A stretch of 64,000 nucleotides of DNA from a virus: positions 32,001 through 96,000 of IMG/VR virus record IMGVR_UViG_3300044970_001982; one strand, written 5' to 3'. The notes beneath the pieces were generated by a model that had not been told where the DNA came from, did no database searches, and was given only the letters and a program-made list of their open reading frames with translations. A program made the translations under genes and the position numbers. The first letter of the stretch is position 1. Every line of letters starts with the position of its first letter. This document shows, piece after piece, positions 1 to 64,000 of this stretch.

Positions 1-294
1 AGCGCTGCTCATCCATACATCTGAGTTTAAAAGAGCTATAATATCAGATTCTCCAGAAGCCGCTAACTGATTGCAGGCGGCAGAATATCCTATATTGTCA
101 TTGTCATAGAATTTCTTTATTTTATATCTGCCATAATTATATTTTAACCAGTAAACACTATCATCTTTTGATCCATTATCCGCTATGTGCAAATTCCATA
201 CCTTAGGCGTTTCATGAAGATCATGATGGAGACAGTCTAGAAACCTATTTAATAATGGCCTAGTGCCATAGTTTACTACGCAAAGATCTATCAA
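1..294 (-). CDS. Family 2 glycosyltransferase (GT-A fold, WbbL-like), N-terminal 98 aa; runs off the left edge; absent from the ORF track
   Basis: Manual translation from TTG at 294 (GGTGA RBS-like sequence at 301-305): MIDLCVVNYGTRPLLNRFLDCL...WNLHIADNGSKDDS...NDNIGYSAACNQLAASGESDIIALLNSDVW. It has the GT2 hallmarks: N-terminal VVNY strand, DNGSxD, NxGxxxAxN and LLNxD. Frame is open to position 1. Confidence 0.9.
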   Translation of the reverse strand, partial: MIDLCVVNYGTRPLLNRFLDCLHHDLHETPKVWNLHIADNGSKDDSVYWLKYNYGRYKIKKFYDNDNIGYSAACNQLAASGESDIIALLNSDVWMSSA

Positions 295-300
295 ATTAAA

Positions 301-567
301 TCACCACTTTACAACTGTTTTAAATGCTTCTGATGGACTAAATCCAAAGTCTACTAGGGTAAGAAATTCATCCTCTATATAATCTAGTTGATATGTGGGA
401 TAAAATTCTATTAACCTATTTAAGTATTGGCCTATAGACGGATCTAATTCTTTTCTATCCAATTTTTTTCTAGAGTTTCTACTACCAATGCTAGCGCCCA
501 AGATAAACATGAACGTTATAAACGCTAGTTTATCACCATTCTTCATAGTTCTCTTCGGAATTGTCAA
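301..567 (-). CDS. Hypothetical protein with N-terminal hydrophobic anchor
   Basis: ORF track; LAFITFMFILGASIG hydrophobic segment; tightly packed with neighbours; true start may be the second Met. Confidence 0.6.
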   Translation of the reverse strand: MTIPKRTMKNGDKLAFITFMFILGASIGSRNSRKKLDRKELDPSIGQYLNRLIEFYPTYQLDYIEDEFLTLVDFGFSPSEAFKTVVKW

Positions 568-781
568 AATAGTTTTCGTATGCTTGATTACGGACCATAT
601 CTGCTACTGCCCTAAAAGAATCTGAATATTCATCTTCCTGTTGAGTCGCTAAATAATCATAGGTTTCAGCTATATGTAAAGCTGTATCATAGTCTACAAC
701 TATTGCCGTTTGACCATGAAGAAGTTTTACACTTAACTTCTTCTTATTATTCTGCTTCTTTGACATTATCTTCTTTCTCAC
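533..781 (-). CDS. Hypothetical protein (probable start at 766, MSKK)
   Basis: ORF track; overlaps with both neighbours in the co-oriented run. Confidence 0.6.
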   Translation of the reverse strand: MRKKIMSKKQNNKKKLSVKLLHGQTAIVVDYDTALHIAETYDYLATQQEDEYSDSFRAVADMVRNQAYENYFDNSEENYEEW

Positions 782-965
782 TATCTATTTTATAAAATGA
801 AATATTATCTGTATCTGGTTCAAATGTAATAAAAAATATATTCTTGTCTTCAGGTTTATATCCTTCTGGCGGTGGAGTTTCCACTGCTATCTTTTTAGAA
901 GAACAACCATATACTTGACTGTGATTTTTGTAGATTACTACATAATTAAGCTTTGATGCCGGCAT
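747..965 (-). CDS. Hypothetical protein
   Basis: ORF track; fits the gene packing between dCMP deaminase and the next ORF. Confidence 0.6.
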   Translation of the reverse strand: MPASKLNYVVIYKNHSQVYGCSSKKIAVETPPPEGYKPEDKNIFFITFEPDTDNISFYKIDSEKEDNVKEAE

Positions 966-1425
966 TTTGTACCTGTATTACCTCAATATTGTTTTGTCTT
1001 AAGAATTTTTTTACATCTTCCCATTGTGCGTAAGCGGTGTCTGCCATATAGTATATTGTACTTACGGTTGAATTAGCTATTAGCTTTGCACAGGAATAAC
1101 AGGGTGGTCCATTTATGTATATTTTTTTTGCCCTAGCAGAATAATCTGAGTGAAGTAGAGCGTTTGCTTCTGCATGAATCGCTATGCAGTTATCATAGTT
1201 GGATCCGTTTTCTGAATTTTGCAACAGTCTTGGACAACCGCCATCTTCACAATGAGTTGAGTTTCTTGGGCCACCATTATACCCCATTCCAACTATATGA
1301 CCTAGCTCATCCACTAATACTGCAGCGTATTTTCTTTTGCCACATGTAGAGAATATCTTAGATGCCTCAATACAAAGTTGCATGTATTGCATATCTTTTC
1401 TAGATACGTCTGGATAAAATCTCAT
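946..1425 (-). CDS. dCMP deaminase (zinc-dependent deoxycytidylate deaminase family)
   Basis: HAEANAL and PCYSC zinc-binding/catalytic motifs, STC..R and GYNG motifs; neighbours thyX and RNR. Confidence 0.92.
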   Translation of the reverse strand: MRFYPDVSRKDMQYMQLCIEASKIFSTCGKRKYAAVLVDELGHIVGMGYNGGPRNSTHCEDGGCPRLLQNSENGSNYDNCIAIHAEANALLHSDYSARAKKIYINGPPCYSCAKLIANSTVSTIYYMADTAYAQWEDVKKFLRQNNIEVIQVQNAGIKA

Positions 1426-1580
1426 AATACAACACTGGCAGCTGCTAGTGCTCCAGTCATAAGGGCTAAGAATACTGCTAACGATCTTTGTCTGCTATTT
1501 TTTAAATTTTGATTTAGCATTTGCATACTTATAGACCAGTTAATTAGAACTGTAAAAACAACTATTCTGAATATATCCAT
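1422..1580 (-). CDS. Small membrane protein (52 aa, two hydrophobic segments); below the ORF-track cutoff
   Basis: Manual translation MDIFRIVVFTVLINWSISMQMLNQNLKNSRQRSLAVFLALMTGALAAASVVL*. It fills the gap exactly, with a TAATG overlap with thyX and an ATGA overlap with the deaminase. Confidence 0.8.
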   Translation of the reverse strand: MDIFRIVVFTVLINWSISMQMLNQNLKNSRQRSLAVFLALMTGALAAASVVL

Positions 1581-2302
1581 TACTGCGTTTTCGTTAAGAG
1601 TTGAATTGAAACAGGGAACTTTTCCATTGCAAGAATACTAACTGCTTTAGCGTAGTCTTGTATTTCTTTTTGAGAATCTTCAGCCAATCTCTGACTTAGA
1701 AATAGGGCTACAGATTGCAAGCTACAAGACCACCTATATACCACGTGCATGGCATATGCTGGTAAAAACAGTCTAGCCTGCTCTGGTGCAACACCATTCT
1801 GCATGGCCATACTATATAGGGCTTCTCCCTGTTTAATATAATCTTGCAGTTCTTGTGTAATCAGAGATCCAGTCCATGGATCTATTGGACCGCCAGATCC
1901 CTGCTTCTTGTTGTCGGGGGCTAATCTCCACTGCTCACTTGTTGGTATATAAAATTCAGGTTCCATTGTTATGTATCTTCTACTAGATTCATTCCAGGAA
2001 TCCATGGTGTGATCTGAACCAACAACATATTTCCAGTGTTGACGTGCAACCATTAATGGAGCTTTAAATTCAAATGTCATAAAAGCATGTCTAAACGGCG
2101 ACATATGGTTTTCTCTAACCAAAAACTCTAGAAGTCTACCATCTTGAACAGACATTTCTTTTGACTCTTTTGCAAAAGAAGCCCTAGCAGCGTTGACTAC
2201 AGATAGGTCTGATCCCATCCAGTCAACTAATCTTACATATCCATTGTTCAATACTGTTATGATTCTATCTTCAGTAAAATCCGTCTCCGGTATCATCTTC
2301 AT
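1580..2302 (-). CDS. thyX: Flavin-dependent thymidylate synthase ThyX, variant motif
   Basis: GYVRLVDWMGSDLSVVNAARAS, HMSPF, FKAPLMVARQ, NESSRRY, APEQARLFLP, QKEIQDYA. The RHR motif is replaced by KYV. Start may be at 2296. Confidence 0.9.
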   Translation of the reverse strand: MKMIPETDFTEDRIITVLNNGYVRLVDWMGSDLSVVNAARASFAKESKEMSVQDGRLLEFLVRENHMSPFRHAFMTFEFKAPLMVARQHWKYVVGSDHTMDSWNESSRRYITMEPEFYIPTSEQWRLAPDNKKQGSGGPIDPWTGSLITQELQDYIKQGEALYSMAMQNGVAPEQARLFLPAYAMHVVYRWSCSLQSVALFLSQRLAEDSQKEIQDYAKAVSILAMEKFPVSIQLLTKTQ

Positions 2303-2666
2303 CCTCTATGTTCATCATATCATCATGATCATCTTCATCACAATCTTCATCTATTATAGCAAGTTCTACAAATTTATCCTGCATACAATCGTTGAAATCT
2401 TCTGATATTTTGTATATTGACGCTATCAACTCAGCAACCTCTCCCTCTGGATCCTTTAATAAACTTTCGTCTTGAAGGATTGATAGTATAATCTCACTTA
2501 TATGAGATACGCAGTCAGAAAGAGATTGCTGAACCAATACCAATTCTTTAATACCAAGTGTTATGTCAGATTTATAAGTTTCAGACATGTTTTTTAAATC
2601 TTCCGAATTAACTATTTCGGAAAATATTTTTTCAAAATCTTCGTTATCAAAGTTTTCTTTTGACAT
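2271..2666 (-). CDS. Acidic hypothetical protein
   Basis: ORF track; AAAGGA RBS upstream; very D/E-rich C-terminal tail. Confidence 0.7.
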   Translation of the reverse strand: MSKENFDNEDFEKIFSEIVNSEDLKNMSETYKSDITLGIKELVLVQQSLSDCVSHISEIILSILQDESLLKDPEGEVAELIASIYKISEDFNDCMQDKFVELAIIDEDCDEDDHDDMMNIEDEDDTGDGFY

Positions 2667-2687
2667 TGGGCGTCCTTTATCGTTAGA

Positions 2688-4622
2688 TTATTTTATTGGA
2701 CAATATCCACCTTCGCACTCCAGGCTATCAATTAAGTCAAGATTACTAGAATCTGTAAAGGTTAGATCTGATTTAATTTTTGACTTAAGTTTGAGATAAG
2801 TATCTGAATCAATCTCTTCATATGGAGCAAGATTGAAACCATGATCGCTATGAAGAAGGAAAGATACTGATTTGACCTTATTCTTATAGTTCTTTTTCAT
2901 CCACTCTTGAATTTCAGGAAGTTCTTCTTTTCTATAGTAAACTGTTACTGAAACATTGTTATCTGCCCATATTGACTGAGCTTTAACAACCCATTCCAAT
3001 TGCTGGATAGCTGTTAAGTCTTTTGCAAGAGTTGCATGCTCGGGTGTTTGACATGGGAACTCAACTACACATATGGTGTGATTTTCTTTTCCATCTAAAC
3101 CAATGTCGTATTGGACCTTATAACCTTTTTCTCTACAATAGTTAACGAGTGGATCATTAGATCCCATTCTAACTCGTCTAATGTAGTACTTGGCGTAGGC
3201 TGGATGAATTCCAGGCGTAACACCAGCTAGAAGACTTAAGGTTCCACTAGGCTTCACTGTTGTTAGTTTTATTGAAGGGTTAATATTGATATTTTTTGAC
3301 CAGTCAATATCAAAATTCTTTAAACTTTTATAAGCTTCATCAACCCAAGAAAGCTGTTCATCTGTTGCTTGCAACCACCCAGTAATACCCTGGCCTAGTC
3401 TTCTATTCTTTTCGATGACATCTTGACTCTTTTTATACGGATAAGATAGGGTTGTTATAGCCTTTTGAGTCTTGTACAAAAGCTTGCTAAGATCTAATAA
3501 TTCTTCTTTTGAAGATATATTAGGAAGGAATATCTCCGCTAGATTGCATGGTTCGCCATCCTCTAATCCAATTTCTCCACAAGGATTTGTTCCAATAACC
3601 TTGCTATCGTTTGCCTTTTCTCCTAAGCGACCATTCTTGCGAATCAGATTTCTATTAATAAGACCATAAGGCTCTCCTGATCCATCGTAGCCCTTCCAGA
3701 ACTCATCAATAATTTCTTCATAGGAGTCCGCATATATTGAATTATTTGAGTTGGCACGCCATGCTGGAATATCGCCCTTACCCCAATTCTTTGCTCTTAA
3801 GAAAAGAAAGTCATCAGGATCACCTATAGCTATTTGTGCTGATCTTCTAGCTGACCCTGCAACTACAATCTTTCCAATAATATTAGCTATGTCAAGCGCG
3901 TCAATAGATCTAATCTTTTTACCAATTCTTGAATCTAGTATGTCGCATATATTCTTTATGCCCTCAATTAATACCTCTGGTCCGGATGCTGTTCCGCCAA
4001 ATGTCTTTAGTGGAGCACCGTATCCTCTAATTAAAACTGTGCTATAGCTAAATGATTCACCTGTAAAGAAATAGCTATCCAGCACTCTACCAATTAGAGA
4101 TGACCAGCCTTTTCTAGAATCGGGAACAATAAAGTCTGCGTCATTTGATTTGATATGTTCAATTTTATCTACTTGTTTAACTTTTGGAAAATCATGGACG
4201 TTTGCTCTTTCAACAGTAAACCCTACTCCACCACCAACCATTAAGTGGTCCATTAAGAACTGAAAATCTTCTACCTTAGATATAGTTGTCATCCAACAAT
4301 TTACTAACGAAACCCCACTCATCTTCTCAACTAACGGAGTGCCTAACTGCCACAAGCAGCGTCCAGCAAAAATGCCCTTTAGATTGAAGATGTAATCAAA
4401 CAATCTTTCGGCTTCATCCTTAGTGTACCCAGCACCTATTGCCTGGGCTCCGTTTATGCAGCGTGCTATTGTTTCATGCCAATATTCTTTTCTGCCAAGA
4501 GACTCTATATCTCTAGAATATGTTCTTCTATAGACTATTTCTCCCAATCCATTAAAGCCCCATGGTGCGATTTTATCTGCGTAGGAATTTACAAACTCCT
4601 CAGAAAGAATATTGCTTTGCAT
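2688..4622 (-). CDS. nrdJ: Class II (adenosylcobalamin-dependent) ribonucleotide reductase, monomeric RTPR-like type
   Basis: YRRTYSR, NCW, RRSAQIAIG, TNPCGEI (thiyl Cys), CNLAEI, TTVKPSGT, C-terminal CEGGYCPIK redox pair; no small-subunit gene adjacent. Confidence 0.92.
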   Translation of the reverse strand: MQSNILSEEFVNSYADKIAPWGFNGLGEIVYRRTYSRDIESLGRKEYWHETIARCINGAQAIGAGYTKDEAERLFDYIFNLKGIFAGRCLWQLGTPLVEKMSGVSLVNCWMTTISKVEDFQFLMDHLMVGGGVGFTVERANVHDFPKVKQVDKIEHIKSNDADFIVPDSRKGWSSLIGRVLDSYFFTGESFSYSTVLIRGYGAPLKTFGGTASGPEVLIEGIKNICDILDSRIGKKIRSIDALDIANIIGKIVVAGSARRSAQIAIGDPDDFLFLRAKNWGKGDIPAWRANSNNSIYADSYEEIIDEFWKGYDGSGEPYGLINRNLIRKNGRLGEKANDSKVIGTNPCGEIGLEDGEPCNLAEIFLPNISSKEELLDLSKLLYKTQKAITTLSYPYKKSQDVIEKNRRLGQGITGWLQATDEQLSWVDEAYKSLKNFDIDWSKNININPSIKLTTVKPSGTLSLLAGVTPGIHPAYAKYYIRRVRMGSNDPLVNYCREKGYKVQYDIGLDGKENHTICVVEFPCQTPEHATLAKDLTAIQQLEWVVKAQSIWADNNVSVTVYYRKEELPEIQEWMKKNYKNKVKSVSFLLHSDHGFNLAPYEEIDSDTYLKLKSKIKSDLTFTDSSNLDLIDSLECEGGYCPIK

Positions 4623-5322
4623 TTTTTTCTCCTAAATTACTGATATATTTTTTGTTTGTTTTTAATAATTCTGCTGACTTAATCTTAACTATTTGATCTA
4701 TATTATATACCTTATGTATCTGCTTCTCAAAGAAATAGCCACTTCTCCAATTAAACACTTTATCTACATAAAGTTTGTGATTAATAAACACGTTACATAT
4801 AACTGCTCCGCCATATGCTTTAACTAAGTTTGCAAATTTTGTTTTTAAATCTGGTATATCAACATTTTCTAAATCTTCTAGATCTTCTGCTTTTCCATAG
4901 ATCCAGTTAAAAGCTTGTCTAGTAATAGGTGATATGTCTATTGGATCTATTACACCAATTGATATAACGCTACTTCTATTTTCGGAAATTTTTATATCTT
5001 CCTTTAAAACATCTATATACATAGAAAACCAGTCGTGCTGATCGAATTGCTTCCATCCAGTACACCAGAATAGTAAATTTTTTGGCTGTTCTGGTATTGG
5101 TGTTTTTTCTACAAATGGTAGTAGGGTTGCGCAAGCGATAGCTCTCTTAACATAGTTTTTTGCATCTTGTTCGTTTTTGAATTTATTTGTAGAATTCTTC
5201 CACAATGATGCTATGTGTTCTGACCAATCTATATTTGCTACATATAACTTTAGATACTTTTCAGCAACTGCGATTGATAGATTGTTTGTATCTACCACTT
5301 CTTTTGCTTGCTGTATAGACAT
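4600..5322 (-). CDS. Hypothetical protein, first gene of the nucleotide-metabolism block
   Basis: 240-aa ORF with AAGGGA RBS; no motif recognised. Confidence 0.75.
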   Translation of the reverse strand: MSIQQAKEVVDTNNLSIAVAEKYLKLYVANIDWSEHIASLWKNSTNKFKNEQDAKNYVKRAIACATLLPFVEKTPIPEQPKNLLFWCTGWKQFDQHDWFSMYIDVLKEDIKISENRSSVISIGVIDPIDISPITRQAFNWIYGKAEDLEDLENVDIPDLKTKFANLVKAYGGAVICNVFINHKLYVDKVFNWRSGYFFEKQIHKVYNIDQIVKIKSAELLKTNKKYISNLGEKNAKQYSF

Positions 5323-5376
5323 TGTAAATCCCTTATAAGTTCAGATAAAATTATGTAAACTTGTATACTAGTGTCA

Positions 5377-5416
5377 GAAAACAAGCAACCCCGTCTATTC
5401 TGACGGGGCAACTTGT
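5377..5416 (-). terminator. Intrinsic terminator between the structural/lysis genes and the metabolism block
   Basis: Minus strand ACAAGttgCCCCGTC-agaata-GACGGGGttgCTTGT followed by TTTCT; GC-rich stem in an AT-rich gap. Confidence 0.75.
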
Positions 5417-5428
5417 GTTCTAAGATCT

Positions 5429-5448
5429 CATGCTACCATTATAGCATG
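5429..5448 (-). promoter_or_regulatory. Extended -10 promoter (TGCTATAAT, 5446-5438) inside the inverted repeat CATGCTA-N6-TAGCATG
   Basis: Perfect TGnTATAAT in an intergenic gap, overlapped by a 7-bp inverted repeat. Confidence 0.5.
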
Positions 5449-5466
5449 GTCTTGAAGAAAATGTTG

Positions 5467-5667
5467 TTAGCTTTTGAGTGTAGCTGCAGATTCTGGGTTT
5501 CCAACTTTTGTAGCCACAAAACCCTTTATTACGCTTATGCCTGCTGCTACTGCTGCAGTCGCTGCTGACTTCAGTTCATCAACACCACCTACAGTATACA
5601 CTGCAATAAACGCCTGAGCTGCTGTCCATATTGCTCTTTCGATAATATCTTTGTGTAATTTTGTCAT
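5467..5667 (-). CDS. Holin, r1t-like family
   Basis: 66 aa; ERAIWTAAQAFIAV...AAVAAGISVIK matches the ERAxxTxAQ pattern of r1t-type holins common in actinophages; AAGGA RBS. Confidence 0.8.
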   Translation of the reverse strand: MTKLHKDIIERAIWTAAQAFIAVYTVGGVDELKSAATAAVAAGISVIKGFVATKVGNPESAATLKS

Positions 5668-5677
5668 TTATAATCCT

Positions 5678-5992
5678 TTACTTTGAAAAACTTTTTCTAA
5701 CCAGCTTCTCTATAAGAAGATGAAATGTTAAACCTAGCCACACTCCTGTAAAAATACTTCCTGATAATGGTTTTTCTGTTAATCTCCAAAAAGATCTAGT
5801 TAATGTTTCAATCTTTTTAGACTTTATAGCATAAATATCGTATGCTATAATTCCTAATGCCAACCCACCCCAGGCAATGGTGCCACTTTTCCTATCTTGT
5901 TTATCAAGAATTAGGGGAGTGGAGAGGGCATCAGAGAGCTTGTGCTGAAGGGACGCCATACCATTCTTGGACTTTTTCGCGACCATACTCAC
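5678..5992 (-). CDS. Membrane protein resembling a common actinobacteriophage family; start uncertain (possibly 5959)
   Basis: AWGGLALGIIAYD...ETLT...VWLGLTFHLL, two hydrophobic segments; adjacent to the holin. Confidence 0.65.
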   Translation of the reverse strand: MSMVAKKSKNGMASLQHKLSDALSTPLILDKQDRKSGTIAWGGLALGIIAYDIYAIKSKKIETLTRSFWRLTEKPLSGSIFTGVWLGLTFHLLIEKLVRKSFSK

Positions 5993-6557
5993 TCGTTACA
6001 TTAGCTTGACCATAATCAGCTGTGAATACAACTGAACTGGTGACGCCGTTATGACGAGCTGGCTGGAAGAATCCGAATGAACTAGGAGCTCCCTCTGCTT
6101 CAGTTCTTTGACCATGACCGGTGTTTGCAAAAACATTTGATGATGTAACACCGTCGAAAATATAATTGTTATAACTATAATCACTTGTTCTATCTGCATG
6201 ACCAAAGTCTGACGGGAAGGCCTTAGCTCCTGTTAATCCCTTAAACTCTAGTGGACGGAATCTTGCGCCTTCATAAGTTGCTGTACCATCAGCAAAAGTT
6301 CCTGATAGTGGATGAATGTATAGTGTAGATCCAACAAATATCTGTGACAAGAAACGATTACCAGGATGCTGACCAGTACCTGGTACATAGTGATTGTCTG
6401 GTGCACCGTCCAAAACATGGCTTGTGCTATACAAAGGATAGAATGAGTAAGTGCCTGTGCCCTTGCTCTTTCCAGTCATTGTGGTATATGGATTGACCAT
6501 TTCCGCAGTTGATCTGCCCTTTAGAACTGGTCTAGGTCCTACATAAAAAGTGGCCAT
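5931..6557 (-). CDS. Gly/Ser/Thr/aromatic-rich late protein of unknown function, with internal repeats
   Basis: 208 aa; strong AGGAG RBS; preceded by the candidate late promoter; repeats DGVTSSNVF / NGVTSSVVF. Confidence 0.75.
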   Translation of the reverse strand: MATFYVGPRPVLKGRSTAEMVNPYTTMTGKSKGTGTYSFYPLYSTSHVLDGAPDNHYVPGTGQHPGNRFLSQIFVGSTLYIHPLSGTFADGTATYEGARFRPLEFKGLTGAKAFPSDFGHADRTSDYSYNNYIFDGVTSSNVFANTGHGQRTEAEGAPSSFGFFQPARHNGVTSSVVFTADYGQANVTSEYGREKVQEWYGVPSAQAL

Positions 6558-6587
6558 TTTATTTCTCCTTATAAAAATATTGTATGG

Positions 6588-6619
6588 TTATAGTAATTAA
6601 AAATAAGATTTTTAAACTA
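6588..6619 (-). promoter_or_regulatory. Candidate phage late promoter TAGTT-N18-TTACTATAA
   Basis: Same two boxes with the same 18-nt spacer recur upstream of the tail sheath gene (58163-58194). Confidence 0.65.
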
Positions 6620-7882
6620 GTTATATTCAACAATTAAGTCTGACAAAATTGGTGGGGTACTGTCATTTGCCATATTTAAAGTAACCTCAATCCAAACATG
6701 GTTATTTGCACCGGGGTTTTCCAAAGAGTATGTTCCGCTGTCGTCGTATATTATTCGATAACTAAAAACATCATCGATTTGACTCAGGGGAACATTATAT
6801 ATCTTTGGTGTTACATTTGTAATTTCATTTATAATATCTCCAGAGGCGGGAGTATACTTAATTATTGTTCTTCCTGTTGGGAGGAACTTCTCATATCTTA
6901 TATCCAAATCTGAAAGACCATAGGTATAAATAAACTTACCTAGTTCTGTCATATAATTTCTTTGATTAAACTTTATTCTTATTGCAGTTATATCTGTTTC
7001 TGGAAATAGAAAATACAAAGGACCAGAATTTCTAACTGTATCAGATCCAGCCGTGTACCAACCACCAGGTGCAACTTTGCCAACAGCTGAAGTATCTGAA
7101 TCATAGTACGCATTTTTGTTTAGTGGTATCCAAGTATCCGAAGAAGATAGTGTAGGATTTGCTTTTGTTGTATATTCTATTGAATAAATATCGCATCCAA
7201 AAGCTGGATATGGATTTAGCTTAATCATGTTTGTTTTCAATGATCCAGCTAACTCAGCAGGTATTTTTATGTACAGCATCATTTGCGCACCAGTAGTTGG
7301 GTTTGTTTCAGAGATTACATTTCTTCTCCAAACCTTATCTGAGGCATCTAGTATTGCATTGTAGATTGGCGTTGTGTCTACGACTGCGCCAGTAGTGTCA
7401 ACTCCAGGGTATGATAGGTCTATTGTTGCCTTAAAATAGTCTGGAACTATTTGGCCTATTCCAGCTTGTCCAAACTTTAATTTTGAAAATGACCCACTGG
7501 ATACCCTGGGTAAAGATATTACATTATAGGTTGGATCAAAGCTTAACAGCTCTGTGCCAGCTACAGCAAAACTTGTTGAGATAAAACTTGAATAGTCCAA
7601 TTGAGAGAATGAATGTATGGAAAGATATCCGCTCGCCTGTTCTAATGCCGAGACTCTATCTCCAAGATCTTTTATGGCGTTTGTTAAATAAATATGATCT
7701 TTAAGTACTCGTTCAAAAACGGTACTTAATCTATTGTCTACAATGTTTGATTTATTATACAAGTATACTAAATCTTGATAATTTTCTTCTATCCTAGCAT
7801 TATAGTCTGAGCTATCTACTGGACCATTATATTTATAATCTCTTTTTTGAGTTCTGATTATATCAGCCATGTTATTCGCCAT
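6617..7882 (-). CDS. Peripheral baseplate/tail structural protein (paralogue family member)
   Basis: N-terminal coiled coil (SSDYN...QDLVYLY) followed by beta-rich domains; shares motifs with the three upstream large ORFs. Confidence 0.65.
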   Translation of the reverse strand: MANNMADIIRTQKRDYKYNGPVDSSDYNARIEENYQDLVYLYNKSNIVDNRLSTVFERVLKDHIYLTNAIKDLGDRVSALEQASGYLSIHSFSQLDYSSFISTSFAVAGTELLSFDPTYNVISLPRVSSGSFSKLKFGQAGIGQIVPDYFKATIDLSYPGVDTTGAVVDTTPIYNAILDASDKVWRRNVISETNPTTGAQMMLYIKIPAELAGSLKTNMIKLNPYPAFGCDIYSIEYTTKANPTLSSSDTWIPLNKNAYYDSDTSAVGKVAPGGWYTAGSDTVRNSGPLYFLFPETDITAIRIKFNQRNYMTELGKFIYTYGLSDLDIRYEKFLPTGRTIIKYTPASGDIINEITNVTPKIYNVPLSQIDDVFSYRIIYDDSGTYSLENPGANNHVWIEVTLNMANDSTPPILSDLIVEYN

Positions 7883-8264
7883 TCTCTAATCTGGTAACTT
7901 TATTGAATAATCTAGATAACTTACCACTTAATTTATCGGTGGCATCTATCTGTAGGTCTTGTAGTGATGCGCCATCTTCATCTATATATATTTGTATTCC
8001 ATCTATCTCAGTAGACACTCCATCTTCCAACTTAACTTGTTCGGTATAATTTGACAGATTTGCTATAAAATAATTTAATTTATCTAAAATAGATTCATCT
8101 ACTTGATTTAACTCATTTAGTATTCTAGTAAAATCTATTTTAAGTACATTTGTTTCCACATTCTCTAATAAGCTACTTCTATTAGATTTAAACTTTAGCC
8201 TATTTATTTGCATTAAGGGTTCTCTGGGCGGATTAGCACCCGGTTTCCTATAAGTTATTGACAT
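7872..8264 (-). CDS. Small coiled-coil structural protein
   Basis: 130 aa, helical; N-terminus resembles that of the neighbouring paralogues. Confidence 0.55.
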   Translation of the reverse strand: MSITYRKPGANPPREPLMQINRLKFKSNRSSLLENVETNVLKIDFTRILNELNQVDESILDKLNYFIANLSNYTEQVKLEDGVSTEIDGIQIYIDEDGASLQDLQIDATDKLSGKLSRLFNKVTRLENGE

Positions 8265-8265
8265 T

Positions 8266-10410
8266 CTAACCTTCTTCGTTATGCTTAAACTTTACTCTAA
8301 TACTGTCTATAGATGGAGATACTAATGGGTTATTGCCCCTGTATAAATCTGCTCTATACCTTACAGCTGTTATTGGATTTGATATTTCGCTAAAATACTT
8401 TATTTGAGATCTACCCTCTAGATACTTGGATGAAATAACATATCTTGATCCAAATACATTATCTATAGTAAATACAAAAGAATTATCTGACACACGCTGT
8501 CTAAATTCATATGGATCTAAATATGAAAAATAATTAATAAATAAAGTTCCATAATCTGATATATTTTTTCCAGACATAATATTAAAGGATACTAAACCTT
8601 CAAAATTCTTATCATAAGTTATTTTAATATAATTAATTCCAGTTTTAAAGTTCCATTCAATATCTCTAGATAAAGTTCCAGATGGAATATCTGCTATCAA
8701 AGTTTCATTTAAGTAGATCCCTAAATTAAAGTCAGATCTACTTTTTGAAACAGTGTGTATAACTGATATATCTCTATCACAAATTATTTTTCCATCTAAT
8801 AAACCAGAACAAATACCATTCAATCCAGGACTTATGGAACCTAACTGATTTTCTATTGTTGAAGAAACTAGAACATCAGATGAAGTTACTCCAGAAACTG
8901 ATTCCGCCCATACATTCAGTGATTTATATATTTCAACGGTATTTATACTAGACGACCTGACAATTGCATAATTCTTAAATGAATTCAATCCATTTAAAAT
9001 AAATGGTTGATTTATAACATCTTCTCCAACATTACAAATCTTATAAACAGTTTTTCCAGAATAAATAGATGTACTTGGATTCAAATCATTTATGTTTTGA
9101 GATGTTGTATTCAAATCTATTAATTCTAGGCCACCAACGATACTTGCTTGATCATATATTAGTTTAGAAATTCTATTAGTAGATTGAATATTTACTATTG
9201 TTGGATTTACATTATTATTTGCATTTGTTGGATCTATAGCTATCCAGTTGAAACCTTCTATGCCAGAAGCACCCGGTGTATCTGCTGCAACAAAGTAGTT
9301 TACTTCATAACCAGATCCAACTTGATGATCAACTTCTAGACTAACTGATTCTATTGATAATAACTTATTATCTTTTGTTGGTATTGTTATTGGTTGTGAC
9401 ACTATTGTAGATCTTTTATCGTGATACTTAGCGCCGATAAATAGATCTCTCAATCCAAAGGAGTACGAGTATGGCCTACTTGAATTATTTGAAACTTCAT
9501 CTGCTAAAGTTTTAAATAACGTTAGCCTAATACTTGAATATGTCAGAGGATTTAAAACAAAGGAAAATCTATCATAATCTTCGCGAGCATTTTTAAACTT
9601 TGTTTGAATTGGAAGATTTATATCTGACGGTGTTGCCTCTAGGATAACACCGCAGGGTGATGAAGTAAGTATGATGCCTTCAATTTTTGATACAGTTGCA
9701 TTCGATGCGACTGGTATACTAATTTGTATAGAAACAATCGAAGGACTTGAAGTGGTGTGGGTATAACTCCAGTAGGTGTCAGTTAAACCATCAAGAGCAT
9801 TATCAAAATTAGTTATTTGACTATTCTCAACAGCGGTTGTGCCATTTTCTACTACTGAAAATTTTGCTGAAGATATATTTAATATTGACGAACTGATCAT
9901 ATCAAAAACACCAGATGATATTTTTGGTATTGATGCGTTACCCATTTGGGTGTCTATATACGAACTTGTAAGATTTAAGTCAATGTTTTTTGTGGAGGAA
10001 AAATTTTCTACAAATGAATAAAAGAAACCATCAGTATTATTATTTGCAAATAGTAGTTGGTCTACTTTTCCTTCTAGTTCTCTTCTTTTTAGCTTTAAGT
10101 TTGACAACTTATTGTTAAGTGAAGTAATTGTAGACATAAGTTCATAATTGTTTTCATTTATACAATCATATAGAACTTCCATATTAAAGATGCTATTAAT
10201 CATTAATTCGTTAAGCATCATAGCGTCAACTACTTCTGAAAAATTGATTTCGTTATAATCTACTGGAAGTGGTTGTCCAAATTTATATCTAGAAAAATAT
10301 GAATTAAATATAGATCTAACAGATTGTTCTGATGGCCTTGATCCAGAAGAATAATATAGCTTATAAATATTGTTCAAAAATTTTCTTTTTTGTATAGTTG
10401 CTATATTCAT
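8266..10410 (-). CDS. Peripheral baseplate/tail structural protein with possible PA14-like sugar-binding insert
   Basis: Coiled coil, then ALDGLTDTYW discoidin-like start, YSFGLRDL, WIAIDP, then GIYLN...WNFKTGINYIKITY. Confidence 0.65.
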   Translation of the reverse strand: MNIATIQKRKFLNNIYKLYYSSGSRPSEQSVRSIFNSYFSRYKFGQPLPVDYNEINFSEVVDAMMLNELMINSIFNMEVLYDCINENNYELMSTITSLNNKLSNLKLKRRELEGKVDQLLFANNNTDGFFYSFVENFSSTKNIDLNLTSSYIDTQMGNASIPKISSGVFDMISSSILNISSAKFSVVENGTTAVENSQITNFDNALDGLTDTYWSYTHTTSSPSIVSIQISIPVASNATVSKIEGIILTSSPCGVILEATPSDINLPIQTKFKNAREDYDRFSFVLNPLTYSSIRLTLFKTLADEVSNNSSRPYSYSFGLRDLFIGAKYHDKRSTIVSQPITIPTKDNKLLSIESVSLEVDHQVGSGYEVNYFVAADTPGASGIEGFNWIAIDPTNANNNVNPTIVNIQSTNRISKLIYDQASIVGGLELIDLNTTSQNINDLNPSTSIYSGKTVYKICNVGEDVINQPFILNGLNSFKNYAIVRSSSINTVEIYKSLNVWAESVSGVTSSDVLVSSTIENQLGSISPGLNGICSGLLDGKIICDRDISVIHTVSKSRSDFNLGIYLNETLIADIPSGTLSRDIEWNFKTGINYIKITYDKNFEGLVSFNIMSGKNISDYGTLFINYFSYLDPYEFRQRVSDNSFVFTIDNVFGSRYVISSKYLEGRSQIKYFSEISNPITAVRYRADLYRGNNPLVSPSIDSIRVKFKHNEEG

Positions 10411-12608
10411 GATCTCTTTACCTTAGCTATTAATTGATATGAGTATATATTTGGTGTAAAATTTTTAGAAGAAGCTTTTCTTACTTTTATCTTAACTATT
10501 ATATTTTTAACTTCTTTTGGAATTCTTGGGTCGTTTGCATAAAAAGCTCCACTTAACTGAAACTCATTAACTGTTGATTGATTGAAGTAAATTACCTCTG
10601 GGGTACTGTTAAAGTCTAGTTGAATAGGAGAAATATCTATCCAACTAGATCCACCATCTACAGATATTTGAGACTGAACAGTGCAGTCTTTTAATAGCTG
10701 TTCATCCAAAGAGGATTCCAAGCTTAACATAACAGCTTCTACAGGAAGATCAAATAAAAATGGTAGTGATACAATTTCTAGTTCATCTTGGAAAACTTCT
10801 GAATATAATTCCACATCTCTAAGGCCTATCGCCCACCGTTTTGCAGAGTATAGTTCTTTTTCGGTTTTTACTGGTACTCTATAAGTTTTGACTCTTTCAA
10901 CTGGAGTAATCGTCTGTGAGATAACCTGTACTGCAGTAACTGTTCCACCAGAAGTAATACCTTCTATAGGGTTTATAACGTACGGCGTCTCGTTTAGATA
11001 TGTAGCTACTAATGAATCATAATCCTCTTGCGCATCTTCTTCAGTTGGATAATTTATTGTTTGAATTTCATCATCAGAAACAACAATATTTTTAGTAAAT
11101 AGAGCTGTCTTTATAACTATTGGATCATTATTTTCATCTCTACCAGATTCACTAAACCACTGCTGGAAATATATATTTTCAACAGGACCCTCTTCTGGAG
11201 TTATTGAAAACTGTATAACAAAAAAGTTTCTTGCAGTTGGCTTTTTCTTAATCGAAACATTTACTGTTTTAAAAATGTCTCCAGACTTTTTAAATTCCAC
11301 AGGATTAGCTGAAGTTGGAAGAAGAGAATATCTATTGTATTCAATGCTTTCATAAATATCCCTACTTAGGGCATCTGGATTAAATCTTTCTGCATCTACG
11401 AAGGGGTTGTTTGCGTTGGCCTCTGTTGGTTTCCAATATATATGCTGTATTTGTATATCGGAACTTTCTGATTGCTTAAATTTTATTTCTGCTTTTAGTA
11501 CTTCTCTCTCCCTAAATCTTATCGTAGCCTTATTGTAGTAATAATATTTAGCCATCTGAAGATTTATGGGAATTATAGATGATCCTATAAATATGGGATT
11601 GTCTATAACATTTTCCGAAGAACCAGATTTATCATATATATTAATTTCGCTTACTTCTATAAATTTACAAGAACCAAAATATGGAGTTATATCTATACTG
11701 TTTATTTTTCTCGGTGTTCTTGTTGACAATTGTAAATTCATTTCTAGCGGCTGATCTATATTGTGACTTGACCAATCTACTAATGTAGATTCATTGGTGC
11801 TAGAGTTGCTTGTTGATGACTTTATGTACTTGAATTCATTGTCCCTTGGCGGAATAGATGGAATCGGAGAAGCTGTTGTTTTATCAACGTTTATTGCTTC
11901 ATACTCAAAATATGTTAAAGGATTAGCGTCTCTAACACTATTAAGGTTATTTAATGTTTCGCTATTTTCAAAAACAAACTTATATTCACTAGATTGATCG
12001 TCATTTACCGATCTAATAACCTGATGACTATTTCCTATGAACCCGTTAGAATCCAATATTGAAATAGCACTTACTAACATTTTTTGAGCAGATGATACAG
12101 GGAGTGATGCGATTCCATTTTTTATTAATGGATTTAAACCCTTGGTTATTTTAGTATAATCAATTAGATCATCATTTTCAAAAGAATCACCTACGTAAAC
12201 TAAATCATCAGACGGACTACGTGAATACATCTGTAATATTTTTGCTTTAGATGCTATTCTTTCTGCAAACTTTTTTTCATTTTCTATTTCTCTATTGAAT
12301 AAATTAAAAACATCAACCGTTTTTGCATTCATTAGGTCTAACTGTCTAGCTATGATTGATATATCATCTTTGCAGCTTCTAAAGAAGTTATTCATCTTTG
12401 ATGATACTGGCGGCTCCCCGTTTATGAACGGGTCATATTTTGTTAGCGTAGAGCCCAAACTATTTTTTACATCGGTAATAAGTGAAGAATATTGTTCTGC
12501 TATTTCTTCTTTTGTTATTCCAGACCTCTGATTTAATATTAGTAGAAGCTTATTAACTTTTACTAAAAGCTGCTCATATGTAAGAAGGTTGGACGATAAT
12601 TGTGTCAT
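10407..12608 (-). CDS. Peripheral baseplate/tail structural protein (paralogue family member)
   Basis: Coiled-coil N-terminus; WAIGLRDV, SVDGGSSWIDISP, TPNIYSYQL. Confidence 0.65.
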   Translation of the reverse strand: MTQLSSNLLTYEQLLVKVNKLLLILNQRSGITKEEIAEQYSSLITDVKNSLGSTLTKYDPFINGEPPVSSKMNNFFRSCKDDISIIARQLDLMNAKTVDVFNLFNREIENEKKFAERIASKAKILQMYSRSPSDDLVYVGDSFENDDLIDYTKITKGLNPLIKNGIASLPVSSAQKMLVSAISILDSNGFIGNSHQVIRSVNDDQSSEYKFVFENSETLNNLNSVRDANPLTYFEYEAINVDKTTASPIPSIPPRDNEFKYIKSSTSNSSTNESTLVDWSSHNIDQPLEMNLQLSTRTPRKINSIDITPYFGSCKFIEVSEINIYDKSGSSENVIDNPIFIGSSIIPINLQMAKYYYYNKATIRFREREVLKAEIKFKQSESSDIQIQHIYWKPTEANANNPFVDAERFNPDALSRDIYESIEYNRYSLLPTSANPVEFKKSGDIFKTVNVSIKKKPTARNFFVIQFSITPEEGPVENIYFQQWFSESGRDENNDPIVIKTALFTKNIVVSDDEIQTINYPTEEDAQEDYDSLVATYLNETPYVINPIEGITSGGTVTAVQVISQTITPVERVKTYRVPVKTEKELYSAKRWAIGLRDVELYSEVFQDELEIVSLPFLFDLPVEAVMLSLESSLDEQLLKDCTVQSQISVDGGSSWIDISPIQLDFNSTPEVIYFNQSTVNEFQLSGAFYANDPRIPKEVKNIIVKIKVRKASSKNFTPNIYSYQLIAKVKRS

Positions 12609-12618
12609 AATATTCTCT

Positions 12619-15222
12619 TTAACTAATCGATGAATTTATTTTATCATAGTATGGATCATAGTTTAGTGTTTTCATTTTTAATATAACACTATCTATTGAT
12701 ATAGGATCATTTGTATCTAAAAAGTTCTTTCTTAAAATAAGTCTAAATCTTAAGTCATTTGGAGTATACTGATAATAAACCCTAAAAGGCGTGTTAATAT
12801 TTCTATTAAAAACAATCCCATTACCATTATGTATGAATAGAATATTGTTTGTGTTATAAAACTTAACGCTTTGAGTTCCAGTGGTATAGTTAGTTAGATT
12901 AACGGCGTAAGATCCATCTGACAGTTGTATTTTTACTGGAGAGTATCCGGAAAAATTACCGATAAAACTAGTTCCACCTATTGAGTTGTACACAGCCTGA
13001 GAGGCAGCTAGTTTATTAATATATGGAGTATAGCTTAGTTTAATGTATGAGTTTCTGTCAGTCTGAATGAATCGTTCGCCAGGTCCATCGGAAGATGTAT
13101 ATGACTTTATAGATTCTATATAAATATTTCTTTTAATAAAATCTATTTCATTTGGAGTATAATTCGAATAGTCTAACTTATAAGATGCCACAAATAGACT
13201 ATTAGGAGAATATACATTGTTTGATAATGTAATAGTTTTTAACTGAGGATTATATGAATAGTTTGCAGTTCCTCTAGTAACTAACATTCCATCTTTATAG
13301 ATGGTAATAGAGTCTGGTATTGCATGGAACCTAATTTCAGCTTTATTATTGCTTGAATTAACGAATAAAACTTCAGAATCAATATACTCCAAACCATAAG
13401 GGGTTATGGGAATCCAATCTTGCTCTTGATTAGGTACTGATTTGTTTGATACCGATAGTTCGTAAGACGCTAATATCTTTAAATCTTTATCAGCTCTTGA
13501 AACATCTACGGAGTTCAAACCACTATTAACCTTTGCCTTAACTGCTAATATTTGTCCGTCAACAGGTATCTTTCTACTTACATAAGCTGCTTTTGTCGTA
13601 TTTTGTGATAATGTTTCTATAAACTCTATAGAATTTAAAGAAAAAGAATATTCATAACTATTTTCAGATTCTTGTGTTAAAGTAGAACTAACTGAAGTGT
13701 ATTGACTGTTTGCAATAGTTGGAGCTATAGACTGTGTGTTATATCCACTTATGCTATTAGATCCATTTGATTTTATGAAAGATGGATCTGATAAAGAATT
13801 TGGCGCGCTGCCAGAACTTAGTCTTTCTATAAATTTTTCATTATTAAATAGATTTAACTTACCGGAAAAACTATCTAACATGTTGTTCATTAAGTTAATA
13901 AATATAGGTGTATTGGTGTAGATGTTTCTATCTTCAATAACTAAAGTATTAAAATCTTTTATTTGTTGACTCAAATTTGACAAATAACTATCAAATTCTT
14001 GAGGGAATCTATAGCTATAATAGTCAGTATCTGAATAGTTATTTTTTGAAATTCCTGAGATTGTATTTTTTTTCTTAAAGAACCAAAATACTACATCTTG
14101 ATATTTACTGAATCTAGTCTTTCTATCATCAATGATTGATCTGACAAATAGATCTAAAACTTTTGCGTTTAGTTCTGAACTAACCGGCGTTTTATTACTT
14201 CTAATATAATTAGACTGGTTAAATATAAAAGTAACTTTACTAATATTTCTTTTATCAAATTTAAGATCTAATGTACCATTTATAAGTGTTGGTGTTTGAA
14301 GTAATTTGTAATAATTTTCTGATGGGGTTAGATTGTTCGACTGTTGTGGAGAATCCGTGTATACAATAACTTGTAAGAGTTGTAAGTTATTTGAATAATT
14401 AGGATTAACTCTTATTGTATCAATAGATACCGGTCTTTCAAATTCAACCTCAGATAAAGTTGCTGCTCCTGATAATAATGTATAGTCATATCCAAGCAAG
14501 GACTTATACTCTTCTAGTTGCGCATTTAGTATTGCTGGCGACTTTACTGTGATCGTCCATGAGTCTGAAAAATTCTCATTAAATAGATTTTCAAAATCAG
14601 TTTTTGTCGTAATATAATTGTTGTAATTATTTTTTATTTTTATAGATTTTATATTTCTAATTACATTTTTTGAATCTTGAGTTTTACCAATTTTTAAAAC
14701 TCCAGCCTTACCATCTATGAAAGAATTTCCATTTTCTACAAAAGCAGCTCCGTCTCTATCTGGAATGGAAATAATTAAATTATCAAACTTATAATCATTA
14801 ACAAAACTATCGAACTTTTCTATATAATTAGAATTGTATAAATCATCTTTTCCTGAGATAAATTCATAATTATCTATAAATAGTTCTAGTTTGGAAAGAT
14901 CATTTTCAGCTTTTTCTATTTCAGAAGAAAATACATCCACCATAGAACTTAATGCTATACCTGTAGCATTTGCTGCTGAATAAAAACTTTGTAATCTCAA
15001 AAAGATATTTCTAAATGAGTCGATCATTATTTCTTTAGATAGGACAGAAAACATTGGAATGTTTGCTGCAGAGAAATTTTGGTCAACGACGGTATTAGAA
15101 ACTCTATTAACAAGAGTAGACAAATCAGATTTCCCAACCTTCATTTGTCTAATTAGTGAAGCGACTGTTGTTCTGGTTGAAGACGAGTATTGATTAATTG
15201 TTTCCGGCAAATAGTTTATCAT
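12619..15222 (-). CDS. Peripheral baseplate/tail structural protein (paralogue family member)
   Basis: Coiled-coil N-terminus; YSFSLNSI, WIPITP, PISIDSVILK. Confidence 0.65.
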   Translation of the reverse strand: MINYLPETINQYSSSTRTTVASLIRQMKVGKSDLSTLVNRVSNTVVDQNFSAANIPMFSVLSKEIMIDSFRNIFLRLQSFYSAANATGIALSSMVDVFSSEIEKAENDLSKLELFIDNYEFISGKDDLYNSNYIEKFDSFVNDYKFDNLIISIPDRDGAAFVENGNSFIDGKAGVLKIGKTQDSKNVIRNIKSIKIKNNYNNYITTKTDFENLFNENFSDSWTITVKSPAILNAQLEEYKSLLGYDYTLLSGAATLSEVEFERPVSIDTIRVNPNYSNNLQLLQVIVYTDSPQQSNNLTPSENYYKLLQTPTLINGTLDLKFDKRNISKVTFIFNQSNYIRSNKTPVSSELNAKVLDLFVRSIIDDRKTRFSKYQDVVFWFFKKKNTISGISKNNYSDTDYYSYRFPQEFDSYLSNLSQQIKDFNTLVIEDRNIYTNTPIFINLMNNMLDSFSGKLNLFNNEKFIERLSSGSAPNSLSDPSFIKSNGSNSISGYNTQSIAPTIANSQYTSVSSTLTQESENSYEYSFSLNSIEFIETLSQNTTKAAYVSRKIPVDGQILAVKAKVNSGLNSVDVSRADKDLKILASYELSVSNKSVPNQEQDWIPITPYGLEYIDSEVLFVNSSNNKAEIRFHAIPDSITIYKDGMLVTRGTANYSYNPQLKTITLSNNVYSPNSLFVASYKLDYSNYTPNEIDFIKRNIYIESIKSYTSSDGPGERFIQTDRNSYIKLSYTPYINKLAASQAVYNSIGGTSFIGNFSGYSPVKIQLSDGSYAVNLTNYTTGTQSVKFYNTNNILFIHNGNGIVFNRNINTPFRVYYQYTPNDLRFRLILRKNFLDTNDPISIDSVILKMKTLNYDPYYDKINSSIS

Positions 15223-15223
15223 A

Positions 15224-18200
15224 CTAGCTCCAAGAGTTTCCTTCTAGATCTTGTAGATCAAAAACCACTCCAGCTGTTAAGTTATTCCGAATAACATCAT
15301 AAATTTGTTTAGGATCAACAAAGTTTTCTTTTACTTCTTGTGGAATTTGAATAATCACGTAGCCACCTCTGTTATAAGTATTTCCCTGTGGTGGATAAAC
15401 GTCCCAATAAGATAGTACATCATATTCCTCTGTCAACGAGTTATTGTTTAGAGAATCTAAAATTTCCGAATTATCCAAATCACCTCTTAATCCGCCACCT
15501 CTAACTCTTAGGTCTACGAAGTTTGTTGCTATAGAATTTGGCTTATTGGTGACATAGATAACTGCTATTGTTAAAGCAAATGGATTATAGTTTATTGATG
15601 TGCTGTCGAAAATGGAAGAATCATATGTAAAGTTTATACCACTATTATATGAATAATCATCTATTTTTTCATAAGCTAAACTAGAAACTGGAATTCCATT
15701 TAAAAGCGATTCATTGTAGTTTGCGTATCTATATACGTTATTTGGAAGAATATAAATATAAAGTGGTTTATCAAAACGAATCGTTTCTTGATTAAGAAGC
15801 GGATTTAATGGAATTGGAAAACCATCCACTTCTCTTAATAGAAGGTTATTATTTTCTGTACTATAATTAACCTTTATTAATGATCTGCTAGATGGAACTA
15901 TAGCCTTTTTAAAACTAATTAATCCAGTATAACAATTTACATCCTTTATTATTGAATAATCTACTTCTACCCATGCACTAGATATGGATTCTCTTGTATA
16001 TATTTTTATTTCTGGCTTAATTATTCCAACTATAGAATTCAGATTATCTGTAGGATGATTCCATGCAACTATTGGAGCTCTTCTAACTTGAATTGTTTTT
16101 GTATCTATAATTGATGGATTTTCATCAACAACATCATAGTATCCATAGCCAAATACTGTTGACCAAGCTATGTTTGGTGTATCCAAAGTAGAATACTGGC
16201 CAACTAAACGTTGTCCCATATAATTCCACTTCCAATCGTGCCATTTAATATTTGGATCTATATATATTTCCTTATTAAAGGATCCGTTAGAAACTGGAAG
16301 CTCCCAAGTATCAAACTTAGAAATGTTTTGACTAATAGAGCCGACATTTATAGATGTATTTGATTTGTATTTAACAGAATATACAGGCACTAAGTATTTT
16401 AGTGGAACTCTTGATGGAATAAATGTATTTGTATTGTTTAAGCCAAAGAATTCACCATCTCCACTTTGTCCATCAGCATCTAGTGCGCATATAGCTATGT
16501 ATATGTTTGCTGAACTCCTAGAGAATGCTTCCCCTGACCTTGAATACAAATCAATATAGTTTATATAATTTCCTAAGAACTTTCTTTCGGAAACATCATA
16601 GAAGCCATATCTAATTCCATCATCTGGTAATTCGTTATAAACAGAGAAGTAACCATATCTTAGATCTGTTTCTTGAGAAGATATATTTTGGTAGGTCGAC
16701 GCATCAATTGCGGCTCTGATCTGCGAGTAAGTTGGTAGCCCAACTGGTGCGCCCGCGTCATTGCATAATAATAAAACGCCATCTCCATAATTAATAGTAT
16801 TCTTACCAGAAGGGAGAATGTTACCAGATAGTGTTTTGAGTCTAAAATTACTTGATAGATCTATTGGTTGAGTTCTAACCAAAGATGTTCCATAGTATGT
16901 TGCTGATGTGTCAAATGTTATTGTATTTGAAGTATTTGTGTATGAAACGGCGTTTGAAGAAACTTCTGCCCCAGTTGAAGTTCGTATGTTAGATACGGAA
17001 AGGTTGCTAAGAGTTACTGATCCAGTGCTATTTGTAAAAGACTCTACTTTGATTCTGGAGTTTTCAAAACCATCAGACCCAATTTCTAATTCACCTTCAT
17101 CTATCTCTATTGTGGAATTGCCAAAAGATAAAGAGGTAATATAATTAGATAATCTAGACAGCTCGTTAACGTTTCTTACATTTAAATTCTTTGGAACGCT
17201 TGGAGATAAATCAGATATAGAAGTACTAAAAACAACTTCTACATCTACAGATATTGGAGTATTTTCATCCTCATATCCAGTTTCTGTTCCACCATCAACT
17301 GTTCCATTAATTTTAATTCCAGAAATTCCGAAACCTTCACCTTGACCAAAGCCAGGAGAAATTGCCAAACCCTCTATTCCTACAATTATATATCTACAGC
17401 TATTTGCTTCTAGATTATTTATTGGTATATTTATATCTCCTGAGGCAGCCGATAGGTTAAGGGCTTCAAGTTTAGAATATTTAAATATATTTGTTTCAAA
17501 TGTTGGACCCCAGCCAACTGAAACTACTTTGAAGTTTCTCCATCTAGCGTCTTGTTGATCAGGGGTAATTGTTATCCCAGTAACATTTATCATTGAACTT
17601 GGAACTTGCATAAACAAGATGTCTGCTCCGAGTTTAGGTCCAACTGTTCCTGTGAAAGTTATCTTTCTGTATGGTCTTCCGGAGTTAACATCTGGCGCTA
17701 AAGACATTGTTTCAACTTTAGATATATATTTTCTTATGTCTGGAGTAGCAAATGCTTTCCAATCATCTAAAGCTTTTTGTCCCTCAAAAGCTCTTTTTAT
17801 TAACCACACAAGAGCTAAATACCATTTAGTCTCACTATCAACTTTGTAATCTTTAAATCTTTGATTATTAGCTACTTGGAAATTGTATACAGCCTGAGCA
17901 GTAACTGGCCCATATGATCCATCTATAGCCCCTTTATATTTCCCAGCTGCTGCTAAAGTATACTGTATATATTTTACATATTCATGTGTTGGCGAACCTT
18001 GAACCCAAATTCTAGGATCTCCATGTATATCTATATCACCTGTGTAAGGGAATATGTTTGAGGCATCTGCTACGTTAGTTGATCTACTGGTTTGATAGTC
18101 ATCGATTCCAGACTTTACATTTTCTGCGGGAAGTGTAGCTGGTTTTGGTCCAACAGGAATGTCTATTTCTTTTTTACCCTTGTATGTGGCGTTGACAGTG

Positions 18201-20695
18201 TAGTTTGCTTTTCCTGTAAAATTGAAGTTAAAGCTGTAAGGAACATCGCTTCCTTCATACATGGTATATAGGGACTTTAGTCTAAATGGATATGAATTAA
18301 ACCCTAAAGATGGACTTAATAAGTTTGTTAAAGATCTTGATGAACTACTATTAACTGGCCTTTCGAGCAATATATGTGGGCCCAAACCTAGTATTCTTGA
18401 CAACGATCTACTATATTTTTGCGTGTATGCATATAGTGGTCTTGTGGCTGGATTTGAAGAACTTGAAGTATTTATCTTATATAACGTATAAGAAGAAGGA
18501 ATATCTACAGAAGCAGAATTTGGATCAGCTACTTTTGTAGAGTCTTTAATTGTTACATCTGGATTAGTAATTTCAACATAGAATTCAATGTCGTCTACAG
18601 ATAATTCTTCTATTATTGACCTTTGGAATTGCGACATCTTTAATGTAAGCTGTGATTTAAAGTAGTCAAATATGCTTGTATTAGTAGATGCTGAATTTTT
18701 CGTTAAATTCCTTGCATAAAGAGACGTACTAGAGTTTATTGATATAAGATCAAAATCCGGCTTTTCACTGTCTTCAAGAGCTGAGGAATACATAACCCAA
18801 GAGGAAGACCAGTCTGTAATAAAATTGATTATTGAAGAGGCCAAACTTGTTTGTCTCATCGACAGAGCTTTGCAATACATGGCGTATGAGATGGAGTTAA
18901 ACAACAACTTGAATGGCCCTTCTATAACAGAAGAAAATAGAGTTGTACTACTATTAATTGTACCAAAATGTGATGTTCCATTATTAATATTTAATACTTT
19001 GTCTGGATTTGCAATATCATAAATACTGTTACAGTATGACATTAGCCCAAATGTTGTGGCTAATATATTTCCTTTTGTAAGGCTATCATTTTGACGCGGA
19101 TATGATAATAGAACGCCAATTGACTTAAGATCAGAAGAACTAGGTCCAGCTTTAACAAATGTATTTGAACTTACTGCATTAGCAAAGTACTTATAGCTTT
19201 TGGGTGAAACTCCATTTATTTTACTAGAGCCTATAACGCTATAATAATTTTTTTCAAATATTGTATCATTTATAGTCCATCCACCATTTTTTGTTGCATC
19301 AATACAGATACTGCTATCTATCATGTCAACATTATTGGCTACTACAGAAGATGTCATATTTAGTTGTCCTCCGGAGTTTACATTAGATGCATTAGGGCAG
19401 AAGGACAGGTCTAGGATAAGTGTTCCAAAATTATTGGCAACAAAGTTATTTATAAGACTAGCTTGACTAGAAGTTATTGTAGAGTCAGGAGACCAAAGAA
19501 GCACATCGAATTGACTTAACTGGGCTGAAGTAACTGAGTCTATATTTACTTTCCAATAATTAGCTAAAGATTTGTCTGTTAATGTCGTAAGTGGATTTTC
19601 AAATACAAGCTTAGTTAAATTAAATGGAGAATTTTCTAATCTATACAAAACGTATGGATTAATATTTTGATTTGTTGAGCCTGAATAAAGAATTCCAGCT
19701 TTGACAGTTCTTATTCTAACTGGAGAATCTGGATTAGAATCTATTTCATAATCTATGTCTTGTAAATTAATATTTCTTCTTATTTTTCCTATTATTCTCC
19801 AATTGAAAACTTCATAATTTCTATAGTCTTTAATTGCCTTGCTTGGTACAAGAGCTTGATATCCGTTTGTTATAGAAACATGACCTGTGTTTACACTGGA
19901 ATAATTTTCGTCAATCTTTTTAATTGAAAAATTTCTAGATCCATAATAATTAGGATCTATAACAAAAGACTCTTCTGGAATATTATTAAAGTATTTAACA
20001 GCATTTATAGTTTCTGTATATCTTAACTGTTGATTGCTAAATTTTCCGTTTTCATCAGATTCAACTTTATTGTACATTAACTTAAGGTTTAAAGGATAGG
20101 AGCTATCCAGTACAACTATAACTCTGTATGGTATTTCCTCTAGATTAACGTTTGCACTAGTTTTATATGGTTCTAATAGAATCTTATATTTTTTTCTATT
20201 TGTATTTAGATCAATATAATCTTTTCCAAATTCATCTAAAACCTTTATGCCAAGATTATATATTTGATCTTGGTCAGGAAGATTGTTGTAAGATGTAAAA
20301 TTAAAAATTGCAGGAGCGGCAGTAAAGTATCTACTTATATAAACATAGTGACCAAAATCGTTAGCGTTTATTTCGGTAGGATTCAGTGTTTCAGATACTG
20401 TTGGCCTGTGTAGAAATAGGTTACTTATCGTAATGTCATCAGTTGATAATACTGATGATCCGTTCATTCTTCTTAAGATTCCCAACTCATCTGCGTACAT
20501 TAGTTCTGCGTCATAGGATTCTTTTATTTTATTTTCTAGAATTGTTTCTGAAACATTTACTGTAACTATGTTATTTTTTGGAGAAATTGATTCTGATGTA
20601 TACCAAGATAAAACTGCTGCGTCTGCAGGAACGTTTGTTCCTATTTTGATTGCTTTTTCATTTTCGTTTGTAGTAATGTTGGTAAATTTTTTCAT
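15224..20695 (-). CDS. Large baseplate/tail protein with an internal peptidoglycan-binding domain
   Basis: 1823 aa, beta-rich; VKYIQYTLAAAG...IDGSYGPVTAQAVYNFQ...VDSET (~17815-17985) matches the three-helix PG_binding_1 pattern. Confidence 0.7.
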   Translation of the reverse strand: MKKFTNITTNENEKAIKIGTNVPADAAVLSWYTSESISPKNNIVTVNVSETILENKIKESYDAELMYADELGILRRMNGSSVLSTDDITISNLFLHRPTVSETLNPTEINANDFGHYVYISRYFTAAPAIFNFTSYNNLPDQDQIYNLGIKVLDEFGKDYIDLNTNRKKYKILLEPYKTSANVNLEEIPYRVIVVLDSSYPLNLKLMYNKVESDENGKFSNQQLRYTETINAVKYFNNIPEESFVIDPNYYGSRNFSIKKIDENYSSVNTGHVSITNGYQALVPSKAIKDYRNYEVFNWRIIGKIRRNINLQDIDYEIDSNPDSPVRIRTVKAGILYSGSTNQNINPYVLYRLENSPFNLTKLVFENPLTTLTDKSLANYWKVNIDSVTSAQLSQFDVLLWSPDSTITSSQASLINNFVANNFGTLILDLSFCPNASNVNSGGQLNMTSSVVANNVDMIDSSICIDATKNGGWTINDTIFEKNYYSVIGSSKINGVSPKSYKYFANAVSSNTFVKAGPSSSDLKSIGVLLSYPRQNDSLTKGNILATTFGLMSYCNSIYDIANPDKVLNINNGTSHFGTINSSTTLFSSVIEGPFKLLFNSISYAMYCKALSMRQTSLASSIINFITDWSSSWVMYSSALEDSEKPDFDLISINSSTSLYARNLTKNSASTNTSIFDYFKSQLTLKMSQFQRSIIEELSVDDIEFYVEITNPDVTIKDSTKVADPNSASVDIPSSYTLYKINTSSSSNPATRPLYAYTQKYSRSLSRILGLGPHILLERPVNSSSSRSLTNLLSPSLGFNSYPFRLKSLYTMYEGSDVPYSFNFNFTGKANYTVNATYKGKKEIDIPVGPKPATLPAENVKSGIDDYQTSRSTNVADASNIFPYTGDIDIHGDPRIWVQGSPTHEYVKYIQYTLAAAGKYKGAIDGSYGPVTAQAVYNFQVANNQRFKDYKVDSETKWYLALVWLIKRAFEGQKALDDWKAFATPDIRKYISKVETMSLAPDVNSGRPYRKITFTGTVGPKLGADILFMQVPSSMINVTGITITPDQQDARWRNFKVVSVGWGPTFETNIFKYSKLEALNLSAASGDINIPINNLEANSCRYIIVGIEGLAISPGFGQGEGFGISGIKINGTVDGGTETGYEDENTPISVDVEVVFSTSISDLSPSVPKNLNVRNVNELSRLSNYITSLSFGNSTIEIDEGELEIGSDGFENSRIKVESFTNSTGSVTLSNLSVSNIRTSTGAEVSSNAVSYTNTSNTITFDTSATYYGTSLVRTQPIDLSSNFRLKTLSGNILPSGKNTINYGDGVLLLCNDAGAPVGLPTYSQIRAAIDASTYQNISSQETDLRYGYFSVYNELPDDGIRYGFYDVSERKFLGNYINYIDLYSRSGEAFSRSSANIYIAICALDADGQSGDGEFFGLNNTNTFIPSRVPLKYLVPVYSVKYKSNTSINVGSISQNISKFDTWELPVSNGSFNKEIYIDPNIKWHDWKWNYMGQRLVGQYSTLDTPNIAWSTVFGYGYYDVVDENPSIIDTKTIQVRRAPIVAWNHPTDNLNSIVGIIKPEIKIYTRESISSAWVEVDYSIIKDVNCYTGLISFKKAIVPSSRSLIKVNYSTENNNLLLREVDGFPIPLNPLLNQETIRFDKPLYIYILPNNVYRYANYNESLLNGIPVSSLAYEKIDDYSYNSGINFTYDSSIFDSTSINYNPFALTIAVIYVTNKPNSIATNFVDLRVRGGGLRGDLDNSEILDSLNNNSLTEEYDVLSYWDVYPPQGNTYNRGGYVIIQIPQEVKENFVDPKQIYDVIRNNLTAGVVFDLQDLEGNSWS

Positions 20696-23600
20696 CAGTA
20701 TTCCTCATGATCCGGATGCAATAGCGAGTAGTCAACGACTATATTTGGAGTTGTTCCCATTATTCCCATCTGATACTGTGTATATTTATTTAACATAGTC
20801 CATACTGGGGGTTGCCAGTTTGGTGTTGTATCTAATGAATATAGTACCGATGGATTAGTGTGGTTGTAAACAAAATTAGGAGTTGCTATTAGCTCTGAAT
20901 TGTCTTGCTTGTTTACTGTATATATGTTTGGAAGCGGGATATCCGATTCATTGCTATATTGAATTGGGTCATAGGATTCATACCAATATATAACATCTCC
21001 AGCTATAGTAACGTCTGTTGAATCAACAGTTTCCCCATCTTCTTCTAAAAGATTTCGAACAATTTCATCATTAACTATATTAACTCTAGCAAACCAATAT
21101 CCTGGAGCGCCAACTTCCTGTGAAGTCATTGCAGTATCTATTTCAAAACTACCATCAGCCTGTGAGGTAATTAAATAATCTGGTGTTGCAGCAAAGAGGT
21201 CTTTTAGGGTTCTTGCCTTATTCCAAGCTATCTGAACTTCGTGGTTAAATGAATCATTTTTCCACAATATTTTTCCAGATATTCCTATTGAGCTAACTCC
21301 GTCGGCATTTACTATAAAATCTGTGGGAGCTGCTTTTATCCAAACTCTATTTGGTTCAGTTCTTCTAATATTAAAGGGTATACTTTCAACGTAAGATCCT
21401 GTCTGGCTATTAGATCCACCATTTGGTGTAGCCGATCCTATACCAGTAATGGTAATTGTTGAAGAAGTTACCTCGGCTGGCTGAGGACCTGTATATCTTA
21501 TGAGTGTTTTTGCTAATCCATTATCATTCGTTGTTACATAATTTGGTGTAGCTAATATTAGGTTACCTGAAATTTCAAAAGTTTGACCAGGCTTTATGTT
21601 ATCATTTTCATCATAAGAAACTATGGAGAGGTGCATTATGTCAGAGTATGCGTCGGAGATATACCCTGGAGATAGGTATGTTTCTGTATGAGAGAAATCA
21701 TATTCACTTAATGATACATAAACATACCCCTCATCAATGGGGTTAACATCTGGGCTTACATCTAAATCTATTGTCTGAGTATTGTCATTAATTGCTGATT
21801 CATATGTAATTGAATATATTTCTTCATAGTTAGGTGTTGTACTAAAGTAAATATATGTATTATATTCATCGTTTACAGAATCATAAACACGATTATCTAT
21901 ACTCCATGCCTGATTAACTGTATAAGTTACTTCATATTCTCTTCCAATAATTGATGGAGTTGACTGATCGAAGCACTCTAGCTTATTTGTTGCGGTTGAT
22001 AAATCTGAGAATAATATTTCGCCAGTATATTTATCTGCAACCGTAATATTAAATACATCTTCATAGGCTAAGTATAGCGAGTTGCCAAAATTCCCATAAA
22101 CAGACTCTGTATTTACAAAGGATAAATTACCAGGTGTTGCGCTATCTTCAAAAACTATATTTCTATACTGTGTTTCATGAACATTAACAATAATTGGAGA
22201 TCCGTTGGTAGGCGTAGAGTTCAACTTTATAGAGAAGAATTGACCATTAAATGTCTCTGTAACTGGTTCTGAATAAACGTAATATTCATCTTCATTTAAG
22301 AACAGATGGCCAGTGTGAATTGCTCTTCTCTTGGCCATTAGTGCAGCTGTGTCTTTTTTAGCATGCAAAGAGACTTCTATTGAATCAGAGTTTTCTACAG
22401 CGTTGTTTATGTTTTCAACTAGTTGATCCTTATTTTCTACGTATACAATAATATCATTTGTATCAGAAAGAAAGTTAATGTCTTTAATATCATATATATA
22501 TTCCAAGTTCAAATTAAAACTATTTGAATCTAAATTAATAGTCTTTAAAAATGTGTCTGAGTTGAAATAAGAAACTAAATATTGTTCCTCATTTTCATAA
22601 ACATTATCTAAAGAATCTATAAATCCACTGAACAACTGAGGTGTTGTTTGCGCTGAAAAAGAAAAATATTCCTCTCTATATAGAGGATAATAATTTCCAG
22701 ATGCCGACTCAAATTTAATATAACTTGGAGTAGATGAGAAGTTAATTGTTGCAGAATCAAAATACTGCGGAGTGGTTAGCTGAACTCCACTTTCATCATA
22801 AAATGAGTATAATATATTTGGCGAAGATGGAACAAGATATCTATTATTGTCTACAAAATCAACAACAGCACCACCAGCAGTGTTGTTAATTATATTGTCT
22901 GTGCCAAAGTAAGCCAACCCTACTGGTGCAGCAGAATTAATATACAAATACTCTGGAGTAGCGTTAGGTGGATATATGATTAGATCAACTAGATCATCTA
23001 CATATATAATTGGTGTTGTTAAACTCTGCTCAAACCTACTATTTCCTTCGTTCAAGTACACATAAGAAGATATTTGGTTAGTGTCTTGAATAAAGACATC
23101 ATCATTATATATGGTAGATCCTATTCTAAGATTAACATTATCTGCAGTTATATTTGGAGATGCTATAGATGTTTCTGTTCCAGCAGAAGGATTTACATAG
23201 TAGTTTGGAGTGGATAGATTAAATCCCCCCCAATAATCGCCAATGTCAATAGTTGTATCATAATCTTGAGTTAGATAATCCCAACCACCATTAGAAAATA
23301 CTATCTTAACTTGAGATACATCTTCTATAGATATAGAAGAGAAATTAGGGGATGATGGGTTGTTGTATACTTCATTGTATGTTTTATCTCTAAACTCAAT
23401 ATCATTTAAAGTATTACCTTCTTGCGTGAATATCTTAATAAGATTAAATTCTGGACTTGATACATGATCCTGTCCATATCTATTGTAAACATAAAAATCT
23501 TCTCTATTCAAATAGTTAAGATTTGCATAGAATGTCGATGGAGTGGCGTAATTTGCATGCGCTTTGGTTGTTACCTCATAGGTAAGCCCAACTCCACCAT

Positions 23601-25263
23601 CTATACTTTCTACTGAATAACTACTTGCTGTTTGCAAGTAAGATAGATACCAAGAAAAATCTAACTTAATTGGATTATAATAAGTTTTGTCAGCGCTTCT
23701 GTATACACCAGATATCTCAGCATAGCCGTCAAAAGATATGGTAGATTTTTCTACTGACTCAACTATAAGTCTTGCATCAGAGAAATCTCCAATACCAGGT
23801 TGATATAGATCTGTTAATGGAGAAGATGCCGCATCATATATTGCAGATATTCTAGATACGCCTTCATTTTCCATTCCAGCGTAATCCCAGATTCCCTCTT
23901 CCCATCTTACGTATCCAATATTTGTGGGATATCTTTTATTTATGTCTAATACTATGTCTTTAAATTTTTGAAGAGGTATTCCAGAATCACTAAAATATGG
24001 AGTTGATACTTCCATATCTGAAATTTCAATAATTTCTGGAGTTGCACCTGCGTAGTCAGAGTCTGGAGTAGCTCCATACGCTTTCCATATGTCCAGTTCT
24101 CGTCTTAAGGTTCTTTGAAGTGCTTCTTTGTATACTCCAGGTAAATTTCTGTAAACGTCTAATATTCTCTTTTTATATCTCGAATTATCTTCAAGGAATA
24201 ATCTTGGCAGACCGACTCTGACTCCAAACTCATCAAAAATATTAAAAACATTTGTTGGATATTGATCAAACGCAATTCCATTAACCAATAAAGAATCATA
24301 TTGTCTAATGGTTAAAATTTGCTTATCTATAGGATTATAGAAATACGCATGATCTGTTGGTTTTAAGTTGTAAAAATAACCAAGATCATGAACTGCAGAT
24401 AGCTTTACGCCATCTCCAACTACACCAATTACATTGACGGGAATATTATACGAAACATAAACCCAGGTTAATATTTCCTCATTCGCGCTTGCTATATAAT
24501 TATTTATATTTTGTAAATCTATTTTAGTTACAAATTGATCTATAGAATCTTGCAAAAGTGCTGAAAGGAACTTTCCTCCAGAAGAATTTGGAGTAGCTGT
24601 ACTTGGTGTAGCATTTTCTTCTGAGTCTTCAAAAAGCGAAGTCCATGTAGGGAATCTTCTTAATATATTTTTAGTATTTTGAGATACTACAGGAGACGTA
24701 ATATCGTGAATGCCAATCTCTAAATAAAATAGCAAACCTAAGTCAGATGTATTTCCAGTTTCTGTAAATATTTCTAACTCAATTTTAATCCAAGGCTTAG
24801 AGTTTCTAATAAATATTGCATTAGAATCAAAGGAAACTTTAGACTGAAGCCATGGACCATTTTCTTCGTCTGATTCATATATTTGAATATTAAAAGTTGG
24901 GACTTCGTCTCCGGCAACATTGGTAAATGTATGCTTATAGGCTAAGATATCTATTCTAGAACTTGTATCTACGAACCTGAGTAAGTCAGGGGTTGCAGCA
25001 TCATATATAACTTCTCCGGCATCTGTCATATAAACAGAGTTCTGGACTAATGGTGTTGCGTGGTCTTCCGAGAAAGAGGGGGAGGTTAACTCTATTCCGG
25101 TATAAATATTGTCACCAATAAGGTTTAAGCCATATCTAGACCGAGTGTATGAATAGTTGGTATAAGCTGTATTATGGTACAGGTTAATTGGATTACTGGT
25201 CCAGACATTACTGGACTTATTAAAATCTGAACTTCTCAGAAGTAACAAATATTGTTTCATCAA
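20695..25263 (-). CDS. Large baseplate wedge protein (gpI/gp7-like core plus Ig-like domains), rich in [AST]TP motifs
   Basis: Follows the baseplate J gene; FDEFGVRVGLPRLFLEDNSRYKKRIL wedge-type motif; C-terminal Ig-like VTTNDNGLA; very acidic. Confidence 0.7.
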   Translation of the reverse strand: MMKQYLLLLRSSDFNKSSNVWTSNPINLYHNTAYTNYSYTRSRYGLNLIGDNIYTGIELTSPSFSEDHATPLVQNSVYMTDAGEVIYDAATPDLLRFVDTSSRIDILAYKHTFTNVAGDEVPTFNIQIYESDEENGPWLQSKVSFDSNAIFIRNSKPWIKIELEIFTETGNTSDLGLLFYLEIGIHDITSPVVSQNTKNILRRFPTWTSLFEDSEENATPSTATPNSSGGKFLSALLQDSIDQFVTKIDLQNINNYIASANEEILTWVYVSYNIPVNVIGVVGDGVKLSAVHDLGYFYNLKPTDHAYFYNPIDKQILTIRQYDSLLVNGIAFDQYPTNVFNIFDEFGVRVGLPRLFLEDNSRYKKRILDVYRNLPGVYKEALQRTLRRELDIWKAYGATPDSDYAGATPEIIEISDMEVSTPYFSDSGIPLQKFKDIVLDINKRYPTNIGYVRWEEGIWDYAGMENEGVSRISAIYDAASSPLTDLYQPGIGDFSDARLIVESVEKSTISFDGYAEISGVYRSADKTYYNPIKLDFSWYLSYLQTASSYSVESIDGGVGLTYEVTTKAHANYATPSTFYANLNYLNREDFYVYNRYGQDHVSSPEFNLIKIFTQEGNTLNDIEFRDKTYNEVYNNPSSPNFSSISIEDVSQVKIVFSNGGWDYLTQDYDTTIDIGDYWGGFNLSTPNYYVNPSAGTETSIASPNITADNVNLRIGSTIYNDDVFIQDTNQISSYVYLNEGNSRFEQSLTTPIIYVDDLVDLIIYPPNATPEYLYINSAAPVGLAYFGTDNIINNTAGGAVVDFVDNNRYLVPSSPNILYSFYDESGVQLTTPQYFDSATINFSSTPSYIKFESASGNYYPLYREEYFSFSAQTTPQLFSGFIDSLDNVYENEEQYLVSYFNSDTFLKTINLDSNSFNLNLEYIYDIKDINFLSDTNDIIVYVENKDQLVENINNAVENSDSIEVSLHAKKDTAALMAKRRAIHTGHLFLNEDEYYVYSEPVTETFNGQFFSIKLNSTPTNGSPIIVNVHETQYRNIVFEDSATPGNLSFVNTESVYGNFGNSLYLAYEDVFNITVADKYTGEILFSDLSTATNKLECFDQSTPSIIGREYEVTYTVNQAWSIDNRVYDSVNDEYNTYIYFSTTPNYEEIYSITYESAINDNTQTIDLDVSPDVNPIDEGYVYVSLSEYDFSHTETYLSPGYISDAYSDIMHLSIVSYDENDNIKPGQTFEISGNLILATPNYVTTNDNGLAKTLIRYTGPQPAEVTSSTITITGIGSATPNGGSNSQTGSYVESIPFNIRRTEPNRVWIKAAPTDFIVNADGVSSIGISGKILWKNDSFNHEVQIAWNKARTLKDLFAATPDYLITSQADGSFEIDTAMTSQEVGAPGYWFARVNIVNDEIVRNLLEEDGETVDSTDVTIAGDVIYWYESYDPIQYSNESDIPLPNIYTVNKQDNSELIATPNFVYNHTNPSVLYSLDTTPNWQPPVWTMLNKYTQYQMGIMGTTPNIVVDYSLLHPDHEEY

Positions 25264-25276
25264 TTAACCTTAATTT

Positions 25277-26446
25277 TTAATAAACTGAAGTACCCATTAT
25301 AACAGAATTTACCGTTATAGTTCCAGCTGCTAAGTATTTTTTAACACCATCTGGAGTATAATCTGTCAAAGGAATTTCTCTTCCATCAGCTGTCATTGCA
25401 GTTATTACTACACCCCTAATGTAGTCGGAAGCTGTCTTTATTTGACGCTCTAACTCACCAACGGAGAGAGTTTCTCCAACAGATAGAGAATTTAAATACC
25501 TTTTAACGAATAGCACAGATTGATTTCGTATACCAGCTGCCAATGTTTCGTTTACTCCCATAGGAATTCTTATTGTATAAGACAATCCTATCCCAACTTT
25601 TTCGGCTATTCTTACATTAAATTTAACACCAACTGGTTTTACTTGTGAAGTTGCAAGTATGATGTTTTGAGGTAAATTTGATAAGGCTGAAGAATTTTCA
25701 GGAACAACAATAATGTCACAAGAACCAACCCCATAAGATCCTTCTCTAATTTTTACATCCCTAACACCTCTAACAGACAAGGCTGCGAAGCGTACGGACT
25801 CAACTGTTCCAACAGCTTTAGACTTTATAGATGCTACTATTCTTCTTCTATAATTAGAATCTGACTCTGAATTTACATTTGAATAAACTTCTTTTGGATT
25901 ATTACAAAACAGTATTACTCCAGCTGGAGAAAAAAAGCTATGTTTAGTTAGCGAATTAACTGGTGCAACGTAGGCATTGTCAGTGAAATTTGGCTCTACT
26001 CTACCATAAGCTTTTAGATTTCCCCTGGCGATAGTGACGTCTCCAACTAGCTTAAATGAATACTGTTTTGTAACAAAGTTGCTAACATCATTGTAAACAA
26101 GTGTTCCGCTAGGAATTAGTACATCAGAGCTGTGAGCTTTATTTATAAAAAATTCTATATTGAAAGACTGTCTATCTTCTGCGGAATAATCTGTTATAGT
26201 TTTTCTTTGTATCCCATAAAGATCGCCAATAAGGTCTAAATTTTTTCCAGAAGCTGTCAGTAAGTTATTTTGATTAATATTAAATCTAAGAGACTCATAA
26301 AGGTCAGATATTTCAGAAGTAAATGCCTCAGCAAACGCTCTAGCTATCGACCCTGGATATATCGCAGTAATTCCTGCGTCTTTCTGGAGTGAGTTTAGTA
26401 CATTTACTAAAATATCAGACTTATTTTTAATACCGTATACAGTCAT
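25277..26446 (-). CDS. Baseplate J-like wedge protein
   Basis: PGSIARAFAEA, ASGKNLDLIGDLYGIQR, IPSGTLV, ESDSNYRRRI, GTVESVRFAALSVRGV, KPVGVK. Confidence 0.9.
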   Translation of the reverse strand: MTVYGIKNKSDILVNVLNSLQKDAGITAIYPGSIARAFAEAFTSEISDLYESLRFNINQNNLLTASGKNLDLIGDLYGIQRKTITDYSAEDRQSFNIEFFINKAHSSDVLIPSGTLVYNDVSNFVTKQYSFKLVGDVTIARGNLKAYGRVEPNFTDNAYVAPVNSLTKHSFFSPAGVILFCNNPKEVYSNVNSESDSNYRRRIVASIKSKAVGTVESVRFAALSVRGVRDVKIREGSYGVGSCDIIVVPENSSALSNLPQNIILATSQVKPVGVKFNVRIAEKVGIGLSYTIRIPMGVNETLAAGIRNQSVLFVKRYLNSLSVGETLSVGELERQIKTASDYIRGVVITAMTADGREIPLTDYTPDGVKKYLAAGTITVNSVIMGTSVY

Positions 26447-26447
26447 T

Positions 26448-26828
26448 TTAATCTCCTAAATTTTGACTGACAGATAGCATGATTGGTTCATCTATATCGG
26501 ATATAATATGTATATCAAATCTTATTGTATCTGGACTTGTTGGAACTGCTTTTATTTGAATATTTCTTCCCTTAAAAAGACCTTCCCTCTGTATCCCAGC
26601 TCTAATTAGAGCTTTTCCAAACTCTGCCGTTTCTCTAGACTGTGGCATTCCGTATAGCCTGGATAAGTCTATTCCTAACTGTGGATATATATAAAAATCT
26701 CCTGGCTCTGTCATCATCCTTAAGTATATTTGCTGAATGTCTTCATGCATAGATGAAGGAGCTAACGCTATATCTTTTAATCCAGATATAACAATATCTC
26801 CATCTAAAGTAAAATATAAATCACTCAT
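26448..26828 (-). CDS. Baseplate wedge/sheath initiator (gp25/gpW-like)
   Basis: 126 aa directly upstream of J; QQIYLRMMTEPGDFYIYPQLGIDL pattern. Confidence 0.8.
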   Translation of the reverse strand: MSDLYFTLDGDIVISGLKDIALAPSSMHEDIQQIYLRMMTEPGDFYIYPQLGIDLSRLYGMPQSRETAEFGKALIRAGIQREGLFKGRNIQIKAVPTSPDTIRFDIHIISDIDEPIMLSVSQNLGD

Positions 26829-27468
26829 TACTTTCCCTTAAAGCGGTGATGTGTGCCTCCTCAAAAGTAAGGCCTGTTTTTATTAAATCGACTACTCGTA
26901 GAATATGTTCTGGGGAATAGTCTGTTCTATAAGCCTCTATAAGTTTTATTTGCTCTTCTGTCAAACCATCAGTGCTATATTTGGATATATAATCCTGTGT
27001 AGGAACTGTTTGATTGTCTGAAGATAATCTATAGTCACCAGTAATAGTAATGGGAGTTTGGCTTTGTTCTTGTTCATTTTCAATAATAGCTTGAAGATAA
27101 TGTGTTACTCCATTTTGGGATGAATGGATAAGTTTGTTATTTAATTTAACTAAAGTAGGCTCCACATATGTAGAGGCAGAGTAGTTAAAATTAAAACTAT
27201 TCCATCTCAATCCGTCTTCTTTTGTAAACATTTTGATAGAGTCTGCAAATAATGATATTGACTTTCCTTTTGCACTGATTATTATTCCAATTCCAGGAGC
27301 TGCAAATATTTCAATGTCTCCGTCATCCGTAAGACGAATAAAGCTACTTAAATCTGGATGAGTCAATCCGACTTCTCTGTCAGAGAATTCTTTTCTTTTT
27401 TTTATTTCAGAAGAAACTGGGTAGGTTTTTTGCTGATAATTTATTCTATCTATAGAGTCTTTAGTCAT
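26821..27468 (-). CDS. Probable spike beta-helix portion
   Basis: LTHPDLSSFIRLTDDGDIEIFA...GIIISAKGKSISLFADSIK, short alternating strands as in gpV/gp138 C-terminal regions; position between the OB-fold gene and the gp25-like gene. Confidence 0.5.
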   Translation of the reverse strand: MTKDSIDRINYQQKTYPVSSEIKKRKEFSDREVGLTHPDLSSFIRLTDDGDIEIFAAPGIGIIISAKGKSISLFADSIKMFTKEDGLRWNSFNFNYSASTYVEPTLVKLNNKLIHSSQNGVTHYLQAIIENEQEQSQTPITITGDYRLSSDNQTVPTQDYISKYSTDGLTEEQIKLIEAYRTDYSPEHILRVVDLIKTGLTFEEAHITALRESNE

Positions 27469-27836
27469 CAGTACACCATAAATTTCGGTATTCCAGTATT
27501 AAGAGTATAATTATAATTGTAGTTAGCGTTAGATCCAAGATCTTGATAGATATTTATAATATAAGGTTTTGCCTCATTATTATCTCTAAATCCTACTAAA
27601 CATCTTTCTCCAGGAACTGGAGAAACAAATTGGACTCCTCTAGTATAAGGGCACGCAACATTTTTGATTACATTTCCTACACTGTCAGAGTACTGATCTT
27701 CTAAAACTACTATTGCAGTATTTGTTACTTTATCATAAGACATAATAACACCAGGCCTTGTTCTAGCCTTCTGCATTTCTGTTGTTGTTATTTGGTCTTG
27801 TATTTTTTTGTCAAATTTTGGATAATTTACTGGCAT
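27468..27836 (-). CDS. Spike N-terminal OB-fold protein (gpV/gp138-like)
   Basis: RPGVIMSYDKVTNTAIV...IKNVACP...PVPGERCLVGFRDNN..PYII. Confidence 0.7.
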   Translation of the reverse strand: MPVNYPKFDKKIQDQITTTEMQKARTRPGVIMSYDKVTNTAIVVLEDQYSDSVGNVIKNVACPYTRGVQFVSPVPGERCLVGFRDNNEAKPYIINIYQDLGSNANYNYNYTLNTGIPKFMVY

Positions 27837-27850
27837 ATGCTTCTCCTTAA

Positions 27851-30130
27851 TTACGGATTAGTAAACAATTGACCATTCAGCCATTGATCAATGTATGGCC
27901 TAGACCAAACTGTATCTCCAAATGTAGCTGGGTCATCACGATAAACGGCTTTGACCCATTCTTTAAGATCATTTTCTGTTTTTCCTATAGTTTTATAAAC
28001 CTCTACACAATGCACAAACTGTACACCGCTTATCCATCCATAAGGTTGCTTCCCCCTATAGTCTCCCCATGCCCCAAATTGATAACCATTAGAAGGTTGG
28101 GTTCCCAATCTCTGTAGGCCAAACTGAGGAGGCTGTCCAGTTCTAAATGTATATAAAGCCCATGCCTGATTAATCGGTATCCAAAATCTATGATCAACCA
28201 ACTCTCTCATGATCTCTACAGTTGCATTGTAACTTCCTGTATAAAATCTTAGTGTTTCATATTTTTCTGTCATAACTCTATTGTAGTTATCTATGGTTGG
28301 TTTTGTTTCTCCAGGAAAAACAGTGTCCCAGTTTTTAATTGCAATTTGCCAACCTTGAAGAAGTTCTTTACCATTAGAATCTGTTAATTCATATGTTTTT
28401 TTTCCATGAGCTGCTCCAGATGAGGCGCTGGTGCTAACTTCACCTTGTCTATTTTTTCTATAACCACCAACTCCCATGTTTATTTGAAAAATACCTAAAG
28501 ACATAAAGTCTCCACTAAGTGCATTTGGATTGCATGATGTTGGGTGGCCATTACTTTCTCTAACTATAATTCCAGCAAATATAGCAGCTACTTCATCAGA
28601 GAAAGCTGTTGTCCTTAACATATTAAATACATCTAAACGAGTTAGCTCAGCACCCCAGTCACCATAATAATTTTTTCTTATATTCTCTGGAGTTGGATTA
28701 TATGGAACAACGCCTATTCCTGGAATTTCCACATTTATAGTCCCATACGTAGATGTCCCTCCTGATGTTCCTGTACCAGTATTCGTTCCAGCAATTGCCA
28801 TTGCTCCTCCAGGGCCAACATATCTACCAGATCTCATACCGCTAAAACTAAGGTGTATGTGATTTCTATGGTCAGCATCTCCCATAAAGTTAATATACTC
28901 TAGATATGGTTTATTTAACTTTAAAGCAGATGTCATTGGTTCAAGGCCAGAATCAAGAAGTCCATAATCAGAAATTAAATCACTACTAACAACAACCAGA
29001 TCTGGCAATAGATATTGGGGAACCTCAGCCAAAGCTTCAATTAATATTTGAACAGCCTTATCGTAGGTTTCTTTTGGCGGAATAGTAGATAGTTCTATTA
29101 TTTCTCCATTTATTTTTCCAACCCGCTTAATATCTATTGCTCTACCAAAAACATGATCGCTTAAAAATGTCCTGTCTTTTCCTGCTGCAACAGCTTTGTC
29201 ATAATATCTTTGCGGACTTCTTCCAGCATCTAAGCCACCACCTATGTATATATTTTTTTCATGCATAAGTAACAAAAATTCTATTAAGGCTGGGCATATA
29301 TATGCGTTTGCTCCGCCACCAGGTGAGTCTAAAATTACATCACTTGATAAAAATCTTTCTTCACTAGGAATTTTTGCGTCAGGGAAGAATGTATCTTCGC
29401 CATTACCTATTCTTATTGGTCCATTCGCCCATTCATTTGGAATGTCAAATCTAAATCCACCTATTTTAGCGTTGTCTGAAATAACTGACTCATATTTACT
29501 TCTAAGAAGTGTTAATCTTTCTTGAAACCAGGCGTTTTCTTCTGCTGACAATTCTGATATATATGCAACATTTCTTTTTCCAGCGCTTTGCATTTCTGCA
29601 CTTGGCTGACCTGCATTTCCGTTTTTAGAGTTATTTCCACTATCGCCAGTTGCTGCAGATTCTCCAAGTTTTCTTTCAATTTCAATCTGCTGCATATTTT
29701 GTATGGACTGATCTACGAATGAGGCTCCTAGGTTTTTTCCGGCTATAGATTGAGCTATTATTCTATTATAGGCTGCGGCACCAGTTAATTTTATACTATC
29801 TTCACTTTCATATTGTGTTTCAGGATTGTTAACGGGTTGATCAAAAGATTCGCTAGCAACAGATGCTCCACCAGTTATTAGTGTATTAAGTGAAGTAGAC
29901 ACAGACATACTTAAAGCTTTTGTTGCGTATTTTGGATGCCTATTAAAGATATCTCCATTTATCATGGAGCTAACAGTTGAGGTACTTAAGGTTCTACCTA
30001 AAACTGGAGCAGCTTTTGAAGCGCTTGTATTTTTTACTGGAGACTTTCCACCAGGATAATAATCATTAAATACTGTATTTGCAAAAGATACAGAATCAGA
30101 CAGAGCTGCATTATTAATATTAAAACTCAC
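27851..30130 (-). CDS. Tail-associated peptidoglycan hydrolase: M15-like Zn peptidase plus lysozyme-like transglycosylase domain
   Basis: SDHVFGRAIDI (SxHxxGxAxD) and NHIHLSF zinc ligands; IIVRESNG...SLGIFQIN (ES and GxFQ motifs); GTG start with AAGGAG RBS. Confidence 0.8.
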   Translation of the reverse strand: MSFNINNAALSDSVSFANTVFNDYYPGGKSPVKNTSASKAAPVLGRTLSTSTVSSMINGDIFNRHPKYATKALSMSVSTSLNTLITGGASVASESFDQPVNNPETQYESEDSIKLTGAAAYNRIIAQSIAGKNLGASFVDQSIQNMQQIEIERKLGESAATGDSGNNSKNGNAGQPSAEMQSAGKRNVAYISELSAEENAWFQERLTLLRSKYESVISDNAKIGGFRFDIPNEWANGPIRIGNGEDTFFPDAKIPSEERFLSSDVILDSPGGGANAYICPALIEFLLLMHEKNIYIGGGLDAGRSPQRYYDKAVAAGKDRTFLSDHVFGRAIDIKRVGKINGEIIELSTIPPKETYDKAVQILIEALAEVPQYLLPDLVVVSSDLISDYGLLDSGLEPMTSALKLNKPYLEYINFMGDADHRNHIHLSFSGMRSGRYVGPGGAMAIAGTNTGTGTSGGTSTYGTINVEIPGIGVVPYNPTPENIRKNYYGDWGAELTRLDVFNMLRTTAFSDEVAAIFAGIIVRESNGHPTSCNPNALSGDFMSLGIFQINMGVGGYRKNRQGEVSTSASSGAAHGKKTYELTDSNGKELLQGWQIAIKNWDTVFPGETKPTIDNYNRVMTEKYETLRFYTGSYNATVEIMRELVDHRFWIPINQAWALYTFRTGQPPQFGLQRLGTQPSNGYQFGAWGDYRGKQPYGWISGVQFVHCVEVYKTIGKTENDLKEWVKAVYRDDPATFGDTVWSRPYIDQWLNGQLFTNP

Positions 30131-33100
30131 TAGATCACTCTCCTTGGCATAAGGGCTGATTCTTCTGCAGAAATAACAGACTCAGATTCTATCTGCACTT
30201 GCTTAGCGTATACTTGAGCTAAATTATTGGATACTAGTTCCCAGTTTAATGTAACTGGATATCCATCTTCATAATATTCATCCCAGAATATAGTAGGCCA
30301 TTCGCTTGTTTTTTCGTAAGTTGCGTTTAAGATTCTGTATGCAACTAGAGCATTATACAGTTTAACTACGTCATCTTCAGATATTCCATAATTGGTCTGA
30401 GCGTTGTCTCTTAAATATTCGGGAGCAAAGTAAGACAATTTACTATTAATAATTTCATTATATATTGAAAGTTTCTTTACATTCATTGGAGAATCTTCGT
30501 AAATTCCCTTAAAGAACTCTAAACATATAAGATTATTAATTGAGTCTACACTTCCTATATTTTTTTCTTTATTCTTTATAAAGCAGGATGTAACAAATTG
30601 TTCGGCCTGTTGAACAACTGATTCGGGCTGGTAATACCAAATTGTGCCCAAAACTCTTTCTGATGCGGTGACGTCCTTGGCATAATTTGCCACTGTATTT
30701 TCATTTGCACCGGGTTGAAATTGTTGCTCAAATATAACATCATCAGTTGCTGAGTTACTTATTTTTGTTCTAAGAACAAATATTCTATTCTTAAGCTTTT
30801 CTTCTGTATAGAGTTTTGCCCTTCCACCAGGAGTACTTATTGAAGTAAGCTGCGTTTGATTATCTTGATTACCTGGTTCATTTGGAATGCCGCCAACTCT
30901 AATTGTATTAGTTTCTCCAGTATTTATTCCATCAAATCTAACCTTAAATGTAGATCCAGAAATTATATCTTGAACCCAGAAAGTGTCACCGTCAATAAAT
31001 TCGGTAACTTTTACGATCACCCTGAATAGTGATGGTTGGAGATCTGCTTTTTCTGGACCAAGACCGCTTAATTGCAAAACTCTTGCGTGTGTTATTGCAT
31101 TTTCATAGTCTATATGTCTAACTAAATCTTTTATTTCTACTTCTTGCCAGCCAAGACTCTTTAATAAATCGTCACTTCTAATGAATACATTTCCTTCTGG
31201 AGTTTTTACTTTAGTTCTTGCTCCCAACAAACCTGGAAGAAGTGCCTTGGAATGATATCTACCTACAACCATGCCTTGATTATATGACAAGCCGGCATCC
31301 ATTGGCTGGCCATTCTTATTTAGGTATTGTATATAACAACCATGCTGATCAAGTACGTTGTCCCTAATCCATTTCCAGCCCTTCCAAGCTAGCTGTCCAA
31401 CTATAGGAAGTGCAATTGCTGCGGCTGCTCCGCCTGCTGCAGCTGCTATTAGGCCAGAACCAGCTATTAATCCACCAGCAACTGCCTTAAATCCAGTATC
31501 TGAACCACTCTTATTTGCGTCAATTAACTGTTGAGCTTTTTGTGGTAATGTTAATGCAGTTTGATTAGCCATAATATCTTTAACTAAAGATGTAGATCCA
31601 TGCGTATATTCAATTCCACCCATCATTTGTGGCATTAGGGCATCTGATAGGGCGTCTACTGATATATCACCGCCAACATTTATTCCAGTATTTGACGCCA
31701 TAATATTGTCTATATAGAATCTAGTATCATTTCTAATATTTTGTAGCCCCAGCCAGGATCTTAACCATGAAGATAGGAACCAGCGCGATGGGTCATTAAC
31801 AGTAACTAAAGCGTTGGGTGTAATTGATGTTATGTAGCCCATTTCCGGAGTAAAGTGATGAACAACCTGTTCAACTTCAAATAGTCCATACATTCTTTCA
31901 TAGACGTCTGAGAGATATACTAGGTCATGCGGTCTAATATCTGCATTTCCTATGATGATTAGTTCGCCACCATAAATATCTTTAATAGATTCTTTTAGGT
32001 GTGCTAGTGCTATTCTTCTAGCAGACAATTCATCTGGTGTACCTTGAGCATTTTTTGCCACTCCTCTAAATGTTTCAAGGGGATGCATTAATGGGTGCAG
32101 TACTCCAAGGAATCCAGAACCAATCATATTGTCATAATATATTCCTGTTTCAACAGTTATTTCAGTTTGACGTTCTGGTGGCGCACCTTTATCAAGAGCG
32201 ACTGTAACCGGATGCTTTCCATCTGATACCGCAGTAACTACAGTTGCTACGTTATTTAGATTCTCTTGTATTTGATTTGAAATAATATGCGAGAAAGAAC
32301 TAACGTAATGTAGTCGCTGAAATGGCTGTCGTACTTCTAGTACTGGTTCGCCATATTCTCTTGTGAATGGATTATCTACTGCTCTTAATAAAGTGCCAGG
32401 TCTACCCAAGGAATAATAAATTGAATCATTTAAAACCTTATTTAAGATATGTGCTTGTTTTCCAAAGTTTCCAACTTCAGATATAGCGTAACCCATCTGC
32501 ATCATGTTTAATTTAAACATTCCGAGAAGTCCACTAAGACCATCCCCAATTGCAGTAAATATTGGTCCTATATTTCTTTGATAGAAGTCAGATACGTCTT
32601 CACCTATTCCACCTATCCAAGTTGAAGAATTGCTACCCTCTGAAGCGGTAGAAACTAGTAGCTGTAGGAATTTTTCGCTACCTTTTGCATACTGCGAATA
32701 TGGACTTATGAATGCTTCGAAAACCTTATCTACTGGCTTAAATGACCAAGAGCCTTCTGAGCCCTTACCGTTTCCAAAAGGACCTTTCTTTCTGTCTGGC
32801 TTGAGAACTAACCAAGCTCTACCATAAGCTGTGCTCCAAAGTTTTTGCCTAAACAATCCAACCATTAATAAGAATAACTGCTTAGGTGTTTTTATTTGAT
32901 CCGATAACTTTATTGCCTCACTCTGATTATCGGTATTCTCAATAGAATACTGCAGTAGGTTATTTATTATTTGGTTTTCAAAAAAGTTAACTCTAATATT
33001 ATCTAAAGATTTAGATATAACATTATTAAAGTATTCAATGACACCAGCATCTCCGCTTATTCCCTGACTTGTTGCATCAATGTAATTTGTTCTTATAAAT

Positions 33101-36100
33101 TCTATTGTTTGCTTCCTGGCTTCTAATTGAGAAGTTCCTTGTTGCGTACCTTGCCTATTAGAGTCTGTAAAGAAATCTGCGCCTAACAAGATTACTAGTT
33201 CATCAACACCAGTATTTTCTATATTTCCTACATTTTCTAATCCAGGTACATCTACAGTATTATCTGAAAAATTAGAAAATATTTTTGAATTAGTTTTATC
33301 TAAAATTCTCTTGAATTCTTCAGGGAACTCTGTAGTGTCGTCAGGATCTAAACCATATGTTTTTGCAAATATATTTTTTACACTTTCGTATGTGTGGTAA
33401 CCAAATCTAAATTGATCCCATATATCATTAGCCTGTGATAGAGTTCTGCCGTTTCCGGCTATAACAGATACGTTTGGATCAAAATTTTCATCATAGAATG
33501 ATCGCGCCTCAACACTAACAGAATCCATCATGGAATAAACTGGAGCAAATCCAACTCTTCCAGAACCAGTATCGTCGTCTCCAGTTGTATATAGTTCGCC
33601 ATCTAATCTGTCATACAAAGTACTTCTACTTAAAACATCTGTATCATTAGATATTTTTGTAATATCTAATATGGCTTCAAAATATCCCAGGTCATCACCG
33701 CTCTTAAGAACATTTCCACCATATGTATAATCAATATCGGAAATACTTGCATTAGATGCTGACCACTCTGCAAATATTCCACTTGATTCTGCTAATTGTC
33801 TTTCTAAACTATCAGCTGAACCTGTTAGCTGTTTTCTTTGAGCAGTTAGAGTTTCTCCATTTGTTGCCGTGTAGTTTCCAAATCCAATAATATACTCTTC
33901 ATTAACAGCTTTATCATCGCCAACTAAAAATCTCTTTACTGGCGCTAATTCAGAAGATACTACTCCAACTGGAACATCATCCGGAACAAACGCAAAGAAG
34001 CAATCTACTAGCCTTGGTTGAATTGCAATTCCACTAGACTCTTCTAATGTATATAGTGGATTTCTAGAATCGCCGCCAGAATGTTTAAAATTTATAGAAA
34101 CGTCTTCTGATTCAGTTGATCCGATACTAGCCCAATTTGGTAAATTATTTTTTAATTCATCAGGAACTTTATCTACTAAACTAGAGACAAGTGAGCCTAA
34201 GTACCAGGCGGCATCGGGAGAGACCACGGCAGCAACGTCTTCATCTGAATCTTCACCCCACATAAAGTATGCTGGTGCGCATACAACTGCCCTTTGAGTT
34301 AATGGGCTAAATACTAAAACTTTTCTATTTTTATAGTCTTCCGCAGTACCATAGAGGTTTACAAAACCATACTGTTCCTTAAACTTTTCTAGAGATTCTC
34401 CTTGTATTAATTTATCAGAAGAACCTGGTTTATATGGCCATTTCATAGCAATATAAAACTGCTCTTCCAATAGACCCTTAGGAGAACCCCATTCTTGATA
34501 CGATATCTGCTCATTTAATTCATATTCAAAAGAATAATCATCTGCATTTTCAGCAGCGTCTATCGTTGTTACTGTTAACGCTCCAATATCATTTTCTCCA
34601 CCACTAGCAAATATTGATACTGATGGTAGTGGCATTCTTACTATGTTTATTTCTCCAAATAAACTTTGTTCACCAAGATTTAATTGATCTGTTAAACTAG
34701 CTAGACCTAAAGGTCTATCTAATTCATAGGTAATTTCAGAAGATGGTATAATCGTTATGGAGTTTTCTTTTATAAAATTAATTTCCTCTTGCATCAATGC
34801 AAGAATGCCCTTTGTAAACTCCAGCCCTCCCGATACGCCTGTTTTTACAGTATCTCCATCTTCTACATATCTATCTATTAAATCATCGGTAGCTATTTCA
34901 ACTGAGCCTACCTTAAGAGAAACTGGGAAACCTTGTGTATCTGCACGAAGATCTATATATGTTCCTTCTAATAATCCACCATCTCGAATCTCTGTTGAGT
35001 ACTTATTGAGTATTACATTTTCATTAACAGTATAAAATGGGTATCTAAATCTTATTGGAAGGTTGTCTATTTGAGCATGACCCTGAGCATTGTCGTTTCC
35101 TCTGTCTGCAAATGTTTTAGTTGGATCTCCTACGGGTAAGTGAAATCCCATTCTAACTTTTCCAACATTTACTGGTAATTTACAAACTACGTTATAAACT
35201 CCATTCTCATTTCTTTCCGAATAAGAAGATGCCAAATTAGAATTAAAGTTAATCAATCTACCATTAACAGATGCAGTTGGGGCATATATTCCTCTGGAAT
35301 TAACCTGATCTTGCACCAAATCAGATATAACATCTGAAAGTTCAGTTGATCTCTTAAAGGCCTCATAATCTGCTAAAGAGTTGGTTTGTGAACTTACTTG
35401 ATTAATAATATTTTCTATATCATTATTTGGCTGAACTATCTTTGGATATCCAGGAAGATTTAGCTGAGCCGCTTTTTCGTCACTTGGAAAACCCGTTGTT
35501 ACTGGAACTACACCAGAAGTATATAGCCAATGTGGTTTTCCGTAGAAAATTGTTGATCTATCTTCAAATGGTCTAACTGCAACTATGTAGTTTGGAAGTA
35601 GACGTGCACAGGTTTGGAATAAATCCCAAACAGTTCTCATGTATGTTTGAGCCCTAAAGGATACCTCATCAAATCCCTGCAAATCATCGTCAGCGTTGGG
35701 CGATATAATTCCCATAGTTCTAAATAAGTTGTTTCCACCACGCCCCCTTAGAAGACCAAATAGTCCTGCACCAGCTACTGCGCCAGCTACTGGATTTAGT
35801 GCTGCAAGGCCTATTGTTGCAGCACCTTTAAGGACACCTGCGACCAATCCAGCTCTACCTTCAGCGGAAACTAACTTATTGTCTTCTACTAAGTTTTCTA
35901 TTGTTTGAGTAGATGCGGTTGAACCAAGTTCTGCTTCTACTATTAAGCGGTTCCAAGATCTATCTGTAGCGGATTCAATATATCTTTGGCCAGCAAGTCT
36001 AAGACTATCAGTTGAATCCTGTGAAAATGAAGAAGCTGTAGACCAACCATCATCAAGGTCTCCTCCAAGGAATTGAGCAAAGCCCGTTCCATTTCCTGGA

Positions 36101-39100
36101 TAAATATTTCTCTTAAATAATTCTAGGTCTACATCAGAGCAATAGTTAGAGACTAGTTGACCCATACTAGTCATTAAGCTACCATTGCCGAATAGTCCAC
36201 TAACGGGATCTCTACTGAAAACATTAGAAATTCTAAATGCTGCGGAGTTAGCTGCTCCTCCAATATTTAGTTCAGAAAGATTATTATAAACTCCGGCAAC
36301 TGTTTGTCTAATTCCATCTGCACGAGCTCTTTCTATATCATTAAGTGGCTCATACAACATTGTGCCGAAGTGTCTAATGCCGAATCTATTTTCAGAAAAT
36401 ACGGTTCCGTTAGTTGCTCTTGCATAGGCTTCCTTAAATCTACTGGCACCCATGCTAAGAAGTCTAACCATAAGATCTCGTGGCTCCGATAGATACATTC
36501 CAGTATCTACTCCACCATCTATTTTTCCAGTATCTCCCTTTTTATTAGTTGAGTTAACTACAGCGCCTAGCTCAATTGCATCTGATTGAGCAGTGATTGT
36601 TACAATCTCTCCCTGCTCAACATTTGTTATCACTCCATTGAAAACGGTTTGCAAAGAATTTGGATTTGCTCCATATCCACATCTTAAGTGAACTCTAACT
36701 CCTGGCTTGAGTCTTATATTGTTGATATCAACAACATAGTTATTTCTCATTCCAGAAATAATATTTCTAGCGACATTTAATGTTCTATCAAGTATTGCAC
36801 TTATGCCATCGGTTAGATTCAAAGGATCATTGCTGAATTCATCATTATTTGCATTAAATATTTCTGTGGATGGCCGAGTTGTTAACTTAGAATACATATT
36901 TGACATTCTTAAAATAAGAGTGTCACCCAAAAGATCTTCAGAACTTACAACAGAAAAATCAACAATAGATTGTAGTCCGTAGAAATTATCAAATAATTTA
37001 ACACCTGCAAACATTCCACCTTCATCTATTAACCACAGCATGTAAGTTGGAAAGGCTCTAAGCATTCTTCCGGAGATGTCGCGATACTGAATATCATTTA
37101 ACATTTTCTCCATATGGCCGTTAAAGTCACCGCTATATGCTTGCTGATATTGATTCAGTGAACTAACTCCAGCTACTCCTGTTAGAGAGTTTGTGCATCC
37201 CCTATCTGGTGTTTGTGTATCTTCTACGAAATTAGATTGTAACTTTATTTTTGTTCCATTAGAACTATTCTCATCATTTTCTATAGTTACATTGGATCCA
37301 TCTATTGTTAGATAAAATCTTCCATTTTCTTTATTGATATATCCAAAATGAGTTCCAAGTGCAGTCTGCATAAAAGCTGGGATTTCATTTGGATTCTGTT
37401 CTTCTGGATCCATTCCGGGAATTATTGTTATTACTTTATGAAACTCTACTTCATCAGGATCAAAGCTAACTTGGGTTTCATTTTCTAAATGAGAATTAGC
37501 TAAAATATATTTTATTAGATCTTCTGTAGATGTATTTGTTACGCCAACGTTTCCCACTAAATATGGAGCACCGTTTATGTCTTCAAATATTTGCAAATCT
37601 TCACTTGAAGAAGCTGATAAAAAGATAAAATCAGTCAGCAGTGCTTGTTTCCTTACTGATGACTGCCCTTCTGTATTTGCAGAAACAACATCCTGAAATA
37701 TGCTTACAAAATTGTGGACACTAATTCCAGTACTCTGAACATAGTCAATCATTTCGTTTATTAACTGCTCATTAGTAAGTGCCCTTTGCTCTCGGGCATC
37801 TTGGTTATTAGCGTTTGTATAGGAATATCTTGTAATAAAATCTAATATTGTATTTCTAACTGATTGTATTTTTCTCTCTAAGTTATCAGATGTCCCCAAT
37901 GCCCAGTCATCTGAATTATCAAATTCAAACTTTTCAGTTAGATCTAATTGTATTTTTGTATTGTTAATAATATCAGAATCAAACATTGAGAAACTTCTAA
38001 AATAGAAGTCTGGATCTAGATTACCTACAACGCCCCCGTCCTTGTCTTTTATGGACAAAGGAAGATCTGGATACGCATTGAAAGATCCCCACATCTGCTT
38101 AATTCTTAAGAATGGATTTCTTTTTGTTCCAAAATGTTCTATTAATTTTGTTTGTTGGTCTGATGATATCTTCTCTCTTTTTTGCTGGAATATATCAAAG
38201 TCAACAAAACTTAACTGAACAGAATAAACATGTGGATAGTTGGGTATTGTATCTACTCTATAGTTAAGAGGTAATACATACTTAACTCCAGCTAAAGCTG
38301 ATATGATATTTTTAATTCCTAGGAAACCTATAACACCGGTAGAGTGCTCTAATCTAGCTAAACCATTTGCATGATCGAAAATATTCTTTATTTTAATTAA
38401 TTCTTTTTCACCAAAAACAGTTAAAGAAATATTTATATATGTATCTTTGCCACCTATAAATTGATAAGTTGGTTCGTCCTGCATTTGAACTTGCAGCTTT
38501 GCCAAATTGTTACCCATAGTAACGCTTACACCATTAACAATGGCCTCTTTAGGGTTTAGGTCAACTCTAGTCATAGGAACTTCCCATTCGTTAAAATGGT
38601 AGTCACCTTCTCTTAATCGAACTGCTTCCATTAAGTTCTTTACGAATCCATCCTTAAAGAATCTTTCATATAGATTTACCTGGAAAGCGTCAGTTATTTG
38701 TTGACGAATTTTATCTTGATCTACTTCAGTAATACCAGTGCTCTTTTGTTGACGAAGAACTTCTTGATTAACCAATTCATCTACTATTGATCCAGAGGCA
38801 GACGACTCATTGTAAATAGAGTACTTAATATAATTAAGACTTGCGTTATCTCCTTCTGGATTTTTAACAATCTCATTATTTCTATAATAAGATTCAGAAC
38901 CAATTGTTGGATATTGATTAAAATGAAGAGATGGAATTGCATTTTCGCCAGGATAATTTCTTAACCAACTTGCTTGTTCTGAATCTATTCTAGTTATATT
39001 TTCTGAAATAAATGATTGTACTTTATACGCATATACTTTTTCTCTAAAGTCGTCAGTACTGGTGCCTGCTGTCATAATGTCAATTGCTTGACGAACAAAC

Positions 39101-41367
39101 TTTTTAGTGGATAATGGATAAGTTGATTCTAACGAAAGAGAAGATATGTCATTAATATCTTTTATTAATGGTGTAAGACTTGTACGATCAATTCCAAAAT
39201 TTTCTAGAATTCTATCCCAAAGACCAGAACTAGTTTCGTTTAATATTTTTTCTTGCTCACTTCTAAAAGAAGTGCTGTCTGGTAGGAATATTTTTGTTTG
39301 TGTCTCTGCTGGAACAAACAAAGTTAGATTGCTTCCATCTTTCCATTGAGTAACTATATTTGTAGACAGTACATCATTATCGTAAGTGTTAACATATTCT
39401 AAGTTTTCTGCCAAGATGCCATCTTCATCAGTTGTATCTACTGGCATTGCGCCGTATGGACTAACCTCATACGTATCCGCTTGATTTGTAGCTTTATCAT
39501 CTGATGTCTTTAATAAAAACGCCTCACTAACATATCTATGCATTTCTCCTGCGGCTTTGCCCATATATTGACGATATTTACCCCAGTGAATAGCCTGATT
39601 AAAATCTTTAATCATTGGCAAGAATGGCTTGTGATTATAACTGTATAATTCTAAGTCAACTACTAATGCAAATGGATAACTTGGTATTGTTGATATAGAC
39701 ATAGCGGATAGTGCAACAGCTGTAATTCCGTGCACAGAGTTTATATACTGATTCTTGATTGGTAGAATTGGAGAATACTTAAACGCTGCAATTAATCCTC
39801 TGAGTGAGGATAAGAACTTATCTATTTTATCTTCTGAGTCTCCACCATTTTTGAAATCTATAGTAAAGTTTTCATTTAAATCTAAGCTAGAAGCGTCGTC
39901 TATTGAGAGACCCCATATTTCTTCATAGTTAGGGAAAAATAATCTTAACGATACCGTGGTTTCTTTGTATCCAGCATTAAACTTTGGAGTGTTTCTTTGA
40001 CGTATTGCACCACCTGTAAGGGATCCAGTTTTAAATGCAGAATTAACACTAACAGAAACTGGTGGAACATAAAAGTTTGCAGCTCCTAGTCTTAAATGAA
40101 AGATATCTGGTTTTCTAGGTGGTATATTTGCCCTGAATGGAAAATCTTGTAAAGCTTTTTTAATTCTTTCTGAAGTTGTATAAAACTTTTCTGTGCCAGC
40201 TAAAGTAAATATTGGCTTACCAGATTGACTAACGCCAAATGCTTTTTCTAGCGAAAGAATAGCGTCTGCCATATTATTAAGAGTATCCTCTTGGCCTCCA
40301 CCCTTTCCGTTATTTGAATAGTCGCCAACAACAGCTATAGCATCAAAAACAAACGTCAGCAATGATGGGAAATAGTGGTTTATTATAGAGAATGAAATAG
40401 GATCTTGCTGAAGACTATAAACAACTTGACTTAGTTGTTGTAACCATGGAGTATCTACCGATGGATCTATAAAATCATTTGCAGATTTTTTAACTGTTGC
40501 TATATTTTGCAATCTTTTCTTAGCGAACTCTCCTATTTCATAGGCATAGGATGCCAGGTAGATTAAACCCGTAGATTCTAACCTGGAATATATACTTCTA
40601 GCTAAAGTTTCTTCTTCTGAAGTATTTAAAAGATTTTTAATATCTATGCCAAAAACCCTCGAAGTTGCTCTTACATTTTTTTCTGTAATTTCATCTTTTC
40701 TTGTCTTTTGGAAAAATTCTTCCATTGGGTCTACTTGAGTTCCGTCGTTGGCGCCAAAATATATTAAACTAAAGAACCTCTGAACTTGGTAAATTGCTTC
40801 ATCTTCTTCATAATTTTTTTCGTCTTCTACTGTTTCTTCGGAAACCAATCTTTCTTCAAATGCAAGAAGCTGCTCTAGCATTTCATCATTAATGCCAACA
40901 TCTATAGATGTTTCATACCATATTGTTATTCTTTCCAATATTTTAGATGCTAAAAATTTAGTTACCTTTTCATCCGCATCCGTATATGCATAGTTTGTTA
41001 CAAAGTGATTTATTATATCTGCTTCAGTAGAAAGACCTGGATTTTGCAAAACCCCAAATCTAGCGCTTATAACACTAAGATATTCATCTAATACTAAAGA
41101 CGTATTTATTGCTGTTCCAGATATAAAAATCGATACAGATTTTTTGTATAAGGCTAAAGAATATTTATCATTAAAGTCTAAATTAATTAACTGTGAACCG
41201 GTTATATCTGGAGTAGATAAATCTACGTTATCGCCAAACTGAAGGAACGCAGATAGGCTAGATGTAGAAACGGACTGATCTGATAGATAGGCACTTAGGG
41301 TAGTATAGTCTAAGTCGCTTTCAGCTATATATGTAAGAGCTTGTCGTGCTATTGAATTTATTGCCAT
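30130..41367 (-). CDS. Giant baseplate hub fusion: tube-like modules, gp27/gp44-like hub, RlpA-like barrel, hydrophobic helices, C-terminal thermonuclease domain
   Basis: GVRVHLRCGYG...VFNGVITNV and GELIIIGNADIRPHDLVYL...FEVEQVVHHF hub motifs; YIAMKWPY...VSPDAAWYLG; FIDGDT...VRFDGINTGE...LNWELVSNNLAQVY SNase motifs. Confidence 0.75.
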   Translation of the reverse strand: MAINSIARQALTYIAESDLDYTTLSAYLSDQSVSTSSLSAFLQFGDNVDLSTPDITGSQLINLDFNDKYSLALYKKSVSIFISGTAINTSLVLDEYLSVISARFGVLQNPGLSTEADIINHFVTNYAYTDADEKVTKFLASKILERITIWYETSIDVGINDEMLEQLLAFEERLVSEETVEDEKNYEEDEAIYQVQRFFSLIYFGANDGTQVDPMEEFFQKTRKDEITEKNVRATSRVFGIDIKNLLNTSEEETLARSIYSRLESTGLIYLASYAYEIGEFAKKRLQNIATVKKSANDFIDPSVDTPWLQQLSQVVYSLQQDPISFSIINHYFPSLLTFVFDAIAVVGDYSNNGKGGGQEDTLNNMADAILSLEKAFGVSQSGKPIFTLAGTEKFYTTSERIKKALQDFPFRANIPPRKPDIFHLRLGAANFYVPPVSVSVNSAFKTGSLTGGAIRQRNTPKFNAGYKETTVSLRLFFPNYEEIWGLSIDDASSLDLNENFTIDFKNGGDSEDKIDKFLSSLRGLIAAFKYSPILPIKNQYINSVHGITAVALSAMSISTIPSYPFALVVDLELYSYNHKPFLPMIKDFNQAIHWGKYRQYMGKAAGEMHRYVSEAFLLKTSDDKATNQADTYEVSPYGAMPVDTTDEDGILAENLEYVNTYDNDVLSTNIVTQWKDGSNLTLFVPAETQTKIFLPDSTSFRSEQEKILNETSSGLWDRILENFGIDRTSLTPLIKDINDISSLSLESTYPLSTKKFVRQAIDIMTAGTSTDDFREKVYAYKVQSFISENITRIDSEQASWLRNYPGENAIPSLHFNQYPTIGSESYYRNNEIVKNPEGDNASLNYIKYSIYNESSASGSIVDELVNQEVLRQQKSTGITEVDQDKIRQQITDAFQVNLYERFFKDGFVKNLMEAVRLREGDYHFNEWEVPMTRVDLNPKEAIVNGVSVTMGNNLAKLQVQMQDEPTYQFIGGKDTYINISLTVFGEKELIKIKNIFDHANGLARLEHSTGVIGFLGIKNIISALAGVKYVLPLNYRVDTIPNYPHVYSVQLSFVDFDIFQQKREKISSDQQTKLIEHFGTKRNPFLRIKQMWGSFNAYPDLPLSIKDKDGGVVGNLDPDFYFRSFSMFDSDIINNTKIQLDLTEKFEFDNSDDWALGTSDNLERKIQSVRNTILDFITRYSYTNANNQDAREQRALTNEQLINEMIDYVQSTGISVHNFVSIFQDVVSANTEGQSSVRKQALLTDFIFLSASSSEDLQIFEDINGAPYLVGNVGVTNTSTEDLIKYILANSHLENETQVSFDPDEVEFHKVITIIPGMDPEEQNPNEIPAFMQTALGTHFGYINKENGRFYLTIDGSNVTIENDENSSNGTKIKLQSNFVEDTQTPDRGCTNSLTGVAGVSSLNQYQQAYSGDFNGHMEKMLNDIQYRDISGRMLRAFPTYMLWLIDEGGMFAGVKLFDNFYGLQSIVDFSVVSSEDLLGDTLILRMSNMYSKLTTRPSTEIFNANNDEFSNDPLNLTDGISAILDRTLNVARNIISGMRNNYVVDINNIRLKPGVRVHLRCGYGANPNSLQTVFNGVITNVEQGEIVTITAQSDAIELGAVVNSTNKKGDTGKIDGGVDTGMYLSEPRDLMVRLLSMGASRFKEAYARATNGTVFSENRFGIRHFGTMLYEPLNDIERARADGIRQTVAGVYNNLSELNIGGAANSAAFRISNVFSRDPVSGLFGNGSLMTSMGQLVSNYCSDVDLELFKRNIYPGNGTGFAQFLGGDLDDGWSTASSFSQDSTDSLRLAGQRYIESATDRSWNRLIVEAELGSTASTQTIENLVEDNKLVSAEGRAGLVAGVLKGAATIGLAALNPVAGAVAGAGLFGLLRGRGGNNLFRTMGIISPNADDDLQGFDEVSFRAQTYMRTVWDLFQTCARLLPNYIVAVRPFEDRSTIFYGKPHWLYTSGVVPVTTGFPSDEKAAQLNLPGYPKIVQPNNDIENIINQVSSQTNSLADYEAFKRSTELSDVISDLVQDQVNSRGIYAPTASVNGRLINFNSNLASSYSERNENGVYNVVCKLPVNVGKVRMGFHLPVGDPTKTFADRGNDNAQGHAQIDNLPIRFRYPFYTVNENVILNKYSTEIRDGGLLEGTYIDLRADTQGFPVSLKVGSVEIATDDLIDRYVEDGDTVKTGVSGGLEFTKGILALMQEEINFIKENSITIIPSSEITYELDRPLGLASLTDQLNLGEQSLFGEINIVRMPLPSVSIFASGGENDIGALTVTTIDAAENADDYSFEYELNEQISYQEWGSPKGLLEEQFYIAMKWPYKPGSSDKLIQGESLEKFKEQYGFVNLYGTAEDYKNRKVLVFSPLTQRAVVCAPAYFMWGEDSDEDVAAVVSPDAAWYLGSLVSSLVDKVPDELKNNLPNWASIGSTESEDVSINFKHSGGDSRNPLYTLEESSGIAIQPRLVDCFFAFVPDDVPVGVVSSELAPVKRFLVGDDKAVNEEYIIGFGNYTATNGETLTAQRKQLTGSADSLERQLAESSGIFAEWSASNASISDIDYTYGGNVLKSGDDLGYFEAILDITKISNDTDVLSRSTLYDRLDGELYTTGDDDTGSGRVGFAPVYSMMDSVSVEARSFYDENFDPNVSVIAGNGRTLSQANDIWDQFRFGYHTYESVKNIFAKTYGLDPDDTTEFPEEFKRILDKTNSKIFSNFSDNTVDVPGLENVGNIENTGVDELVILLGADFFTDSNRQGTQQGTSQLEARKQTIEFIRTNYIDATSQGISGDAGVIEYFNNVISKSLDNIRVNFFENQIINNLLQYSIENTDNQSEAIKLSDQIKTPKQLFLLMVGLFRQKLWSTAYGRAWLVLKPDRKKGPFGNGKGSEGSWSFKPVDKVFEAFISPYSQYAKGSEKFLQLLVSTASEGSNSSTWIGGIGEDVSDFYQRNIGPIFTAIGDGLSGLLGMFKLNMMQMGYAISEVGNFGKQAHILNKVLNDSIYYSLGRPGTLLRAVDNPFTREYGEPVLEVRQPFQRLHYVSSFSHIISNQIQENLNNVATVVTAVSDGKHPVTVALDKGAPPERQTEITVETGIYYDNMIGSGFLGVLHPLMHPLETFRGVAKNAQGTPDELSARRIALAHLKESIKDIYGGELIIIGNADIRPHDLVYLSDVYERMYGLFEVEQVVHHFTPEMGYITSITPNALVTVNDPSRWFLSSWLRSWLGLQNIRNDTRFYIDNIMASNTGINVGGDISVDALSDALMPQMMGGIEYTHGSTSLVKDIMANQTALTLPQKAQQLIDANKSGSDTGFKAVAGGLIAGSGLIAAAAGGAAAAIALPIVGQLAWKGWKWIRDNVLDQHGCYIQYLNKNGQPMDAGLSYNQGMVVGRYHSKALLPGLLGARTKVKTPEGNVFIRSDDLLKSLGWQEVEIKDLVRHIDYENAITHARVLQLSGLGPEKADLQPSLFRVIVKVTEFIDGDTFWVQDIISGSTFKVRFDGINTGETNTIRVGGIPNEPGNQDNQTQLTSISTPGGRAKLYTEEKLKNRIFVLRTKISNSATDDVIFEQQFQPGANENTVANYAKDVTASERVLGTIWYYQPESVVQQAEQFVTSCFIKNKEKNIGSVDSINNLICLEFFKGIYEDSPMNVKKLSIYNEIINSKLSYFAPEYLRDNAQTNYGISEDDVVKLYNALVAYRILNATYEKTSEWPTIFWDEYYEDGYPVTLNWELVSNNLAQVYAKQVQIESESVISAEESALMPRRVI

Positions 41368-41372
41368 AAAGC

Positions 41373-41819
41373 CTACTTAAACATCATGTTATTTCTAATA
41401 ATAGTTTTTAATCTATCGCTGGAAGAATCCTTCATAGTTGAAGAACTGTAGTTATTAATTATACTAGATTTTGTTTCCAAATTAAAGGAATTTTGAATAA
41501 AATTTGCATTTACTCTGTTGCTGACATCTTTTGAATACCTGGCTTTTTGTTGAGATTTATTATCATAGCCAGTACCATTCATTTGTATATAGGTAGAAGA
41601 TGAGTTGTCCATTCCTTCAAATGAACCTTTAAGCTTGTCAGACTTACCTGTAGCTTGTATCTTTTGTCTAGAATCAGAGACTACATTTCTTGCCGGTGAT
41701 TTAGAAGATGATATTTTAGCTGCGTACTTATTGGCAGTGAGAGTTCTATGAGAGGTGTCTTTAGGCTGTTTTCCAGCAGCGCTTAGTGCTTTATTTTGAT
41801 CTTTTACACCTAAAATCAT
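41373..41819 (-). CDS. Basic, K/S-rich low-complexity protein
   Basis: 148 aa ORF with GGA RBS filling the gap between two large genes. Confidence 0.65.
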   Translation of the reverse strand: MILGVKDQNKALSAAGKQPKDTSHRTLTANKYAAKISSSKSPARNVVSDSRQKIQATGKSDKLKGSFEGMDNSSSTYIQMNGTGYDNKSQQKARYSKDVSNRVNANFIQNSFNLETKSSIINNYSSSTMKDSSSDRLKTIIRNNMMFK

Positions 41820-41830
41820 AGTTAATTATC

Positions 41831-44800
41831 CTAAAAAGATCCGGCAATTTCCTGGTACGGATTTGAAGCTACATCAGGGATTCTATTATACATAGTACTG
41901 TTAATATTTCCATTAGTAAGTCCTGAAGCAGCTTGTCTAAAACTTTCTACCTGATCTCTATTTCCATAGAGGGAAACTTTATAATTCATACCTGGATTAT
42001 AGCTTTTTCCTGACATTGCAGCAATTTCTGATAACTTTCTAGGATAGTCTGATTCATATGCAGATCCTCCAGGTAGTAGTGGTGGACCACTTATATCCTC
42101 AGCAGTTCTATCCTTAGACCCTTGATATATAAAACTTGCAGCTACGGCAAGTCCTGTTCCAATAGCAATATTTCTAACAGTGGGCTTAGCTAACTGTTCC
42201 GATAAGTATTCTTTAGTAATCCTTTGGAATCTTGCCTTTTTTGTCGGAGATCTTTCATCTGAAAGAGCTCGAAGAGTATCTGCAACTACGTCTGGTGTAT
42301 CATCAGCGATTTGATCAGCCGACCTTAATACATTCCCTGATGCATTTGATCCATTAACAAAGGCAGCTGCTTTAGAGTCATTTATTTGAGCTTGCTCATA
42401 AACAACCCTTGCCCTAATCGCACTACTAATTTGAACCTCTTGTGCGGTTGCCTCTGCAGCTTCTTTATCTAATAGTAAGCTCTTAATGACATCAGCCCTG
42501 CCATACTGTTCTCCATTTGAGGAGAAAAATCCATCTACAAAATCAAAATCCATAGAGGTATTTAATATGCCGGCTCTTTGTTCTGGGCTAAAAGTTAATG
42601 ATTCAATAAAATCTTTTAATGCAACATTTGAAGTTGCTCGTTGATAATTTCTTCTTTTTTGCGCCATATCTAAGTATCTATGTAGAGTATGTGCCCTTTC
42701 AACACCATCTCCAATCAAAGTTGTGTCTGGTAGTTTTTCTAATAAACCAAGTGGATATTTTCTTTGAGAAGAAACATATTCCAAAGAGCTAATTAATTCA
42801 TAGCCACTTATGCCCATGGTCCTACTTACATCTTCCATGTCTGCAAGAAGTCTGTCACCAAGTTGGAACTTTAAATTTTCCATACGATACTTGGCCATTT
42901 CTTCTAAGTTTGCATCACCTTGTTGATCCATTATTTCTTTTATAGAGGAAATAATTTGACTATTGCGATCTAAGATATTTTCTGCAGCTATTCTAGACTC
43001 TCTAGTAATATCTGCTGCTAATAGTTGTTCTTGTGATGCGCTTCTTGTCGAATATAGCTTAAATAGTGCGCTACTGTATCTTTCTGATATGTTTGCTGCT
43101 GCTTCCATTTCTGATAGTTTTCCAACACCTATAAATCCTCTTGATCTTAGTAGCTTCTCAACTTCTTCGTGACCACCAGCAACTGCGTCATTAAACTGCT
43201 TAATATCTTCAGCGTTTGCACCGCCTTCAACCATTCCTTGAGAAATTCCTTCAGCGATTATTGTTAGATCTGATTTACTCAATTTTCCACTGGATAATAG
43301 AACTTCATCAATCTTTGCATCAAAGCCTTGATATTGAGATAGAAAGCCAAATAACTTTCCGTACTGGCGCATTGTTGTTTCTCCAAATTGTCCTAAATTA
43401 AGAGCTTGTTGTCCATATATTCTTTCTAAAGCTGTTTTTGCTATACTTGGATCAGATGCAGCGAGTTCAGAAGTATGCTTTAATATTAAACGTCCAGAGG
43501 TAAACGTTTGAGTCATGTCAATTGCGGTTTCAGCTGGAAGCAAGCCAAGCATTATGTTTTTTTGTTTTAATATTTCCTCTATATTTGCAGGCAGTTTATT
43601 TCCTTTAAACATTTGCTCAAATTCATATAAACCTTGACCAATAACAGTAGACCTATTGACATATACGCCAAGTATATTTTCATTTTCTATTGCAGTTTGA
43701 ACACTTCTCTTTAAGAAATCTTCAGACACTACTTGATTAAGTATCTTGTAGTCTATAGAGCTTACTGCCTTATAGAGTGCTTCGGAATCGCCTGCTTTTG
43801 CAAGATCTTTCATTGACTGTATTTGAGTCGCAGACAAATGTGGAGATAGCTTATTAAATAACTCATCAGCAACTTGCATGGTCTCCACTTCTGCCTTTAA
43901 TCTTTGGAAACCTAATGACATAAGCATTGGGTCTTCAGCACCACGTGCAATTAATTGTGTTGCTGAAAGATTTTCTGATGCCGTTCTTCCAAGTCTTTGA
44001 AGAAAAGCGGCGTCAAATTTTCTTCCTTTATTTTGATATAGTTGATCCCAGACTCTTATAGCAGTTTGTTCTATATTATTCATATCAAACATATCATCTA
44101 TAAAATCTTTACCAGTTAATGCTGTTTTTAAAGTAGATAAATCTGAATCACTACTAGCAACTAACATTTCATCTAATTGACGCATAAATAGTTTATTATT
44201 GCCAAATAATTCCTGATAAGTTTCAAGGTCACTAAATCTAGTTAAGCCTATTAATTCTCCAGCTGCTGTTGGTTGACGAGCCATCGCAGCTGCAAATCTT
44301 CTTTTACCACCTGATTCAAAGGTGCCTAAAATTGGCAAACCCTTGTCGTCAAGGTCGAATCCACCTAGGGCATGGTAAAATCTTCTGATGTCATTTTCAT
44401 GGAATAAAATATTATGATTAGATATTCTAAACTTGGCCATCTCAACATTTGTTCCACCAATGTCAAATGCTTCAGCGGTTCCAGAAAGAATGTTCATATT
44501 ACCCTTAACTCCGGTCATAGCATTAGCTTCTGAGTTAATTGCATATCTATAAACTTCTGGAAGAACTGGAAGTTTCATTCCCTTTCTGCTTACAAATAAT
44601 TCTGAATCATAATATACTTTTAATAAGTTTAAATACTCATTTGAATCTCTAATTGAAACTCCACTTTGATGAAGTTCAAGAACTCTTTTTGCCCAGTCTC
44701 TGTTTAACATCTTACTAAATTGTTGCTCTTCAGGTAAGGCATCTATATCCTGTGAGGAAATTTTTCTAATTGCCTTCATGACATTATGGTCTTCATTAAT

Positions 44801-46480
44801 TCTTCCTCTTGCTAAAAGAGCTTCAAATTCATCAAGAACTCCTTTTCTATATTTTTCTATCATAGCAAGTTCTTCTGGTTCGCCAAAAATAGATTGATGA
44901 AAAGCTGTTAACATTGGATCAGAGTAGACTCTACTTGTAGATTCTGCTGCACCGCTGAAGTTTAGAATTGCAGTACCTGCTGCAATTGATGTATCTCTTT
45001 TCAATCCAGCTACACTTGTTATAATTCCATACTTATCAAAACGATCTAGAAAATCAACAACTTGTGCGGCTGATTTATAGTTAACGTCTCTATTGCCTAT
45101 TCTTACAGAACCACGAACAGTCATTTGAGACATCTGTTCGTTTAACTGAGTTAATTGTCTGTCTATTTCTATTCTTCTAGTTATTGAATCTTCATCAAAT
45201 TTTGTAGCTAAACTACTTTTTTCTTTTCTTAATTGAGCTTTAAGATTATTAATATTTTTTCTATTAATTAAAGAAGAACCGTCATATCCCTTTTCAATTT
45301 CATCAAATAAATTACCAATAATACCTTTTTCTGATGAACTAAATGATTTAGACTCTTTTAATTTCTTCTTTGCTATATCTATTCCATATTCACCGGTTGC
45401 AGCATCTATTTGACCAGAATTTGCTATTTCATTTATAAAAGTTTTTAACCTATTCTGAACATCATCTATGTCCAATAAAGCTTTTCCTTCTGCAGCAAGT
45501 TTGCTATTTTCAACATCTATTAATTCTGATAAAGGTGATTTAATTACAGAAAGAGCATCAGCTTGAGATCTATTTGTTCTTATATATGACATTACGTCGG
45601 CCTGTTTTCCAACAGAAGATAACAATCTAGTATCGTTTTCTTCAAAAGCGTAAGCCATTATTTCGAATACATTATCAACATTTAAAGTAGCGTTTGCTAG
45701 AGCAGTCATTCTACTAACAGAATTTGCTGCGCCAGTTGGGTCTAGGAAATTAAATCCTAAAAATGAATCAATTAAAGATCCAGAAAGAGATACATCTCTA
45801 GGAGACAAAACACCCTTGAGTCGTTTTGGCAATTTTGCAAACAATTTGCTTAGACCTTTGTCACCTTGTGATATAGCCCTAAGTAATTCTTCTTCTTCAA
45901 AAAGCCCTCTTCCAGTATCTTGTAAAACTTCTATCGCTTCAGATGTGCTAAGAACTTTATCTCCCAATATAAAATTAAGAGCCATTCCACCTTCATCTGT
46001 AGGGAAAACGAAACCAGTTCCATTGTCGGTCATGCTTTTTAGGAAGTCACCTATAGATTTACTTCCTTGTCTAGCTTTGTGAATTGCTATCTGAGCACTT
46101 AGTGTTTTGCCTTTATATCTATTATTAGTTTTTAGCGCGCTATTCATTTCTGCGAGAACTTGCTCATAACCCCTAAATGTAGATGGGCTTAGTTCGTCTG
46201 CAAAGTTTATATTTGCTAACTCTGTTATTCCAAAACCAGAAACATACGTTGCAGCTTCGTCTACTGTAGAAAATACTTGTTGTGCCGATATTCCTGGAAT
46301 ACCAGATAGTTTTGGATTAAAATAACTTGCCTTAAATTTTAATCTTCCGTCTTCAACAACTGGTTCTATTAATCTTTTTTGTCCAAAATATGTTTTAGAT
46401 AGCGATTGTTTTGCGATCAACATTTGCCTGTCTATTGACAGGTTATTCAAATAAGATGTAACATCTATTATCGGTTCCAC
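41831..46480 (-). CDS. Putative virion-packaged single-chain double-barrel (DPBB) RNA polymerase, with C-terminal hydrophobic helix
   Basis: Ordered motifs GYDGSSLIN, QMTVRG...YKSAAQVV, GIITSVAGLKR, KLPVLPEVYRYAINSE, NILFH...LGGFDLDDK, AMARQPTAAGEL; coupled to the tape measure gene by a TAG/GTG overlap. Confidence 0.6.
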   Translation of the reverse strand: MEPIIDVTSYLNNLSIDRQMLIAKQSLSKTYFGQKRLIEPVVEDGRLKFKASYFNPKLSGIPGISAQQVFSTVDEAATYVSGFGITELANINFADELSPSTFRGYEQVLAEMNSALKTNNRYKGKTLSAQIAIHKARQGSKSIGDFLKSMTDNGTGFVFPTDEGGMALNFILGDKVLSTSEAIEVLQDTGRGLFEEEELLRAISQGDKGLSKLFAKLPKRLKGVLSPRDVSLSGSLIDSFLGFNFLDPTGAANSVSRMTALANATLNVDNVFEIMAYAFEENDTRLLSSVGKQADVMSYIRTNRSQADALSVIKSPLSELIDVENSKLAAEGKALLDIDDVQNRLKTFINEIANSGQIDAATGEYGIDIAKKKLKESKSFSSSEKGIIGNLFDEIEKGYDGSSLINRKNINNLKAQLRKEKSSLATKFDEDSITRRIEIDRQLTQLNEQMSQMTVRGSVRIGNRDVNYKSAAQVVDFLDRFDKYGIITSVAGLKRDTSIAAGTAILNFSGAAESTSRVYSDPMLTAFHQSIFGEPEELAMIEKYRKGVLDEFEALLARGRINEDHNVMKAIRKISSQDIDALPEEQQFSKMLNRDWAKRVLELHQSGVSIRDSNEYLNLLKVYYDSELFVSRKGMKLPVLPEVYRYAINSEANAMTGVKGNMNILSGTAEAFDIGGTNVEMAKFRISNHNILFHENDIRRFYHALGGFDLDDKGLPILGTFESGGKRRFAAAMARQPTAAGELIGLTRFSDLETYQELFGNNKLFMRQLDEMLVASSDSDLSTLKTALTGKDFIDDMFDMNNIEQTAIRVWDQLYQNKGRKFDAAFLQRLGRTASENLSATQLIARGAEDPMLMSLGFQRLKAEVETMQVADELFNKLSPHLSATQIQSMKDLAKAGDSEALYKAVSSIDYKILNQVVSEDFLKRSVQTAIENENILGVYVNRSTVIGQGLYEFEQMFKGNKLPANIEEILKQKNIMLGLLPAETAIDMTQTFTSGRLILKHTSELAASDPSIAKTALERIYGQQALNLGQFGETTMRQYGKLFGFLSQYQGFDAKIDEVLLSSGKLSKSDLTIIAEGISQGMVEGGANAEDIKQFNDAVAGGHEEVEKLLRSRGFIGVGKLSEMEAAANISERYSSALFKLYSTRSASQEQLLAADITRESRIAAENILDRNSQIISSIKEIMDQQGDANLEEMAKYRMENLKFQLGDRLLADMEDVSRTMGISGYELISSLEYVSSQRKYPLGLLEKLPDTTLIGDGVERAHTLHRYLDMAQKRRNYQRATSNVALKDFIESLTFSPEQRAGILNTSMDFDFVDGFFSSNGEQYGRADVIKSLLLDKEAAEATAQEVQISSAIRARVVYEQAQINDSKAAAFVNGSNASGNVLRSADQIADDTPDVVADTLRALSDERSPTKKARFQRITKEYLSEQLAKPTVRNIAIGTGLAVAASFIYQGSKDRTAEDISGPPLLPGGSAYESDYPRKLSEIAAMSGKSYNPGMNYKVSLYGNRDQVESFRQAASGLTNGNINSTMYNRIPDVASNPYQEIAGSF

Positions 46481-49400
46481 TATCTAACACCTGCGCTTAT
46501 ATCAATTTGCTGAGAACCAAAAGGATTCATTACTGGAGTAACTGTTCCTGTTACGCCCATCCCATTCATTAGCGACCTTAACTGATAGGCTATGTCAGCC
46601 CCAGAATTGGATTGTCCAAATTTTGGATAACTTGGGTTTGTAAGATTTGCTTCTTGTATCTGTTGTGGATAGTAACCCATTTGCGACATTTGTAGACCCA
46701 TTGATTGACCCATCTTAATTTTTACTTGATCCATATTGGTATTTGGGTGCCAACCCTCCCAATGTTCAGCAGGTAGTTCGTGTCTGCTAAAGTAATCCAC
46801 TAAGTCTGGTCTACGTTCTACATTCATTCCCCAAGCAGCCTGATATATTCTTCTTTCTAGTCTCCCGGCTGTAGAAAGTATTTGTTGACGTTCTTCAACC
46901 GGAGCATTTATCATCGCTTTAAAGTGTTCTCTTTTTCTTTTTGGAATAGCTAAAGATAAACTTTCTATATCAGTTCCATATTTACCGGAATTAATATCTT
47001 CTATAGGAGCTCCATACATTGTTCTTTTTGCTGCAGATCTAAATTGGAAAGCTGCGCCTCTGTCGCCAGAAGCCTCTGCCATATTTGCCAACCTAGTATT
47101 CTTTACATATGTTAATATGTCTGCATACTCTTCTAGTGCTAGTTCCTTTTTTCTAGTTTCTGGAATAAATTTTTCTCCAGTTATTGCTTCTTTAGCTTGA
47201 TTAAAAGAAGAAACAACTAAACCTGTAATTGCTCCTACTGCAGATGAGATTAACTTTCCTTTTGCAGTTTTGCCAAAAAATGTTCCCGTAACTGCTAAAG
47301 CAGAGGCTGCTGCTAATGGATTTCTATTTGCAGCTTTGTTGATCATTGGTTCTATGAAGCTTTCTACTGGCCTTTGCCATTCTGGGAAAGTTGCCCCATA
47401 AACATTGTTTCTTTCCCAATCCTCAACAGCAGTAGTTTTGTTTAAAAATTTTCTATTTATAAAAGTATCTCTGTGAGCTATATATTCGGCTGCTCTTCCA
47501 AGCGCATATGGCAGTGGATGAGACCCTGCCTCTTGGGCTGATTGATATCTATATTTATAATCTGTAAATTGACGTTTCTGCTGTGCTGCCAATGTTCTTT
47601 CCCTAAGATCTTGAACATATATACGATCAGCAGGGTCATTAACCATCGTGTCAATTTTTTTATCTAAAGCTCTATACTGCCTAGAGTAAGGAGCAACATC
47701 TCCTAATATTTTATATTGATCCAATAGCCCGTATCTACCAGTTTCATCAGACCTAAGTCTATTTAATCTTTCGTACGCAACTCCGGGTAGTCTTAGTTCG
47801 CCTTCTTGAACTTTGGCAAATGGGTCACCGGTCGTAAAGTCTGTAAAATACTCAGGTCCTGGCAAGAATGGATATTGTTGTCCCATAAGATTTCTTATTG
47901 GATTAATGTAATTAACGTCTGTTCTTTCTTTCGGTATGAATCTTCTTGTTACTTCAGAAAATTCTAAAGACCCTACTTGAGAACCAGACATAAGTGGGAT
48001 ATCTCCCAATCCACCAAGATTAAGATCCCAAAATTGACGACTTGTACCATAAGCTTTAGATGCTGCCTGCAAAACAGATCTTTGTGGAGCAAAATCTGAT
48101 TGTCCATATCCAAAATTTTCACGCAAAGTACCTATTCCGAAACCATAAATACCTAGCATTTCTTGAGTTCTATAGCCTAGCTCCTGTGACTGAACCTGAA
48201 CATTTCCAACACTTAGAGGAGCTCCTGCTGGTATTATTCTTTGTGGCATTACGCCAGATACCTTGCTTGGACCATAGGCCATCTGCAAATATTGGTTATT
48301 AATACTTGATATTGTATTTCTTGTATCTGCTTGAGCCGTATTTAAGGCCCCAGCTCGTCCTGCTAACATTGCATTTGTAGATGCTTGCATTCCGCCAGCT
48401 CCACTAGATGATACTCCTCCGACTGGGATTGGCATTCCTGATCCAAGTGGTCCTCCTGGAACTGATCCCTGAGTCATTCCACCAGATATATAGGCTGCTG
48501 CATTATATGCTCCGGACTGGCCAGCTGGAGCATAATTAGCTAATCCGGCTGCTAACTCTCTTTCGTGCATTAGGGTTTCTGGTTTTAGAATTCTTCCAAC
48601 TGTTGCATTTAGGGCCGGGACTAGAGGTCCAAATGGACCACTAAAGTATTCTCCAGTTACAGGGTATGGTCTATCGACAAAGTGTTTTCTTTCAAATCTA
48701 TAAGGATCAAATGGTCTAAGTGGAGATATGTCAGTATAAAATAAAGCTTTTTCTATTGGGCTTCCATATGTATCTGAGGTAAACATTGCCCCAGCTTCTA
48801 TCTTTCTATAGATGCTCGGACGATAATACATAATCTTTCCGCCCATAAATGGCGTATTACCCAATGGCCAGAAACGTCCTTGGCGAATAGCTACTTCACC
48901 TTCAAATAATTGTTCTTTTTTCTCTTGAAAATTCATTCCACCAGGAGTTATTCCAGCCCCAAGTGCATGTAGATTTCCGGCTACTTTAGCTGCACCACCG
49001 ATAAAGAATGGAGAGTATACTCTTTCTCCCCTTTCATCTTTTTCATTAACCATTCCGCCAATAGTTCTATCTACTGTCATTATTCCTGTTCCGGCGGCGT
49101 ATATTGGAAGAACTCTTTTTCCAACCATGCCAGAAGCAAATAGACTTAATGGAGATGAGTATTTATTTACATCAAGCTGCAGTCCAAGTGTACCAAAATA
49201 TTTATTTAATCTTTCCACTCCATGAGAGATAGCTGCTGATGCACTTGAATAACCTTGGGTATTATTAAATGTGTTTATGCCTAGAACACTCTTTATTGCT
49301 GCAAAAGGGTCTCTACCAAAAACAGTGCCAAACGTAGGCGTTAATAACACGTCTGCGCCGGGTCCTCTTGTAGAGCCTAAGGCATCTGAAGCAAAGTCTG

Positions 49401-52400
49401 ACATTGAATATGGCGCTGTGCTGAGCTTTGGATATAAGAATTGCTTGAATAAGCCAGACTTTCCAATTTCACCTATTCTAGCTGTCGTTCCTTTGACGTA
49501 TGGATCCAAAAGTTTTTCGACACCAGATACACCCTTTTCTGCGTTACCTCTTATTATAGAAGCTGCTTCTCTTACAGAGCCTCTTTGTACTGCCAGGTTA
49601 CTAAGGTTGCTTCTATTGGCCCTGAATGAACTTAGGTTTAGCAAGGTAGAAAAGGCCGCAGCTTGTGCTTCCGCTAATTGACCAGCTGGTAATTGTCCGG
49701 CCATTTCTGATATTGCCTGGTTAATCTGTATAAATGCATTTCCATAAGATCTACCAGTTGCACCTGCCGCCCCTTGTGCAAGTAGTTCATCTCTTTGTAT
49801 TAAGTATCTAAATATCTCATTTTTTAACTGATCTTCTCTAGTTAAAATAGTCGGGCTTTTTGCTCTAATATGCGAACCAGACATCAAGTCTGCTTCTTCT
49901 AGCATCTTTCTGATTCTACTACCCATCATGTAGAAGGTGTCGGTATCAAAGCCTCTACTTCTTAATTGTGCTGCGTCGTCTGTAGATCTAGCCAGAATTC
50001 TTTGAGCAAACGCTATGGTATCTTGAACATTATTTAATTCTGAAGTTCTTTGACCATAAAATGTGCCTACTCCACGATCCTCTATTGACTTCATTACTTT
50101 TCTCGGCATTGCTGTGCCAAAAGTGGACTTTCTAAATCTTTCAAAAGCCCTTAAAAATTCTCCCTCAGAAATCATTTCTGCGCCAGAATCATCAACTATT
50201 CTTACAGCGCTACTTGCTTCAGCTCCAACATCTAATTTGTAGTTTTTTCCTTTTACGTTTACTGTTTCGCCTTTTAGTATTCTTGCAAAAAAAGCTGGAT
50301 TGTCTACATCTGTTTTTCTTTGGGCAAATCTTTTTAATAGACCTGGTAGTGAATTTGGTTGCTCAAAGTCAATGTCAAATTTTTCTCTAAACTGTAATTC
50401 TTTTTGTGGAGAAACTCTTAGAGCCTTAAATAACTTAGATCTATTTATGGGGTTTCCATTTTCGTCTAATTTAAGAGCGTTTAATTGATTTAGAGATTTC
50501 ACATCTCTTTCTGAGGCTGCATTTCTAGCTTGCCTTGAGAGCATTTCTGAACTAGTTCTTGATAAAGGTCTATAGAATCCTTCTAATTGCCTGGATTGAT
50601 ATTGTCCAGTCATAGCCTCTCTATTAAAGGCCATAACCTGTCCCTTAGTTCTTCCTCCACTAAAGAATAAGTAGAAATCAGCTGCTTGATCAGTTTCACT
50701 TAAAAATGGTTGAGCCACTTTTCCTTGAACAATTTGAAATGGTGCTCGACCAGCCATTTCATCAAAAGAACCTTTGCCCAACATTTGCGCTGGGTTAAAG
50801 TTAAGAATAGGAATTTTCAAATCTCTTGCAAAGAAATTTCCTACATTACTTATGGATTGTCTTATTCCAGAAAAGTCTAATACATTTCCGGACCTAGTAA
50901 CATAGGTGTCTCTTAATACTGAAACGCTAGCAGAAGTTGTTGTTGGATCTTGAAGTGCTACTCTTTTTCCAATATCTCTAATTATATTTTGACTATCGTC
51001 TGTTAAATTGGAGAATATTCCTTTTTCAAATCCCTCGTCTAATGTCATTGGCCTAAGGCCAAGGATGTTATACCCTCCAGCAAATATGCCTGAGCTTATT
51101 TGTTTTTCTCTAACTAGAAATGACCTCATCTGAAGTAAGTTGGAGGTATCTATTCCTAGACCGGCTAATCGATTTGATAAAACTGCCTCTGAAACGTCTC
51201 TACCATCAGAATGTTTTAGCTGAACACCCATTCTTTGAGCTGATCTTTTTATTAAGAAGTCTCTTTTAGCGCTGGTTAAATTATTTAAATCGCTAAAATC
51301 TTCAAAAGATGCTTTTTTAGTTTTTAGTATCTTTGATGCAACTGCGGGAAAACCCTGATCTGACACAGCTGACCAAGCTTTTTCGGCCCTTCTTCTCAAT
51401 TGGGCTTGAAATTCTCTACCTTCAAAAACTCTGGTAGCGTCATCAATGGATGATCTTAGGGCATCAGTAGTTAAGAATCCTCCTGGAATATTTGTGTTTG
51501 CAGTACCAGAGAATCTTGTTAATATTTCTTCAAAAGCTTCATCGCCTTCTTTCAATATTTTTGTTTTGCCAATAGTAATTTTTCTACTGACTTCAGTTAC
51601 GCCTCTTTCAACGTGAATCTGATTAACAAAATTATTGGTTAGCTTTTCAAAAGCTTCATCATTTGTTCTTCCTGCATTTTTTAATATTGCTCTTTGCAAT
51701 ACTTCTTTGTAGGCAGATTGTTCTTGCCCTCTAAAAAATTCAGAAGTATAAAAAGATCCAGATCCTACTCCACCACCACCAGTGGACTCTATCTTTTGTG
51801 CCAATCTGGACATTCTATTTCCATATCCAGATTGAATTCTTTTGATAACTGAAGTTAAATCACTAGCGTCTGATATTATTCCCCTGGATGCACCAGAACG
51901 AACCATGGTATCAAATTCAACAGATCTGTTAATTACATCGTAGCCTGCACCGACTTTTCTAAATTCATTTATACCCTGACGAACAGAAGATCCTAGACCC
52001 CTTAGTCCGGGAAGTAGATCTATATATCCAAAGCTCCCATCTGCTCCATCACCAAATGCTAATCTTCTACCAAATGTAGCTGCTCTTTTTAAGGTGTTTT
52101 GTCCTGATGAGGCGGCCCATGCCTCTCTAGCTCTAGTATTTCTTGCTGCTGATAATATAGCAGGTAAGTTTGGCCTGTCTGCGTAGTATTGCTTAGTAGC
52201 TGCCTGTATGCCACCAGAGGTTTGTGCAGATATTTTTAAAGCTTGATTAGCTATCTTACTAAGATCGTGTCCAACTTCAGATAAAACATCGCTTAAATCT
52301 ACAAACTTTTGTGCTGCTCGTGTCTTAAATGTATTTACACCCATTGACCTGGTAACATCACCCATTGACTGCCTGAAGGTCATTATAGAGTGACGAGCAT

Positions 52401-53142
52401 TACCAGCAGCTGCGCCGGCTGCCTCAAATGGCAGCATCATTGTTACTAGGGCGGTGCTTGATTCTTTAACAAAGTCTGTAACTACGTCTACTGGATTATA
52501 CCAATTAACCTTAGCCTTATCTTCACGACCACCAAATATTGGGTCTACTAATGCTTTTTGTCCGACATAAAGTGCTGGCAATTCATAGGGAAGCCTTCTG
52601 GCAGATTTGACCATTCTAGCTTGAAATGAATCTCTTGCAGACCATATGGCAGCTGGTTCATATTCTGTACCTTTACCTGCCTGAGCTAATTCATTTTTTG
52701 TAAAATACTGATTGTTTTTTATTGTTCCAGTTGTTAATTTTCCGCCACGCTCAAAAACAAGTTGACTATACGGATCCAACTGATTTGGATCAACGCCATC
52801 AATACTTCTTGATACACCTTCTAGTGCATCTAACTCTCTTCGGAATTCAGTTAAGCTACGAAGAGCTCTTGAAGAAAGTCCATCAGGTTTTACTGATGCC
52901 TGGTCTTGTAAAGTCTTTGCAAGTCTTAAACCACCCTGTTTGGTGACTTTACTGAGCACAAACATGCTACCCATTGTGGCAGCAGCGGTTCCCAGGAATC
53001 TCAGGACTGGGTGGTTATTTAAAGCTCTACTGACAAATGTAGAATTGGGAGCGTCTCCACGCTCTTCATCCTGAGTATTAGGAATATCCCTTGAGGTTAC
53101 ACTGTAGCCTAAATTTTTAATTGGGCCAGGATCTCTTATCAA
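46480..53142 (-). CDS. Tail tape measure protein
   Basis: 2220 aa, Ala/Gly-rich and helical with hydrophobic segments; lies immediately after the tube and chaperone genes; TTG start. Confidence 0.8.
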   Translation of the reverse strand: MIRDPGPIKNLGYSVTSRDIPNTQDEERGDAPNSTFVSRALNNHPVLRFLGTAAATMGSMFVLSKVTKQGGLRLAKTLQDQASVKPDGLSSRALRSLTEFRRELDALEGVSRSIDGVDPNQLDPYSQLVFERGGKLTTGTIKNNQYFTKNELAQAGKGTEYEPAAIWSARDSFQARMVKSARRLPYELPALYVGQKALVDPIFGGREDKAKVNWYNPVDVVTDFVKESSTALVTMMLPFEAAGAAAGNARHSIMTFRQSMGDVTRSMGVNTFKTRAAQKFVDLSDVLSEVGHDLSKIANQALKISAQTSGGIQAATKQYYADRPNLPAILSAARNTRAREAWAASSGQNTLKRAATFGRRLAFGDGADGSFGYIDLLPGLRGLGSSVRQGINEFRKVGAGYDVINRSVEFDTMVRSGASRGIISDASDLTSVIKRIQSGYGNRMSRLAQKIESTGGGGVGSGSFYTSEFFRGQEQSAYKEVLQRAILKNAGRTNDEAFEKLTNNFVNQIHVERGVTEVSRKITIGKTKILKEGDEAFEEILTRFSGTANTNIPGGFLTTDALRSSIDDATRVFEGREFQAQLRRRAEKAWSAVSDQGFPAVASKILKTKKASFEDFSDLNNLTSAKRDFLIKRSAQRMGVQLKHSDGRDVSEAVLSNRLAGLGIDTSNLLQMRSFLVREKQISSGIFAGGYNILGLRPMTLDEGFEKGIFSNLTDDSQNIIRDIGKRVALQDPTTTSASVSVLRDTYVTRSGNVLDFSGIRQSISNVGNFFARDLKIPILNFNPAQMLGKGSFDEMAGRAPFQIVQGKVAQPFLSETDQAADFYLFFSGGRTKGQVMAFNREAMTGQYQSRQLEGFYRPLSRTSSEMLSRQARNAASERDVKSLNQLNALKLDENGNPINRSKLFKALRVSPQKELQFREKFDIDFEQPNSLPGLLKRFAQRKTDVDNPAFFARILKGETVNVKGKNYKLDVGAEASSAVRIVDDSGAEMISEGEFLRAFERFRKSTFGTAMPRKVMKSIEDRGVGTFYGQRTSELNNVQDTIAFAQRILARSTDDAAQLRSRGFDTDTFYMMGSRIRKMLEEADLMSGSHIRAKSPTILTREDQLKNEIFRYLIQRDELLAQGAAGATGRSYGNAFIQINQAISEMAGQLPAGQLAEAQAAAFSTLLNLSSFRANRSNLSNLAVQRGSVREAASIIRGNAEKGVSGVEKLLDPYVKGTTARIGEIGKSGLFKQFLYPKLSTAPYSMSDFASDALGSTRGPGADVLLTPTFGTVFGRDPFAAIKSVLGINTFNNTQGYSSASAAISHGVERLNKYFGTLGLQLDVNKYSSPLSLFASGMVGKRVLPIYAAGTGIMTVDRTIGGMVNEKDERGERVYSPFFIGGAAKVAGNLHALGAGITPGGMNFQEKKEQLFEGEVAIRQGRFWPLGNTPFMGGKIMYYRPSIYRKIEAGAMFTSDTYGSPIEKALFYTDISPLRPFDPYRFERKHFVDRPYPVTGEYFSGPFGPLVPALNATVGRILKPETLMHERELAAGLANYAPAGQSGAYNAAAYISGGMTQGSVPGGPLGSGMPIPVGGVSSSGAGGMQASTNAMLAGRAGALNTAQADTRNTISSINNQYLQMAYGPSKVSGVMPQRIIPAGAPLSVGNVQVQSQELGYRTQEMLGIYGFGIGTLRENFGYGQSDFAPQRSVLQAASKAYGTSRQFWDLNLGGLGDIPLMSGSQVGSLEFSEVTRRFIPKERTDVNYINPIRNLMGQQYPFLPGPEYFTDFTTGDPFAKVQEGELRLPGVAYERLNRLRSDETGRYGLLDQYKILGDVAPYSRQYRALDKKIDTMVNDPADRIYVQDLRERTLAAQQKRQFTDYKYRYQSAQEAGSHPLPYALGRAAEYIAHRDTFINRKFLNKTTAVEDWERNNVYGATFPEWQRPVESFIEPMINKAANRNPLAAASALAVTGTFFGKTAKGKLISSAVGAITGLVVSSFNQAKEAITGEKFIPETRKKELALEEYADILTYVKNTRLANMAEASGDRGAAFQFRSAAKRTMYGAPIEDINSGKYGTDIESLSLAIPKRKREHFKAMINAPVEERQQILSTAGRLERRIYQAAWGMNVERRPDLVDYFSRHELPAEHWEGWHPNTNMDQVKIKMGQSMGLQMSQMGYYPQQIQEANLTNPSYPKFGQSNSGADIAYQLRSLMNGMGVTGTVTPVMNPFGSQQIDISAGVR

Positions 53143-53155
53143 GGTTTTGTCCTAT

Positions 53156-53785
53156 CTAACCTACACCCCACAACTTACGAGCAATGGGGTCTTCATATTT
53201 TGCTTCTCCATCTTTAATGGACATATTGTGGCGAGCTGCTCTAATCTTCTCTTTTTCTTCTTCTTCTTCAGGATCTATTAATTGCAAAGTAAGATTTGTT
53301 GGCTCTATACCATTTATTCCTTGTTTAATTTCTATGATTTTTTCTGCTAGTGCAACTTTTTCAGCTAATTCAGAAAATGTCATTTCATCTAAATTTTCAG
53401 GAGTATATGTACTTATAGTAGCGAGAACAAAGGCTTTCATTAAATTTTTAACTTCTGTTGCTTCAAATCTTTTTGATTCTAAAGTAGCCTTCGCTACTTT
53501 TACGCTAAAGAATCCAGATATATCTAATATCTCTTGAGCTAAAGAAGATACTGCTCCTGGAGGAATTCTCATTGTATCAAATTGCTCTGGGTATATTATG
53601 GCAAAAGATAATATTAGATCTTCCATATCAGCTGATGAAAAATCTTCTAATTCTTGCAAATAAAGAATTTTATTATATTCTTTAAATGTCAACTCTCTAA
53701 ATATAAGAGTCTGCCCTTTGATATCAACGCTATAGATATTTCCATATTTGTTTTTTAAAGCAAAAACTAAATCTGAATCTATCAT
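53156..53785 (-). CDS. Tail assembly chaperone 2 (paralogue of upstream gene with C-terminal extension)
   Basis: LKNKYGNIY...FRELTFKEY...YP...SLAQEILDISGF aligns with the upstream ORF; directly before the tape measure gene. Confidence 0.75.
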   Translation of the reverse strand: MIDSDLVFALKNKYGNIYSVDIKGQTLIFRELTFKEYNKILYLQELEDFSSADMEDLILSFAIIYPEQFDTMRIPPGAVSSLAQEILDISGFFSVKVAKATLESKRFEATEVKNLMKAFVLATISTYTPENLDEMTFSELAEKVALAEKIIEIKQGINGIEPTNLTLQLIDPEEEEEKEKIRAARHNMSIKDGEAKYEDPIARKLWGVG

Positions 53786-53788
53786 TTC

Positions 53789-54331
53789 TTATAACTGTCT
53801 TACCTCTAAAGCCACGAATCCAGAAGCCTCTAAAACCTCTTGGGCGATTAGCGATGGCAATCCTGCCATAAATCCAGTGGAGTTATTCTTATCAAATTTT
53901 GGATACAACATGCATAGCTCTGCAATTGTCTCTTCATTCCAGAGATTTGCCTCAGCAGTTGAAAGCTGTCCAGCCTGAACTAACTGTTCCATCTTTTTGA
54001 CAATTTGCTTATACTCTGCTCTATTTAATACTCTCCATACAACATGCTTATCATATGTAATAGAGGTTACATATATGTCGCCATATTGCTTTTTCCAGTC
54101 TTTGACCAGGCCAGCCTTTGGTCCATTTTCCCAGATTTCTTCATCATCGGGAACGTCTTCAATGTCTTTATAATCTGCTTCATCGTCAGAATCCATTGAC
54201 TCTTCAACGAAAGAGATATCGTCATTCAAGTTACTAACGTCCTCTAAAGATAGGTCAATTGTTGCTGTTTTAGAATCTTCATTTGATTCAATGTCTATAT
54301 TCGAAACTACAACTTTTCTTTTATTATCCAT
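53789..54331 (-). CDS. Tail assembly chaperone 1
   Basis: WKKQYGDIY...WRVLNRAEY...YP...LIAQEVLEASGF; acidic N-terminus; AAGGAG RBS; position between tube and tape measure genes. Confidence 0.75.
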   Translation of the reverse strand: MDNKRKVVVSNIDIESNEDSKTATIDLSLEDVSNLNDDISFVEESMDSDDEADYKDIEDVPDDEEIWENGPKAGLVKDWKKQYGDIYVTSITYDKHVVWRVLNRAEYKQIVKKMEQLVQAGQLSTAEANLWNEETIAELCMLYPKFDKNNSTGFMAGLPSLIAQEVLEASGFVALEVRQL

Positions 54332-54360
54332 AACATGTTCTCCTTTGTCAGAACTAAATT

Positions 54361-54389
54361 ATTATATCACATTACATTTTTCTATACAA
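54361..54389 (-). promoter_or_regulatory. Sigma70/SigA-type promoter TTGTAT-N17-TATAAT with extended TG
   Basis: Minus strand TTGTAT (54389-54384), 17-nt spacer ending TGA, TATAAT (54366-54361), in the gap before chaperone 1. Confidence 0.65.
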
Positions 54390-55361
54390 CTAGAAACTTA
54401 AATTTTGACCATTCTGCTGCTGAAAATCTTGCCAATTGCTTGTTGAGCTAACTGGAACCTGCGACTGAGTCTGCCTTGCAGAATTGGGGGTATTTGATGC
54501 TACAAATGTAGTACTTGTCTTTATTAAGTCATCAGGAACTTCAGAGAAATAATGATCTCTTGCTATAAACTGATATGTTTCAGCTAAAGCCTGACCACCT
54601 GGGGTATAAACCATAGACATATTCATTAAGTTAACTTCTTGAATAATAATTTTCATGGGGGTTGTTAAATTACTTGATTTAACGGTTCTTTGATTATAAT
54701 CTGAAATCATCATTTGATCTGTTAGATCTGTCCTTTTTTCATCCTGATTTTGAAATGCGTTTGTAGGTGTAAGGGCAATTTCTTCTAATCCATAGACTAT
54801 AACAAAATTAAATGGTGGGTGGGCGCTAAAGATGTTTCTATTTGAATTTTGAACATTCTTAGCAAAGGGGTCCTGACTGACTCTATCTAGTTGACTACGC
54901 GCCCAGTATTTATCCATCAATCTTTCGTCTTCTTCGTTTTCAAATGTAGAGCGTAAGTTTGATGCTATTTTATTTGGAGAATTTTTATCTTTGGCAGCAG
55001 CTACTCTCATTTGTGCTGCAATTTCTAGAAGTTCTGTCATTCTTCTGGGATATCTTGTGAAGATAGTTATTTCTCCATTTATAATTCTTGAACCATACAT
55101 CATGGCGTCATAATTGTATGACCAAAATCCATATAAAGGCTGCTTTTCTTGTCTGACATTAAAGCCAAATGTTGCGATGTCTAATTCGTATTCTGGAGCA
55201 AATAGTCCATCAATATAGACTCGAATATCTTCGCCACTAAAATAATAGTCGTAATAATTAGTAAACCTTAGGTCATTCTTTGCTCCACCACCCCATACCA
55301 AATCTAGCTTTTCATGAAGTGGGTCAAACTCTCTTATTCCATCATTATTTCTTATCGTCAT
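54390..55361 (-). CDS. Tail tube paralogue (tube-initiator-like)
   Basis: YFSGEDIRVYI, VRQEKQPLYGF, GSRIINGEI, PPFNFVIVYG, ETYQFIARD parallel the major tube motifs. Confidence 0.75.
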   Translation of the reverse strand: MTIRNNDGIREFDPLHEKLDLVWGGGAKNDLRFTNYYDYYFSGEDIRVYIDGLFAPEYELDIATFGFNVRQEKQPLYGFWSYNYDAMMYGSRIINGEITIFTRYPRRMTELLEIAAQMRVAAAKDKNSPNKIASNLRSTFENEEDERLMDKYWARSQLDRVSQDPFAKNVQNSNRNIFSAHPPFNFVIVYGLEEIALTPTNAFQNQDEKRTDLTDQMMISDYNQRTVKSSNLTTPMKIIIQEVNLMNMSMVYTPGGQALAETYQFIARDHYFSEVPDDLIKTSTTFVASNTPNSARQTQSQVPVSSTSNWQDFQQQNGQNLSF

Positions 55362-56119
55362 ATTGGCTTAACTTCTTTAGTCTTAGTCACCTTGTTATAC
55401 TTTTGATTATAGTATTCGGCCTCATTTAACTGAGCTAATTCATCTATAATTAAATCGCCAAACACATTGGTGCTTATTTGATCTCGGGCTTTCATTTCAT
55501 CAGTATAAGAATCATCCCTAGAAACAAGAGCATCATCTGGCATCTTGATGAGTGGCTGTATTCCTCTTGCCATATATGTATATGTTTGCTCTGTAATCAA
55601 GTCATCAATAGATAGAGTTTGACCTTCATCTACTATAGTAACTCCATACAGTTTCATTTTTGCACCTAATCCATACTCATTAAAAAATGTAATGACTATA
55701 TCAAAGGGTGGCAACATATCTGCAAGAGGAGCAAAGAATCCCTTTTTTCTTGATAGATATTCTTTGAACTGCTTTATTCTATAGAACGCATATTCATTAA
55801 ACACTGTGAATATTAGGCTGCCGGCGATTGTTCTTCCACCTTTTACGAAACCTTTTACGTTTACATGTCCAAGAGTTCTTATTGGCGAGTTTTCTCTATG
55901 TATAGAGTATGATATTGTCTGCAATTCACCTAAGGTAATTACATCTCCAGATCCATCTATGTTTCCATCTTTGCCAATTACTGGAATAATGATTGTTGCG
56001 ACTGCGTCAGCCCCAGAAAATGACATTGTTGATAAAAATTTATCTGGATCAAATAAATCATTTTTTTGATTTTCTATTTTTTTATTTTCGCTTAAACTGA
56101 ATATTTTTGGACCTACCAT
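55358..56119 (-). CDS. Tail tube paralogue (tube-initiator-like)
   Basis: FSGADAVATI, GGRTIAGSLIFTVF, LPPFDIVITFFNEYG, DDLITEQTYTYMAR closely match the 220-aa tube. Confidence 0.8.
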   Translation of the reverse strand: MVGPKIFSLSENKKIENQKNDLFDPDKFLSTMSFSGADAVATIIIPVIGKDGNIDGSGDVITLGELQTISYSIHRENSPIRTLGHVNVKGFVKGGRTIAGSLIFTVFNEYAFYRIKQFKEYLSRKKGFFAPLADMLPPFDIVITFFNEYGLGAKMKLYGVTIVDEGQTLSIDDLITEQTYTYMARGIQPLIKMPDDALVSRDDSYTDEMKARDQISTNVFGDLIIDELAQLNEAEYYNQKYNKVTKTKEVKPI

Positions 56120-56136
56120 ATTATTCTCCTATAACT

Positions 56137-56171
56137 AAAAAGGTGCACGGAATATACATCCATGCACCTTT
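56137..56171 (-). terminator. Intrinsic terminator after the major tail tube gene
   Basis: Minus strand AAAGGTGCATGGA-tgtatat-TCCGTGCACCTTTTT: long stem plus U-tract. Confidence 0.85.
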
Positions 56172-56191
56172 GTTAGAGAGTGATAAAACTA

Positions 56192-56854
56192 TCAGGGTCT
56201 GATAATTGTAGTATTAAGACCTTCTGGTGTTATTCCTACAAGATTAGTGGGATCAACCATGCTATCGTTTCTGATGGTATACATAGGCCCTAATTCGCGA
56301 GCTACATATGTCATTGTTTCTTCGATAACGATGTCATCCATCGATGCACCTGAACCTTCATTAAGAAGTTCTACACCATAGATTGATCTTACTGCTGCTT
56401 GACCATACTCATTGGCAAAGGTTACTGTAATATCGAATGGGGGAATTTGGTCAGCGTAGAAAGGAACTTTTCTTACCACACCAGTCTTCTGCTCATTAAC
56501 ATCTACAATACCTCTCTTGTGACCGGGATCACCAGGAAGTGTGTTACTGGTTCTTGTATAGAAGTCCATTGGTCTTTCATTGGTATAGTTCTGTTCCAAC
56601 ATCTTGTATAGTGCTGGACGATCAAAAACTGTAAATATTAGTGATCCAGCAATACCTCTTTTTCCTCTTGAGAAAGAACGAGGGTTGGGTGAACCCATTG
56701 TGTAGATGGGTGCCTTTTCTCTTGTTACTGAGAAAGTAATTCCAGAAAGTGCACCTATTTCAACTCCACCAAATGTAGCTACAATATCTGCTCCAGAGAA
56801 TGTAGTATAGGTGTTGAGATATTTATTTACTGATGTGTATTCTTCGGCTGCCAT
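56192..56854 (-). CDS. Major tail tube protein
   Basis: 220 aa directly after the sheath; GGAGG RBS; followed by a terminator; SRGKRGIAGSLIFTVFDR, PPFDITVTFANEYG. Confidence 0.85.
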   Translation of the reverse strand: MAAEEYTSVNKYLNTYTTFSGADIVATFGGVEIGALSGITFSVTREKAPIYTMGSPNPRSFSRGKRGIAGSLIFTVFDRPALYKMLEQNYTNERPMDFYTRTSNTLPGDPGHKRGIVDVNEQKTGVVRKVPFYADQIPPFDITVTFANEYGQAAVRSIYGVELLNEGSGASMDDIVIEETMTYVARELGPMYTIRNDSMVDPTNLVGITPEGLNTTIIRP

Positions 56855-56881
56855 TTAAGTTACCCTCCTAATCGGTAATTA

Positions 56882-58117
56882 TTATAGATTAATGGCTACT
56901 CTGACTTCGATTTCTTTGAGCTCGAAGGCAGGTGTTAAAATGAGGTCTACAATCGCCTTATTTTCGTTTGGTATATAAGAGACTGTAAAGTCACTACCAA
57001 GTAAGGCTCCTACTATTTGCATTCCTCTCAAGCCAGATGTTATTGCTGTTTCCATTGCATTGCGTGTTTGAATGTTTGATGGCTCACCAACAAATCTCTG
57101 GCAGGCTTGTCTTACAACTGATGTTGCGTCGTCAACAATTCTCTTTGTTGAGAGACGTGTGTAATCTGATGTTGACCAAGCAAATGTTAGGCCTTCACCA
57201 AATACTGGAATCTTGTTAAAGTTTATAATTACAGAGTTAACGCCCTTTGTTCCCAAAGCTGCCTGCTGAGTTCTTGTTGGAGCGTAGCGAACAGAATCTA
57301 TGTTGTACAAAGGCTTATTAACTACTGAGCTATAAGAAGGATTTAGGCTCATAGTTGCAGCTAAGTTAGCTGCACCATTTGAGTATCCAAATTCTGTTGT
57401 GCCAGATACATAATTAACTGGCTTAACCTCTGATGCTACGATTGTAACATATGGTCCAACTTCCTTAAGAAGATCACTGGCGTCACGATCTGGCAATGAG
57501 CTAACAGCTAAGTGTGAGTTAACCTGACCAGGAGTCATTGTTTCTGAAGCTCCTGTATAGGGCTTGATTCCCATAACGGCGACGCATGGGTTAATATTCT
57601 CTGAAATGTCCTTAACCTTAGCTGCTACCTTATAGGCCCAGTTGCTAGTTACTGTGGCACTATTATCTGCATAGAAACCAAATTCTGGAGAACTTGGAGT
57701 AGCTGCCCATTCATCTGGATGAGCGCCTCTTCCCCATGGAATAATAACATCAGGAATAACAGCTTCAGCTGCAATGAATGCAGCGTCAAAAACACTGCCG
57801 CCATATGAGCTACTTGTTACTGTTCCGGTACTATGGGTCCATGTTGTATCGCTTGGCAACGGAACAATATACACTCTGCCGGCACCAGCTAAAATAAGTT
57901 CTAGGTAGGCGCGGTGAGCATCTGAGCCATCGCCAAATGCAGTGATAACATCAGCCTCATTAGAGGCTCTAACGACATCAAGATCAGCTACAGAACCTGT
58001 GCCACTGGCGGTACTACGCTTGGCAATCGCAACGATTCTGGGACCAACTGGTGTGTCCTGACGTGAGACGCTATAGAAGCGATCTCTTATTAAAGTTTTT
58101 ACTCCAGGTGTAGCCAT
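56882..58117 (-). CDS. Tail sheath protein (compact)
   Basis: MATPGVKT N-terminal arm; C-terminal RLSTKRIVD...FVGEPSN...AIVDLILTPAFELKEIEVRV; GGAGG RBS. Confidence 0.88.
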   Translation of the reverse strand: MATPGVKTLIRDRFYSVSRQDTPVGPRIVAIAKRSTASGTGSVADLDVVRASNEADVITAFGDGSDAHRAYLELILAGAGRVYIVPLPSDTTWTHSTGTVTSSSYGGSVFDAAFIAAEAVIPDVIIPWGRGAHPDEWAATPSSPEFGFYADNSATVTSNWAYKVAAKVKDISENINPCVAVMGIKPYTGASETMTPGQVNSHLAVSSLPDRDASDLLKEVGPYVTIVASEVKPVNYVSGTTEFGYSNGAANLAATMSLNPSYSSVVNKPLYNIDSVRYAPTRTQQAALGTKGVNSVIINFNKIPVFGEGLTFAWSTSDYTRLSTKRIVDDATSVVRQACQRFVGEPSNIQTRNAMETAITSGLRGMQIVGALLGSDFTVSYIPNENKAIVDLILTPAFELKEIEVRVAINL

Positions 58118-58162
58118 GTTGTATTTTATCCTCCAAATTAAAAGACGTATTTGAATCTTTCT

Positions 58163-58194
58163 TTATAGTAACACCTAAGTTATAAAAACAACTA
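58163..58194 (-). promoter_or_regulatory. Candidate phage late promoter TAGTT-N18-TTACTATAA
   Basis: Identical boxes and spacing to 6588-6619; lies 46 nt upstream of the sheath start. Confidence 0.65.
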
Positions 58195-58231
58195 CATACT
58201 TAAATTGACTATCTTCAGAATATATAGGCTT

Positions 58232-59194
58232 TTATGTATTGGGTGTTGCATTTTGGAATAGATCAACTATATTTCCAGTTGTTCCTTCAATATTTGGTGT
58301 AGCCAATTGATTTCTTAATAGATCTCGTTCATATGCCATCCACATTCTTGCATCTACAGCTATCGACTCTATTCTTTCATTCTTAATTGCATACGTCTTT
58401 TCTGTTGTTAACATATATGTAACAGTTCTTTTGTGTATGTCACTTCCAGCTCTATTAATTTCTGAGTCAGCCAATCTTCTAGAATAGAATAACTCCGATG
58501 CTCCAGCTGCTTTAAATATTGGAGTATACTCAATCATAAAATCTTCAAATGCCTCAATAATCTGATCACACAAAACTGCAGCGTCTAGATCGTCTCTTGT
58601 TGTTGTTTCTCCATTAAATCCCTGAAAAGTTCCAACTTTAGCCATTACAGTAAAGCCAATTACATTTTGAAATCTTTGGCCATAAATTGTGTAATGATTA
58701 TTAGCTGAACTAACAATATTTTGTCTCATTCTTGGTTTTGGTTCTGTTGTATGAGATTTTCTTAACTCTAGGTGATATCCAATTATTGCTGGATATTCAC
58801 CAATATTTGGAACGGTATCATTTGGTGCGGAAGAAATATCTGACACACCTGATGATGAATTAAATCCGACTCCAGATGTTGAACCCTGAGAATATAAGTC
58901 TCCATCTCCTAGTGTCTTTGCTTGCCAAACATTTGTTGAGTCTTGATAAGAAACGCTTGACTCACGATTTATTGACATTGGCAAAATGGGTATTAATGGA
59001 TTTGAATCTTCCCATAGTTTTTTAACTAAACTAATAAATTCTAAGTATGTTAAATTACCAGAATAGATTTCTTCAATTCCATCTTCATCTACTCTTCTAT
59101 AACCGGGAGCTTGCAATGATTCGACTCCAAACTGTCTTTGAACACCATAGAAGTGAGTTTGATAAGTGGGAAAGCCTCTGTTTATATAAACCAT
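58232..59194 (-). CDS. Probable tail completion/terminator-type neck protein
   Basis: Position just before the sheath; GQRFQNVIGFTV...IIEAFEDFMIEY...RTVTYML; ends with two ATPN motifs. Confidence 0.55.
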   Translation of the reverse strand: MVYINRGFPTYQTHFYGVQRQFGVESLQAPGYRRVDEDGIEEIYSGNLTYLEFISLVKKLWEDSNPLIPILPMSINRESSVSYQDSTNVWQAKTLGDGDLYSQGSTSGVGFNSSSGVSDISSAPNDTVPNIGEYPAIIGYHLELRKSHTTEPKPRMRQNIVSSANNHYTIYGQRFQNVIGFTVMAKVGTFQGFNGETTTRDDLDAAVLCDQIIEAFEDFMIEYTPIFKAAGASELFYSRRLADSEINRAGSDIHKRTVTYMLTTEKTYAIKNERIESIAVDARMWMAYERDLLRNQLATPNIEGTTGNIVDLFQNATPNT

Positions 59195-59195
59195 T

Positions 59196-60815
59196 TTATG
59201 CTCCGGGTCCTGCTGCTAAACTAAAGTTTACCCTCTTTAATCCAAGAGAAGAAATTAGTTCAATTTCAAATATTAATTTTCCTGAATTTATTTCACTAGT
59301 GTCTATTCCAAGTGAAAAATCTATAATTATATTTTTATTCTTTAAACTCAATAAGAATAGTTTAGTGTCAGAAATTATTCTGTCATAATTAATCATGTCA
59401 AAATTTGACAAACATATACCTTTTACTTCACTAACGACTAAAGAAACTAATCTCATCTGCGCAGTTTTTGAAAAAACAGAATCTGGACTAGCCATTGTGT
59501 ATTCATTGGTTAAATATACTTCAAATGGAACTGCTCTTCTTGTCTTCTTTCCTCTGTATAGAGTATTGATACCAAGCTGTTCTAATTGCTCATACTCTGA
59601 GAAAGTTAAATCAGCTCCATATAAAGACATTGCTCCGGGAATTCTTGTTCTTATTAAAGACTTATTTAAGCTTGCTGATGCTAACATTCCAGCAACAGCG
59701 GTAGCAGCAGTTGAGGTATAACTAACCTTAAGTTGAGGATGCTGAAAAACAAGTTCTCCATAAACTGGAATAACATATCTTCCTTTATCAGAAATTATTT
59801 GAGTACCGTAAGCGTACTGAGTGAGTTTATCTGTAAAAATATAATCTTCTTTTAAAAGATCTATATCTGATGATTTTATTCCGTTTGAACGAGAGCCAAT
59901 AATTCCCATCTGAACATTTCCTGTTGTATTATGAAAATTATTTAGATAATCTGCTAACTGTATAATAAAATCAACATCTCCAGTATTTATAATAGACGTT
60001 TCTAGTGGAACTATTATGTCTATAAAATCTAAATTAATAATAGATTCATAGGTTTCTGCTAACCGATCATAATATCTCTCGTAAAAGTTTTGAGAACTGG
60101 GGGTTGCATCATTTAAACTAAATAAAGTTGTTTCTATTAATCGATTATCGTATTTATCTACATACTCTATCATTGGCGCAGCAGCGCATATCATAATGTC
60201 TCTAGCTCCACAAGAGTATGCGTCTAATACACCTCTTAATAATGGACTATTAATATTTCCATTTAACAGATCAATTGCGTGCTGAATGGAATTTATTTTT
60301 ACTGGAAAATTTAATTCTATTCCATCTGCGTGGCCTACTAAAAGTATCGTATTTGTATTAGATCTATTTAATTGCTCATATGTTGGATTATAATTTATAA
60401 TACCAGATTTAGGAGCAACAACTGAAGTTGGAGATAATGAAGATGTTCCAGCTTTTACCTGAAAAGGTGAGGCTACATTAATTGTTTGTACCTCAGAAGA
60501 TGTTCTTGCTATTACTGAATATTTATATTCAAATAAACTTTGAGGAACTGTGTAATGAAAAGTATATTCTCCAGCAGAAATTCGTTCTATTCTATTTCCA
60601 GTTTCTTCTGGATCCTGATTCAAAAGAGAGTATGGCCCATCTATTAGTGCGCCACCTGCGGACTCACCTCTCAAAACATATACTACTACATCTACTGGGG
60701 TAGCTAATCCTGCTGGATCGTATATACTTCCATCATAATCTGTAAATATGAATTTGAACTGAGCGGATTGTCCCTTAGTTAAAACTAACATATTACTTCT
60801 CTCTTGTAGCGCCAA
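59196..60815 (-). CDS. Second sheath-like protein with N-terminal Ig-like domain
   Basis: PVKINSIQHAIDLL...LLRGVLDAYSCGARDI, LEQLGINTL, QMRLVSLVV, FEIELISSLGLKRV are sheath-type; N-terminal SAGEYTFHYTVP is Ig-like. Confidence 0.7.
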   Translation of the reverse strand: MALQERSNMLVLTKGQSAQFKFIFTDYDGSIYDPAGLATPVDVVVYVLRGESAGGALIDGPYSLLNQDPEETGNRIERISAGEYTFHYTVPQSLFEYKYSVIARTSSEVQTINVASPFQVKAGTSSLSPTSVVAPKSGIINYNPTYEQLNRSNTNTILLVGHADGIELNFPVKINSIQHAIDLLNGNINSPLLRGVLDAYSCGARDIMICAAAPMIEYVDKYDNRLIETTLFSLNDATPSSQNFYERYYDRLAETYESIINLDFIDIIVPLETSIINTGDVDFIIQLADYLNNFHNTTGNVQMGIIGSRSNGIKSSDIDLLKEDYIFTDKLTQYAYGTQIISDKGRYVIPVYGELVFQHPQLKVSYTSTAATAVAGMLASASLNKSLIRTRIPGAMSLYGADLTFSEYEQLEQLGINTLYRGKKTRRAVPFEVYLTNEYTMASPDSVFSKTAQMRLVSLVVSEVKGICLSNFDMINYDRIISDTKLFLLSLKNKNIIIDFSLGIDTSEINSGKLIFEIELISSLGLKRVNFSLAAGPGA

Positions 60816-61200
60816 CTACCCAATAATTAATTTTCCCCTGACGACCCCTTACTGCTGTAACTGCGTCTATTCTAAATAAGGTGTAATTCTTAGATGCTTT
60901 TAAGGAGAAGTTTTCGTATATTCTATCTCCTTCTTTGGGATATATGTGATCCTCAAAATAATAAACGGCGTCATAATTAGTGTAAAGACCTTCTGGAAAT
61001 TCTTGAGAAGCGTTGGCGTTTGATGTTCCTGATTGACCTACCTGTCTGGTGGTCACTCTTTCAAATTGATTAGCGTGGTTGCCATTAGCCAATATTCTTT
61101 GAACATAAACGTCATGACCCCATTCACGAAGTATTTTCTTAAATGATCTTCTAATATCAATCATACTTCTTGAACCCTCTCTTAGGCATCGGGTCATCAT
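60793..61200 (-). CDS. Probable head-closure/neck protein (likely start MIDIRR at 61164)
   Basis: LREWGHDVYVQR...YYFEDHIYPKEGDRI...RGRQGKINYW; position in the neck region. Confidence 0.6.
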   Translation of the reverse strand: MMTRCLREGSRSMIDIRRSFKKILREWGHDVYVQRILANGNHANQFERVTTRQVGQSGTSNANASQEFPEGLYTNYDAVYYFEDHIYPKEGDRIYENFSLKASKNYTLFRIDAVTAVRGRQGKINYWVVGATREK

Positions 61201-62044
61201 TTAGTGATGTTGTTGTTCCATTCGGATCGTAAAGTTCTCTTCCGGAAGGATAAACAATTTTATCATTTAGTTTGCTATCATAAATAGAAAGTCCTGGAAG
61301 ACTCTTAGGTTGAAAGCCTTTTGGACCGACCTTACCTGCTAATATTTCTTTTCTCAATGATGCCGCTATTTGACACCAGGTTGTGGCATTGTCTCTTGTT
61401 ACCTTATTTCTTGGCATTGATCTATTCATGATCGATAGATCACCCAATCTTACTGATACTTCGTCATCTCCACCAAATCCATATGTTCTACTTAATTCAC
61501 ATGCAGTAGCAGCTTTGATGTATTCTAAAACTGTAAAAGATAGGTTACTTCCATCTTCTTCATCTAACAGATTATATAAAGCCTTAACTTCATTAGAATA
61601 ATTGTGTATTATCTCTCCTATTTCAAGCAGGGAGGCATCCGGAAAATAAGGAATGAGCGACTCTGGATCAAGGTATAGTGGATCAACGTCAGGCGCAAAA
61701 GCTATAATTTCTTCTGTTTTTAATATAACTGTTGGCTTAAATTCTTCTTCTAAAGAAGAAACATATAATTTTTGCTGAACTATTACATTATTTCCAGAAT
61801 CTAATGTCCCAGTAAATTTTACACTGTATGTATCAGCTGATGTTGGCGTATAATCATAGTACCATACAGATGGTGTTAATTCTTCCGCGCTTTCAGATAT
61901 AAGCTGGTTATTGTCAGAGTCATATATCTTAACATTTACAGCGGCTGGATATATATCAACTTGTTCGCCAGTTGTGGGATCTGTATCTACAAACTTAACC
62001 CGAATTCTTACTGTATCATTAACCAATATTTTTTCTGTAGACAT
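61157..62044 (-). CDS. Probable head-tail adaptor with N-terminal Ig-like domain
   Basis: N-terminal beta domain (WYYDYTP...YSVKFTG), then helical region and SVRLGDLSI hairpin typical of adaptors. Confidence 0.55.
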   Translation of the reverse strand: MSTEKILVNDTVRIRVKFVDTDPTTGEQVDIYPAAVNVKIYDSDNNQLISESAEELTPSVWYYDYTPTSADTYSVKFTGTLDSGNNVIVQQKLYVSSLEEEFKPTVILKTEEIIAFAPDVDPLYLDPESLIPYFPDASLLEIGEIIHNYSNEVKALYNLLDEEDGSNLSFTVLEYIKAATACELSRTYGFGGDDEVSVRLGDLSIMNRSMPRNKVTRDNATTWCQIAASLRKEILAGKVGPKGFQPKSLPGLSIYDSKLNDKIVYPSGRELYDPNGTTTSLNDDPMPKRGFKKYD

Positions 62045-62058
62045 ATTTAACCTCTATC

Positions 62059-62436
62059 TTAAGCAGTTGGTATTATAGTAACGTCTACAGTGCCAGCTGA
62101 ATTTTCACTTAAAATAATTGTCTCTGCTTGAGATATAGCAAACGCGTCATCTTCCAAGACATTGAATACAATAAAACCCTCTTGATTATTTAATGTACTA
62201 AAACTCATTGATGAAGTTGAATTAGTGATATCAACTAATCCAGTAGAGGAAACTATATTGTGAGTACTTACAAATACAAGTGTAGAATTAATACTTTCTG
62301 GAGATATTAATAATACACCTAATATTTTAGGATTATTAAGTACAGCTGTTGGGCCGAATGATTCTGGAGCTACTACCCTTATTCCATTATATTGGAAATA
62401 AGGTTCATTATAATTAATTTCTCCATTATAAATCAT
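62059..62436 (-). CDS. Hypothetical structural protein
   Basis: 125 aa; N-terminal YNGEINYNEPYFQYNG tyrosine repeat. Confidence 0.55.
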   Translation of the reverse strand: MIYNGEINYNEPYFQYNGIRVVAPESFGPTAVLNNPKILGVLLISPESINSTLVFVSTHNIVSSTGLVDITNSTSSMSFSTLNNQEGFIVFNVLEDDAFAISQAETIILSENSAGTVDVTIIPTA

Positions 62437-62451
62437 CTAAGTATCTCTCTA

Positions 62452-64000
62452 TTAGAAAGAACCGCCATCTATTGTAACGTTATCTATGCTTCCACCAGTA
62501 ATAGACACATTGTTTGAATTTTGTGTAGCTATTGTTCCCAAACCTAATGTTGTTCTAGCTGTCGAAGCATCAGCGTCATCTACTAGTGACCGACCAAAGG
62601 AGGTAAATGTGGCAAGAGCTGCTGTTCCACTTCCAGTGAAGTATGGCAATTTATCAGTTGCCGATGCAAGACCTGCTATTGCAGCAAGCTCTGCATCGTA
62701 AGCCTGAACATCTGTTCCGATTACCAAACCTAGATTTGATCTAGCTGTTGATGCGTCTGTTGCTCCGGTTCCACCATTTGCTATAGCAATGGTTGTACCA
62801 TTCCATGTACCAGTAGTAATTGTACCCAGTGTCGTGATACTTGACTGTCCAGCGTATGTTGATGCAATATCTATTGCGTCTGATGTAACGCTTATTCTAT
62901 CTGAGGTACCACCAATTGCAATAACACCATTTGAAAATGTTAAACCATTTCCAGCTATTGTGCTATTTACCTGAAGTTCATCTGAAGTTATAAGTAGTCC
63001 ACTATTAGATGCTAGATTAATATTAAAGGTAGAACCATCTAATACTAATCCGCTTCCAGGAAGGTATGTTCCTGCACCAGAGAACTGAATCCAGTTTACT
63101 GCGTCTGTTCCAACAGTTCCAACTTCGTCTGCAGTAACCCAGCCAGTATTACCATAATTATCTCCGCTATCAACGAAAACAAAGTCTCCACCAGCAATTT
63201 CTGCTGCTGTATCAAAGTCAGTAGCTCTTGTTAATACTGTACCGCCTGTTGCCCATGTGTAAATACCGTTATGAGCTGCAGTTGCTTGATTCTTAACTAG
63301 GATTCTGTCTCCATTTTGGAGGTTATAGTTATCAAGTGCAGTTAATGCTGTACCTAGAGTAAGAGTAGCTCCAACTCCATCGGTTCCATTGCTATATGTA
63401 ACAGAGCCACCAGTTATGCTGGCTAAAGTAGCTCCAGTTGCTGCCTTAACGGTGGCATGAATGTGTAGTCCTTGAGTAGCTGAATCTACATAAGCTTTTG
63501 TTGCAGCGTCTTGTGGATTTTCTGGATTTGCAAGATTTTCTATTCTTGCACTATTAACAGAAATGTGACCTGTTCCGTTTGGATCTAATGAAATTCCACC
63601 GTTTGTATCTGTTGCAGAAATTGTATTTCCATCTATTCTAATATTATCAACATCTAGCTGCTGTAGTCCAGCTAAAGTGTTGCTAGTAGCTCCAAGTGCT
63701 GTTGAAGTTGTACCAATTGTTATAGATGAATTTGTAAGTGAACCATTTCCAATATTTGTAATTGTGTTATTTGAACCACTAATTGTCTTATTAGTTAATG
63801 TATCAGTTGTTGCTTTACCGACGAGAGTGTCAGTTGCAGCAGGTAATGTTAGAATTCCTGATGCGGTTGCACTAGCAATAACATTGGTTGTTCCAGATGT
63901 AGAACCAGTGAAGTACATACCAGTACCAGTGGTATAAAGGTTTGTAATGGTTGGACTGGATGAAAGGACTACATTAGCGCCAGAACCAACATATGAAGTA
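62452..64000 (-). CDS. Fibre/appendage protein, 5'-truncated (frame open to the window edge, so Met 63918 is internal)
   Basis: Gly/Thr/Ser-rich fibre repeats [27 protein letters not shown]...[29 protein letters not shown]; upstream frame reads [27 protein letters not shown] with no stop. Confidence 0.85.

What the first reader, a model, noticed from the sequence alone, without database searches (positions are those of the whole stretch)
20695..25263. A-T-P / [AST]-T-P tripeptide saturates one baseplate protein: candidate modification sequon
Seen (hand count): 13 ATP, 6 TTP and 5 STP in 1522 aa, plus several SSP/TSP/ASP. Every TP I found is preceded by A, S or T, often followed by N/S/D/E (e.g. 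ENATPSTATPNS, YGATPDSDYAGATPE, ILATPNY, GSATPNG, LIATPNF). A rough composition estimate predicts well under one ATP. Codons differ (GCA-ACA-CCA, GCT-ACT-CCA, GCC-ACT-CCA, GCA-ACC-CCT) and flanks are unrelated, so this is protein-level selection rather than a DNA repeat. I saw no ATP in the 3745-, 2220-, 1823- or 1549-aa proteins. Known: some actinobacteriophages glycosylate virion proteins using their own glycosyltransferases, and actinobacterial O-glycosylation favours Thr/Ser near Pro/Ala. Inference: a dispersed sequon marks exposed tail surfaces for glycosylation or another modification, or serves as a docking site for a decoration protein.
Basis: partly seen in the sequence, partly recalled or inferred. 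Interest (0 to 1): 0.85.

Follow-up and report, generated by a model that had tools for sequence, protein, structure and literature searches.

The report
Ala/Ser-Thr-Pro tag on phage baseplate arm
A 1522-residue baseplate protein of an uncultured ~200-kb aquatic phage carries 24 scattered copies of the three-residue tag Ala/Ser/Thr-Thr-Pro (chance gives about one). Relatives keep the tag, yet some lineages have lost it as a block, so something probably reads it, most likely a phage sugar-adding enzyme; no chemistry has been done.

Summary
The minus-strand ORF 20695-25263 has 24 Thr-Pro, all preceded by A, S or T (13 ATP, 5 STP, 6 TTP). Shuffles give a mean of 1.3 and a maximum of 10.

The enrichment is at protein level and holds across the family: about 190 metagenomic homologues down to 25% identity, from phages of 33-51% GC, carry 10-28 copies. 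Many copies sit at aligned columns inside otherwise unrelated flanks.

All sites lie in predicted loops. There is no internal sequence repeat. Accessory domains inserted into the same protein, and the fibre and giant proteins, lack the tag. The sheath, neck, a sheath-like protein and an Ig-like protein keep a few [AS]TP sites in variable loops across three genomes.

At least four to five lineages nested among tag-rich relatives have lost the tag wholesale. In them Thr is replaced by almost any residue while Pro often stays, so the tag is not needed for the fold.

Two GT2 glycosyltransferases and a GT-D-like gene are conserved at 65-68% and 31-46% identity in the complete relatives.

Best reading (about 0.5): a sequon for O-glycosylation by phage enzymes. 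This is unproven. I could not check whether tag loss goes with loss of these genes. This scan has already reported the same tag on other genomes of this phage group.

The parts
20695..25263 (-). Gene for the 1522-aa baseplate 'arm' protein (P0001). The start is probably the ATG at 25258-25260.
   Evidence: It lies directly downstream of the Baseplate_J gene. The same order is seen in Bacillus phage WH1, where gp088 (Baseplate J) precedes gp087.
25277..26446 (-). Baseplate_J (gp6-like wedge) gene immediately upstream
   Evidence: PF04865 E = 5e-9 and phrog_6 E = 2e-33.
23599..25263 (-). N-terminal ~555 residues: a beta-sandwich (1-186) followed by an alpha/beta domain. This part is shared with Bacillus jumbo-phage virion proteins and holds the sites at residues 60, 69, 90, 189, 218, 223, 398, 407, 420 and 480.
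   Evidence: tblastn hits to 0305phi8-36 ORF162 and WH1 gp087 over residues 187-531. AF2 mean pLDDT 69. All sites lie in coil.
20698..23613 (-). C-terminal ~970 residues: a chain of Ig-like/beta-sandwich domains holding 21 of the 31 [AST][TS]P sites.
   Evidence: AF2 mean pLDDT 81. Foldseek hits to intimin/invasin and lambda tail-tip gpJ. No sequence-level internal repeat.
24604..24612 (-). ATP at residues 218-220. Thr and Pro are invariant in 87 of 87 full-length homologues.
21832..21840 (-). TTP at residues 1142-1144. Thr and Pro are invariant in 87 of 87; the first position is S, T or A.
24037..24072 (-). Twin sites GATPDSDYAGATPE (residues 398-409), absent from the aligned region of Bacillus phage WH1 gp087.
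20746..25086 (-). Span of all 31 [AST][TS]P sites. Residues: 60, 69, 90, 189, 218, 223, 398, 407, 420, 480, 573, 602, 637, 684, 701, 749, 768, 813, 830, 844, 873, 1016, 1042, 1101, 1142, 1238, 1278, 1359, 1460, 1479, 1504.
   Evidence: Coordinates of each site. Sequence context. Secondary-structure context.
57695..57703 (-). ATP at residue 139 of the 411-aa tail sheath, in an indel-rich loop. The two complete relatives have STP and ATP here.
58241..58303 (-). Two ATP sites of the 320-aa neck-like virion protein (residues 298 and 316). The second lies three residues from the C-terminus. Both are kept in G005 and G006.
60099..60107 (-). ATP at residue 237 of the 539-aa sheath-like protein, kept in G005 and G006.
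1..294 (-). 5' part of the GT2_B glycosyltransferase gene (263 aa; the rest lies just before the window). GT2_A and the GT-D-like gene lie 2-3 kb further upstream of the window start.
   Evidence: PF00535 hits. Orthologues at 65-68% identity in G005 and G006.

Best explanation
[A/S]-T-P (less often [AST]-S-P) is a short linear tag displayed in surface loops of the baseplate arm. A few copies also occur in loops of the sheath, neck, a sheath-like protein and an Ig-like virion protein. Something outside the fold reads it. The most likely reader is a phage-encoded cytoplasmic glycosyltransferase set: GT2_A, the adjacent GT-D-like gene, and GT2_B. In this reading the set O-glycosylates the Thr before or during virion assembly and gives the arm about 20-30 glycans. 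Shown here: the enrichment, its conservation, its loop location, its recurrence in unrelated virion proteins, its wholesale loss in some lineages with Thr specifically replaced, and the clade-wide conservation of the transferase genes. Inferred: that the Thr is modified at all, that the modification is a sugar, and that these transferases write it.
For: 1. Information is concentrated in three residues. Given TP, the preceding residue is A/S/T in 98% of cells and Gly in only 0.5%. Given T/S, Pro follows in 92%. Flanks show at most 2.5-fold preferences.
2. hhalign finds no internal repeat; all probabilities are below 10%.
3. All 31 sites lie in coil in the AF2 models.
4. Lineage-specific TP columns are still preceded by Ala in 30% of cases, against a 5% background.
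5. ATP is enriched in the sheath-to-head module: 11 against 1.7 expected here, and 16 against 4.3 in G005. It is not enriched in fibre/giant proteins (2 against 2.1; 0 against 1.8) or in non-structural proteins (2 against 2.2; 3 against 4.9).
6. In three genomes [AS]TP[NSD] is kept inside indel-rich loops and at a C-terminal tail.
7. Seven full-length homologues have 0-4 [AST]TP, with TP at the neutral level. They are nested among tag-rich relatives, implying at least 4-5 independent losses. At the conserved columns they keep Pro in 47% of cells, but T/S before it in only 17%, against 87% in tag-rich relatives. The replacements are V, E, I, Y, K and H.
8. GT2 genes are present in 5 of 5 relatives that are at least 90% complete, in 12 of 13 long close relatives, and in 4 of 5 records of a distant 40-51% GC subfamily. 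GT2_A, GT2_B and the GT-D-like gene have orthologues at 65-68% and 31-46% identity, which for the two GT2 genes is far above the arm's 38-43%.
9. The only PDB sequence match of GT2_A is GmaR (E = 1.3e-6). From my own knowledge, GmaR is the Listeria flagellin O-GlcNAc transferase.
10. Bacillus phage WH1 has neither the tag at the aligned places nor any GT2.
Against: There is no chemistry. I could not check whether tag-poor lineages lack the transferases. The GT genes sit among nucleotide-metabolism genes (a nucleoside deoxyribosyltransferase-like gene, DenV, SNase, dCMP deaminase, ThyX, RNR). They lack the TTACTAT element seen before late genes, so they could instead act on DNA or on host glycans. 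Many sites are conserved very deeply (Thr and Pro 87 of 87), and many sit in tight 4-8-residue inter-strand turns with N/S/D and then an aromatic residue after Pro. That pattern also fits a type I/ST-turn. The most exposed parts, namely the inserted lectin-like domains and the fibres, are not tagged. The GmaR and GT-D matches are weak (31 bits; 26.4 bits against a cut-off of 27).
Confidence: 0.5

Rival explanations
1. It is an intrinsic structural motif. Each [AS]-T-P is an ST-turn/Pro cap that ends one beta-strand and starts the next in a chain of beta-sandwich domains. Nothing reads it.
For: All sites are in coil. About half have Pro 1-5 residues before the next strand or helix. N/S/D after Pro and then Y/F/I fit a type I turn. 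Several sites are invariant across 87 homologues. At two columns Thr alternates with I/V. The tag is absent from inserted domains of other folds.
Against: At least 4-5 lineages keep the full-length protein at 35-46% identity but have lost nearly all sites. In them Thr is replaced by V/E/I/Y/K/H while Pro often stays. There is no repeated sequence context. The same tripeptide is conserved in variable loops and at a C-terminal tail of unrelated proteins. Gly is excluded at position -1. Other beta-rich virion proteins of the same phage have none.
Confidence: 0.22
2. It is a short linear motif read by a protein partner rather than a transferase, such as an assembly chaperone, a decoration or cement protein, or a fibre-network contact. 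Alternatively it is a sequon for a different modification.
For: The same genetic signature as for the best explanation: a tight tripeptide, loops, several proteins, and block loss. Nothing ties the GT genes to virion proteins directly.
Against: No candidate partner was found. No Pkinase gene occurs in 5 of 5 complete or near-complete relatives. P4H-like 2OG oxygenases are absent from the complete relative G005, which keeps 19 sites. Twenty to thirty docking sites per chain on one protein, plus a few on the sheath, neck and an Ig-like protein, is hard to picture for a single partner.
Confidence: 0.2
3. It is chance, amino-acid composition, or a DNA-level repeat or signal.
For: None beyond the low-complexity S/T/N-rich composition of the protein.
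Against: Shuffles never exceed 10. Sixteen different 9-mers encode the motifs and the signal is frame-specific. The enrichment holds in homologues from phages of 33-51% GC.
Confidence: 0.01

Closest known systems
Virion O-glycosylation of mycobacteriophages by phage-encoded glycosyltransferases (Freeman et al. 2023, as cited in PMC12619734; the paper itself is not held)
   Same: Phage-encoded glycosyltransferases together with virion structural proteins as presumed acceptors. One site here, in the neck protein, lies at a C-terminal tail.
   Different: In that system, as summarised in PMC12619734, the glycans sit at the C-termini of the capsid and tail-tube subunits. Here a defined tripeptide is scattered 20-30 times through loops of a baseplate arm. 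The phage clade and host are unrelated, and no glycan has been shown.
Multi-site cytoplasmic glycosylation of large bacterial adhesins: HMW1C on HMW1, and TibC/Aah heptosyltransferases on TibA/AIDA-I (from my own knowledge)
   Same: One soluble transferase decorates a large beta-rich surface protein at tens of short acceptor loops before export or assembly.
   Different: Those sequons are N-X-S/T, or Ser within 19-residue repeats. The enzymes belong to other GT families. There is no phage context.
GmaR, the GT2-family flagellin O-GlcNAc transferase of Listeria (only PDB sequence match of GT2_A), and GT-D/DUF1792 enzymes of serine-rich-repeat adhesin glycosylation (PF22882)
   Same: GT-A (PF00535) and GT-D-like domains. 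Both named relatives act on protein O-glycans in the cytoplasm (from my own knowledge).
   Different: The matches are weak: 31 bits over the nucleotide-binding half, and 26.4 bits, just under Pfam's cut-off. The acceptor specificity is unknown.
Baseplate protein downstream of Baseplate_J in Bacillus jumbo phages (0305phi8-36 ORF162 virion structural protein; WH1 gp087)
   Same: Same gene position and a homologous ~340-residue region (24-25% identity, E = 1e-15 to 7e-8).
   Different: The Bacillus proteins are about 540 aa and lack the Ig-like chain. They lack the tag at the aligned positions, and WH1 has no GT2 gene.
ST-turn / Asx-Pro turn local structural motifs (from my own knowledge)
   Same: A Thr-Pro followed by N/D/S in a tight loop before a strand or helix.
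   Different: Such turns tolerate S/D/N in place of Thr and are not lost as a block. Here tag-poor lineages put V/E/I/Y/K at the Thr position.

Membership tests
Phage virion O-glycosylation system (mycobacteriophage type) | Phage-encoded glycosyltransferase genes | tested here: met
   There are three PF00535 genes and one GT-D-like gene in the record. GT2_A, GT2_B and the GT-D-like gene have orthologues in both complete relatives. GT2 genes occur in 12 of 13 and 4 of 5 related records.
Phage virion O-glycosylation system (mycobacteriophage type) | Glycan covalently attached to virion proteins | not testable with these tools
   This needs mass spectrometry or glycan staining of virions or of co-expressed proteins.
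Phage virion O-glycosylation system (mycobacteriophage type) | Acceptor sites at C-terminal extensions of the capsid and tail-tube subunits | tested here: not met
   Sites are spread through loops of the baseplate arm. Only the neck-like protein has a site near its C-terminus. The single ATP in the 352-aa capsid-module protein is not conserved.
Phage virion O-glycosylation system (mycobacteriophage type) | Tag and transferases are gained and lost together | tested here: inconclusive
   Every tag-rich record that is complete enough has GT2 genes. Tag-free WH1 has none. The tag-poor lineages within the family could not be fetched.
Baseplate wedge module (Baseplate_J plus the following peripheral protein) | Gene directly downstream of Baseplate_J, with homology to a virion structural protein in the same position in characterised phages | tested here: met
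Baseplate wedge module (Baseplate_J plus the following peripheral protein) | Match to a curated family model | tested here: not met
   No Pfam family matches. Only phrog_21059 'virion structural protein' matches, over residues 331-395. No PDB sequence relative was found.
ST-turn / Asx-Pro turn structural motif | Located in turns or coil next to secondary-structure elements | tested here: met
   31 of 31 sites are in coil, and many lie 1-5 residues before a strand or helix.
ST-turn / Asx-Pro turn structural motif | The hydroxyl or carboxyl capping residue is required; substitutions are limited to S/T/D/N | tested here: not met
   In tag-poor homologues Pro is kept in 47% of cells, but T/S before it in only 17%. 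The replacements are V, E, I, Y, K and H.
Tandem-repeat protein with a motif at equivalent positions | Detectable repeated sequence unit around the motif | tested here: not met
   hhalign of 120-residue windows, all against all: best probability 8.8%.
'Moraphage' lineage of large aquatic phages (PMC12619734) | Heat-shock (DnaK-type) genes in all members | tested here: not met
   No PF00012 match in 5 complete or near-complete relatives.

The most novel reading that the evidence does not exclude
A sequon-directed, multi-site cytoplasmic O-glycosylation system for phage virions. A conserved trio (GT2_A, the adjacent GT-D-like gene, and GT2_B) writes glycans on [A/S]-T-P loops of the baseplate arm, neck, sheath and an Ig-like protein across a large clade of uncultured aquatic ~200-kb phages. 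The system has been discarded as a unit several times.
Probability: 0.45. Interest if true: 0.85.

Novelty: new variant of a known kind. Interest (0 to 1): 0.7.

Why it matters
If the Thr is glycosylated, this would be the first defined sequon for phage virion glycosylation. It would also be a case where the acceptor code can be read straight from sequence in hundreds of uncultured phages. Glycan coats on tail machinery could then be predicted from metagenomes. The repeated natural losses would offer ready-made comparisons for asking what such a coat does, for example in stability, protease or defence evasion, or adhesion. If the Thr is not glycosylated, the tag is still a clean example of a three-residue code under strong selection, gained and lost across lineages, whose reader is unknown.

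Tried and rejected
- **DNA-level repeat or signal:** rejected.
- **Internal protein repeats:** none detected.
- **Generic feature of beta-rich virion proteins or of exposed surfaces:** rejected. About 14,000 aa of fibre/giant proteins and 11,284 aa of inserted DUF1566/FG-GAP/CBM-type domains are at chance level.
- **Proline hydroxylation by a phage P4H-like oxygenase:** unlikely. These genes are absent from the complete relative G005, which keeps the tag.
- **Proline-directed phosphorylation by a phage kinase:** no Pkinase gene in 5 of 5 relatives.
- **Identity with the published 'moraphage' lineage:** rejected.
- **Late-promoter-like TTACTAT before the GT genes:** not found.
- **Fold assignment of the N-terminal 555 residues:** no clear PDB match.
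- **Retrieving genomes of tag-poor lineages:** P0103, P0091, P0222 and P0205 are not in IMG/VR. P0103 and P0091 were also not recovered from the JGI metagenome collection. An alignment-based scan returned only tag-rich loci.
- **Freeman et al. 2023:** not held in the library.
- **AF2 coordinates:** not available to scripts, so solvent exposure of the Thr could not be computed.
Full report
**1. What is at the coordinates**

The ORF 20695-25263 lies on the minus strand and encodes 1522 aa. It follows a Baseplate_J gene (25277-26446; PF04865, phrog_6) by 13 bases. It is followed by an 1823-aa protein with a PG_binding_1 domain.

The window is part of a 109-kb IMG/VR record that CheckV rates as 52% complete. 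GC content is 30-39%. Complete relatives are 205-216 kb, and two have direct terminal repeats.

The only named relatives are Bacillus jumbo phages: 0305phi8-36 ORF162 (a virion structural protein), WH1 gp087 and Edson. They match residues ~190-530 at about 24-25% identity (KLEB27-3 matches 324-519 at 28.9%). In WH1 the homologue also follows a Baseplate J gene. The protein is therefore a peripheral baseplate protein, not an actinobacteriophage protein.

**2. The observation**

- 24 TP, all preceded by A, S or T (13 ATP, 5 STP, 6 TTP).
- 7 of 10 SP are preceded by A/S/T.
- Expected ATP is 0.29.

In 100,000 shuffles the mean [AST]TP count was 1.31 and the maximum 10. The chance that all 24 TP follow A/S/T is 3e-16. 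Sixteen distinct 9-mers encode the 24 motifs, and the DNA pattern is frame-specific. Across the genome only this ORF is strongly enriched (p = 3e-18).

**3. Family-wide conservation**

A word-indexed search found 184 homologues. The 120 listed have 36-92% identity, and nearly all carry 14-26 [AST]TP.

In an alignment of 87 full-length homologues:
- Many sites are positionally conserved. Thr and Pro are invariant at residues 219-220 and 1143-1144.
- Sites at 602, 813, 1042 and 701 are kept in 81-84 of 87 sequences.
- Other sites are lineage-specific.

The constraint is concentrated in the tripeptide:
- With TP kept, the preceding residue is A (59%), S (32%) or T (8%). Gly accounts for only 0.5%.
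- With T/S kept, Pro follows in 92%.
- Flanking preferences are modest: small residues at -2, N/S/D after Pro, then Y/F/I, all at most 2.5-fold.
- TP seen in only one sequence is still preceded by Ala in 30% of cases, against a 5% background. That suggests continuing creation of new sites, although misalignment may inflate the figure.

An exhaustive HMMER search with residues 551-1522 found 125 representatives down to 25% identity. Most full-length ones carry 8-28 [AST]TP. Related loci come from phages of 40-51% GC, so base composition is not the cause.

**4. Structure**

AF2 models were built with 55-sequence alignments.
- **Residues 1-555** (mean pLDDT 69): a beta-sandwich followed by an alpha/beta domain.
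- **Residues 551-1522** (mean pLDDT 81): a chain of beta-sandwich domains. Foldseek matches include intimin/invasin Ig-like domains and the lambda tail-tip protein.

All 31 [AST][TS]P sites are in DSSP coil. Many sit in short loops, with Pro 1-5 residues before the next strand or helix. An all-against-all hhalign of 120-residue windows found no internal repeat; the best probability was 8.8%. The motif is therefore not a relic of a sequence repeat.

**5. Tests that separate 'fold feature' from 'something reads it'**

(a) *Inserted domains.* Many homologues carry accessory domains inserted at about residues 550, 720-840, 955-1015 and 1095-1145 (Pfam DUF1566/Lcl-C, FG-GAP, CBM_4_9). In 33 inserts totalling 11,284 aa, [AST]TP occurs 10 times against 13 expected. 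The tag belongs to the scaffold and not to everything that is exposed.

(b) *Other proteins.* ATP is enriched in the sheath-to-head module: 11 against 1.74 expected, p = 2e-6. It is not enriched in the fibre/giant proteins (2 against 2.1) or in non-structural proteins (2 against 2.2). The complete relative G005 repeats this pattern: arm 19 [AS]TP, sheath-to-head ATP 16 against 4.3, fibre/giant 0 against 1.8, and the rest 3 against 4.9. These figures are not independent of ours, because the sites are homologous.

Three-way alignments (this phage, G005, G006) show [AS]TP[NSD] kept inside variable, indel-rich loops:
- Sheath: AATPSS / GSTPNS / GATPNT.
- Neck-like protein: two sites, one of them three residues from the C-terminus.
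- Sheath-like 539-aa protein.
- A 257-aa Ig-like protein: three sites.
- A 256-aa protein.

The N-terminal MATPG of the sheath and the ATP of the 352-aa protein are not conserved and are probably chance.

(c) *Block loss.* Seven full-length family members have 0-4 [AST]TP, with TP at the neutral expectation: P0205, P0229, P0180, P0222, P0225, P0262 and P0189. They align end to end at 35-46% identity with tag-rich proteins. In a tree of the N-terminal 620 residues they nest among tag-rich sequences, which implies at least four to five independent losses. P0091 and P0103 have lost about half of the conserved sites.

At the 17 columns conserved in their tag-rich neighbours, the tag-poor proteins keep Pro in 47% of cells. 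T/S precedes that Pro in only 17%, against 87% in tag-rich proteins. The replacements are V, E, I, Y, K and H. The Thr is therefore dispensable for the fold, and the tag decays as a class. That is what is expected when a trans-acting reader is lost.

(d) *The Bacillus phage homologue.* WH1 gp087 lacks the tag at the aligned positions.

**6. Candidate readers**

The record has three PF00535 (GT2) genes and a GT-D-like gene.
- GT2_A, GT2_B and the GT-D-like gene have orthologues in both complete relatives, at 65-68% and 31-46% identity. GT2_A and the GT-D-like gene are adjacent in all three genomes.
- The third GT2 is not conserved.
- GT2 genes occur in 12 of 13 long close relatives (5 of 5 that are at least 90% complete) and in 4 of 5 records of the distant subfamily. 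They lie about 15-20 kb from the arm gene.
- WH1 has none.
- The only PDB sequence match of GT2_A is GmaR (E = 1.3e-6). NCBIfam gives only generic weak hits.

Points against a virion role: the GT genes lie among nucleotide-metabolism genes, and they lack the TTACTAT element found before late genes.

Alternative modifying enzymes fare worse. There is no Pkinase in 5 of 5 relatives. P4H-like oxygenases are numerous in some relatives but absent from the complete relative G005, which keeps the tag.

**7. Verdict**

The genetic behaviour points to a tag that is read in trans: a tight tripeptide, loop location, conservation within variable flanks in unrelated virion proteins, and repeated wholesale loss with Thr specifically replaced.

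O-glycosylation by the conserved phage transferases is the best candidate (about 0.5), but it rests on co-occurrence only. A purely structural turn motif stays possible (about 0.2) because of the deep conservation and the turn-like context. A protein-docking motif or another modification takes about 0.2.

The decisive comparison is whether tag-poor lineages also lack GT2_A, GT2_B and the GT-D-like gene.

Earlier notes of this scan on other genomes of the same phage group describe the same tag. They report such a co-loss in one lineage. These are unchecked AI notes, and I treat them as a lead, not as evidence.

Noticed in passing
window 25258-25263: The listed ORF starts at a TTG that is followed at once by an ATG. 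Homologues begin MKQY and the 92%-identical relative is 1521 aa, so the ATG is probably the real start.
   Followed up: partly
P0001 residues ~550, 720-840, 955-1015, 1095-1145 (window ~21830-23610): These are hot spots where homologues carry inserted accessory domains of 120-1100 aa (Pfam DUF1566/Lcl-C, FG-GAP, CBM_4_9). They look like swappable, probably receptor-binding modules on a conserved arm. None is tagged.
   Followed up: partly
window 12619-15222 and 10407-12608 (minus strand): The 867-aa and 733-aa fibre-like proteins have 9 and 7 TP against about 2 expected, yet at most one of these is preceded by A/S/T. This is a different, unexplained Thr-Pro excess.
   Followed up: no
G006:C1:54254-57997 (L102): A 1247-aa protein in the complete relative G006 has 8 ATP among 11 TP. 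They sit in two repeat contexts: SGEGATPNISIGQ three times, and DVxxATPSSGQxLKWN-like four times. Only a 363-aa part has a homologue in G005.
   Followed up: partly
Relatives G006 and G004 (records behind L063 and L036): There are expansions of P4H-like 2OG-Fe(II) oxygenase genes: 8 copies in G006 and 7 in G004, partly clustered. G005 has none.
   Followed up: no
G000:C1:28600-32300 (just before the window and window 1-294): The glycosyltransferase genes (GT-D-like, GT2_A, GT2_B) are interleaved with a nucleoside 2-deoxyribosyltransferase-like gene, a DenV-type pyrimidine-dimer glycosylase and an SNase. dCMP deaminase, ThyX and a class II RNR follow in the window (946-4622).
   Followed up: partly
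window 15224-20695 (minus strand): The 1823-aa protein downstream of the arm has a PG_binding_1 domain at residues 904-946 and weak endolysin-family PHROG hits. It may be a virion-borne cell-wall-binding or lytic protein.
   Followed up: no
G006:C1:208687-210302 and 5-3169: In this record, which has direct terminal repeats, the arm gene is split across the record ends. The assembly therefore opens inside the gene.
   Followed up: no

What the first reader, a model, noticed from the sequence alone, without database searches (positions are those of the whole stretch)
30190..31490. Thermonuclease domain fused to the end of the baseplate hub, behind a hydrophobic helix
Seen: VKVTEFIDGDTFWV...KVRFDGINTGET...GGRAKLYTEEKL...ERVLGTIW, then an insertion of over 100 aa, then TLNWELVSNNLAQVY. 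Upstream is an apolar stretch AVAGGLIAGSGLIAAAAGGAAAAIALPIVG (~31395-31490). Known: staphylococcal-nuclease-family domains use DGDT, R-x-x-G-I-D-x-P-E, a second Arg and N-x-x-L-V-x-x-G-x-A. Here DGDT, both Arg and Glu appear retained, while the GID Asp is Asn. Inference: an architecture analogous to an evolved VgrG, in which the hub carries a nuclease that is either delivered across the membrane or clears extracellular DNA.
Basis: partly seen in the sequence, partly recalled or inferred. Interest (0 to 1): 0.7.

Follow-up and report, generated by a model that had tools for sequence, protein, structure and literature searches.

The report
Split nuclease domain on phage tail hub
The last ~300 residues of a 3,745-residue tail-tip (baseplate hub) protein of an uncultured ~200-kb phage fold as a staphylococcal-type nuclease, split by a 110-residue helical insert and sitting behind a membrane-seeking hydrophobic stretch. 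Nucleases on this hub family were first noted in 2007, and their job is still untested.

Summary
Window 30193-31032 (minus strand), the C-terminus of ORF 30130-41367, folds in AlphaFold2 (pLDDT 85-97) as a staphylococcal nuclease. An unbiased search of 48,161 PDB chains returns only SNase-fold proteins at the top (Z 6-10.9), and SNase itself scores Z 11-12.

D21, R35, T41, E43 and R87 equivalents are kept; D40 is Asn. A ~110-aa helical insert splits the fold. A 30-aa Gly/Ala uncharged stretch and a highly conserved ~110-aa domain of unknown fold precede it.

More than 250 giant metagenomic homologues share the module. Of 180 compared, 136 keep the catalytic set, and one clade of 23 lost D40 and E43 together.

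It is not new in kind. Hardies et al. 2007 noted an unexplained SNase domain on the BtI1 homologue of the phage 0305phi8-36 hub. I also found Pfam SNase domains in the hubs of Bacillus phage WH1 (N-terminal) and Acinetobacter phage ME3 (internal). This scan has flagged hub nucleases in at least 14 other genomes.

New here are the C-terminal placement behind a hydrophobic segment and the split. The layout parallels T5 pb2 (hydrophobic stretch, then muralytic domain).

Best reading: a nuclease ejected at the tail tip and anchored in the envelope. Activity and substrate are untested.

The parts
30130..41367 (-). 3,745-aa giant baseplate-hub protein (P0001). The finding is its C-terminal 456 residues.
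   Evidence: Single ORF. Collinear with PHROG 20474, E = 3.7e-121. tblastn to 0305phi8-36 gp147 'baseplate hub protein', E = 4e-14, and to the ME3 hub, E = 3e-9. Lies upstream of a Baseplate_J gene at 25277-26446.
31792..32337 (-). Last recognisable hub element (residues 3011-3192), shared with hubs of cultured jumbo phages
   Evidence: tblastn matches to 0305phi8-36 ORF147, WH1 gp094, KLEB27-3 gp035, Moorella MTATph1 CDS0032 and ME3_37. PHROG 52 'tail protein' and PHROG 8809 also match.
31396..31485 (-). Gly/Ala-rich uncharged hydrophobic segment (residues 3295-3324), membrane-inserting or fusion-peptide-like
   Evidence: Highest hydropathy in the protein (KD19 = 2.04) and a 30-residue uncharged run. 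Conserved by composition, not sequence: median run 34-39 residues, A 26%, G 23%.
31063..31395 (-). Trp/Lys interfacial motif (LAWKGWKW) plus a highly conserved ~110-aa juxtamembrane domain of unknown fold (residues 3325-3435)
   Evidence: 14 invariant and 32 nearly invariant columns in 58 sequences. It is the best-conserved part even in the distant 2,200-3,300-aa relatives. AF2 confidence is low: pLDDT 35-58 in the full model and 53.6 alone. No PDB profile hit. The whole 456-aa fragment and the five distant fragments of the family that contain this domain gave no Pfam match in this stretch, and the feature search gave no usable hit.
30628..31032 (-). SNase fold, N-terminal part (frag 157-291): beta1-beta3 with DGDT, R188, N193-T194, E196; helix 1; beta4; beta5 with R282
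   Evidence: AF2 strands and helix in SNase order. VIA alignment of model 157-435 to SNase 6-116. HMM alignments to PDB thermonuclease, NCBIfam EcnA and the phage's own SNase.
30301..30627 (-). ~110-aa all-helical insertion between beta5 and the DG turn before helix 2 (frag 292-400)
   Evidence: Helices H293-398 at pLDDT 91-97. Best structural matches reach only Z 5.0 or less. Insert length is bimodal: about 26 aa in the 2,200-3,300-aa relatives and about 111 aa in those over 3,300 aa.
30193..30300 (-). SNase fold, C-terminal part (frag 401-436): WDEYY.DG.P.TLNWELV..NLA.VY, equivalent to the SNase D95-G96 turn and helix 2
   Evidence: The most conserved columns of the SNase part: P415 invariant; W406, D407, G413, N419, W420, E421 at 90% or more. 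Aligned to SNase VNEALVRQGLAKV.
30133..30192 (-). Low-confidence C-terminal tail (frag 437-456). SNase helix 3 is not recovered.
   Evidence: pLDDT 45-58. Most VIA alignments stop at SNase residue 116.

Best explanation
The C-terminus of the giant baseplate-hub protein is a three-part envelope-attack module: (1) a 30-aa Gly/Ala hydrophobic segment, (2) a highly conserved ~110-aa juxtamembrane domain, and (3) a staphylococcal-nuclease-fold domain split by a helical insert.

Shown:
- The fold.
- The retention of the residues that in SNase bind Ca2+ and the scissile phosphate (D21, T41, R35, R87) and activate water (E43).
- The hub context.
- The conservation of the whole module in a large family of uncultured ~200-kb myoviruses.

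Inferred mechanism:
- The module occupies the place that relatives fill with peptidoglycan hydrolases.
- When the tail fires, the module is expelled from the hub and the hydrophobic segment inserts into a host membrane, as proposed for the 46-residue hydrophobic stretch of T5 pb2.
- The nuclease is left tethered, or cleaved off, on the extracytoplasmic side, where millimolar Ca2+ is available.
- There it cuts nucleic acid at the entry site: cell-surface or matrix DNA, or DNA passing through the periplasm.

The fold is near certain, catalytic competence moderately likely, and compartment and substrate are guesses.
For: Fold:
- AF2 pLDDT 85-97 over frag 160-435.
- Foldseek top 50 hits are SNase or SND1 SN-domain structures.
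- VIA Z 11-12 against SNase.
- Ranks 1-15 of 48,161 chains are all SNase-fold proteins.

Sequence:
- NCBIfam Ca-activated nuclease EcnA, E = 8.7e-7.
- PDB thermonuclease is the top profile hit, with three collinear motifs.
- hhalign to the phage's own PF00565 nuclease, probability 88%, E = 3e-6.
- Family member P0145 passes the Pfam SNase gathering score, 22.2 against 21 bits.

Catalysis:
- D172, R188, [D/N]193, E196 and R282 are kept in 136 of 180 relatives, down to about 35% identity.
- One monophyletic clade (23 sequences, support 1.0) lost D40 and E43 together, as expected if these residues work as one site.
- The phage's own bona fide SNase (50 bits to PF00565) also has Asn at the D40 position, GVNTPE.

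Placement:
- 0305phi8-36 gp147 carries NlpC/P60 plus M23 after the same hub element, and ME3 carries SNase plus M23.
- The Moorella MTATph1 hub runs hub element, Gly/Ala hydrophobic run, VanY peptidase.
- T5 pb2 has a 46-residue hydrophobic stretch, a cleavage site, then a muralytic C-terminal domain released into the periplasm (PMC10038345).
- SNase chemistry needs Ca2+, R35, R87 and E43 (PMC8436206).
Against: - No enzyme assay exists for any hub-borne SNase.
- Pfam SNase does not match the window's own protein even at E = 1 or in the genome scan at E = 10. The NCBIfam hit disappears when the whole 3,745-aa protein is scanned.
- The D40 position is the least conserved of the set (N 102, D 35, I 21, plus S, G, A, L, Q, K), so metal binding may differ from SNase.
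- A clade of 23 keeps the domain without E43 and D40, so the domain also has a non-catalytic value.
- The strongest conservation in the module lies in the juxtamembrane domain and the helix-2 region, not in catalytic residues.
- Flanking charges give no clear topology (K+R 1.7 upstream, 2.2 downstream). The window's run of 30 residues is short for a two-helix hairpin.
- The host, and so its envelope type, is not established.
Confidence: 0.5

Rival explanations
1. The domain is a catalytically silent SNase/OB scaffold. It would be kept as a structural plug, an oligomerisation or assembly element, or a nucleic-acid or protein binder at the hub, much as eukaryotic extended-Tudor domains use a split, dead SNase fold as a scaffold.
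For: - D40 is Asn and this position drifts widely.
- 23 relatives keep the domain after losing E43 and D40.
- The Pfam model fails on the window protein.
- The best-conserved columns are structural: W406, D407, G413, P415, N419, W420, E421.
- Split, inactive SNase folds (eTudor, Tudor-SN) are among the top structural matches, Z 6-10.9.
Against: - D21, R35, E43 and R87 equivalents are retained together in 136 of 180 sequences across deep divergence, including the distant short-insert clade with canonical RVRLTGVDAPEL and DTYGRTLG motifs.
- Inactive scaffolds such as eTudor do not keep these residues (my own knowledge).
- The loss is confined mainly to one clade and is coordinated.
Confidence: 0.27
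2. The nuclease is carried through the inner membrane into the cytoplasm at the head of the ejected protein and DNA train. There it attacks host nucleic acid for takeover or anti-defence, in the manner of an evolved-VgrG nuclease effector.
For: - The hub C-terminus should face the tail lumen, so it would be among the first material to leave.
- The neighbouring genes encode 2,220-aa and 1,549-aa proteins. Earlier notes of this scan read these as ejected proteins with hydrophobic helices (unchecked).
- There are slightly more K+R residues after the hydrophobic run than before it.
Against: - SNase-type chemistry needs Ca2+ at concentrations not found in the cytoplasm (established knowledge of the family; PMC8436206 for the Ca2+ mechanism).
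- Only a few tethered copies per virion would be delivered.
- A non-specific nuclease at the entry pore would endanger the incoming genome.
- Relatives place peptidoglycan hydrolases, which act outside the cytoplasm, in the same position.
Confidence: 0.15
3. The motif resemblance is chance and the region is not an SNase domain.
For: - No Pfam hit.
- No phmmer hit in PDB.
- The deeper profile A2 lost the thermonuclease hits.
Against: - Structure search with Z 11-12 against SNase, and SNase-fold proteins alone in ranks 1-15 of 48,161 chains.
- NCBIfam E = 8.7e-7.
- hhalign E = 3e-6.
- A family member exceeds the Pfam threshold.
Confidence: 0.02

Closest known systems
Staphylococcus aureus nuclease A (SNase, thermonuclease; Pfam PF00565)
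   Same: - OB-barrel-plus-helices fold: Z 11-12, 22-24% identity over 103-116 aligned residues.
- DGDT, R35, T41, E43, R87 and the N-x-x-L-V-x-x-G-L-A helix all have equivalents.
   Different: - D40 is Asn.
- A ~110-aa helical domain is inserted between beta5 and helix 2.
- The omega loop and the beta4-R87 loop are longer, 27 and 34 aa; my recollection is that the SNase equivalents are about 10 aa each.
- Helix 3 is not recovered.
- It is a domain of a 3,745-aa virion protein, not a secreted enzyme.
- It falls below the Pfam threshold.
Giant hub proteins of the 0305phi8-36 lineage that carry SNase domains: the BtI1 homologue of gp147 (Hardies et al. 2007, PMC2147016), Bacillus phage vB_BceM_WH1 gp094, Acinetobacter phage ME3 gp37
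   Same: - The same hub family: tblastn E = 2e-16 (WH1) to 3e-9 (ME3) to the last hub element.
- An SNase domain is fused into the hub. Its purpose was called 'not obvious' in 2007 and is still untested.
   Different: - There the SNase is N-terminal (BtI1; WH1 residues 175-263, 25.9 bits) or internal next to an M23 peptidase (ME3 residues 1126-1241, E = 4.7e-14).
- Those copies are canonical enough for Pfam.
- Those copies have no long uncharged Gly/Ala run anywhere in the protein.
- Here the domain is C-terminal, split, and sits behind a hydrophobic segment and an extra conserved domain.
Phage T5 tape-measure protein pb2 (Linares et al. 2023, PMC10038345)
   Same: The order of parts at the C-terminus of a tail-lumen protein. 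A hydrophobic stretch of about 46 residues (here 30; family median 34-39) is proposed to insert into the host membrane. It is followed by a C-terminal enzyme domain released into the periplasm.
   Different: - pb2 is a tape measure of a siphovirus, not a hub.
- Its enzyme is a muralytic metallopeptidase.
- It is cleaved after R1127. Cleavage here is unknown.
- No sequence homology was detected.
Tail-associated lysin domains on hub proteins: 0305phi8-36 gp147 (NlpC/P60 plus M23), the Moorella phage MTATph1 hub (VanY), and the T4 gp5 lysozyme position
   Same: - An enzyme domain is appended after the last hub element.
- MTATph1 even has a Gly/Ala uncharged run (residues 1889-1912) between the hub element and the enzyme.
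   Different: Those enzymes cut peptidoglycan, an obvious barrier. A nuclease has no obvious substrate in the envelope.
Evolved VgrG and PAAR/Rhs nuclease effectors of type VI secretion
   Different: - VgrG has a gp5-like OB domain and beta-helix between hub and effector.
- Its effectors are variable, paired with immunity genes and act in the target cytoplasm. To my knowledge its nuclease effectors are of other folds.
- Here the module is a conserved family feature with no immunity gene evident.
Extended Tudor domains and Tudor-SN SN5 (eukaryotes)
   Same: An SNase fold that tolerates a whole domain inserted into it. These are among the top structural matches, Z 6-10.9.
   Different: - The inserted domain is a Tudor barrel at another position.
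- The catalytic residues are lost.
- The biology is unrelated.

Membership tests
SNase / thermonuclease (PF00565) | Five-stranded OB barrel with helices in SNase topology | tested here: met
   AF2 model with pLDDT 85-97. VIA Z 11-12, rmsd 2.3-3.6 A, 103-116 of 129-137 residues aligned. SNase-fold chains fill ranks 1-15 of 48,161.
SNase / thermonuclease (PF00565) | Catalytic Arg35, Glu43 and Arg87 equivalents | tested here: met
   R188, E196 and R282 by HMM alignment to PDB SNase. Family frequencies: R 172/180, E 148/180, R 147 plus K 25 of 180.
SNase / thermonuclease (PF00565) | Ca2+ ligands Asp21, Asp40 and Thr41 | tested here: inconclusive
   D172 and T194 are present. The D40 equivalent is N193 (family: N 102, D 35, I 21, others). 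The phage's own PF00565 nuclease also has Asn here. Metal binding was not modelled.
SNase / thermonuclease (PF00565) | Score above the curated Pfam gathering threshold (21 bits) | tested here: not met
   No hit for the window protein at E up to 1, nor in the genome scan at E up to 10. Met only by relatives: P0145 at 22.2 bits, and 4 of 63 members match at E up to 0.1. NCBIfam EcnA gives E = 8.7e-7 but 29 bits, far below its equivalog cut-off of 180.
SNase / thermonuclease (PF00565) | Ca2+-dependent cleavage of DNA and RNA to 3'-phosphates | not testable with these tools
   Needs an enzyme assay.
Baseplate hub (T4 gp27 / P2 gpD family, 0305phi8-36 gp147 subfamily) | Sequence homology to an established hub protein | tested here: met
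   tblastn of residues 2901-3300: 0305phi8-36 ORF147 E = 4e-14, ME3 hub E = 3e-9, Moorella E = 7e-18. PHROG 20474 E = 3.7e-121, collinear. The gp27 homology of gp147 itself rests on PMC2147016.
Baseplate hub (T4 gp27 / P2 gpD family, 0305phi8-36 gp147 subfamily) | Gene position between tape-measure-like genes and the gpV/W/J-like baseplate genes of a myovirus | tested here: met
   A weak tail-sheath match (PF04984, E = 0.00095, 19.5 bits, below its 31.4-bit cut-off) lies at 59196-60815, giant ORFs lie upstream, and Baseplate_J lies at 25277-26446. The order is the same as in 0305phi8-36 and ME3.
Baseplate hub (T4 gp27 / P2 gpD family, 0305phi8-36 gp147 subfamily) | gp27-like fold of the hub domains | not tested
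PHROG 196 'baseplate hub' gives only E = 0.0089.
Evolved VgrG | gp27-like and gp5-like modules plus a beta-helix spike in one chain, followed by a C-terminal effector | tested here: inconclusive
   No gp5, Phage_base_V or spike family was detected between the hub element and the nuclease. No structure was predicted for that stretch. I treat VgrG as an analogy only.

The most novel reading that the evidence does not exclude
The hub nuclease is a structural-protein-borne effector that stays anchored at the entry site on the extracytoplasmic face. It destroys DNA that later tries to cross the envelope, whether from competing phages or as transforming or conjugative DNA. Alternatively, it clears the surface or matrix DNA that shields cells. 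Either way it would be a virion-delivered nuclease function with no described counterpart in tailed phages, recurring at three different positions of one hub family.
Probability: 0.1. Interest if true: 0.8.

Novelty: new variant of a known kind. Interest (0 to 1): 0.42.

Why it matters
Tail-tip enzymes of phages are almost always peptidoglycan or polysaccharide hydrolases. A nuclease at the tip has no obvious substrate on the way into a cell.

Even so, this hub family has kept one at the N-terminus, in the middle or at the C-terminus in Bacillus, Acinetobacter and uncultured freshwater phages. Most lineages keep the catalytic residues. The puzzle raised in 2007 has never been tested.

The version here adds two clues. 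It sits directly behind a membrane-inserting segment, like the muralytic domain of T5 pb2. One clade has lost the active site while keeping the domain. Together these make a clean comparative experiment possible.

If active, such domains could explain how some jumbo phages cope with DNA-rich matrices or with competitors. They would also add a nuclease class to the virion-associated enzyme repertoire.

Tried and rejected
Searches that gave nothing:
- Pfam on the whole protein, on the 456-aa fragment and on seven overlapping pieces found no SNase and no other domain.
- tblastn of the fragment against 50,697 phage records gave no match.
- phmmer against PDB gave none.
- The deeper profile A2 against PDB lost the thermonuclease hits seen with A1 and returned only noise.
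- phmmer against 1.84 billion representatives found only giant hub proteins or fragments of them. It found no stand-alone nucleases.

Juxtamembrane domain (frag 36-146):
- The feature search found nothing usable.
- The profile against PDB gave noise.
- AF2 alone gave pLDDT 53.6, too low to search.
- I considered an RlpA/3D-like double-psi barrel and a Hint- or Hedgehog-like 'HGC' autoprocessing site. No search supports either, so both are dropped as unsupported.

Helical insert: the best structural matches reach Z 5.0 or less (histone-like, death-domain, ACP-like), which is below significance for helical bundles.

Other attempts:
- The search for related loci with the distant fragment P0145 found nothing.
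I could not check whether the short hits (P0121, P0136 and others) are contig-end fragments or truly separate genes.
- Charge asymmetry around the hydrophobic run gave no usable topology prediction.
- A literature search for 'EcnA' gave nothing relevant.
Full report
**What is there**

The window is the tail and baseplate region of an uncultured phage. The record is 109,100 bases and is estimated to be 52% complete, so the genome is about 200 kb. All large ORFs lie on the minus strand. A weak tail-sheath-like match lies at 59196-60815 (E = 0.00095, below the Pfam cut-off) and a Baseplate_J protein lies at 25277-26446.

The finding is the C-terminus of a single 3,745-aa ORF, 30130-41367. I number its last 456 residues as 'frag' (frag 1 = residue 3290).

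**Is it a hub?**

- Residues 2901-3300 match the proteins annotated as baseplate hub in Bacillus phage 0305phi8-36 (ORF147, E = 4e-14) and Acinetobacter phage ME3 (E = 3e-9). They also match the corresponding giant proteins of Bacillus phages WH1, Edson and KLEB27-3 and of Moorella phage MTATph1.
- The whole protein is collinear with PHROG 20474, E = 3.7e-121.
- In those phages the gene sits between the tape measure and gpV- and gpJ-like baseplate genes, as it does here.
- The gp27 and gpD homology of gp147 was argued by Hardies et al. 2007 (PMC2147016).
- I did not fold the hub part myself.

**Is it an SNase domain?**

Sequence tools alone are borderline:
- Pfam gives nothing.
- PHROG 452 'endonuclease' gives E = 0.06.
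- A 23-sequence family profile puts PDB thermonuclease on top at E = 0.03. The three SNase motifs align collinearly: DGDT, then R-x4-[D/N]-T-x-E, then DKYGR-x-L, then N-x-x-L-V-x-x-x-L-A.
- A deeper profile lost this hit.
- NCBIfam gives a significant hit on the window's own fragment: calcium-activated nuclease EcnA, E = 8.7e-7, frag 163-241. The hit vanishes when the whole 3,745-aa protein is scanned.
- hhalign against the phage's own stand-alone PF00565 nuclease gives probability 88%, E = 3e-6.

Structure settles it:
- An AlphaFold2 model built from a 63-sequence alignment has pLDDT 85-97 over frag 160-435.
- Foldseek's top 50 PDB hits are SNase or SND1 SN-domain structures.
- VIA-align gives Z 11-12, rmsd 2.3-3.6 A over 103-116 residues, with model 157-435 aligned to SNase 6-116.
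- A search that does not depend on Foldseek, over 48,161 representative chains, returns only SNase-fold proteins in ranks 1-15: Tudor-SN, SND1, SNase and extended Tudor domains, Z 6-10.9. Everything else scores Z 5.0 or less.

**Family and evolution**

- More than 250 giant proteins (2,059-6,554 aa searched) carry the module.
- An exhaustive phmmer search of 1.84 billion representatives finds 106 clusters, all giant hub proteins or fragments of them.
- A BFVD entry of the same family is named 'Baseplate hub protein [uncultured Caudovirales phage]'.

The relatives fall into two classes:
- Proteins over 3,300 aa have an insert of about 111 aa between beta5 and the DG turn.
- Proteins of 2,200-3,300 aa have only about 26 aa there. 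They show near-canonical motifs (RVRLTGVDAPEL, DTYGRTLGVIYHN).
- One fragment of the second class passes the Pfam SNase gathering score, 22.2 against 21 bits.

So the large helical insert is a later, clade-specific acquisition in an originally ordinary SNase domain. The insert is confidently helical (pLDDT 91-97) but has no significant structural relative.

**Active site**

In 180 aligned C-termini the equivalents of the SNase catalytic residues are distributed as follows:

| SNase residue | Frag position | Family counts (of 180) |
|---|---|---|
| D19 | D170 | D 172 |
| D21 | D172 | D 171 |
| R35 | R188 | R 172, K 6 |
| E43 | E196 | E 148 |
| R87 | R282 | R 147, K 25 |
| D40 | N193 | N 102, D 35, I 21, rest scattered |

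- 136 of 180 sequences keep D, R/K, D/N, E and R/K together.
- One clade of 23 (support 1.0) has lost D40 (to I or F) and E43 (to S and others), and carries T22E and R87K as well.
- Coordinated loss in one lineage, against joint retention elsewhere, is what one expects if these residues form a working site that most lineages still use.
- It also shows that the domain is kept for some non-catalytic reason.
- Asn at the D40 position also occurs in the phage's own bona fide SNase, GVNTPE, which scores 50 bits to PF00565.
- From memory, and unverified here: in S. aureus nuclease, D40 substitutions cost far less activity than substitutions of D21, R35, E43 or R87. That would fit the pattern.
- The roles of Ca2+, R35, R87 and E43 are summarised in PMC8436206.

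**What precedes the nuclease**

The first element is a Gly/Ala-rich uncharged run:
- Here it is 30 residues, with KD19 = 2.04, the maximum in the protein.
- Its sequence is not conserved but its composition is. The median run is 34-39 residues, most are 30-50, and the composition is A 26% and G 23%.
- A conserved Trp/Lys motif (LAWKGWKW) follows it.

The second element is a ~110-aa domain that is the most conserved part of the module:
- It has 14 invariant and 32 nearly invariant columns.
- AlphaFold cannot fold it (pLDDT 35-58 in the full model and 53.6 alone).
- It has no PDB profile match, and the Pfam scans of the fragment and of family members show no match in this stretch.
- It may fold only in the trimer or on a membrane.

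**Comparison with the known**

A hub-borne SNase is not new:
- Hardies et al. [quoted passage not shown] They added that 'it is not obvious why', and suggested intragenomic transfer from stand-alone phage SNase genes.
- I found two further cases in cultured phages by Pfam. WH1 gp094 has an N-terminal SNase (residues 175-263, 25.9 bits).
- ME3 gp37 has an internal SNase (1126-1241, E = 4.7e-14) directly followed by Peptidase_M23.
- The stand-alone SNase about 500 bases before this window fits the transfer idea.

Other hubs of the lineage carry peptidoglycan hydrolases in the same position:
- gp147 has NlpC/P60 plus M23.
- Moorella MTATph1 has VanY. Its hub has the same order as here: hub element, Gly/Ala uncharged run (1889-1912), enzyme.

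The best mechanistic parallel is T5 pb2 (PMC10038345):
- It has a 46-residue hydrophobic stretch 'compatible with two transmembrane helices' that is proposed to insert into the outer membrane.
- A cleavage site follows.
- A muralytic C-terminal domain is then 'released in the periplasm'.

**Mechanism I commit to**

The module is stored in or under the hub. It is expelled on firing and anchored by the hydrophobic segment. It then presents a Ca2+-type nuclease on the extracytoplasmic side.
- Shown: the fold, the residues, the context and the conservation.
- Inferred: the expulsion, the compartment, the activity and the substrate.

My odds are about 0.5 for the overall picture, 0.27 for a silent scaffold and 0.15 for a cytoplasmic effector.

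**Earlier notes of this scan**

After reaching the above I looked them up. Hub-borne SNase domains have been flagged in at least 14 other genomes. These include C-terminal ones on 3,718-aa and 4,071-aa hubs. Follow-up agents reached the same 2007 precedent. This lowers the novelty of the kind. What is specific here is:
- the hydrophobic-segment and T5 pb2 / MTATph1 parallel;
- the bimodal insert length;
- the coordinated active-site loss in one clade;
- the unexplained juxtamembrane domain.

**Limits**

- No model coordinates were available to me.
- The host is unknown. One relative is filed under a Flavobacterium sp. assembly.

Noticed in passing
outside the window: G000:C1:31103-31501 (= L096:1468-1866, minus strand), about 500 bases before window position 1: The same phage encodes a stand-alone 132-aa canonical SNase (PF00565 50.3 bits; NCBIfam NucI E = 3.5e-19). 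It also has Asn at the D40 position (GVNTPE). This fits the 2007 idea that hub nucleases arise by intragenomic transfer from stand-alone genes.
   Followed up: partly
window 31063-31395 (-), residues 3325-3435: A ~110-aa domain right after the hydrophobic segment is the most conserved part of the C-terminal module (motifs LAWKGWKW, DQHGCY.QYLNKNGQPMDAGLSYNQG). It has no family, no PDB relative and no confident AlphaFold model.
   Followed up: yes
window 35749-35853 (-), residues 1839-1873: A second Gly/Ala-rich hydrophobic segment (KD19 up to 1.72) lies in the middle of the same hub protein, between the hub halves.
   Followed up: no
relatives P0074, P0076, P0083, P0085, P0093 and others (23 sequences): A monophyletic clade of hub proteins keeps the SNase fold but has replaced the D40, E43, T22 and R87 equivalents together (pattern D-D-E-R-I-A-S...K). 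It is a natural inactive control.
   Followed up: partly
L100:7886-8923 (Moorella phage MTATph1 hub, residues 1880-2225): This cultured-phage hub has the same order: hub element, Gly/Ala uncharged run, C-terminal enzyme (VanY-like). After the run it has a weak motif echo of the juxtamembrane domain (L.KNG....AG.....G.V.G; hhalign E = 0.0096, probability 4%).
   Followed up: partly
L067:1501-2784: One IMG/VR relative has an in-frame stop inside the C-terminal module. This could be a pseudogene, a sequencing error or recoding.
   Followed up: no
window 27851-30130 (-): The 759-aa gene immediately downstream overlaps the hub stop by one base. It sits where relatives have gpV-like spike or lysin genes, yet it has no match in Pfam, PHROGs or PDB and only a chance-level NCBIfam match (E = 0.099).
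   Followed up: partly
window 30133-31500 versus 30130-41367: The NCBIfam EcnA hit (E = 8.7e-7) appears only when the 456-aa fragment is scanned alone and vanishes for the full 3,745-aa protein. This shows that domains of giant proteins can be missed in whole-protein scans.
   Followed up: yes

What the first reader, a model, noticed from the sequence alone, without database searches (positions are those of the whole stretch)
41831..46480. Candidate virion RNA polymerase translationally coupled to the tape measure gene
Seen: the 1549-aa ORF carries, in order, GYDGSSLIN (45263-45289), QMTVRG...NYKSAAQVVD (Lys at ~45075), YGIITSVAGLKR (Lys at ~45000), KLPVLPEVYRYAINSE, and NILFH...ALGGFDLDDK (GGFDLDDK at 44342-44365). 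Known: single-chain double-barrel polymerases (eukaryotic RNAi RdRP QDE-1, SPbeta YonO, crAss-like phi14:2 gp66) have the series DGxGxIS, QIRxGxxKG, SxxK (the two DPBB-B lysines) and VFP...LSGxDLDGD. Thermus phage P23-45 has a virion RNAP fused to its tail tape protein. Inference: this is a highly diverged RNAP built into the tail module, packaged in or near the tube and ejected with the tape measure. The core covers only about 350 aa of 1549; the rest is helical.
Basis: partly seen in the sequence, partly recalled or inferred. Interest (0 to 1): 0.9.

Follow-up and report, generated by a model that had tools for sequence, protein, structure and literature searches.

The report
Diverged two-barrel polymerase in phage tail module
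A 1549-residue protein in the tail gene block of an uncultured ~200-kb contractile-tailed phage is predicted to carry the two-barrel catalytic core of cellular-type RNA polymerases, with an unusual active-site loop. It is probably a new family of polymerase that the phage injects to start its own transcription.

Summary
ORF 41831-46480 (-) encodes 1549 aa with every quoted motif at the stated coordinates, and these motifs are the conservation peaks of a large family known only from metagenomes (222 clusters at 50% identity; 173 IMG/VR relatives). In 108 diverse members D400, D709, D711, D712, R735, P737 and E742 never vary; R456, K469 and K494 are 95-99% conserved.

An AlphaFold2 model of residues 392-762 (pLDDT 86.7) matches single-chain two-barrel RNA polymerases and, over long stretches, nothing else: AtRDR2 Z 8.7, QDE-1 Z 7.9-8.0 (about 250 residues), Thermus phage gp62/gp64, crAss-like giant proteins and a phage 'RdRP' in BFVD. 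These scores are moderate, and no sequence profile method links the families.

By the alignment ranges, the invariant residues fall on or near QDE-1's catalytic D709, K743/K767, D1007-1011 and trigger-loop V1115-D1116. The acidic loop reads GGFDLD-DK, one residue shorter than the GGADTDGDK of Bacillus phage 0305phi8-36 gp99. The R-x-P 'Pro-gate' lies after this loop, not before it.

The gene order tube, chaperones, 2220-aa protein, this gene, 148-aa gene, hub is conserved in all 67 loci, usually with a 1-nt stop/start overlap. Packaging, ejection and RNA synthesis remain inferred. The same stretch was also noted by another first-stage reader.

The parts
41831..46480 (-). 1549-aa ORF (P0001): candidate virion two-barrel polymerase
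   Evidence: family of 56+ homologues and 222 clusters at 50% identity
46478..46482 (-). TAGTG stop/start overlap with the upstream 2220-aa gene
   Evidence: conserved in relatives
44951..45295 (-). DPBB-B-like barrel (res ~396-510) with a helical-hairpin insert. It carries D400-G401, Q452, R456, K469 and K494.
   Evidence: AF2 secondary structure; conservation; start of the model aligns to QDE-1 702, so D400 falls about on QDE-1 D709
45278..45283 (-). Invariant D400-G401, proposed fourth (DPBB-B) catalytic Asp
   Evidence: D in 108/108 and G in 106/108; compare DGQG in 0305phi8-36 gp99
44597..44914 (-). Helical connector between the barrels (res 523-628)
   Evidence: AF2 helices, model 131-237
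44231..44596 (-). DPBB-A-like barrel (res 629-750): beta-beta-alpha-beta / beta-beta-alpha-[Asp loop]-beta, plus an extra hairpin
   Evidence: secondary structure; VIA ranges end just after the strand that follows the loop
44339..44368 (-). Acidic loop L705-GGFDLDDK-G714; D709, D711 and D712 invariant, K713 in 97/108
   Evidence: one residue shorter than GGADTDGDK (gp99) and GSDFDIDK (gp66)
44255..44278 (-). R735-Q-P737-T-x-x-x-E742: an invariant R-x-P-T motif 23 residues after the acidic loop (relocated Pro-gate?)
   Evidence: R, P and E in 108/108; the canonical position is upstream in QDE-1 (R962-x-P964) and gp99
43652..43672 (-). Conserved L-G-x-Y-x-N-R (res 937-943) in a long helix after barrel A; bridge-helix candidate
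   Evidence: G938 and N942 in 30/30; helix in the model
43490..43531 (-). E984-x-A-[IV]-D988...R997: trigger-loop-like element
   Evidence: D988 in 30/30 and I/V/L987 in 30/30; five QDE-1 chains align up to model 624/625 = QDE-1 1121/1122, which puts I987-D988 on V1115-D1116
41834..42193 (-). Conserved C-terminal module (res ~1430-1549): a hydrophobic helix, then GPPLLPGGSAYE and NGNI..TMYNRIPD..DPY
   Evidence: function unknown, possibly a tail or membrane anchor
46480..53142 (-). Upstream 2220-aa protein (P0198), homologue of 0305phi8-36 gp145 (a virion protein by MS); length-constant family; possible tape measure
41373..41819 (-). 148-aa gene always found downstream
   Evidence: synteny in all loci that reach it
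30130..41367 (-). 3745-aa baseplate hub/lysin, homologue of 0305phi8-36 gp147
   Evidence: phrog_20474 at 4e-121; blastp to gp147 at 3e-26

Best explanation
P0001 is a very diverged single-chain two-barrel (double-psi beta-barrel) nucleotide polymerase of the phage/plasmid/RdRP branch (QDE-1, YonO, crAss gp66, P23-45 gp64/gp96). It is most likely a DNA-dependent RNA polymerase.

Proposed active site: residues ~396-510 form the Lys-bearing barrel (D400, R456, K469, K494) and residues ~629-750 form the metal-binding barrel. The metal loop is a one-residue-shortened D-x-D-D-K (D709, D711, D712). Helices up to about residue 995 supply bridge-helix and trigger-loop-like elements (I987-D988). An invariant R-Q-P-T on an extra hairpin after the acidic loop probably replaces the usual upstream Pro-gate.

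Proposed delivery: the gene is made late, translationally coupled to the 2220-aa tail-lumen protein, and lies between the tail chaperones and the baseplate hub. It is therefore inferred to be assembled into the tail interior and ejected into the cell ahead of or with the DNA, where it transcribes the first (pre-early) genes independently of host RNAP. It may also help draw in the ~200-kb genome.

Shown here: the motifs, their invariance, the predicted fold, the synteny and the coupling. Inferred: catalysis, RNA as the product, packaging and ejection.
For: Conservation: D400, D709, D711, D712, R735, P737 and E742 are present in 108/108 diverse members; K494 in 107, K469 in 105, R456 in 103.

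Models: AF2 core pLDDT 86.7, pTM 0.80; larger model pLDDT 74.

Exhaustive VIA search of 48,161 chains: rank 1 is QDE-1 for both models (Z 7.9, rmsd 4.3 A, 246 aligned; Z 6.9, 336 aligned). ZmRDR2 and P74 gp62 are the only other long matches.

Second look: AtRDR2 Z 8.7 (228 aligned), QDE-1 Z 8.0 (~250), T. terrestris QDE-1 Z 7.2 (257), P32 gp64 Z 6.4, gp66 Z 4.0 (344 aligned).

Foldseek ranks the same proteins first in PDB, though weakly (E 0.025-0.1). In BFVD, after three uncharacterised phage proteins, it ranks crAss-like giant proteins (E 3e-3) and a phage 'RNA-dependent RNA polymerase'.

Residue mapping from the alignment ranges and the QDE-1 paper (PMC9508822): D400 about on D709; K469 to K494 is 25 residues against 24 for K743 to K767; the acidic loop lies within 5 residues of D1007-1011; I987-D988 falls on V1115-D1116; D400 to D709 is 309 residues against 298 in QDE-1 and 344 in gp99.

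Loop comparison: GGFDLD-DK against GGADTDGDK (0305phi8-36 gp99, Pfam RdRP) and GSDFDIDK (gp66).

Tail context: the order tube, tube, p323, p180, p209, P2220, P0001, p148, hub is found in all 67 loci. The flanking proteins are homologous to 0305phi8-36 gp145 and gp147; gp145 is annotated as MS-detected in virions. Stop/start overlap is conserved.

Other RNAPs: none was detected in three 92-100% complete relatives. Pfam Rpb1_2 and RdRP gave no hit and their controls rang; the T7-type model gave no hit but its control was silent. There is a single copy of the family per genome.

Precedents: P23-45 gp96 and phi14:2 gp66.
Against: No sequence-based method links the family to any RNAP: Pfam, PHROGs, PDB hmmsearch, and hhalign against gp66 and gp99 all gave nothing.

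All structural scores lie in the range the tool calls 'middling' (Z < 9; Foldseek E > 0.01 against PDB).

The strict DxDxD signature is not met. The canonical R-x-P upstream of the loop is absent.

There is no proteomic, transcriptomic or biochemical evidence, and no cultured relative carries the gene.

The positional counterpart in 0305phi8-36 (gp146, 'hypothetical tape measure') has no such core.
Confidence: 0.6

Rival explanations
1. The protein is a genuine two-barrel descendant, but it is not a transcribing RNAP. It could be an exapted structural or ruler protein of the tail lumen that kept the fold. Or it could be an enzyme with another nucleotidyl-transfer activity, such as priming, DNA synthesis as in PolD, RNA-templated synthesis, or untemplated synthesis.
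For: The acidic loop is non-canonical (DxDD-K) and the Pro-gate, which reads the 2'-OH in QDE-1, is not in its normal place. The gene occupies the slot of 0305phi8-36 gp146, the 'hypothetical tape measure'. About 60% of the protein lies outside the core, and what was modelled of that (res ~760-1010) is helical.
Against: Every residue class needed for two-metal polymerisation is invariant across more than 100 clusters down to ~20% identity. That argues for retained catalysis rather than a relic. A trigger-loop-like [IV]-D, as in the RNA-making QDE-1, is conserved. The closest folds are all RNA polymerases.
Confidence: 0.2
2. The fold match is fortuitous. The protein is an ejected tail or baseplate protein whose conserved acidic loop serves some other role, for example metal or cell-wall binding, or a DPBB-type lytic transglycosylase.
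For: Z-scores of 7-9 are what unrelated models often reach in this search (tool notes). There is no sequence-level support. Tail modules commonly carry lysins.
Against: Only two-barrel polymerases give alignments of 190-340 residues, and they do so in four separate searches over three libraries. All other hits are 45-70-residue helical hairpins. The order and spacing of the invariant Asp/Lys/Asp-loop/[IV]-D match QDE-1. The lysin function is already supplied by the 3745-aa hub.
Confidence: 0.12
3. It is an active RNAP but is not packaged. It would be a late-expressed, non-virion enzyme that transcribes very late genes, and it merely sits in the tail operon.
For: No proteomics are available. 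0305phi8-36 keeps its RdRP-like RNAP (gp99) outside the structural module, and its annotation does not mark it as a virion protein, unlike the MS-detected structural proteins.
Against: Strict synteny and translational coupling inside the tube/chaperone/hub block hold in all 67 loci. There is a conserved C-terminal module behind a hydrophobic helix. An enzyme first made with the tail proteins is of little use unless it is carried to the next cell.
Confidence: 0.08

Closest known systems
Cellular RdRPs of the two-barrel superfamily (Neurospora QDE-1, plant RDR2; Pfam PF05183)
   Same: They are the best structural matches over both barrels, the connector and the helices up to the trigger loop (Z 7-8.7, 230-340 residues). 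They share the order DPBB-B Asp, basic residues, acidic loop, [V/I]-D, with similar spacing.
   Different: Sequence similarity is undetectable. The acidic loop is one residue shorter (DLD-DK against DYDGD). R-x-P lies after the loop, not before it. There is a large helical-hairpin insert in barrel B. The protein is phage tail-encoded and carries about 950 further residues.
YonO-type phage RNAPs, e.g. Bacillus phage 0305phi8-36 gp99 (ABS83659.1)
   Same: Single-chain enzymes with a DG motif, then about 300-345 residues, then GG-x-D-x-D..DK. The host phage is a distant relative by portal (37% identity), gp145 and gp147.
   Different: gp99 is an early-region gene beside the terminal repeat and is not annotated as a virion protein. 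It has the canonical FRSP Pro-gate upstream and DTDGD. hhalign probability is 0.1. Pfam RdRP finds no such gene in this clade.
phi14:2 gp66, virion RNAP of crAss-like phages (PDB 6VR4)
   Same: A giant virion-delivered single-chain two-barrel RNAP encoded among giant structural genes (g067-g066-g065). The loop is followed by Lys (DFDIDK). crAss-like giant proteins follow three uncharacterised phage proteins among the BFVD matches.
   Different: It belongs to a podovirus and is head- or muzzle-packaged, not from a contractile tail module. The structural match is weaker (Z 4.0) and hhalign finds nothing.
Thermus phage P23-45 gp96 (RNAP fused to the tape measure) and gp64/P74 gp62 nvRNAP
   Same: This is the precedent for a two-barrel RNAP travelling through the tail with the tape measure. 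gp62/gp64 are structural matches (Z 5-6.5, ~195-280 residues).
   Different: P23-45 is a siphovirus. Its RNAP is the N-terminus of the 5002-aa TMP and is paired with a paralogous nvRNAP. Here it is a separate 1549-aa protein coupled to a 2220-aa neighbour, with no paralogue in the genome.
N4 vRNAP (gp50)
   Same: It is a functional analogue: a giant virion-carried RNAP injected to transcribe early genes and pull in DNA (established knowledge).
   Different: It has an unrelated T7-like right-hand fold. No PF00940 signal was found here, but that control did not ring.

Membership tests
Two-barrel (DPBB) nucleic-acid polymerase superfamily | Two double-psi beta-barrels juxtaposed in one catalytic core (order B then A in single-chain forms) | tested here: met
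   AF2 pLDDT 86.7. A beta-beta-alpha-beta x2 pattern lies at model 244-332, with a second beta region at 11-118. The only long matches are QDE-1, RDR2, gp62/gp64 and gp66. Z is at most 8.7, so support is moderate.
Two-barrel (DPBB) nucleic-acid polymerase superfamily | DxDxD metal-binding triad in the alpha2-beta6 loop of DPBB-A | tested here: not met
   The loop lies between helix 695-704 and strand 713-723, as expected, but reads D709-L-D711-D712-K. Three invariant Asp are present, yet the spacing is DxDD; only 2 of 108 members have D at 713. It reads as a one-residue deletion of GGADTDGDK/GSDFDIDK.
Two-barrel (DPBB) nucleic-acid polymerase superfamily | Two conserved basic residues in DPBB-B | tested here: met
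   K469 (105/108) and K494 (107/108) sit in the barrel-B region, 25 residues apart; QDE-1 K743 and K767 are 24 apart. R456 is present in 103/108.
Two-barrel (DPBB) nucleic-acid polymerase superfamily | Additional acidic residue of DPBB-B that helps bind metal B (QDE-1 D709) | tested here: met
   D400 is present in 108/108. Model residue 9 aligns at about QDE-1 710, judged from the range start 1 <-> 702.
Two-barrel (DPBB) nucleic-acid polymerase superfamily | R-x-P Pro-gate loop about 35-45 residues upstream of the acidic loop | tested here: not met
   There is no R-x-P at that place. The invariant R735-Q-P737-T lies 23 residues downstream, on an extra hairpin. Whether it reaches the active site could not be measured.
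Two-barrel (DPBB) nucleic-acid polymerase superfamily | Bridge helix and trigger loop after DPBB-A | tested here: inconclusive
   Long helices follow. Alignments to five QDE-1 chains extend to 1121/1122, inside the TL (1102-1136), which places the invariant I987-D988 on V1115-D1116. This part of the model has low confidence (pLDDT 50-70).
Two-barrel (DPBB) nucleic-acid polymerase superfamily | Template-dependent NTP polymerisation | not testable with these tools
   Needs biochemistry.
Virion (injected) phage RNA polymerases | Protein present in the virion and delivered to the cell | not testable with these tools
   Only context is available: a conserved tail-module position, coupling, and neighbours whose 0305phi8-36 homologues include the MS-detected virion protein gp145.
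Pfam RdRP (PF05183) / YonO-like | Match to the family profile | tested here: not met
   There was no hit at E <= 1 in G000-G003, although the control detected B. subtilis. hhalign to gp99 gave probability 0.1.
Tail tape measure protein | Position after the tail chaperones, length constancy, helical ruler | tested here: inconclusive
   P0001 sits where 0305phi8-36 has its putative TMP gp146 but shares no similarity with it. Family lengths vary (about 1430-2100 aa), whereas the upstream P2220 family is constant at 2170-2234 aa.

The most novel reading that the evidence does not exclude
A widespread clade of uncultured ~200-kb myoviruses, with no other detectable RNAP, delivers through its contractile tail a previously unrecognised family of two-barrel RNA polymerase. 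In this family the active site has been rebuilt: the metal loop is shortened to DxDD-K, and the minor-groove-sensing R-x-P Pro-gate has moved from before the catalytic loop to after it. That would be a rearrangement not reported for the RNAP structures compared here.
Probability: 0.35. Interest if true: 0.85.

Novelty: new variant of a known kind. Interest (0 to 1): 0.74.

Why it matters
Injected RNA polymerases let phages start infection independently of, and resistant to, host control. So far only a few solutions are known: N4, phiKZ-like phages, crAss gp66 and P23-45 gp96.

This would add a new, abundant family from jumbo-size contractile-tailed phages (222 clusters at 50% identity). It would show that tail-lumen delivery of a two-barrel RNAP is not a Thermus curiosity.

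It would also offer a natural experiment on how much the universally conserved DxDxD and Pro-gate elements of cellular-type RNAPs can be rearranged. And it would assign a function to one of the giant 'hypothetical' tail genes in these metagenomic phages.

Tried and rejected
Sequence routes that gave nothing:
- Pfam and PHROGs on P0001, and on 30-38 family members.
- phmmer and hmmsearch against PDB sequences.
- tblastn against 50,697 phage records, even at E 5.
- hhalign of the core profile against gp66, gp99, gp145 and gp146.
- ESM Atlas.
- GTDB species genomes: 359 pattern hits, none a relative.

Search for a second RNAP or a sigma factor in complete relatives:
- Pfam Sigma70_r2, Rpb1_2, T7-type RNA_pol and RdRP found nothing. 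The T7-type control was silent, so that result is uninformative.
- PHROG scans of ten large unassigned ORFs of G002 found only tail-fibre-like families.
- A 579-aa ORF with DFDLD proved to carry a JAMM motif.

Other points:
- I considered that F-R685-x-S-x-H is the Pro-gate. I rejected this because it lies in the strand immediately before alpha2, not in the beta2-alpha1 loop.
- I considered a DPBB lytic transglycosylase (MltA/RlpA-like). No such fold appeared among the matches, which is not proof of absence, and the two-barrel architecture with Lys/Asp signatures fits polymerases better.
- A 108-sequence alignment was too large for structure prediction, so a 74-row one was used.
- Residue-level superposition was not possible because model coordinates are not exposed.

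Full report
**Observation.** The minus-strand ORF 41831-46480 encodes 1549 aa. All five quoted motifs are present at the stated coordinates. Its GTG start overlaps the TAG stop of the upstream 2220-aa ORF by one base (TAGTG).

**Genomic setting.** The window is bases 32001-96000 of a 109.1-kb IMG/VR virus record that CheckV rates 52% complete. Relatives reach 194-210 kb, and one has terminal repeats. The genes all lie on the minus strand and form a myovirus late module:
- portal and major capsid protein lie beyond the window;
- two sheath-like and two tube-like proteins, then three small proteins;
- the 2220-aa protein, P0001, a 148-aa protein, and a 3745-aa hub with a lysin region (phrog_20474, 4e-121);
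- a gp6-like baseplate wedge and further giant proteins.

**The family.** P0001 has no Pfam, PHROG, PDB-sequence or cultured-phage match. It does have 56 metagenomic homologues down to about 20% identity, 173 relatives in IMG/VR, and 222 clusters at 50% identity in 1.84 billion representatives. None occurs in 185,579 GTDB species genomes.

In 108 diverse members:
- D400, D709, D711, D712, R735, P737 and E742 are invariant;
- G401, K494, K469, R456, G706, R645, F708 and Q736 are 91-99% conserved.

Further conserved elements are L-G938-x-Y-x-N942-R and E984-x-A-[IVL]-D988, plus a C-terminal module (GPPLLPGGSAYE...) behind a hydrophobic helix.

**Fold.** AlphaFold2 on residues 370-1010 gave pLDDT 74. 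On residues 392-762, with a 74-row alignment, it gave pLDDT 86.7 and pTM 0.80. The core model shows three parts:
- a beta region carrying D400, R456, K469 and K494, with a helical-hairpin insert;
- a helical connector;
- a clean beta-beta-alpha-beta / beta-beta-alpha-beta unit, in which the GGFDLDDK loop lies between the second helix and the last strand. This is the place of NADFDGD in beta-prime.

Structure searches agree:
- An exhaustive VIA-align search of 48,161 PDB representatives ranked QDE-1 first for both models: Z 6.9 with 336 aligned residues, and Z 7.9, rmsd 4.3 A, 246 aligned. Maize RDR2 and Thermus phage P74-26 gp62 were the only other long alignments. Everything else was a 45-70-residue helical hairpin.
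- Re-alignment of Foldseek's list gave AtRDR2 Z 8.7, QDE-1 Z 8.0, T. terrestris QDE-1 Z 7.2, P32 gp64 Z 6.4 and phi14:2 gp66 Z 4.0.
- Foldseek itself put these proteins on top in PDB, but only at E 0.025-0.1.
- In BFVD, after three uncharacterised phage proteins (E 1e-10 to 1e-7), Foldseek listed crAss-like giant proteins (E 3e-3) and a phage 'RNA-dependent RNA polymerase'.

The scores are moderate. The tool warns that Z 7-8 is common, so the argument rests on the consistency, length and specificity of the matches, not on any single score.

**Residue mapping.** The QDE-1 complex paper (PMC9508822) names these functional residues: D709, Q736/R738, K743 and K767 in barrel 1; the R962-x-P964 Pro-gate; D1007/1009/1011 in barrel 2; and V1115-D1116-K1119 in the trigger loop.

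The alignment ranges are model 1-331 <-> QDE-1 702-1025, and model 20-624 <-> 700-1121 in five chains. From these:
- D400 falls at about 710;
- the acidic loop falls within about 5 residues of the triad;
- I987-D988 falls on 1115-1116.

Spacings also agree. K469 to K494 is 25 residues, against 24 in QDE-1. D400 to D709 is 309 residues, against 298 in QDE-1 and 344 in 0305phi8-36 gp99.

**Departures from the canon.**
- The acidic loop is D-L-D-D-K, not DxDxD. Compared with GGADTDGDK (gp99) and GSDFDIDK (gp66), it reads as loss of the single residue between the second and third Asp, with the following Lys kept. Two of 108 members have Asp at the fifth place.
- No R-x-P precedes the loop. Instead an invariant R-Q-P-T...E sits 23 residues after it, on an additional hairpin. 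This agrees with another first-stage note on this genome. I could not test whether it reaches the active site.

**Context.**
- The block tube, tube, p323, p180, p209, P2220, P0001, p148, hub is conserved in every one of 67 related loci.
- In 28 distinct junctions, 19 keep the 1-nt stop/start overlap and 6 have a gap of 0-2 nt.
- The portal is 37% identical to that of Bacillus phage 0305phi8-36.
- In 0305phi8-36 the order is gp143/144 chaperones, gp145, gp146 ('hypothetical tape measure'), gp147 hub. gp145 and gp146 are annotated as virion proteins by mass spectrometry.
- P2220 is homologous to gp145 (7e-46) and the hub to gp147 (3e-26). P0001 shows no similarity to gp146, which also lacks any acidic triad.

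Which of the two giant proteins is the ruler here is therefore open. The P2220 family has a strikingly constant length (2170-2234 aa), which favours it as the tape measure.

0305phi8-36 instead carries an RdRP-like RNAP (gp99) beside its terminal repeat; its annotation does not mark it as a virion protein. This clade has no PF05183 match, although the control rang on B. subtilis. It also has no multisubunit RNAP domain (control rang), no T7-type RNAP hit (that control did not ring, so the result is uninformative), no Pfam sigma region 2 and no paralogue of P0001.

**Conclusion.** The most economical reading is a new, highly diverged family of single-chain two-barrel polymerase built into the tail-lumen/baseplate gene block. 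It is probably injected to begin transcription, as in P23-45 and crAss-like phages. I put this at about 0.6. The main alternatives are a two-barrel descendant with another role (0.2), a spurious fold match (0.12), and an active but unpackaged enzyme (0.08). I found no paper describing this family.

Noticed in passing
L064:2500-22321 (complete DTR relative, 209.7 kb): All giant tail genes (homologues of P2220, P0001 and the hub) are broken into 2-4 ORFs each. This could be frameshift-prone assembly or genuine splits. The polymerase core sits in a 616-628-aa piece.
   Followed up: partly
window 46480-53142 and the homologous ORFs in L005-L071: The 2220-aa protein family keeps a nearly constant length (2170-2234 aa) down to about 25% identity, and in most junctions it ends with A-G-V-R before the overlapping stop. 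This is ruler-like behaviour. It is homologous to 0305phi8-36 gp145, not to its annotated tape measure gp146.
   Followed up: partly
window 41834-42193: The C-terminal ~120 residues of P0001 are the second most conserved part (hydrophobic helix IAIGTGLAVAASFIY, then GPPLLPGGSAYE, NGNI..TMYNRIPD..DPY). No family match was found. It could be a tail or membrane anchor or a processing site.
   Followed up: no
window 45782-45835 (res 216-233): A conserved basic N-terminal motif, K-x-x-K-R-L-K-G-x-x-S-x-R-D-[IV]-S, lies upstream of the polymerase core. Function unknown.
   Followed up: no
window 30130-41367: The 3745-aa hub protein matches phrog_20474 ('endolysin', 4e-121) and several regions of 0305phi8-36 gp147. 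Another first-stage note proposes a C-terminal thermonuclease domain, which I did not check.
   Followed up: partly
G002:C1:187268-189007 (+): A 579-aa early-strand ORF carries a JAMM/MPN motif (HSHPEMSAYASGTDH) and Cys-rich C-terminal repeats. Its DFDLD is not a polymerase motif.
   Followed up: partly
BFVD entries A0A6J5NTF7, A0A6J5M9G6, A0A6J5MEC6: Three uncharacterised proteins of uncultured Caudovirales (851-1141 aa, 13-16% identity) are strong structural matches to the core (E 1e-10 to 1e-7). They are probably remote or shorter members of the same family.
   Followed up: no
window 55358-56854 and 56882-60815: There are duplicated tube-like (220 and 253 aa) and sheath-like (411 and 539 aa) genes, as in 0305phi8-36 (gp137/gp139 sheath, gp140/gp141 tube).
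   Followed up: no
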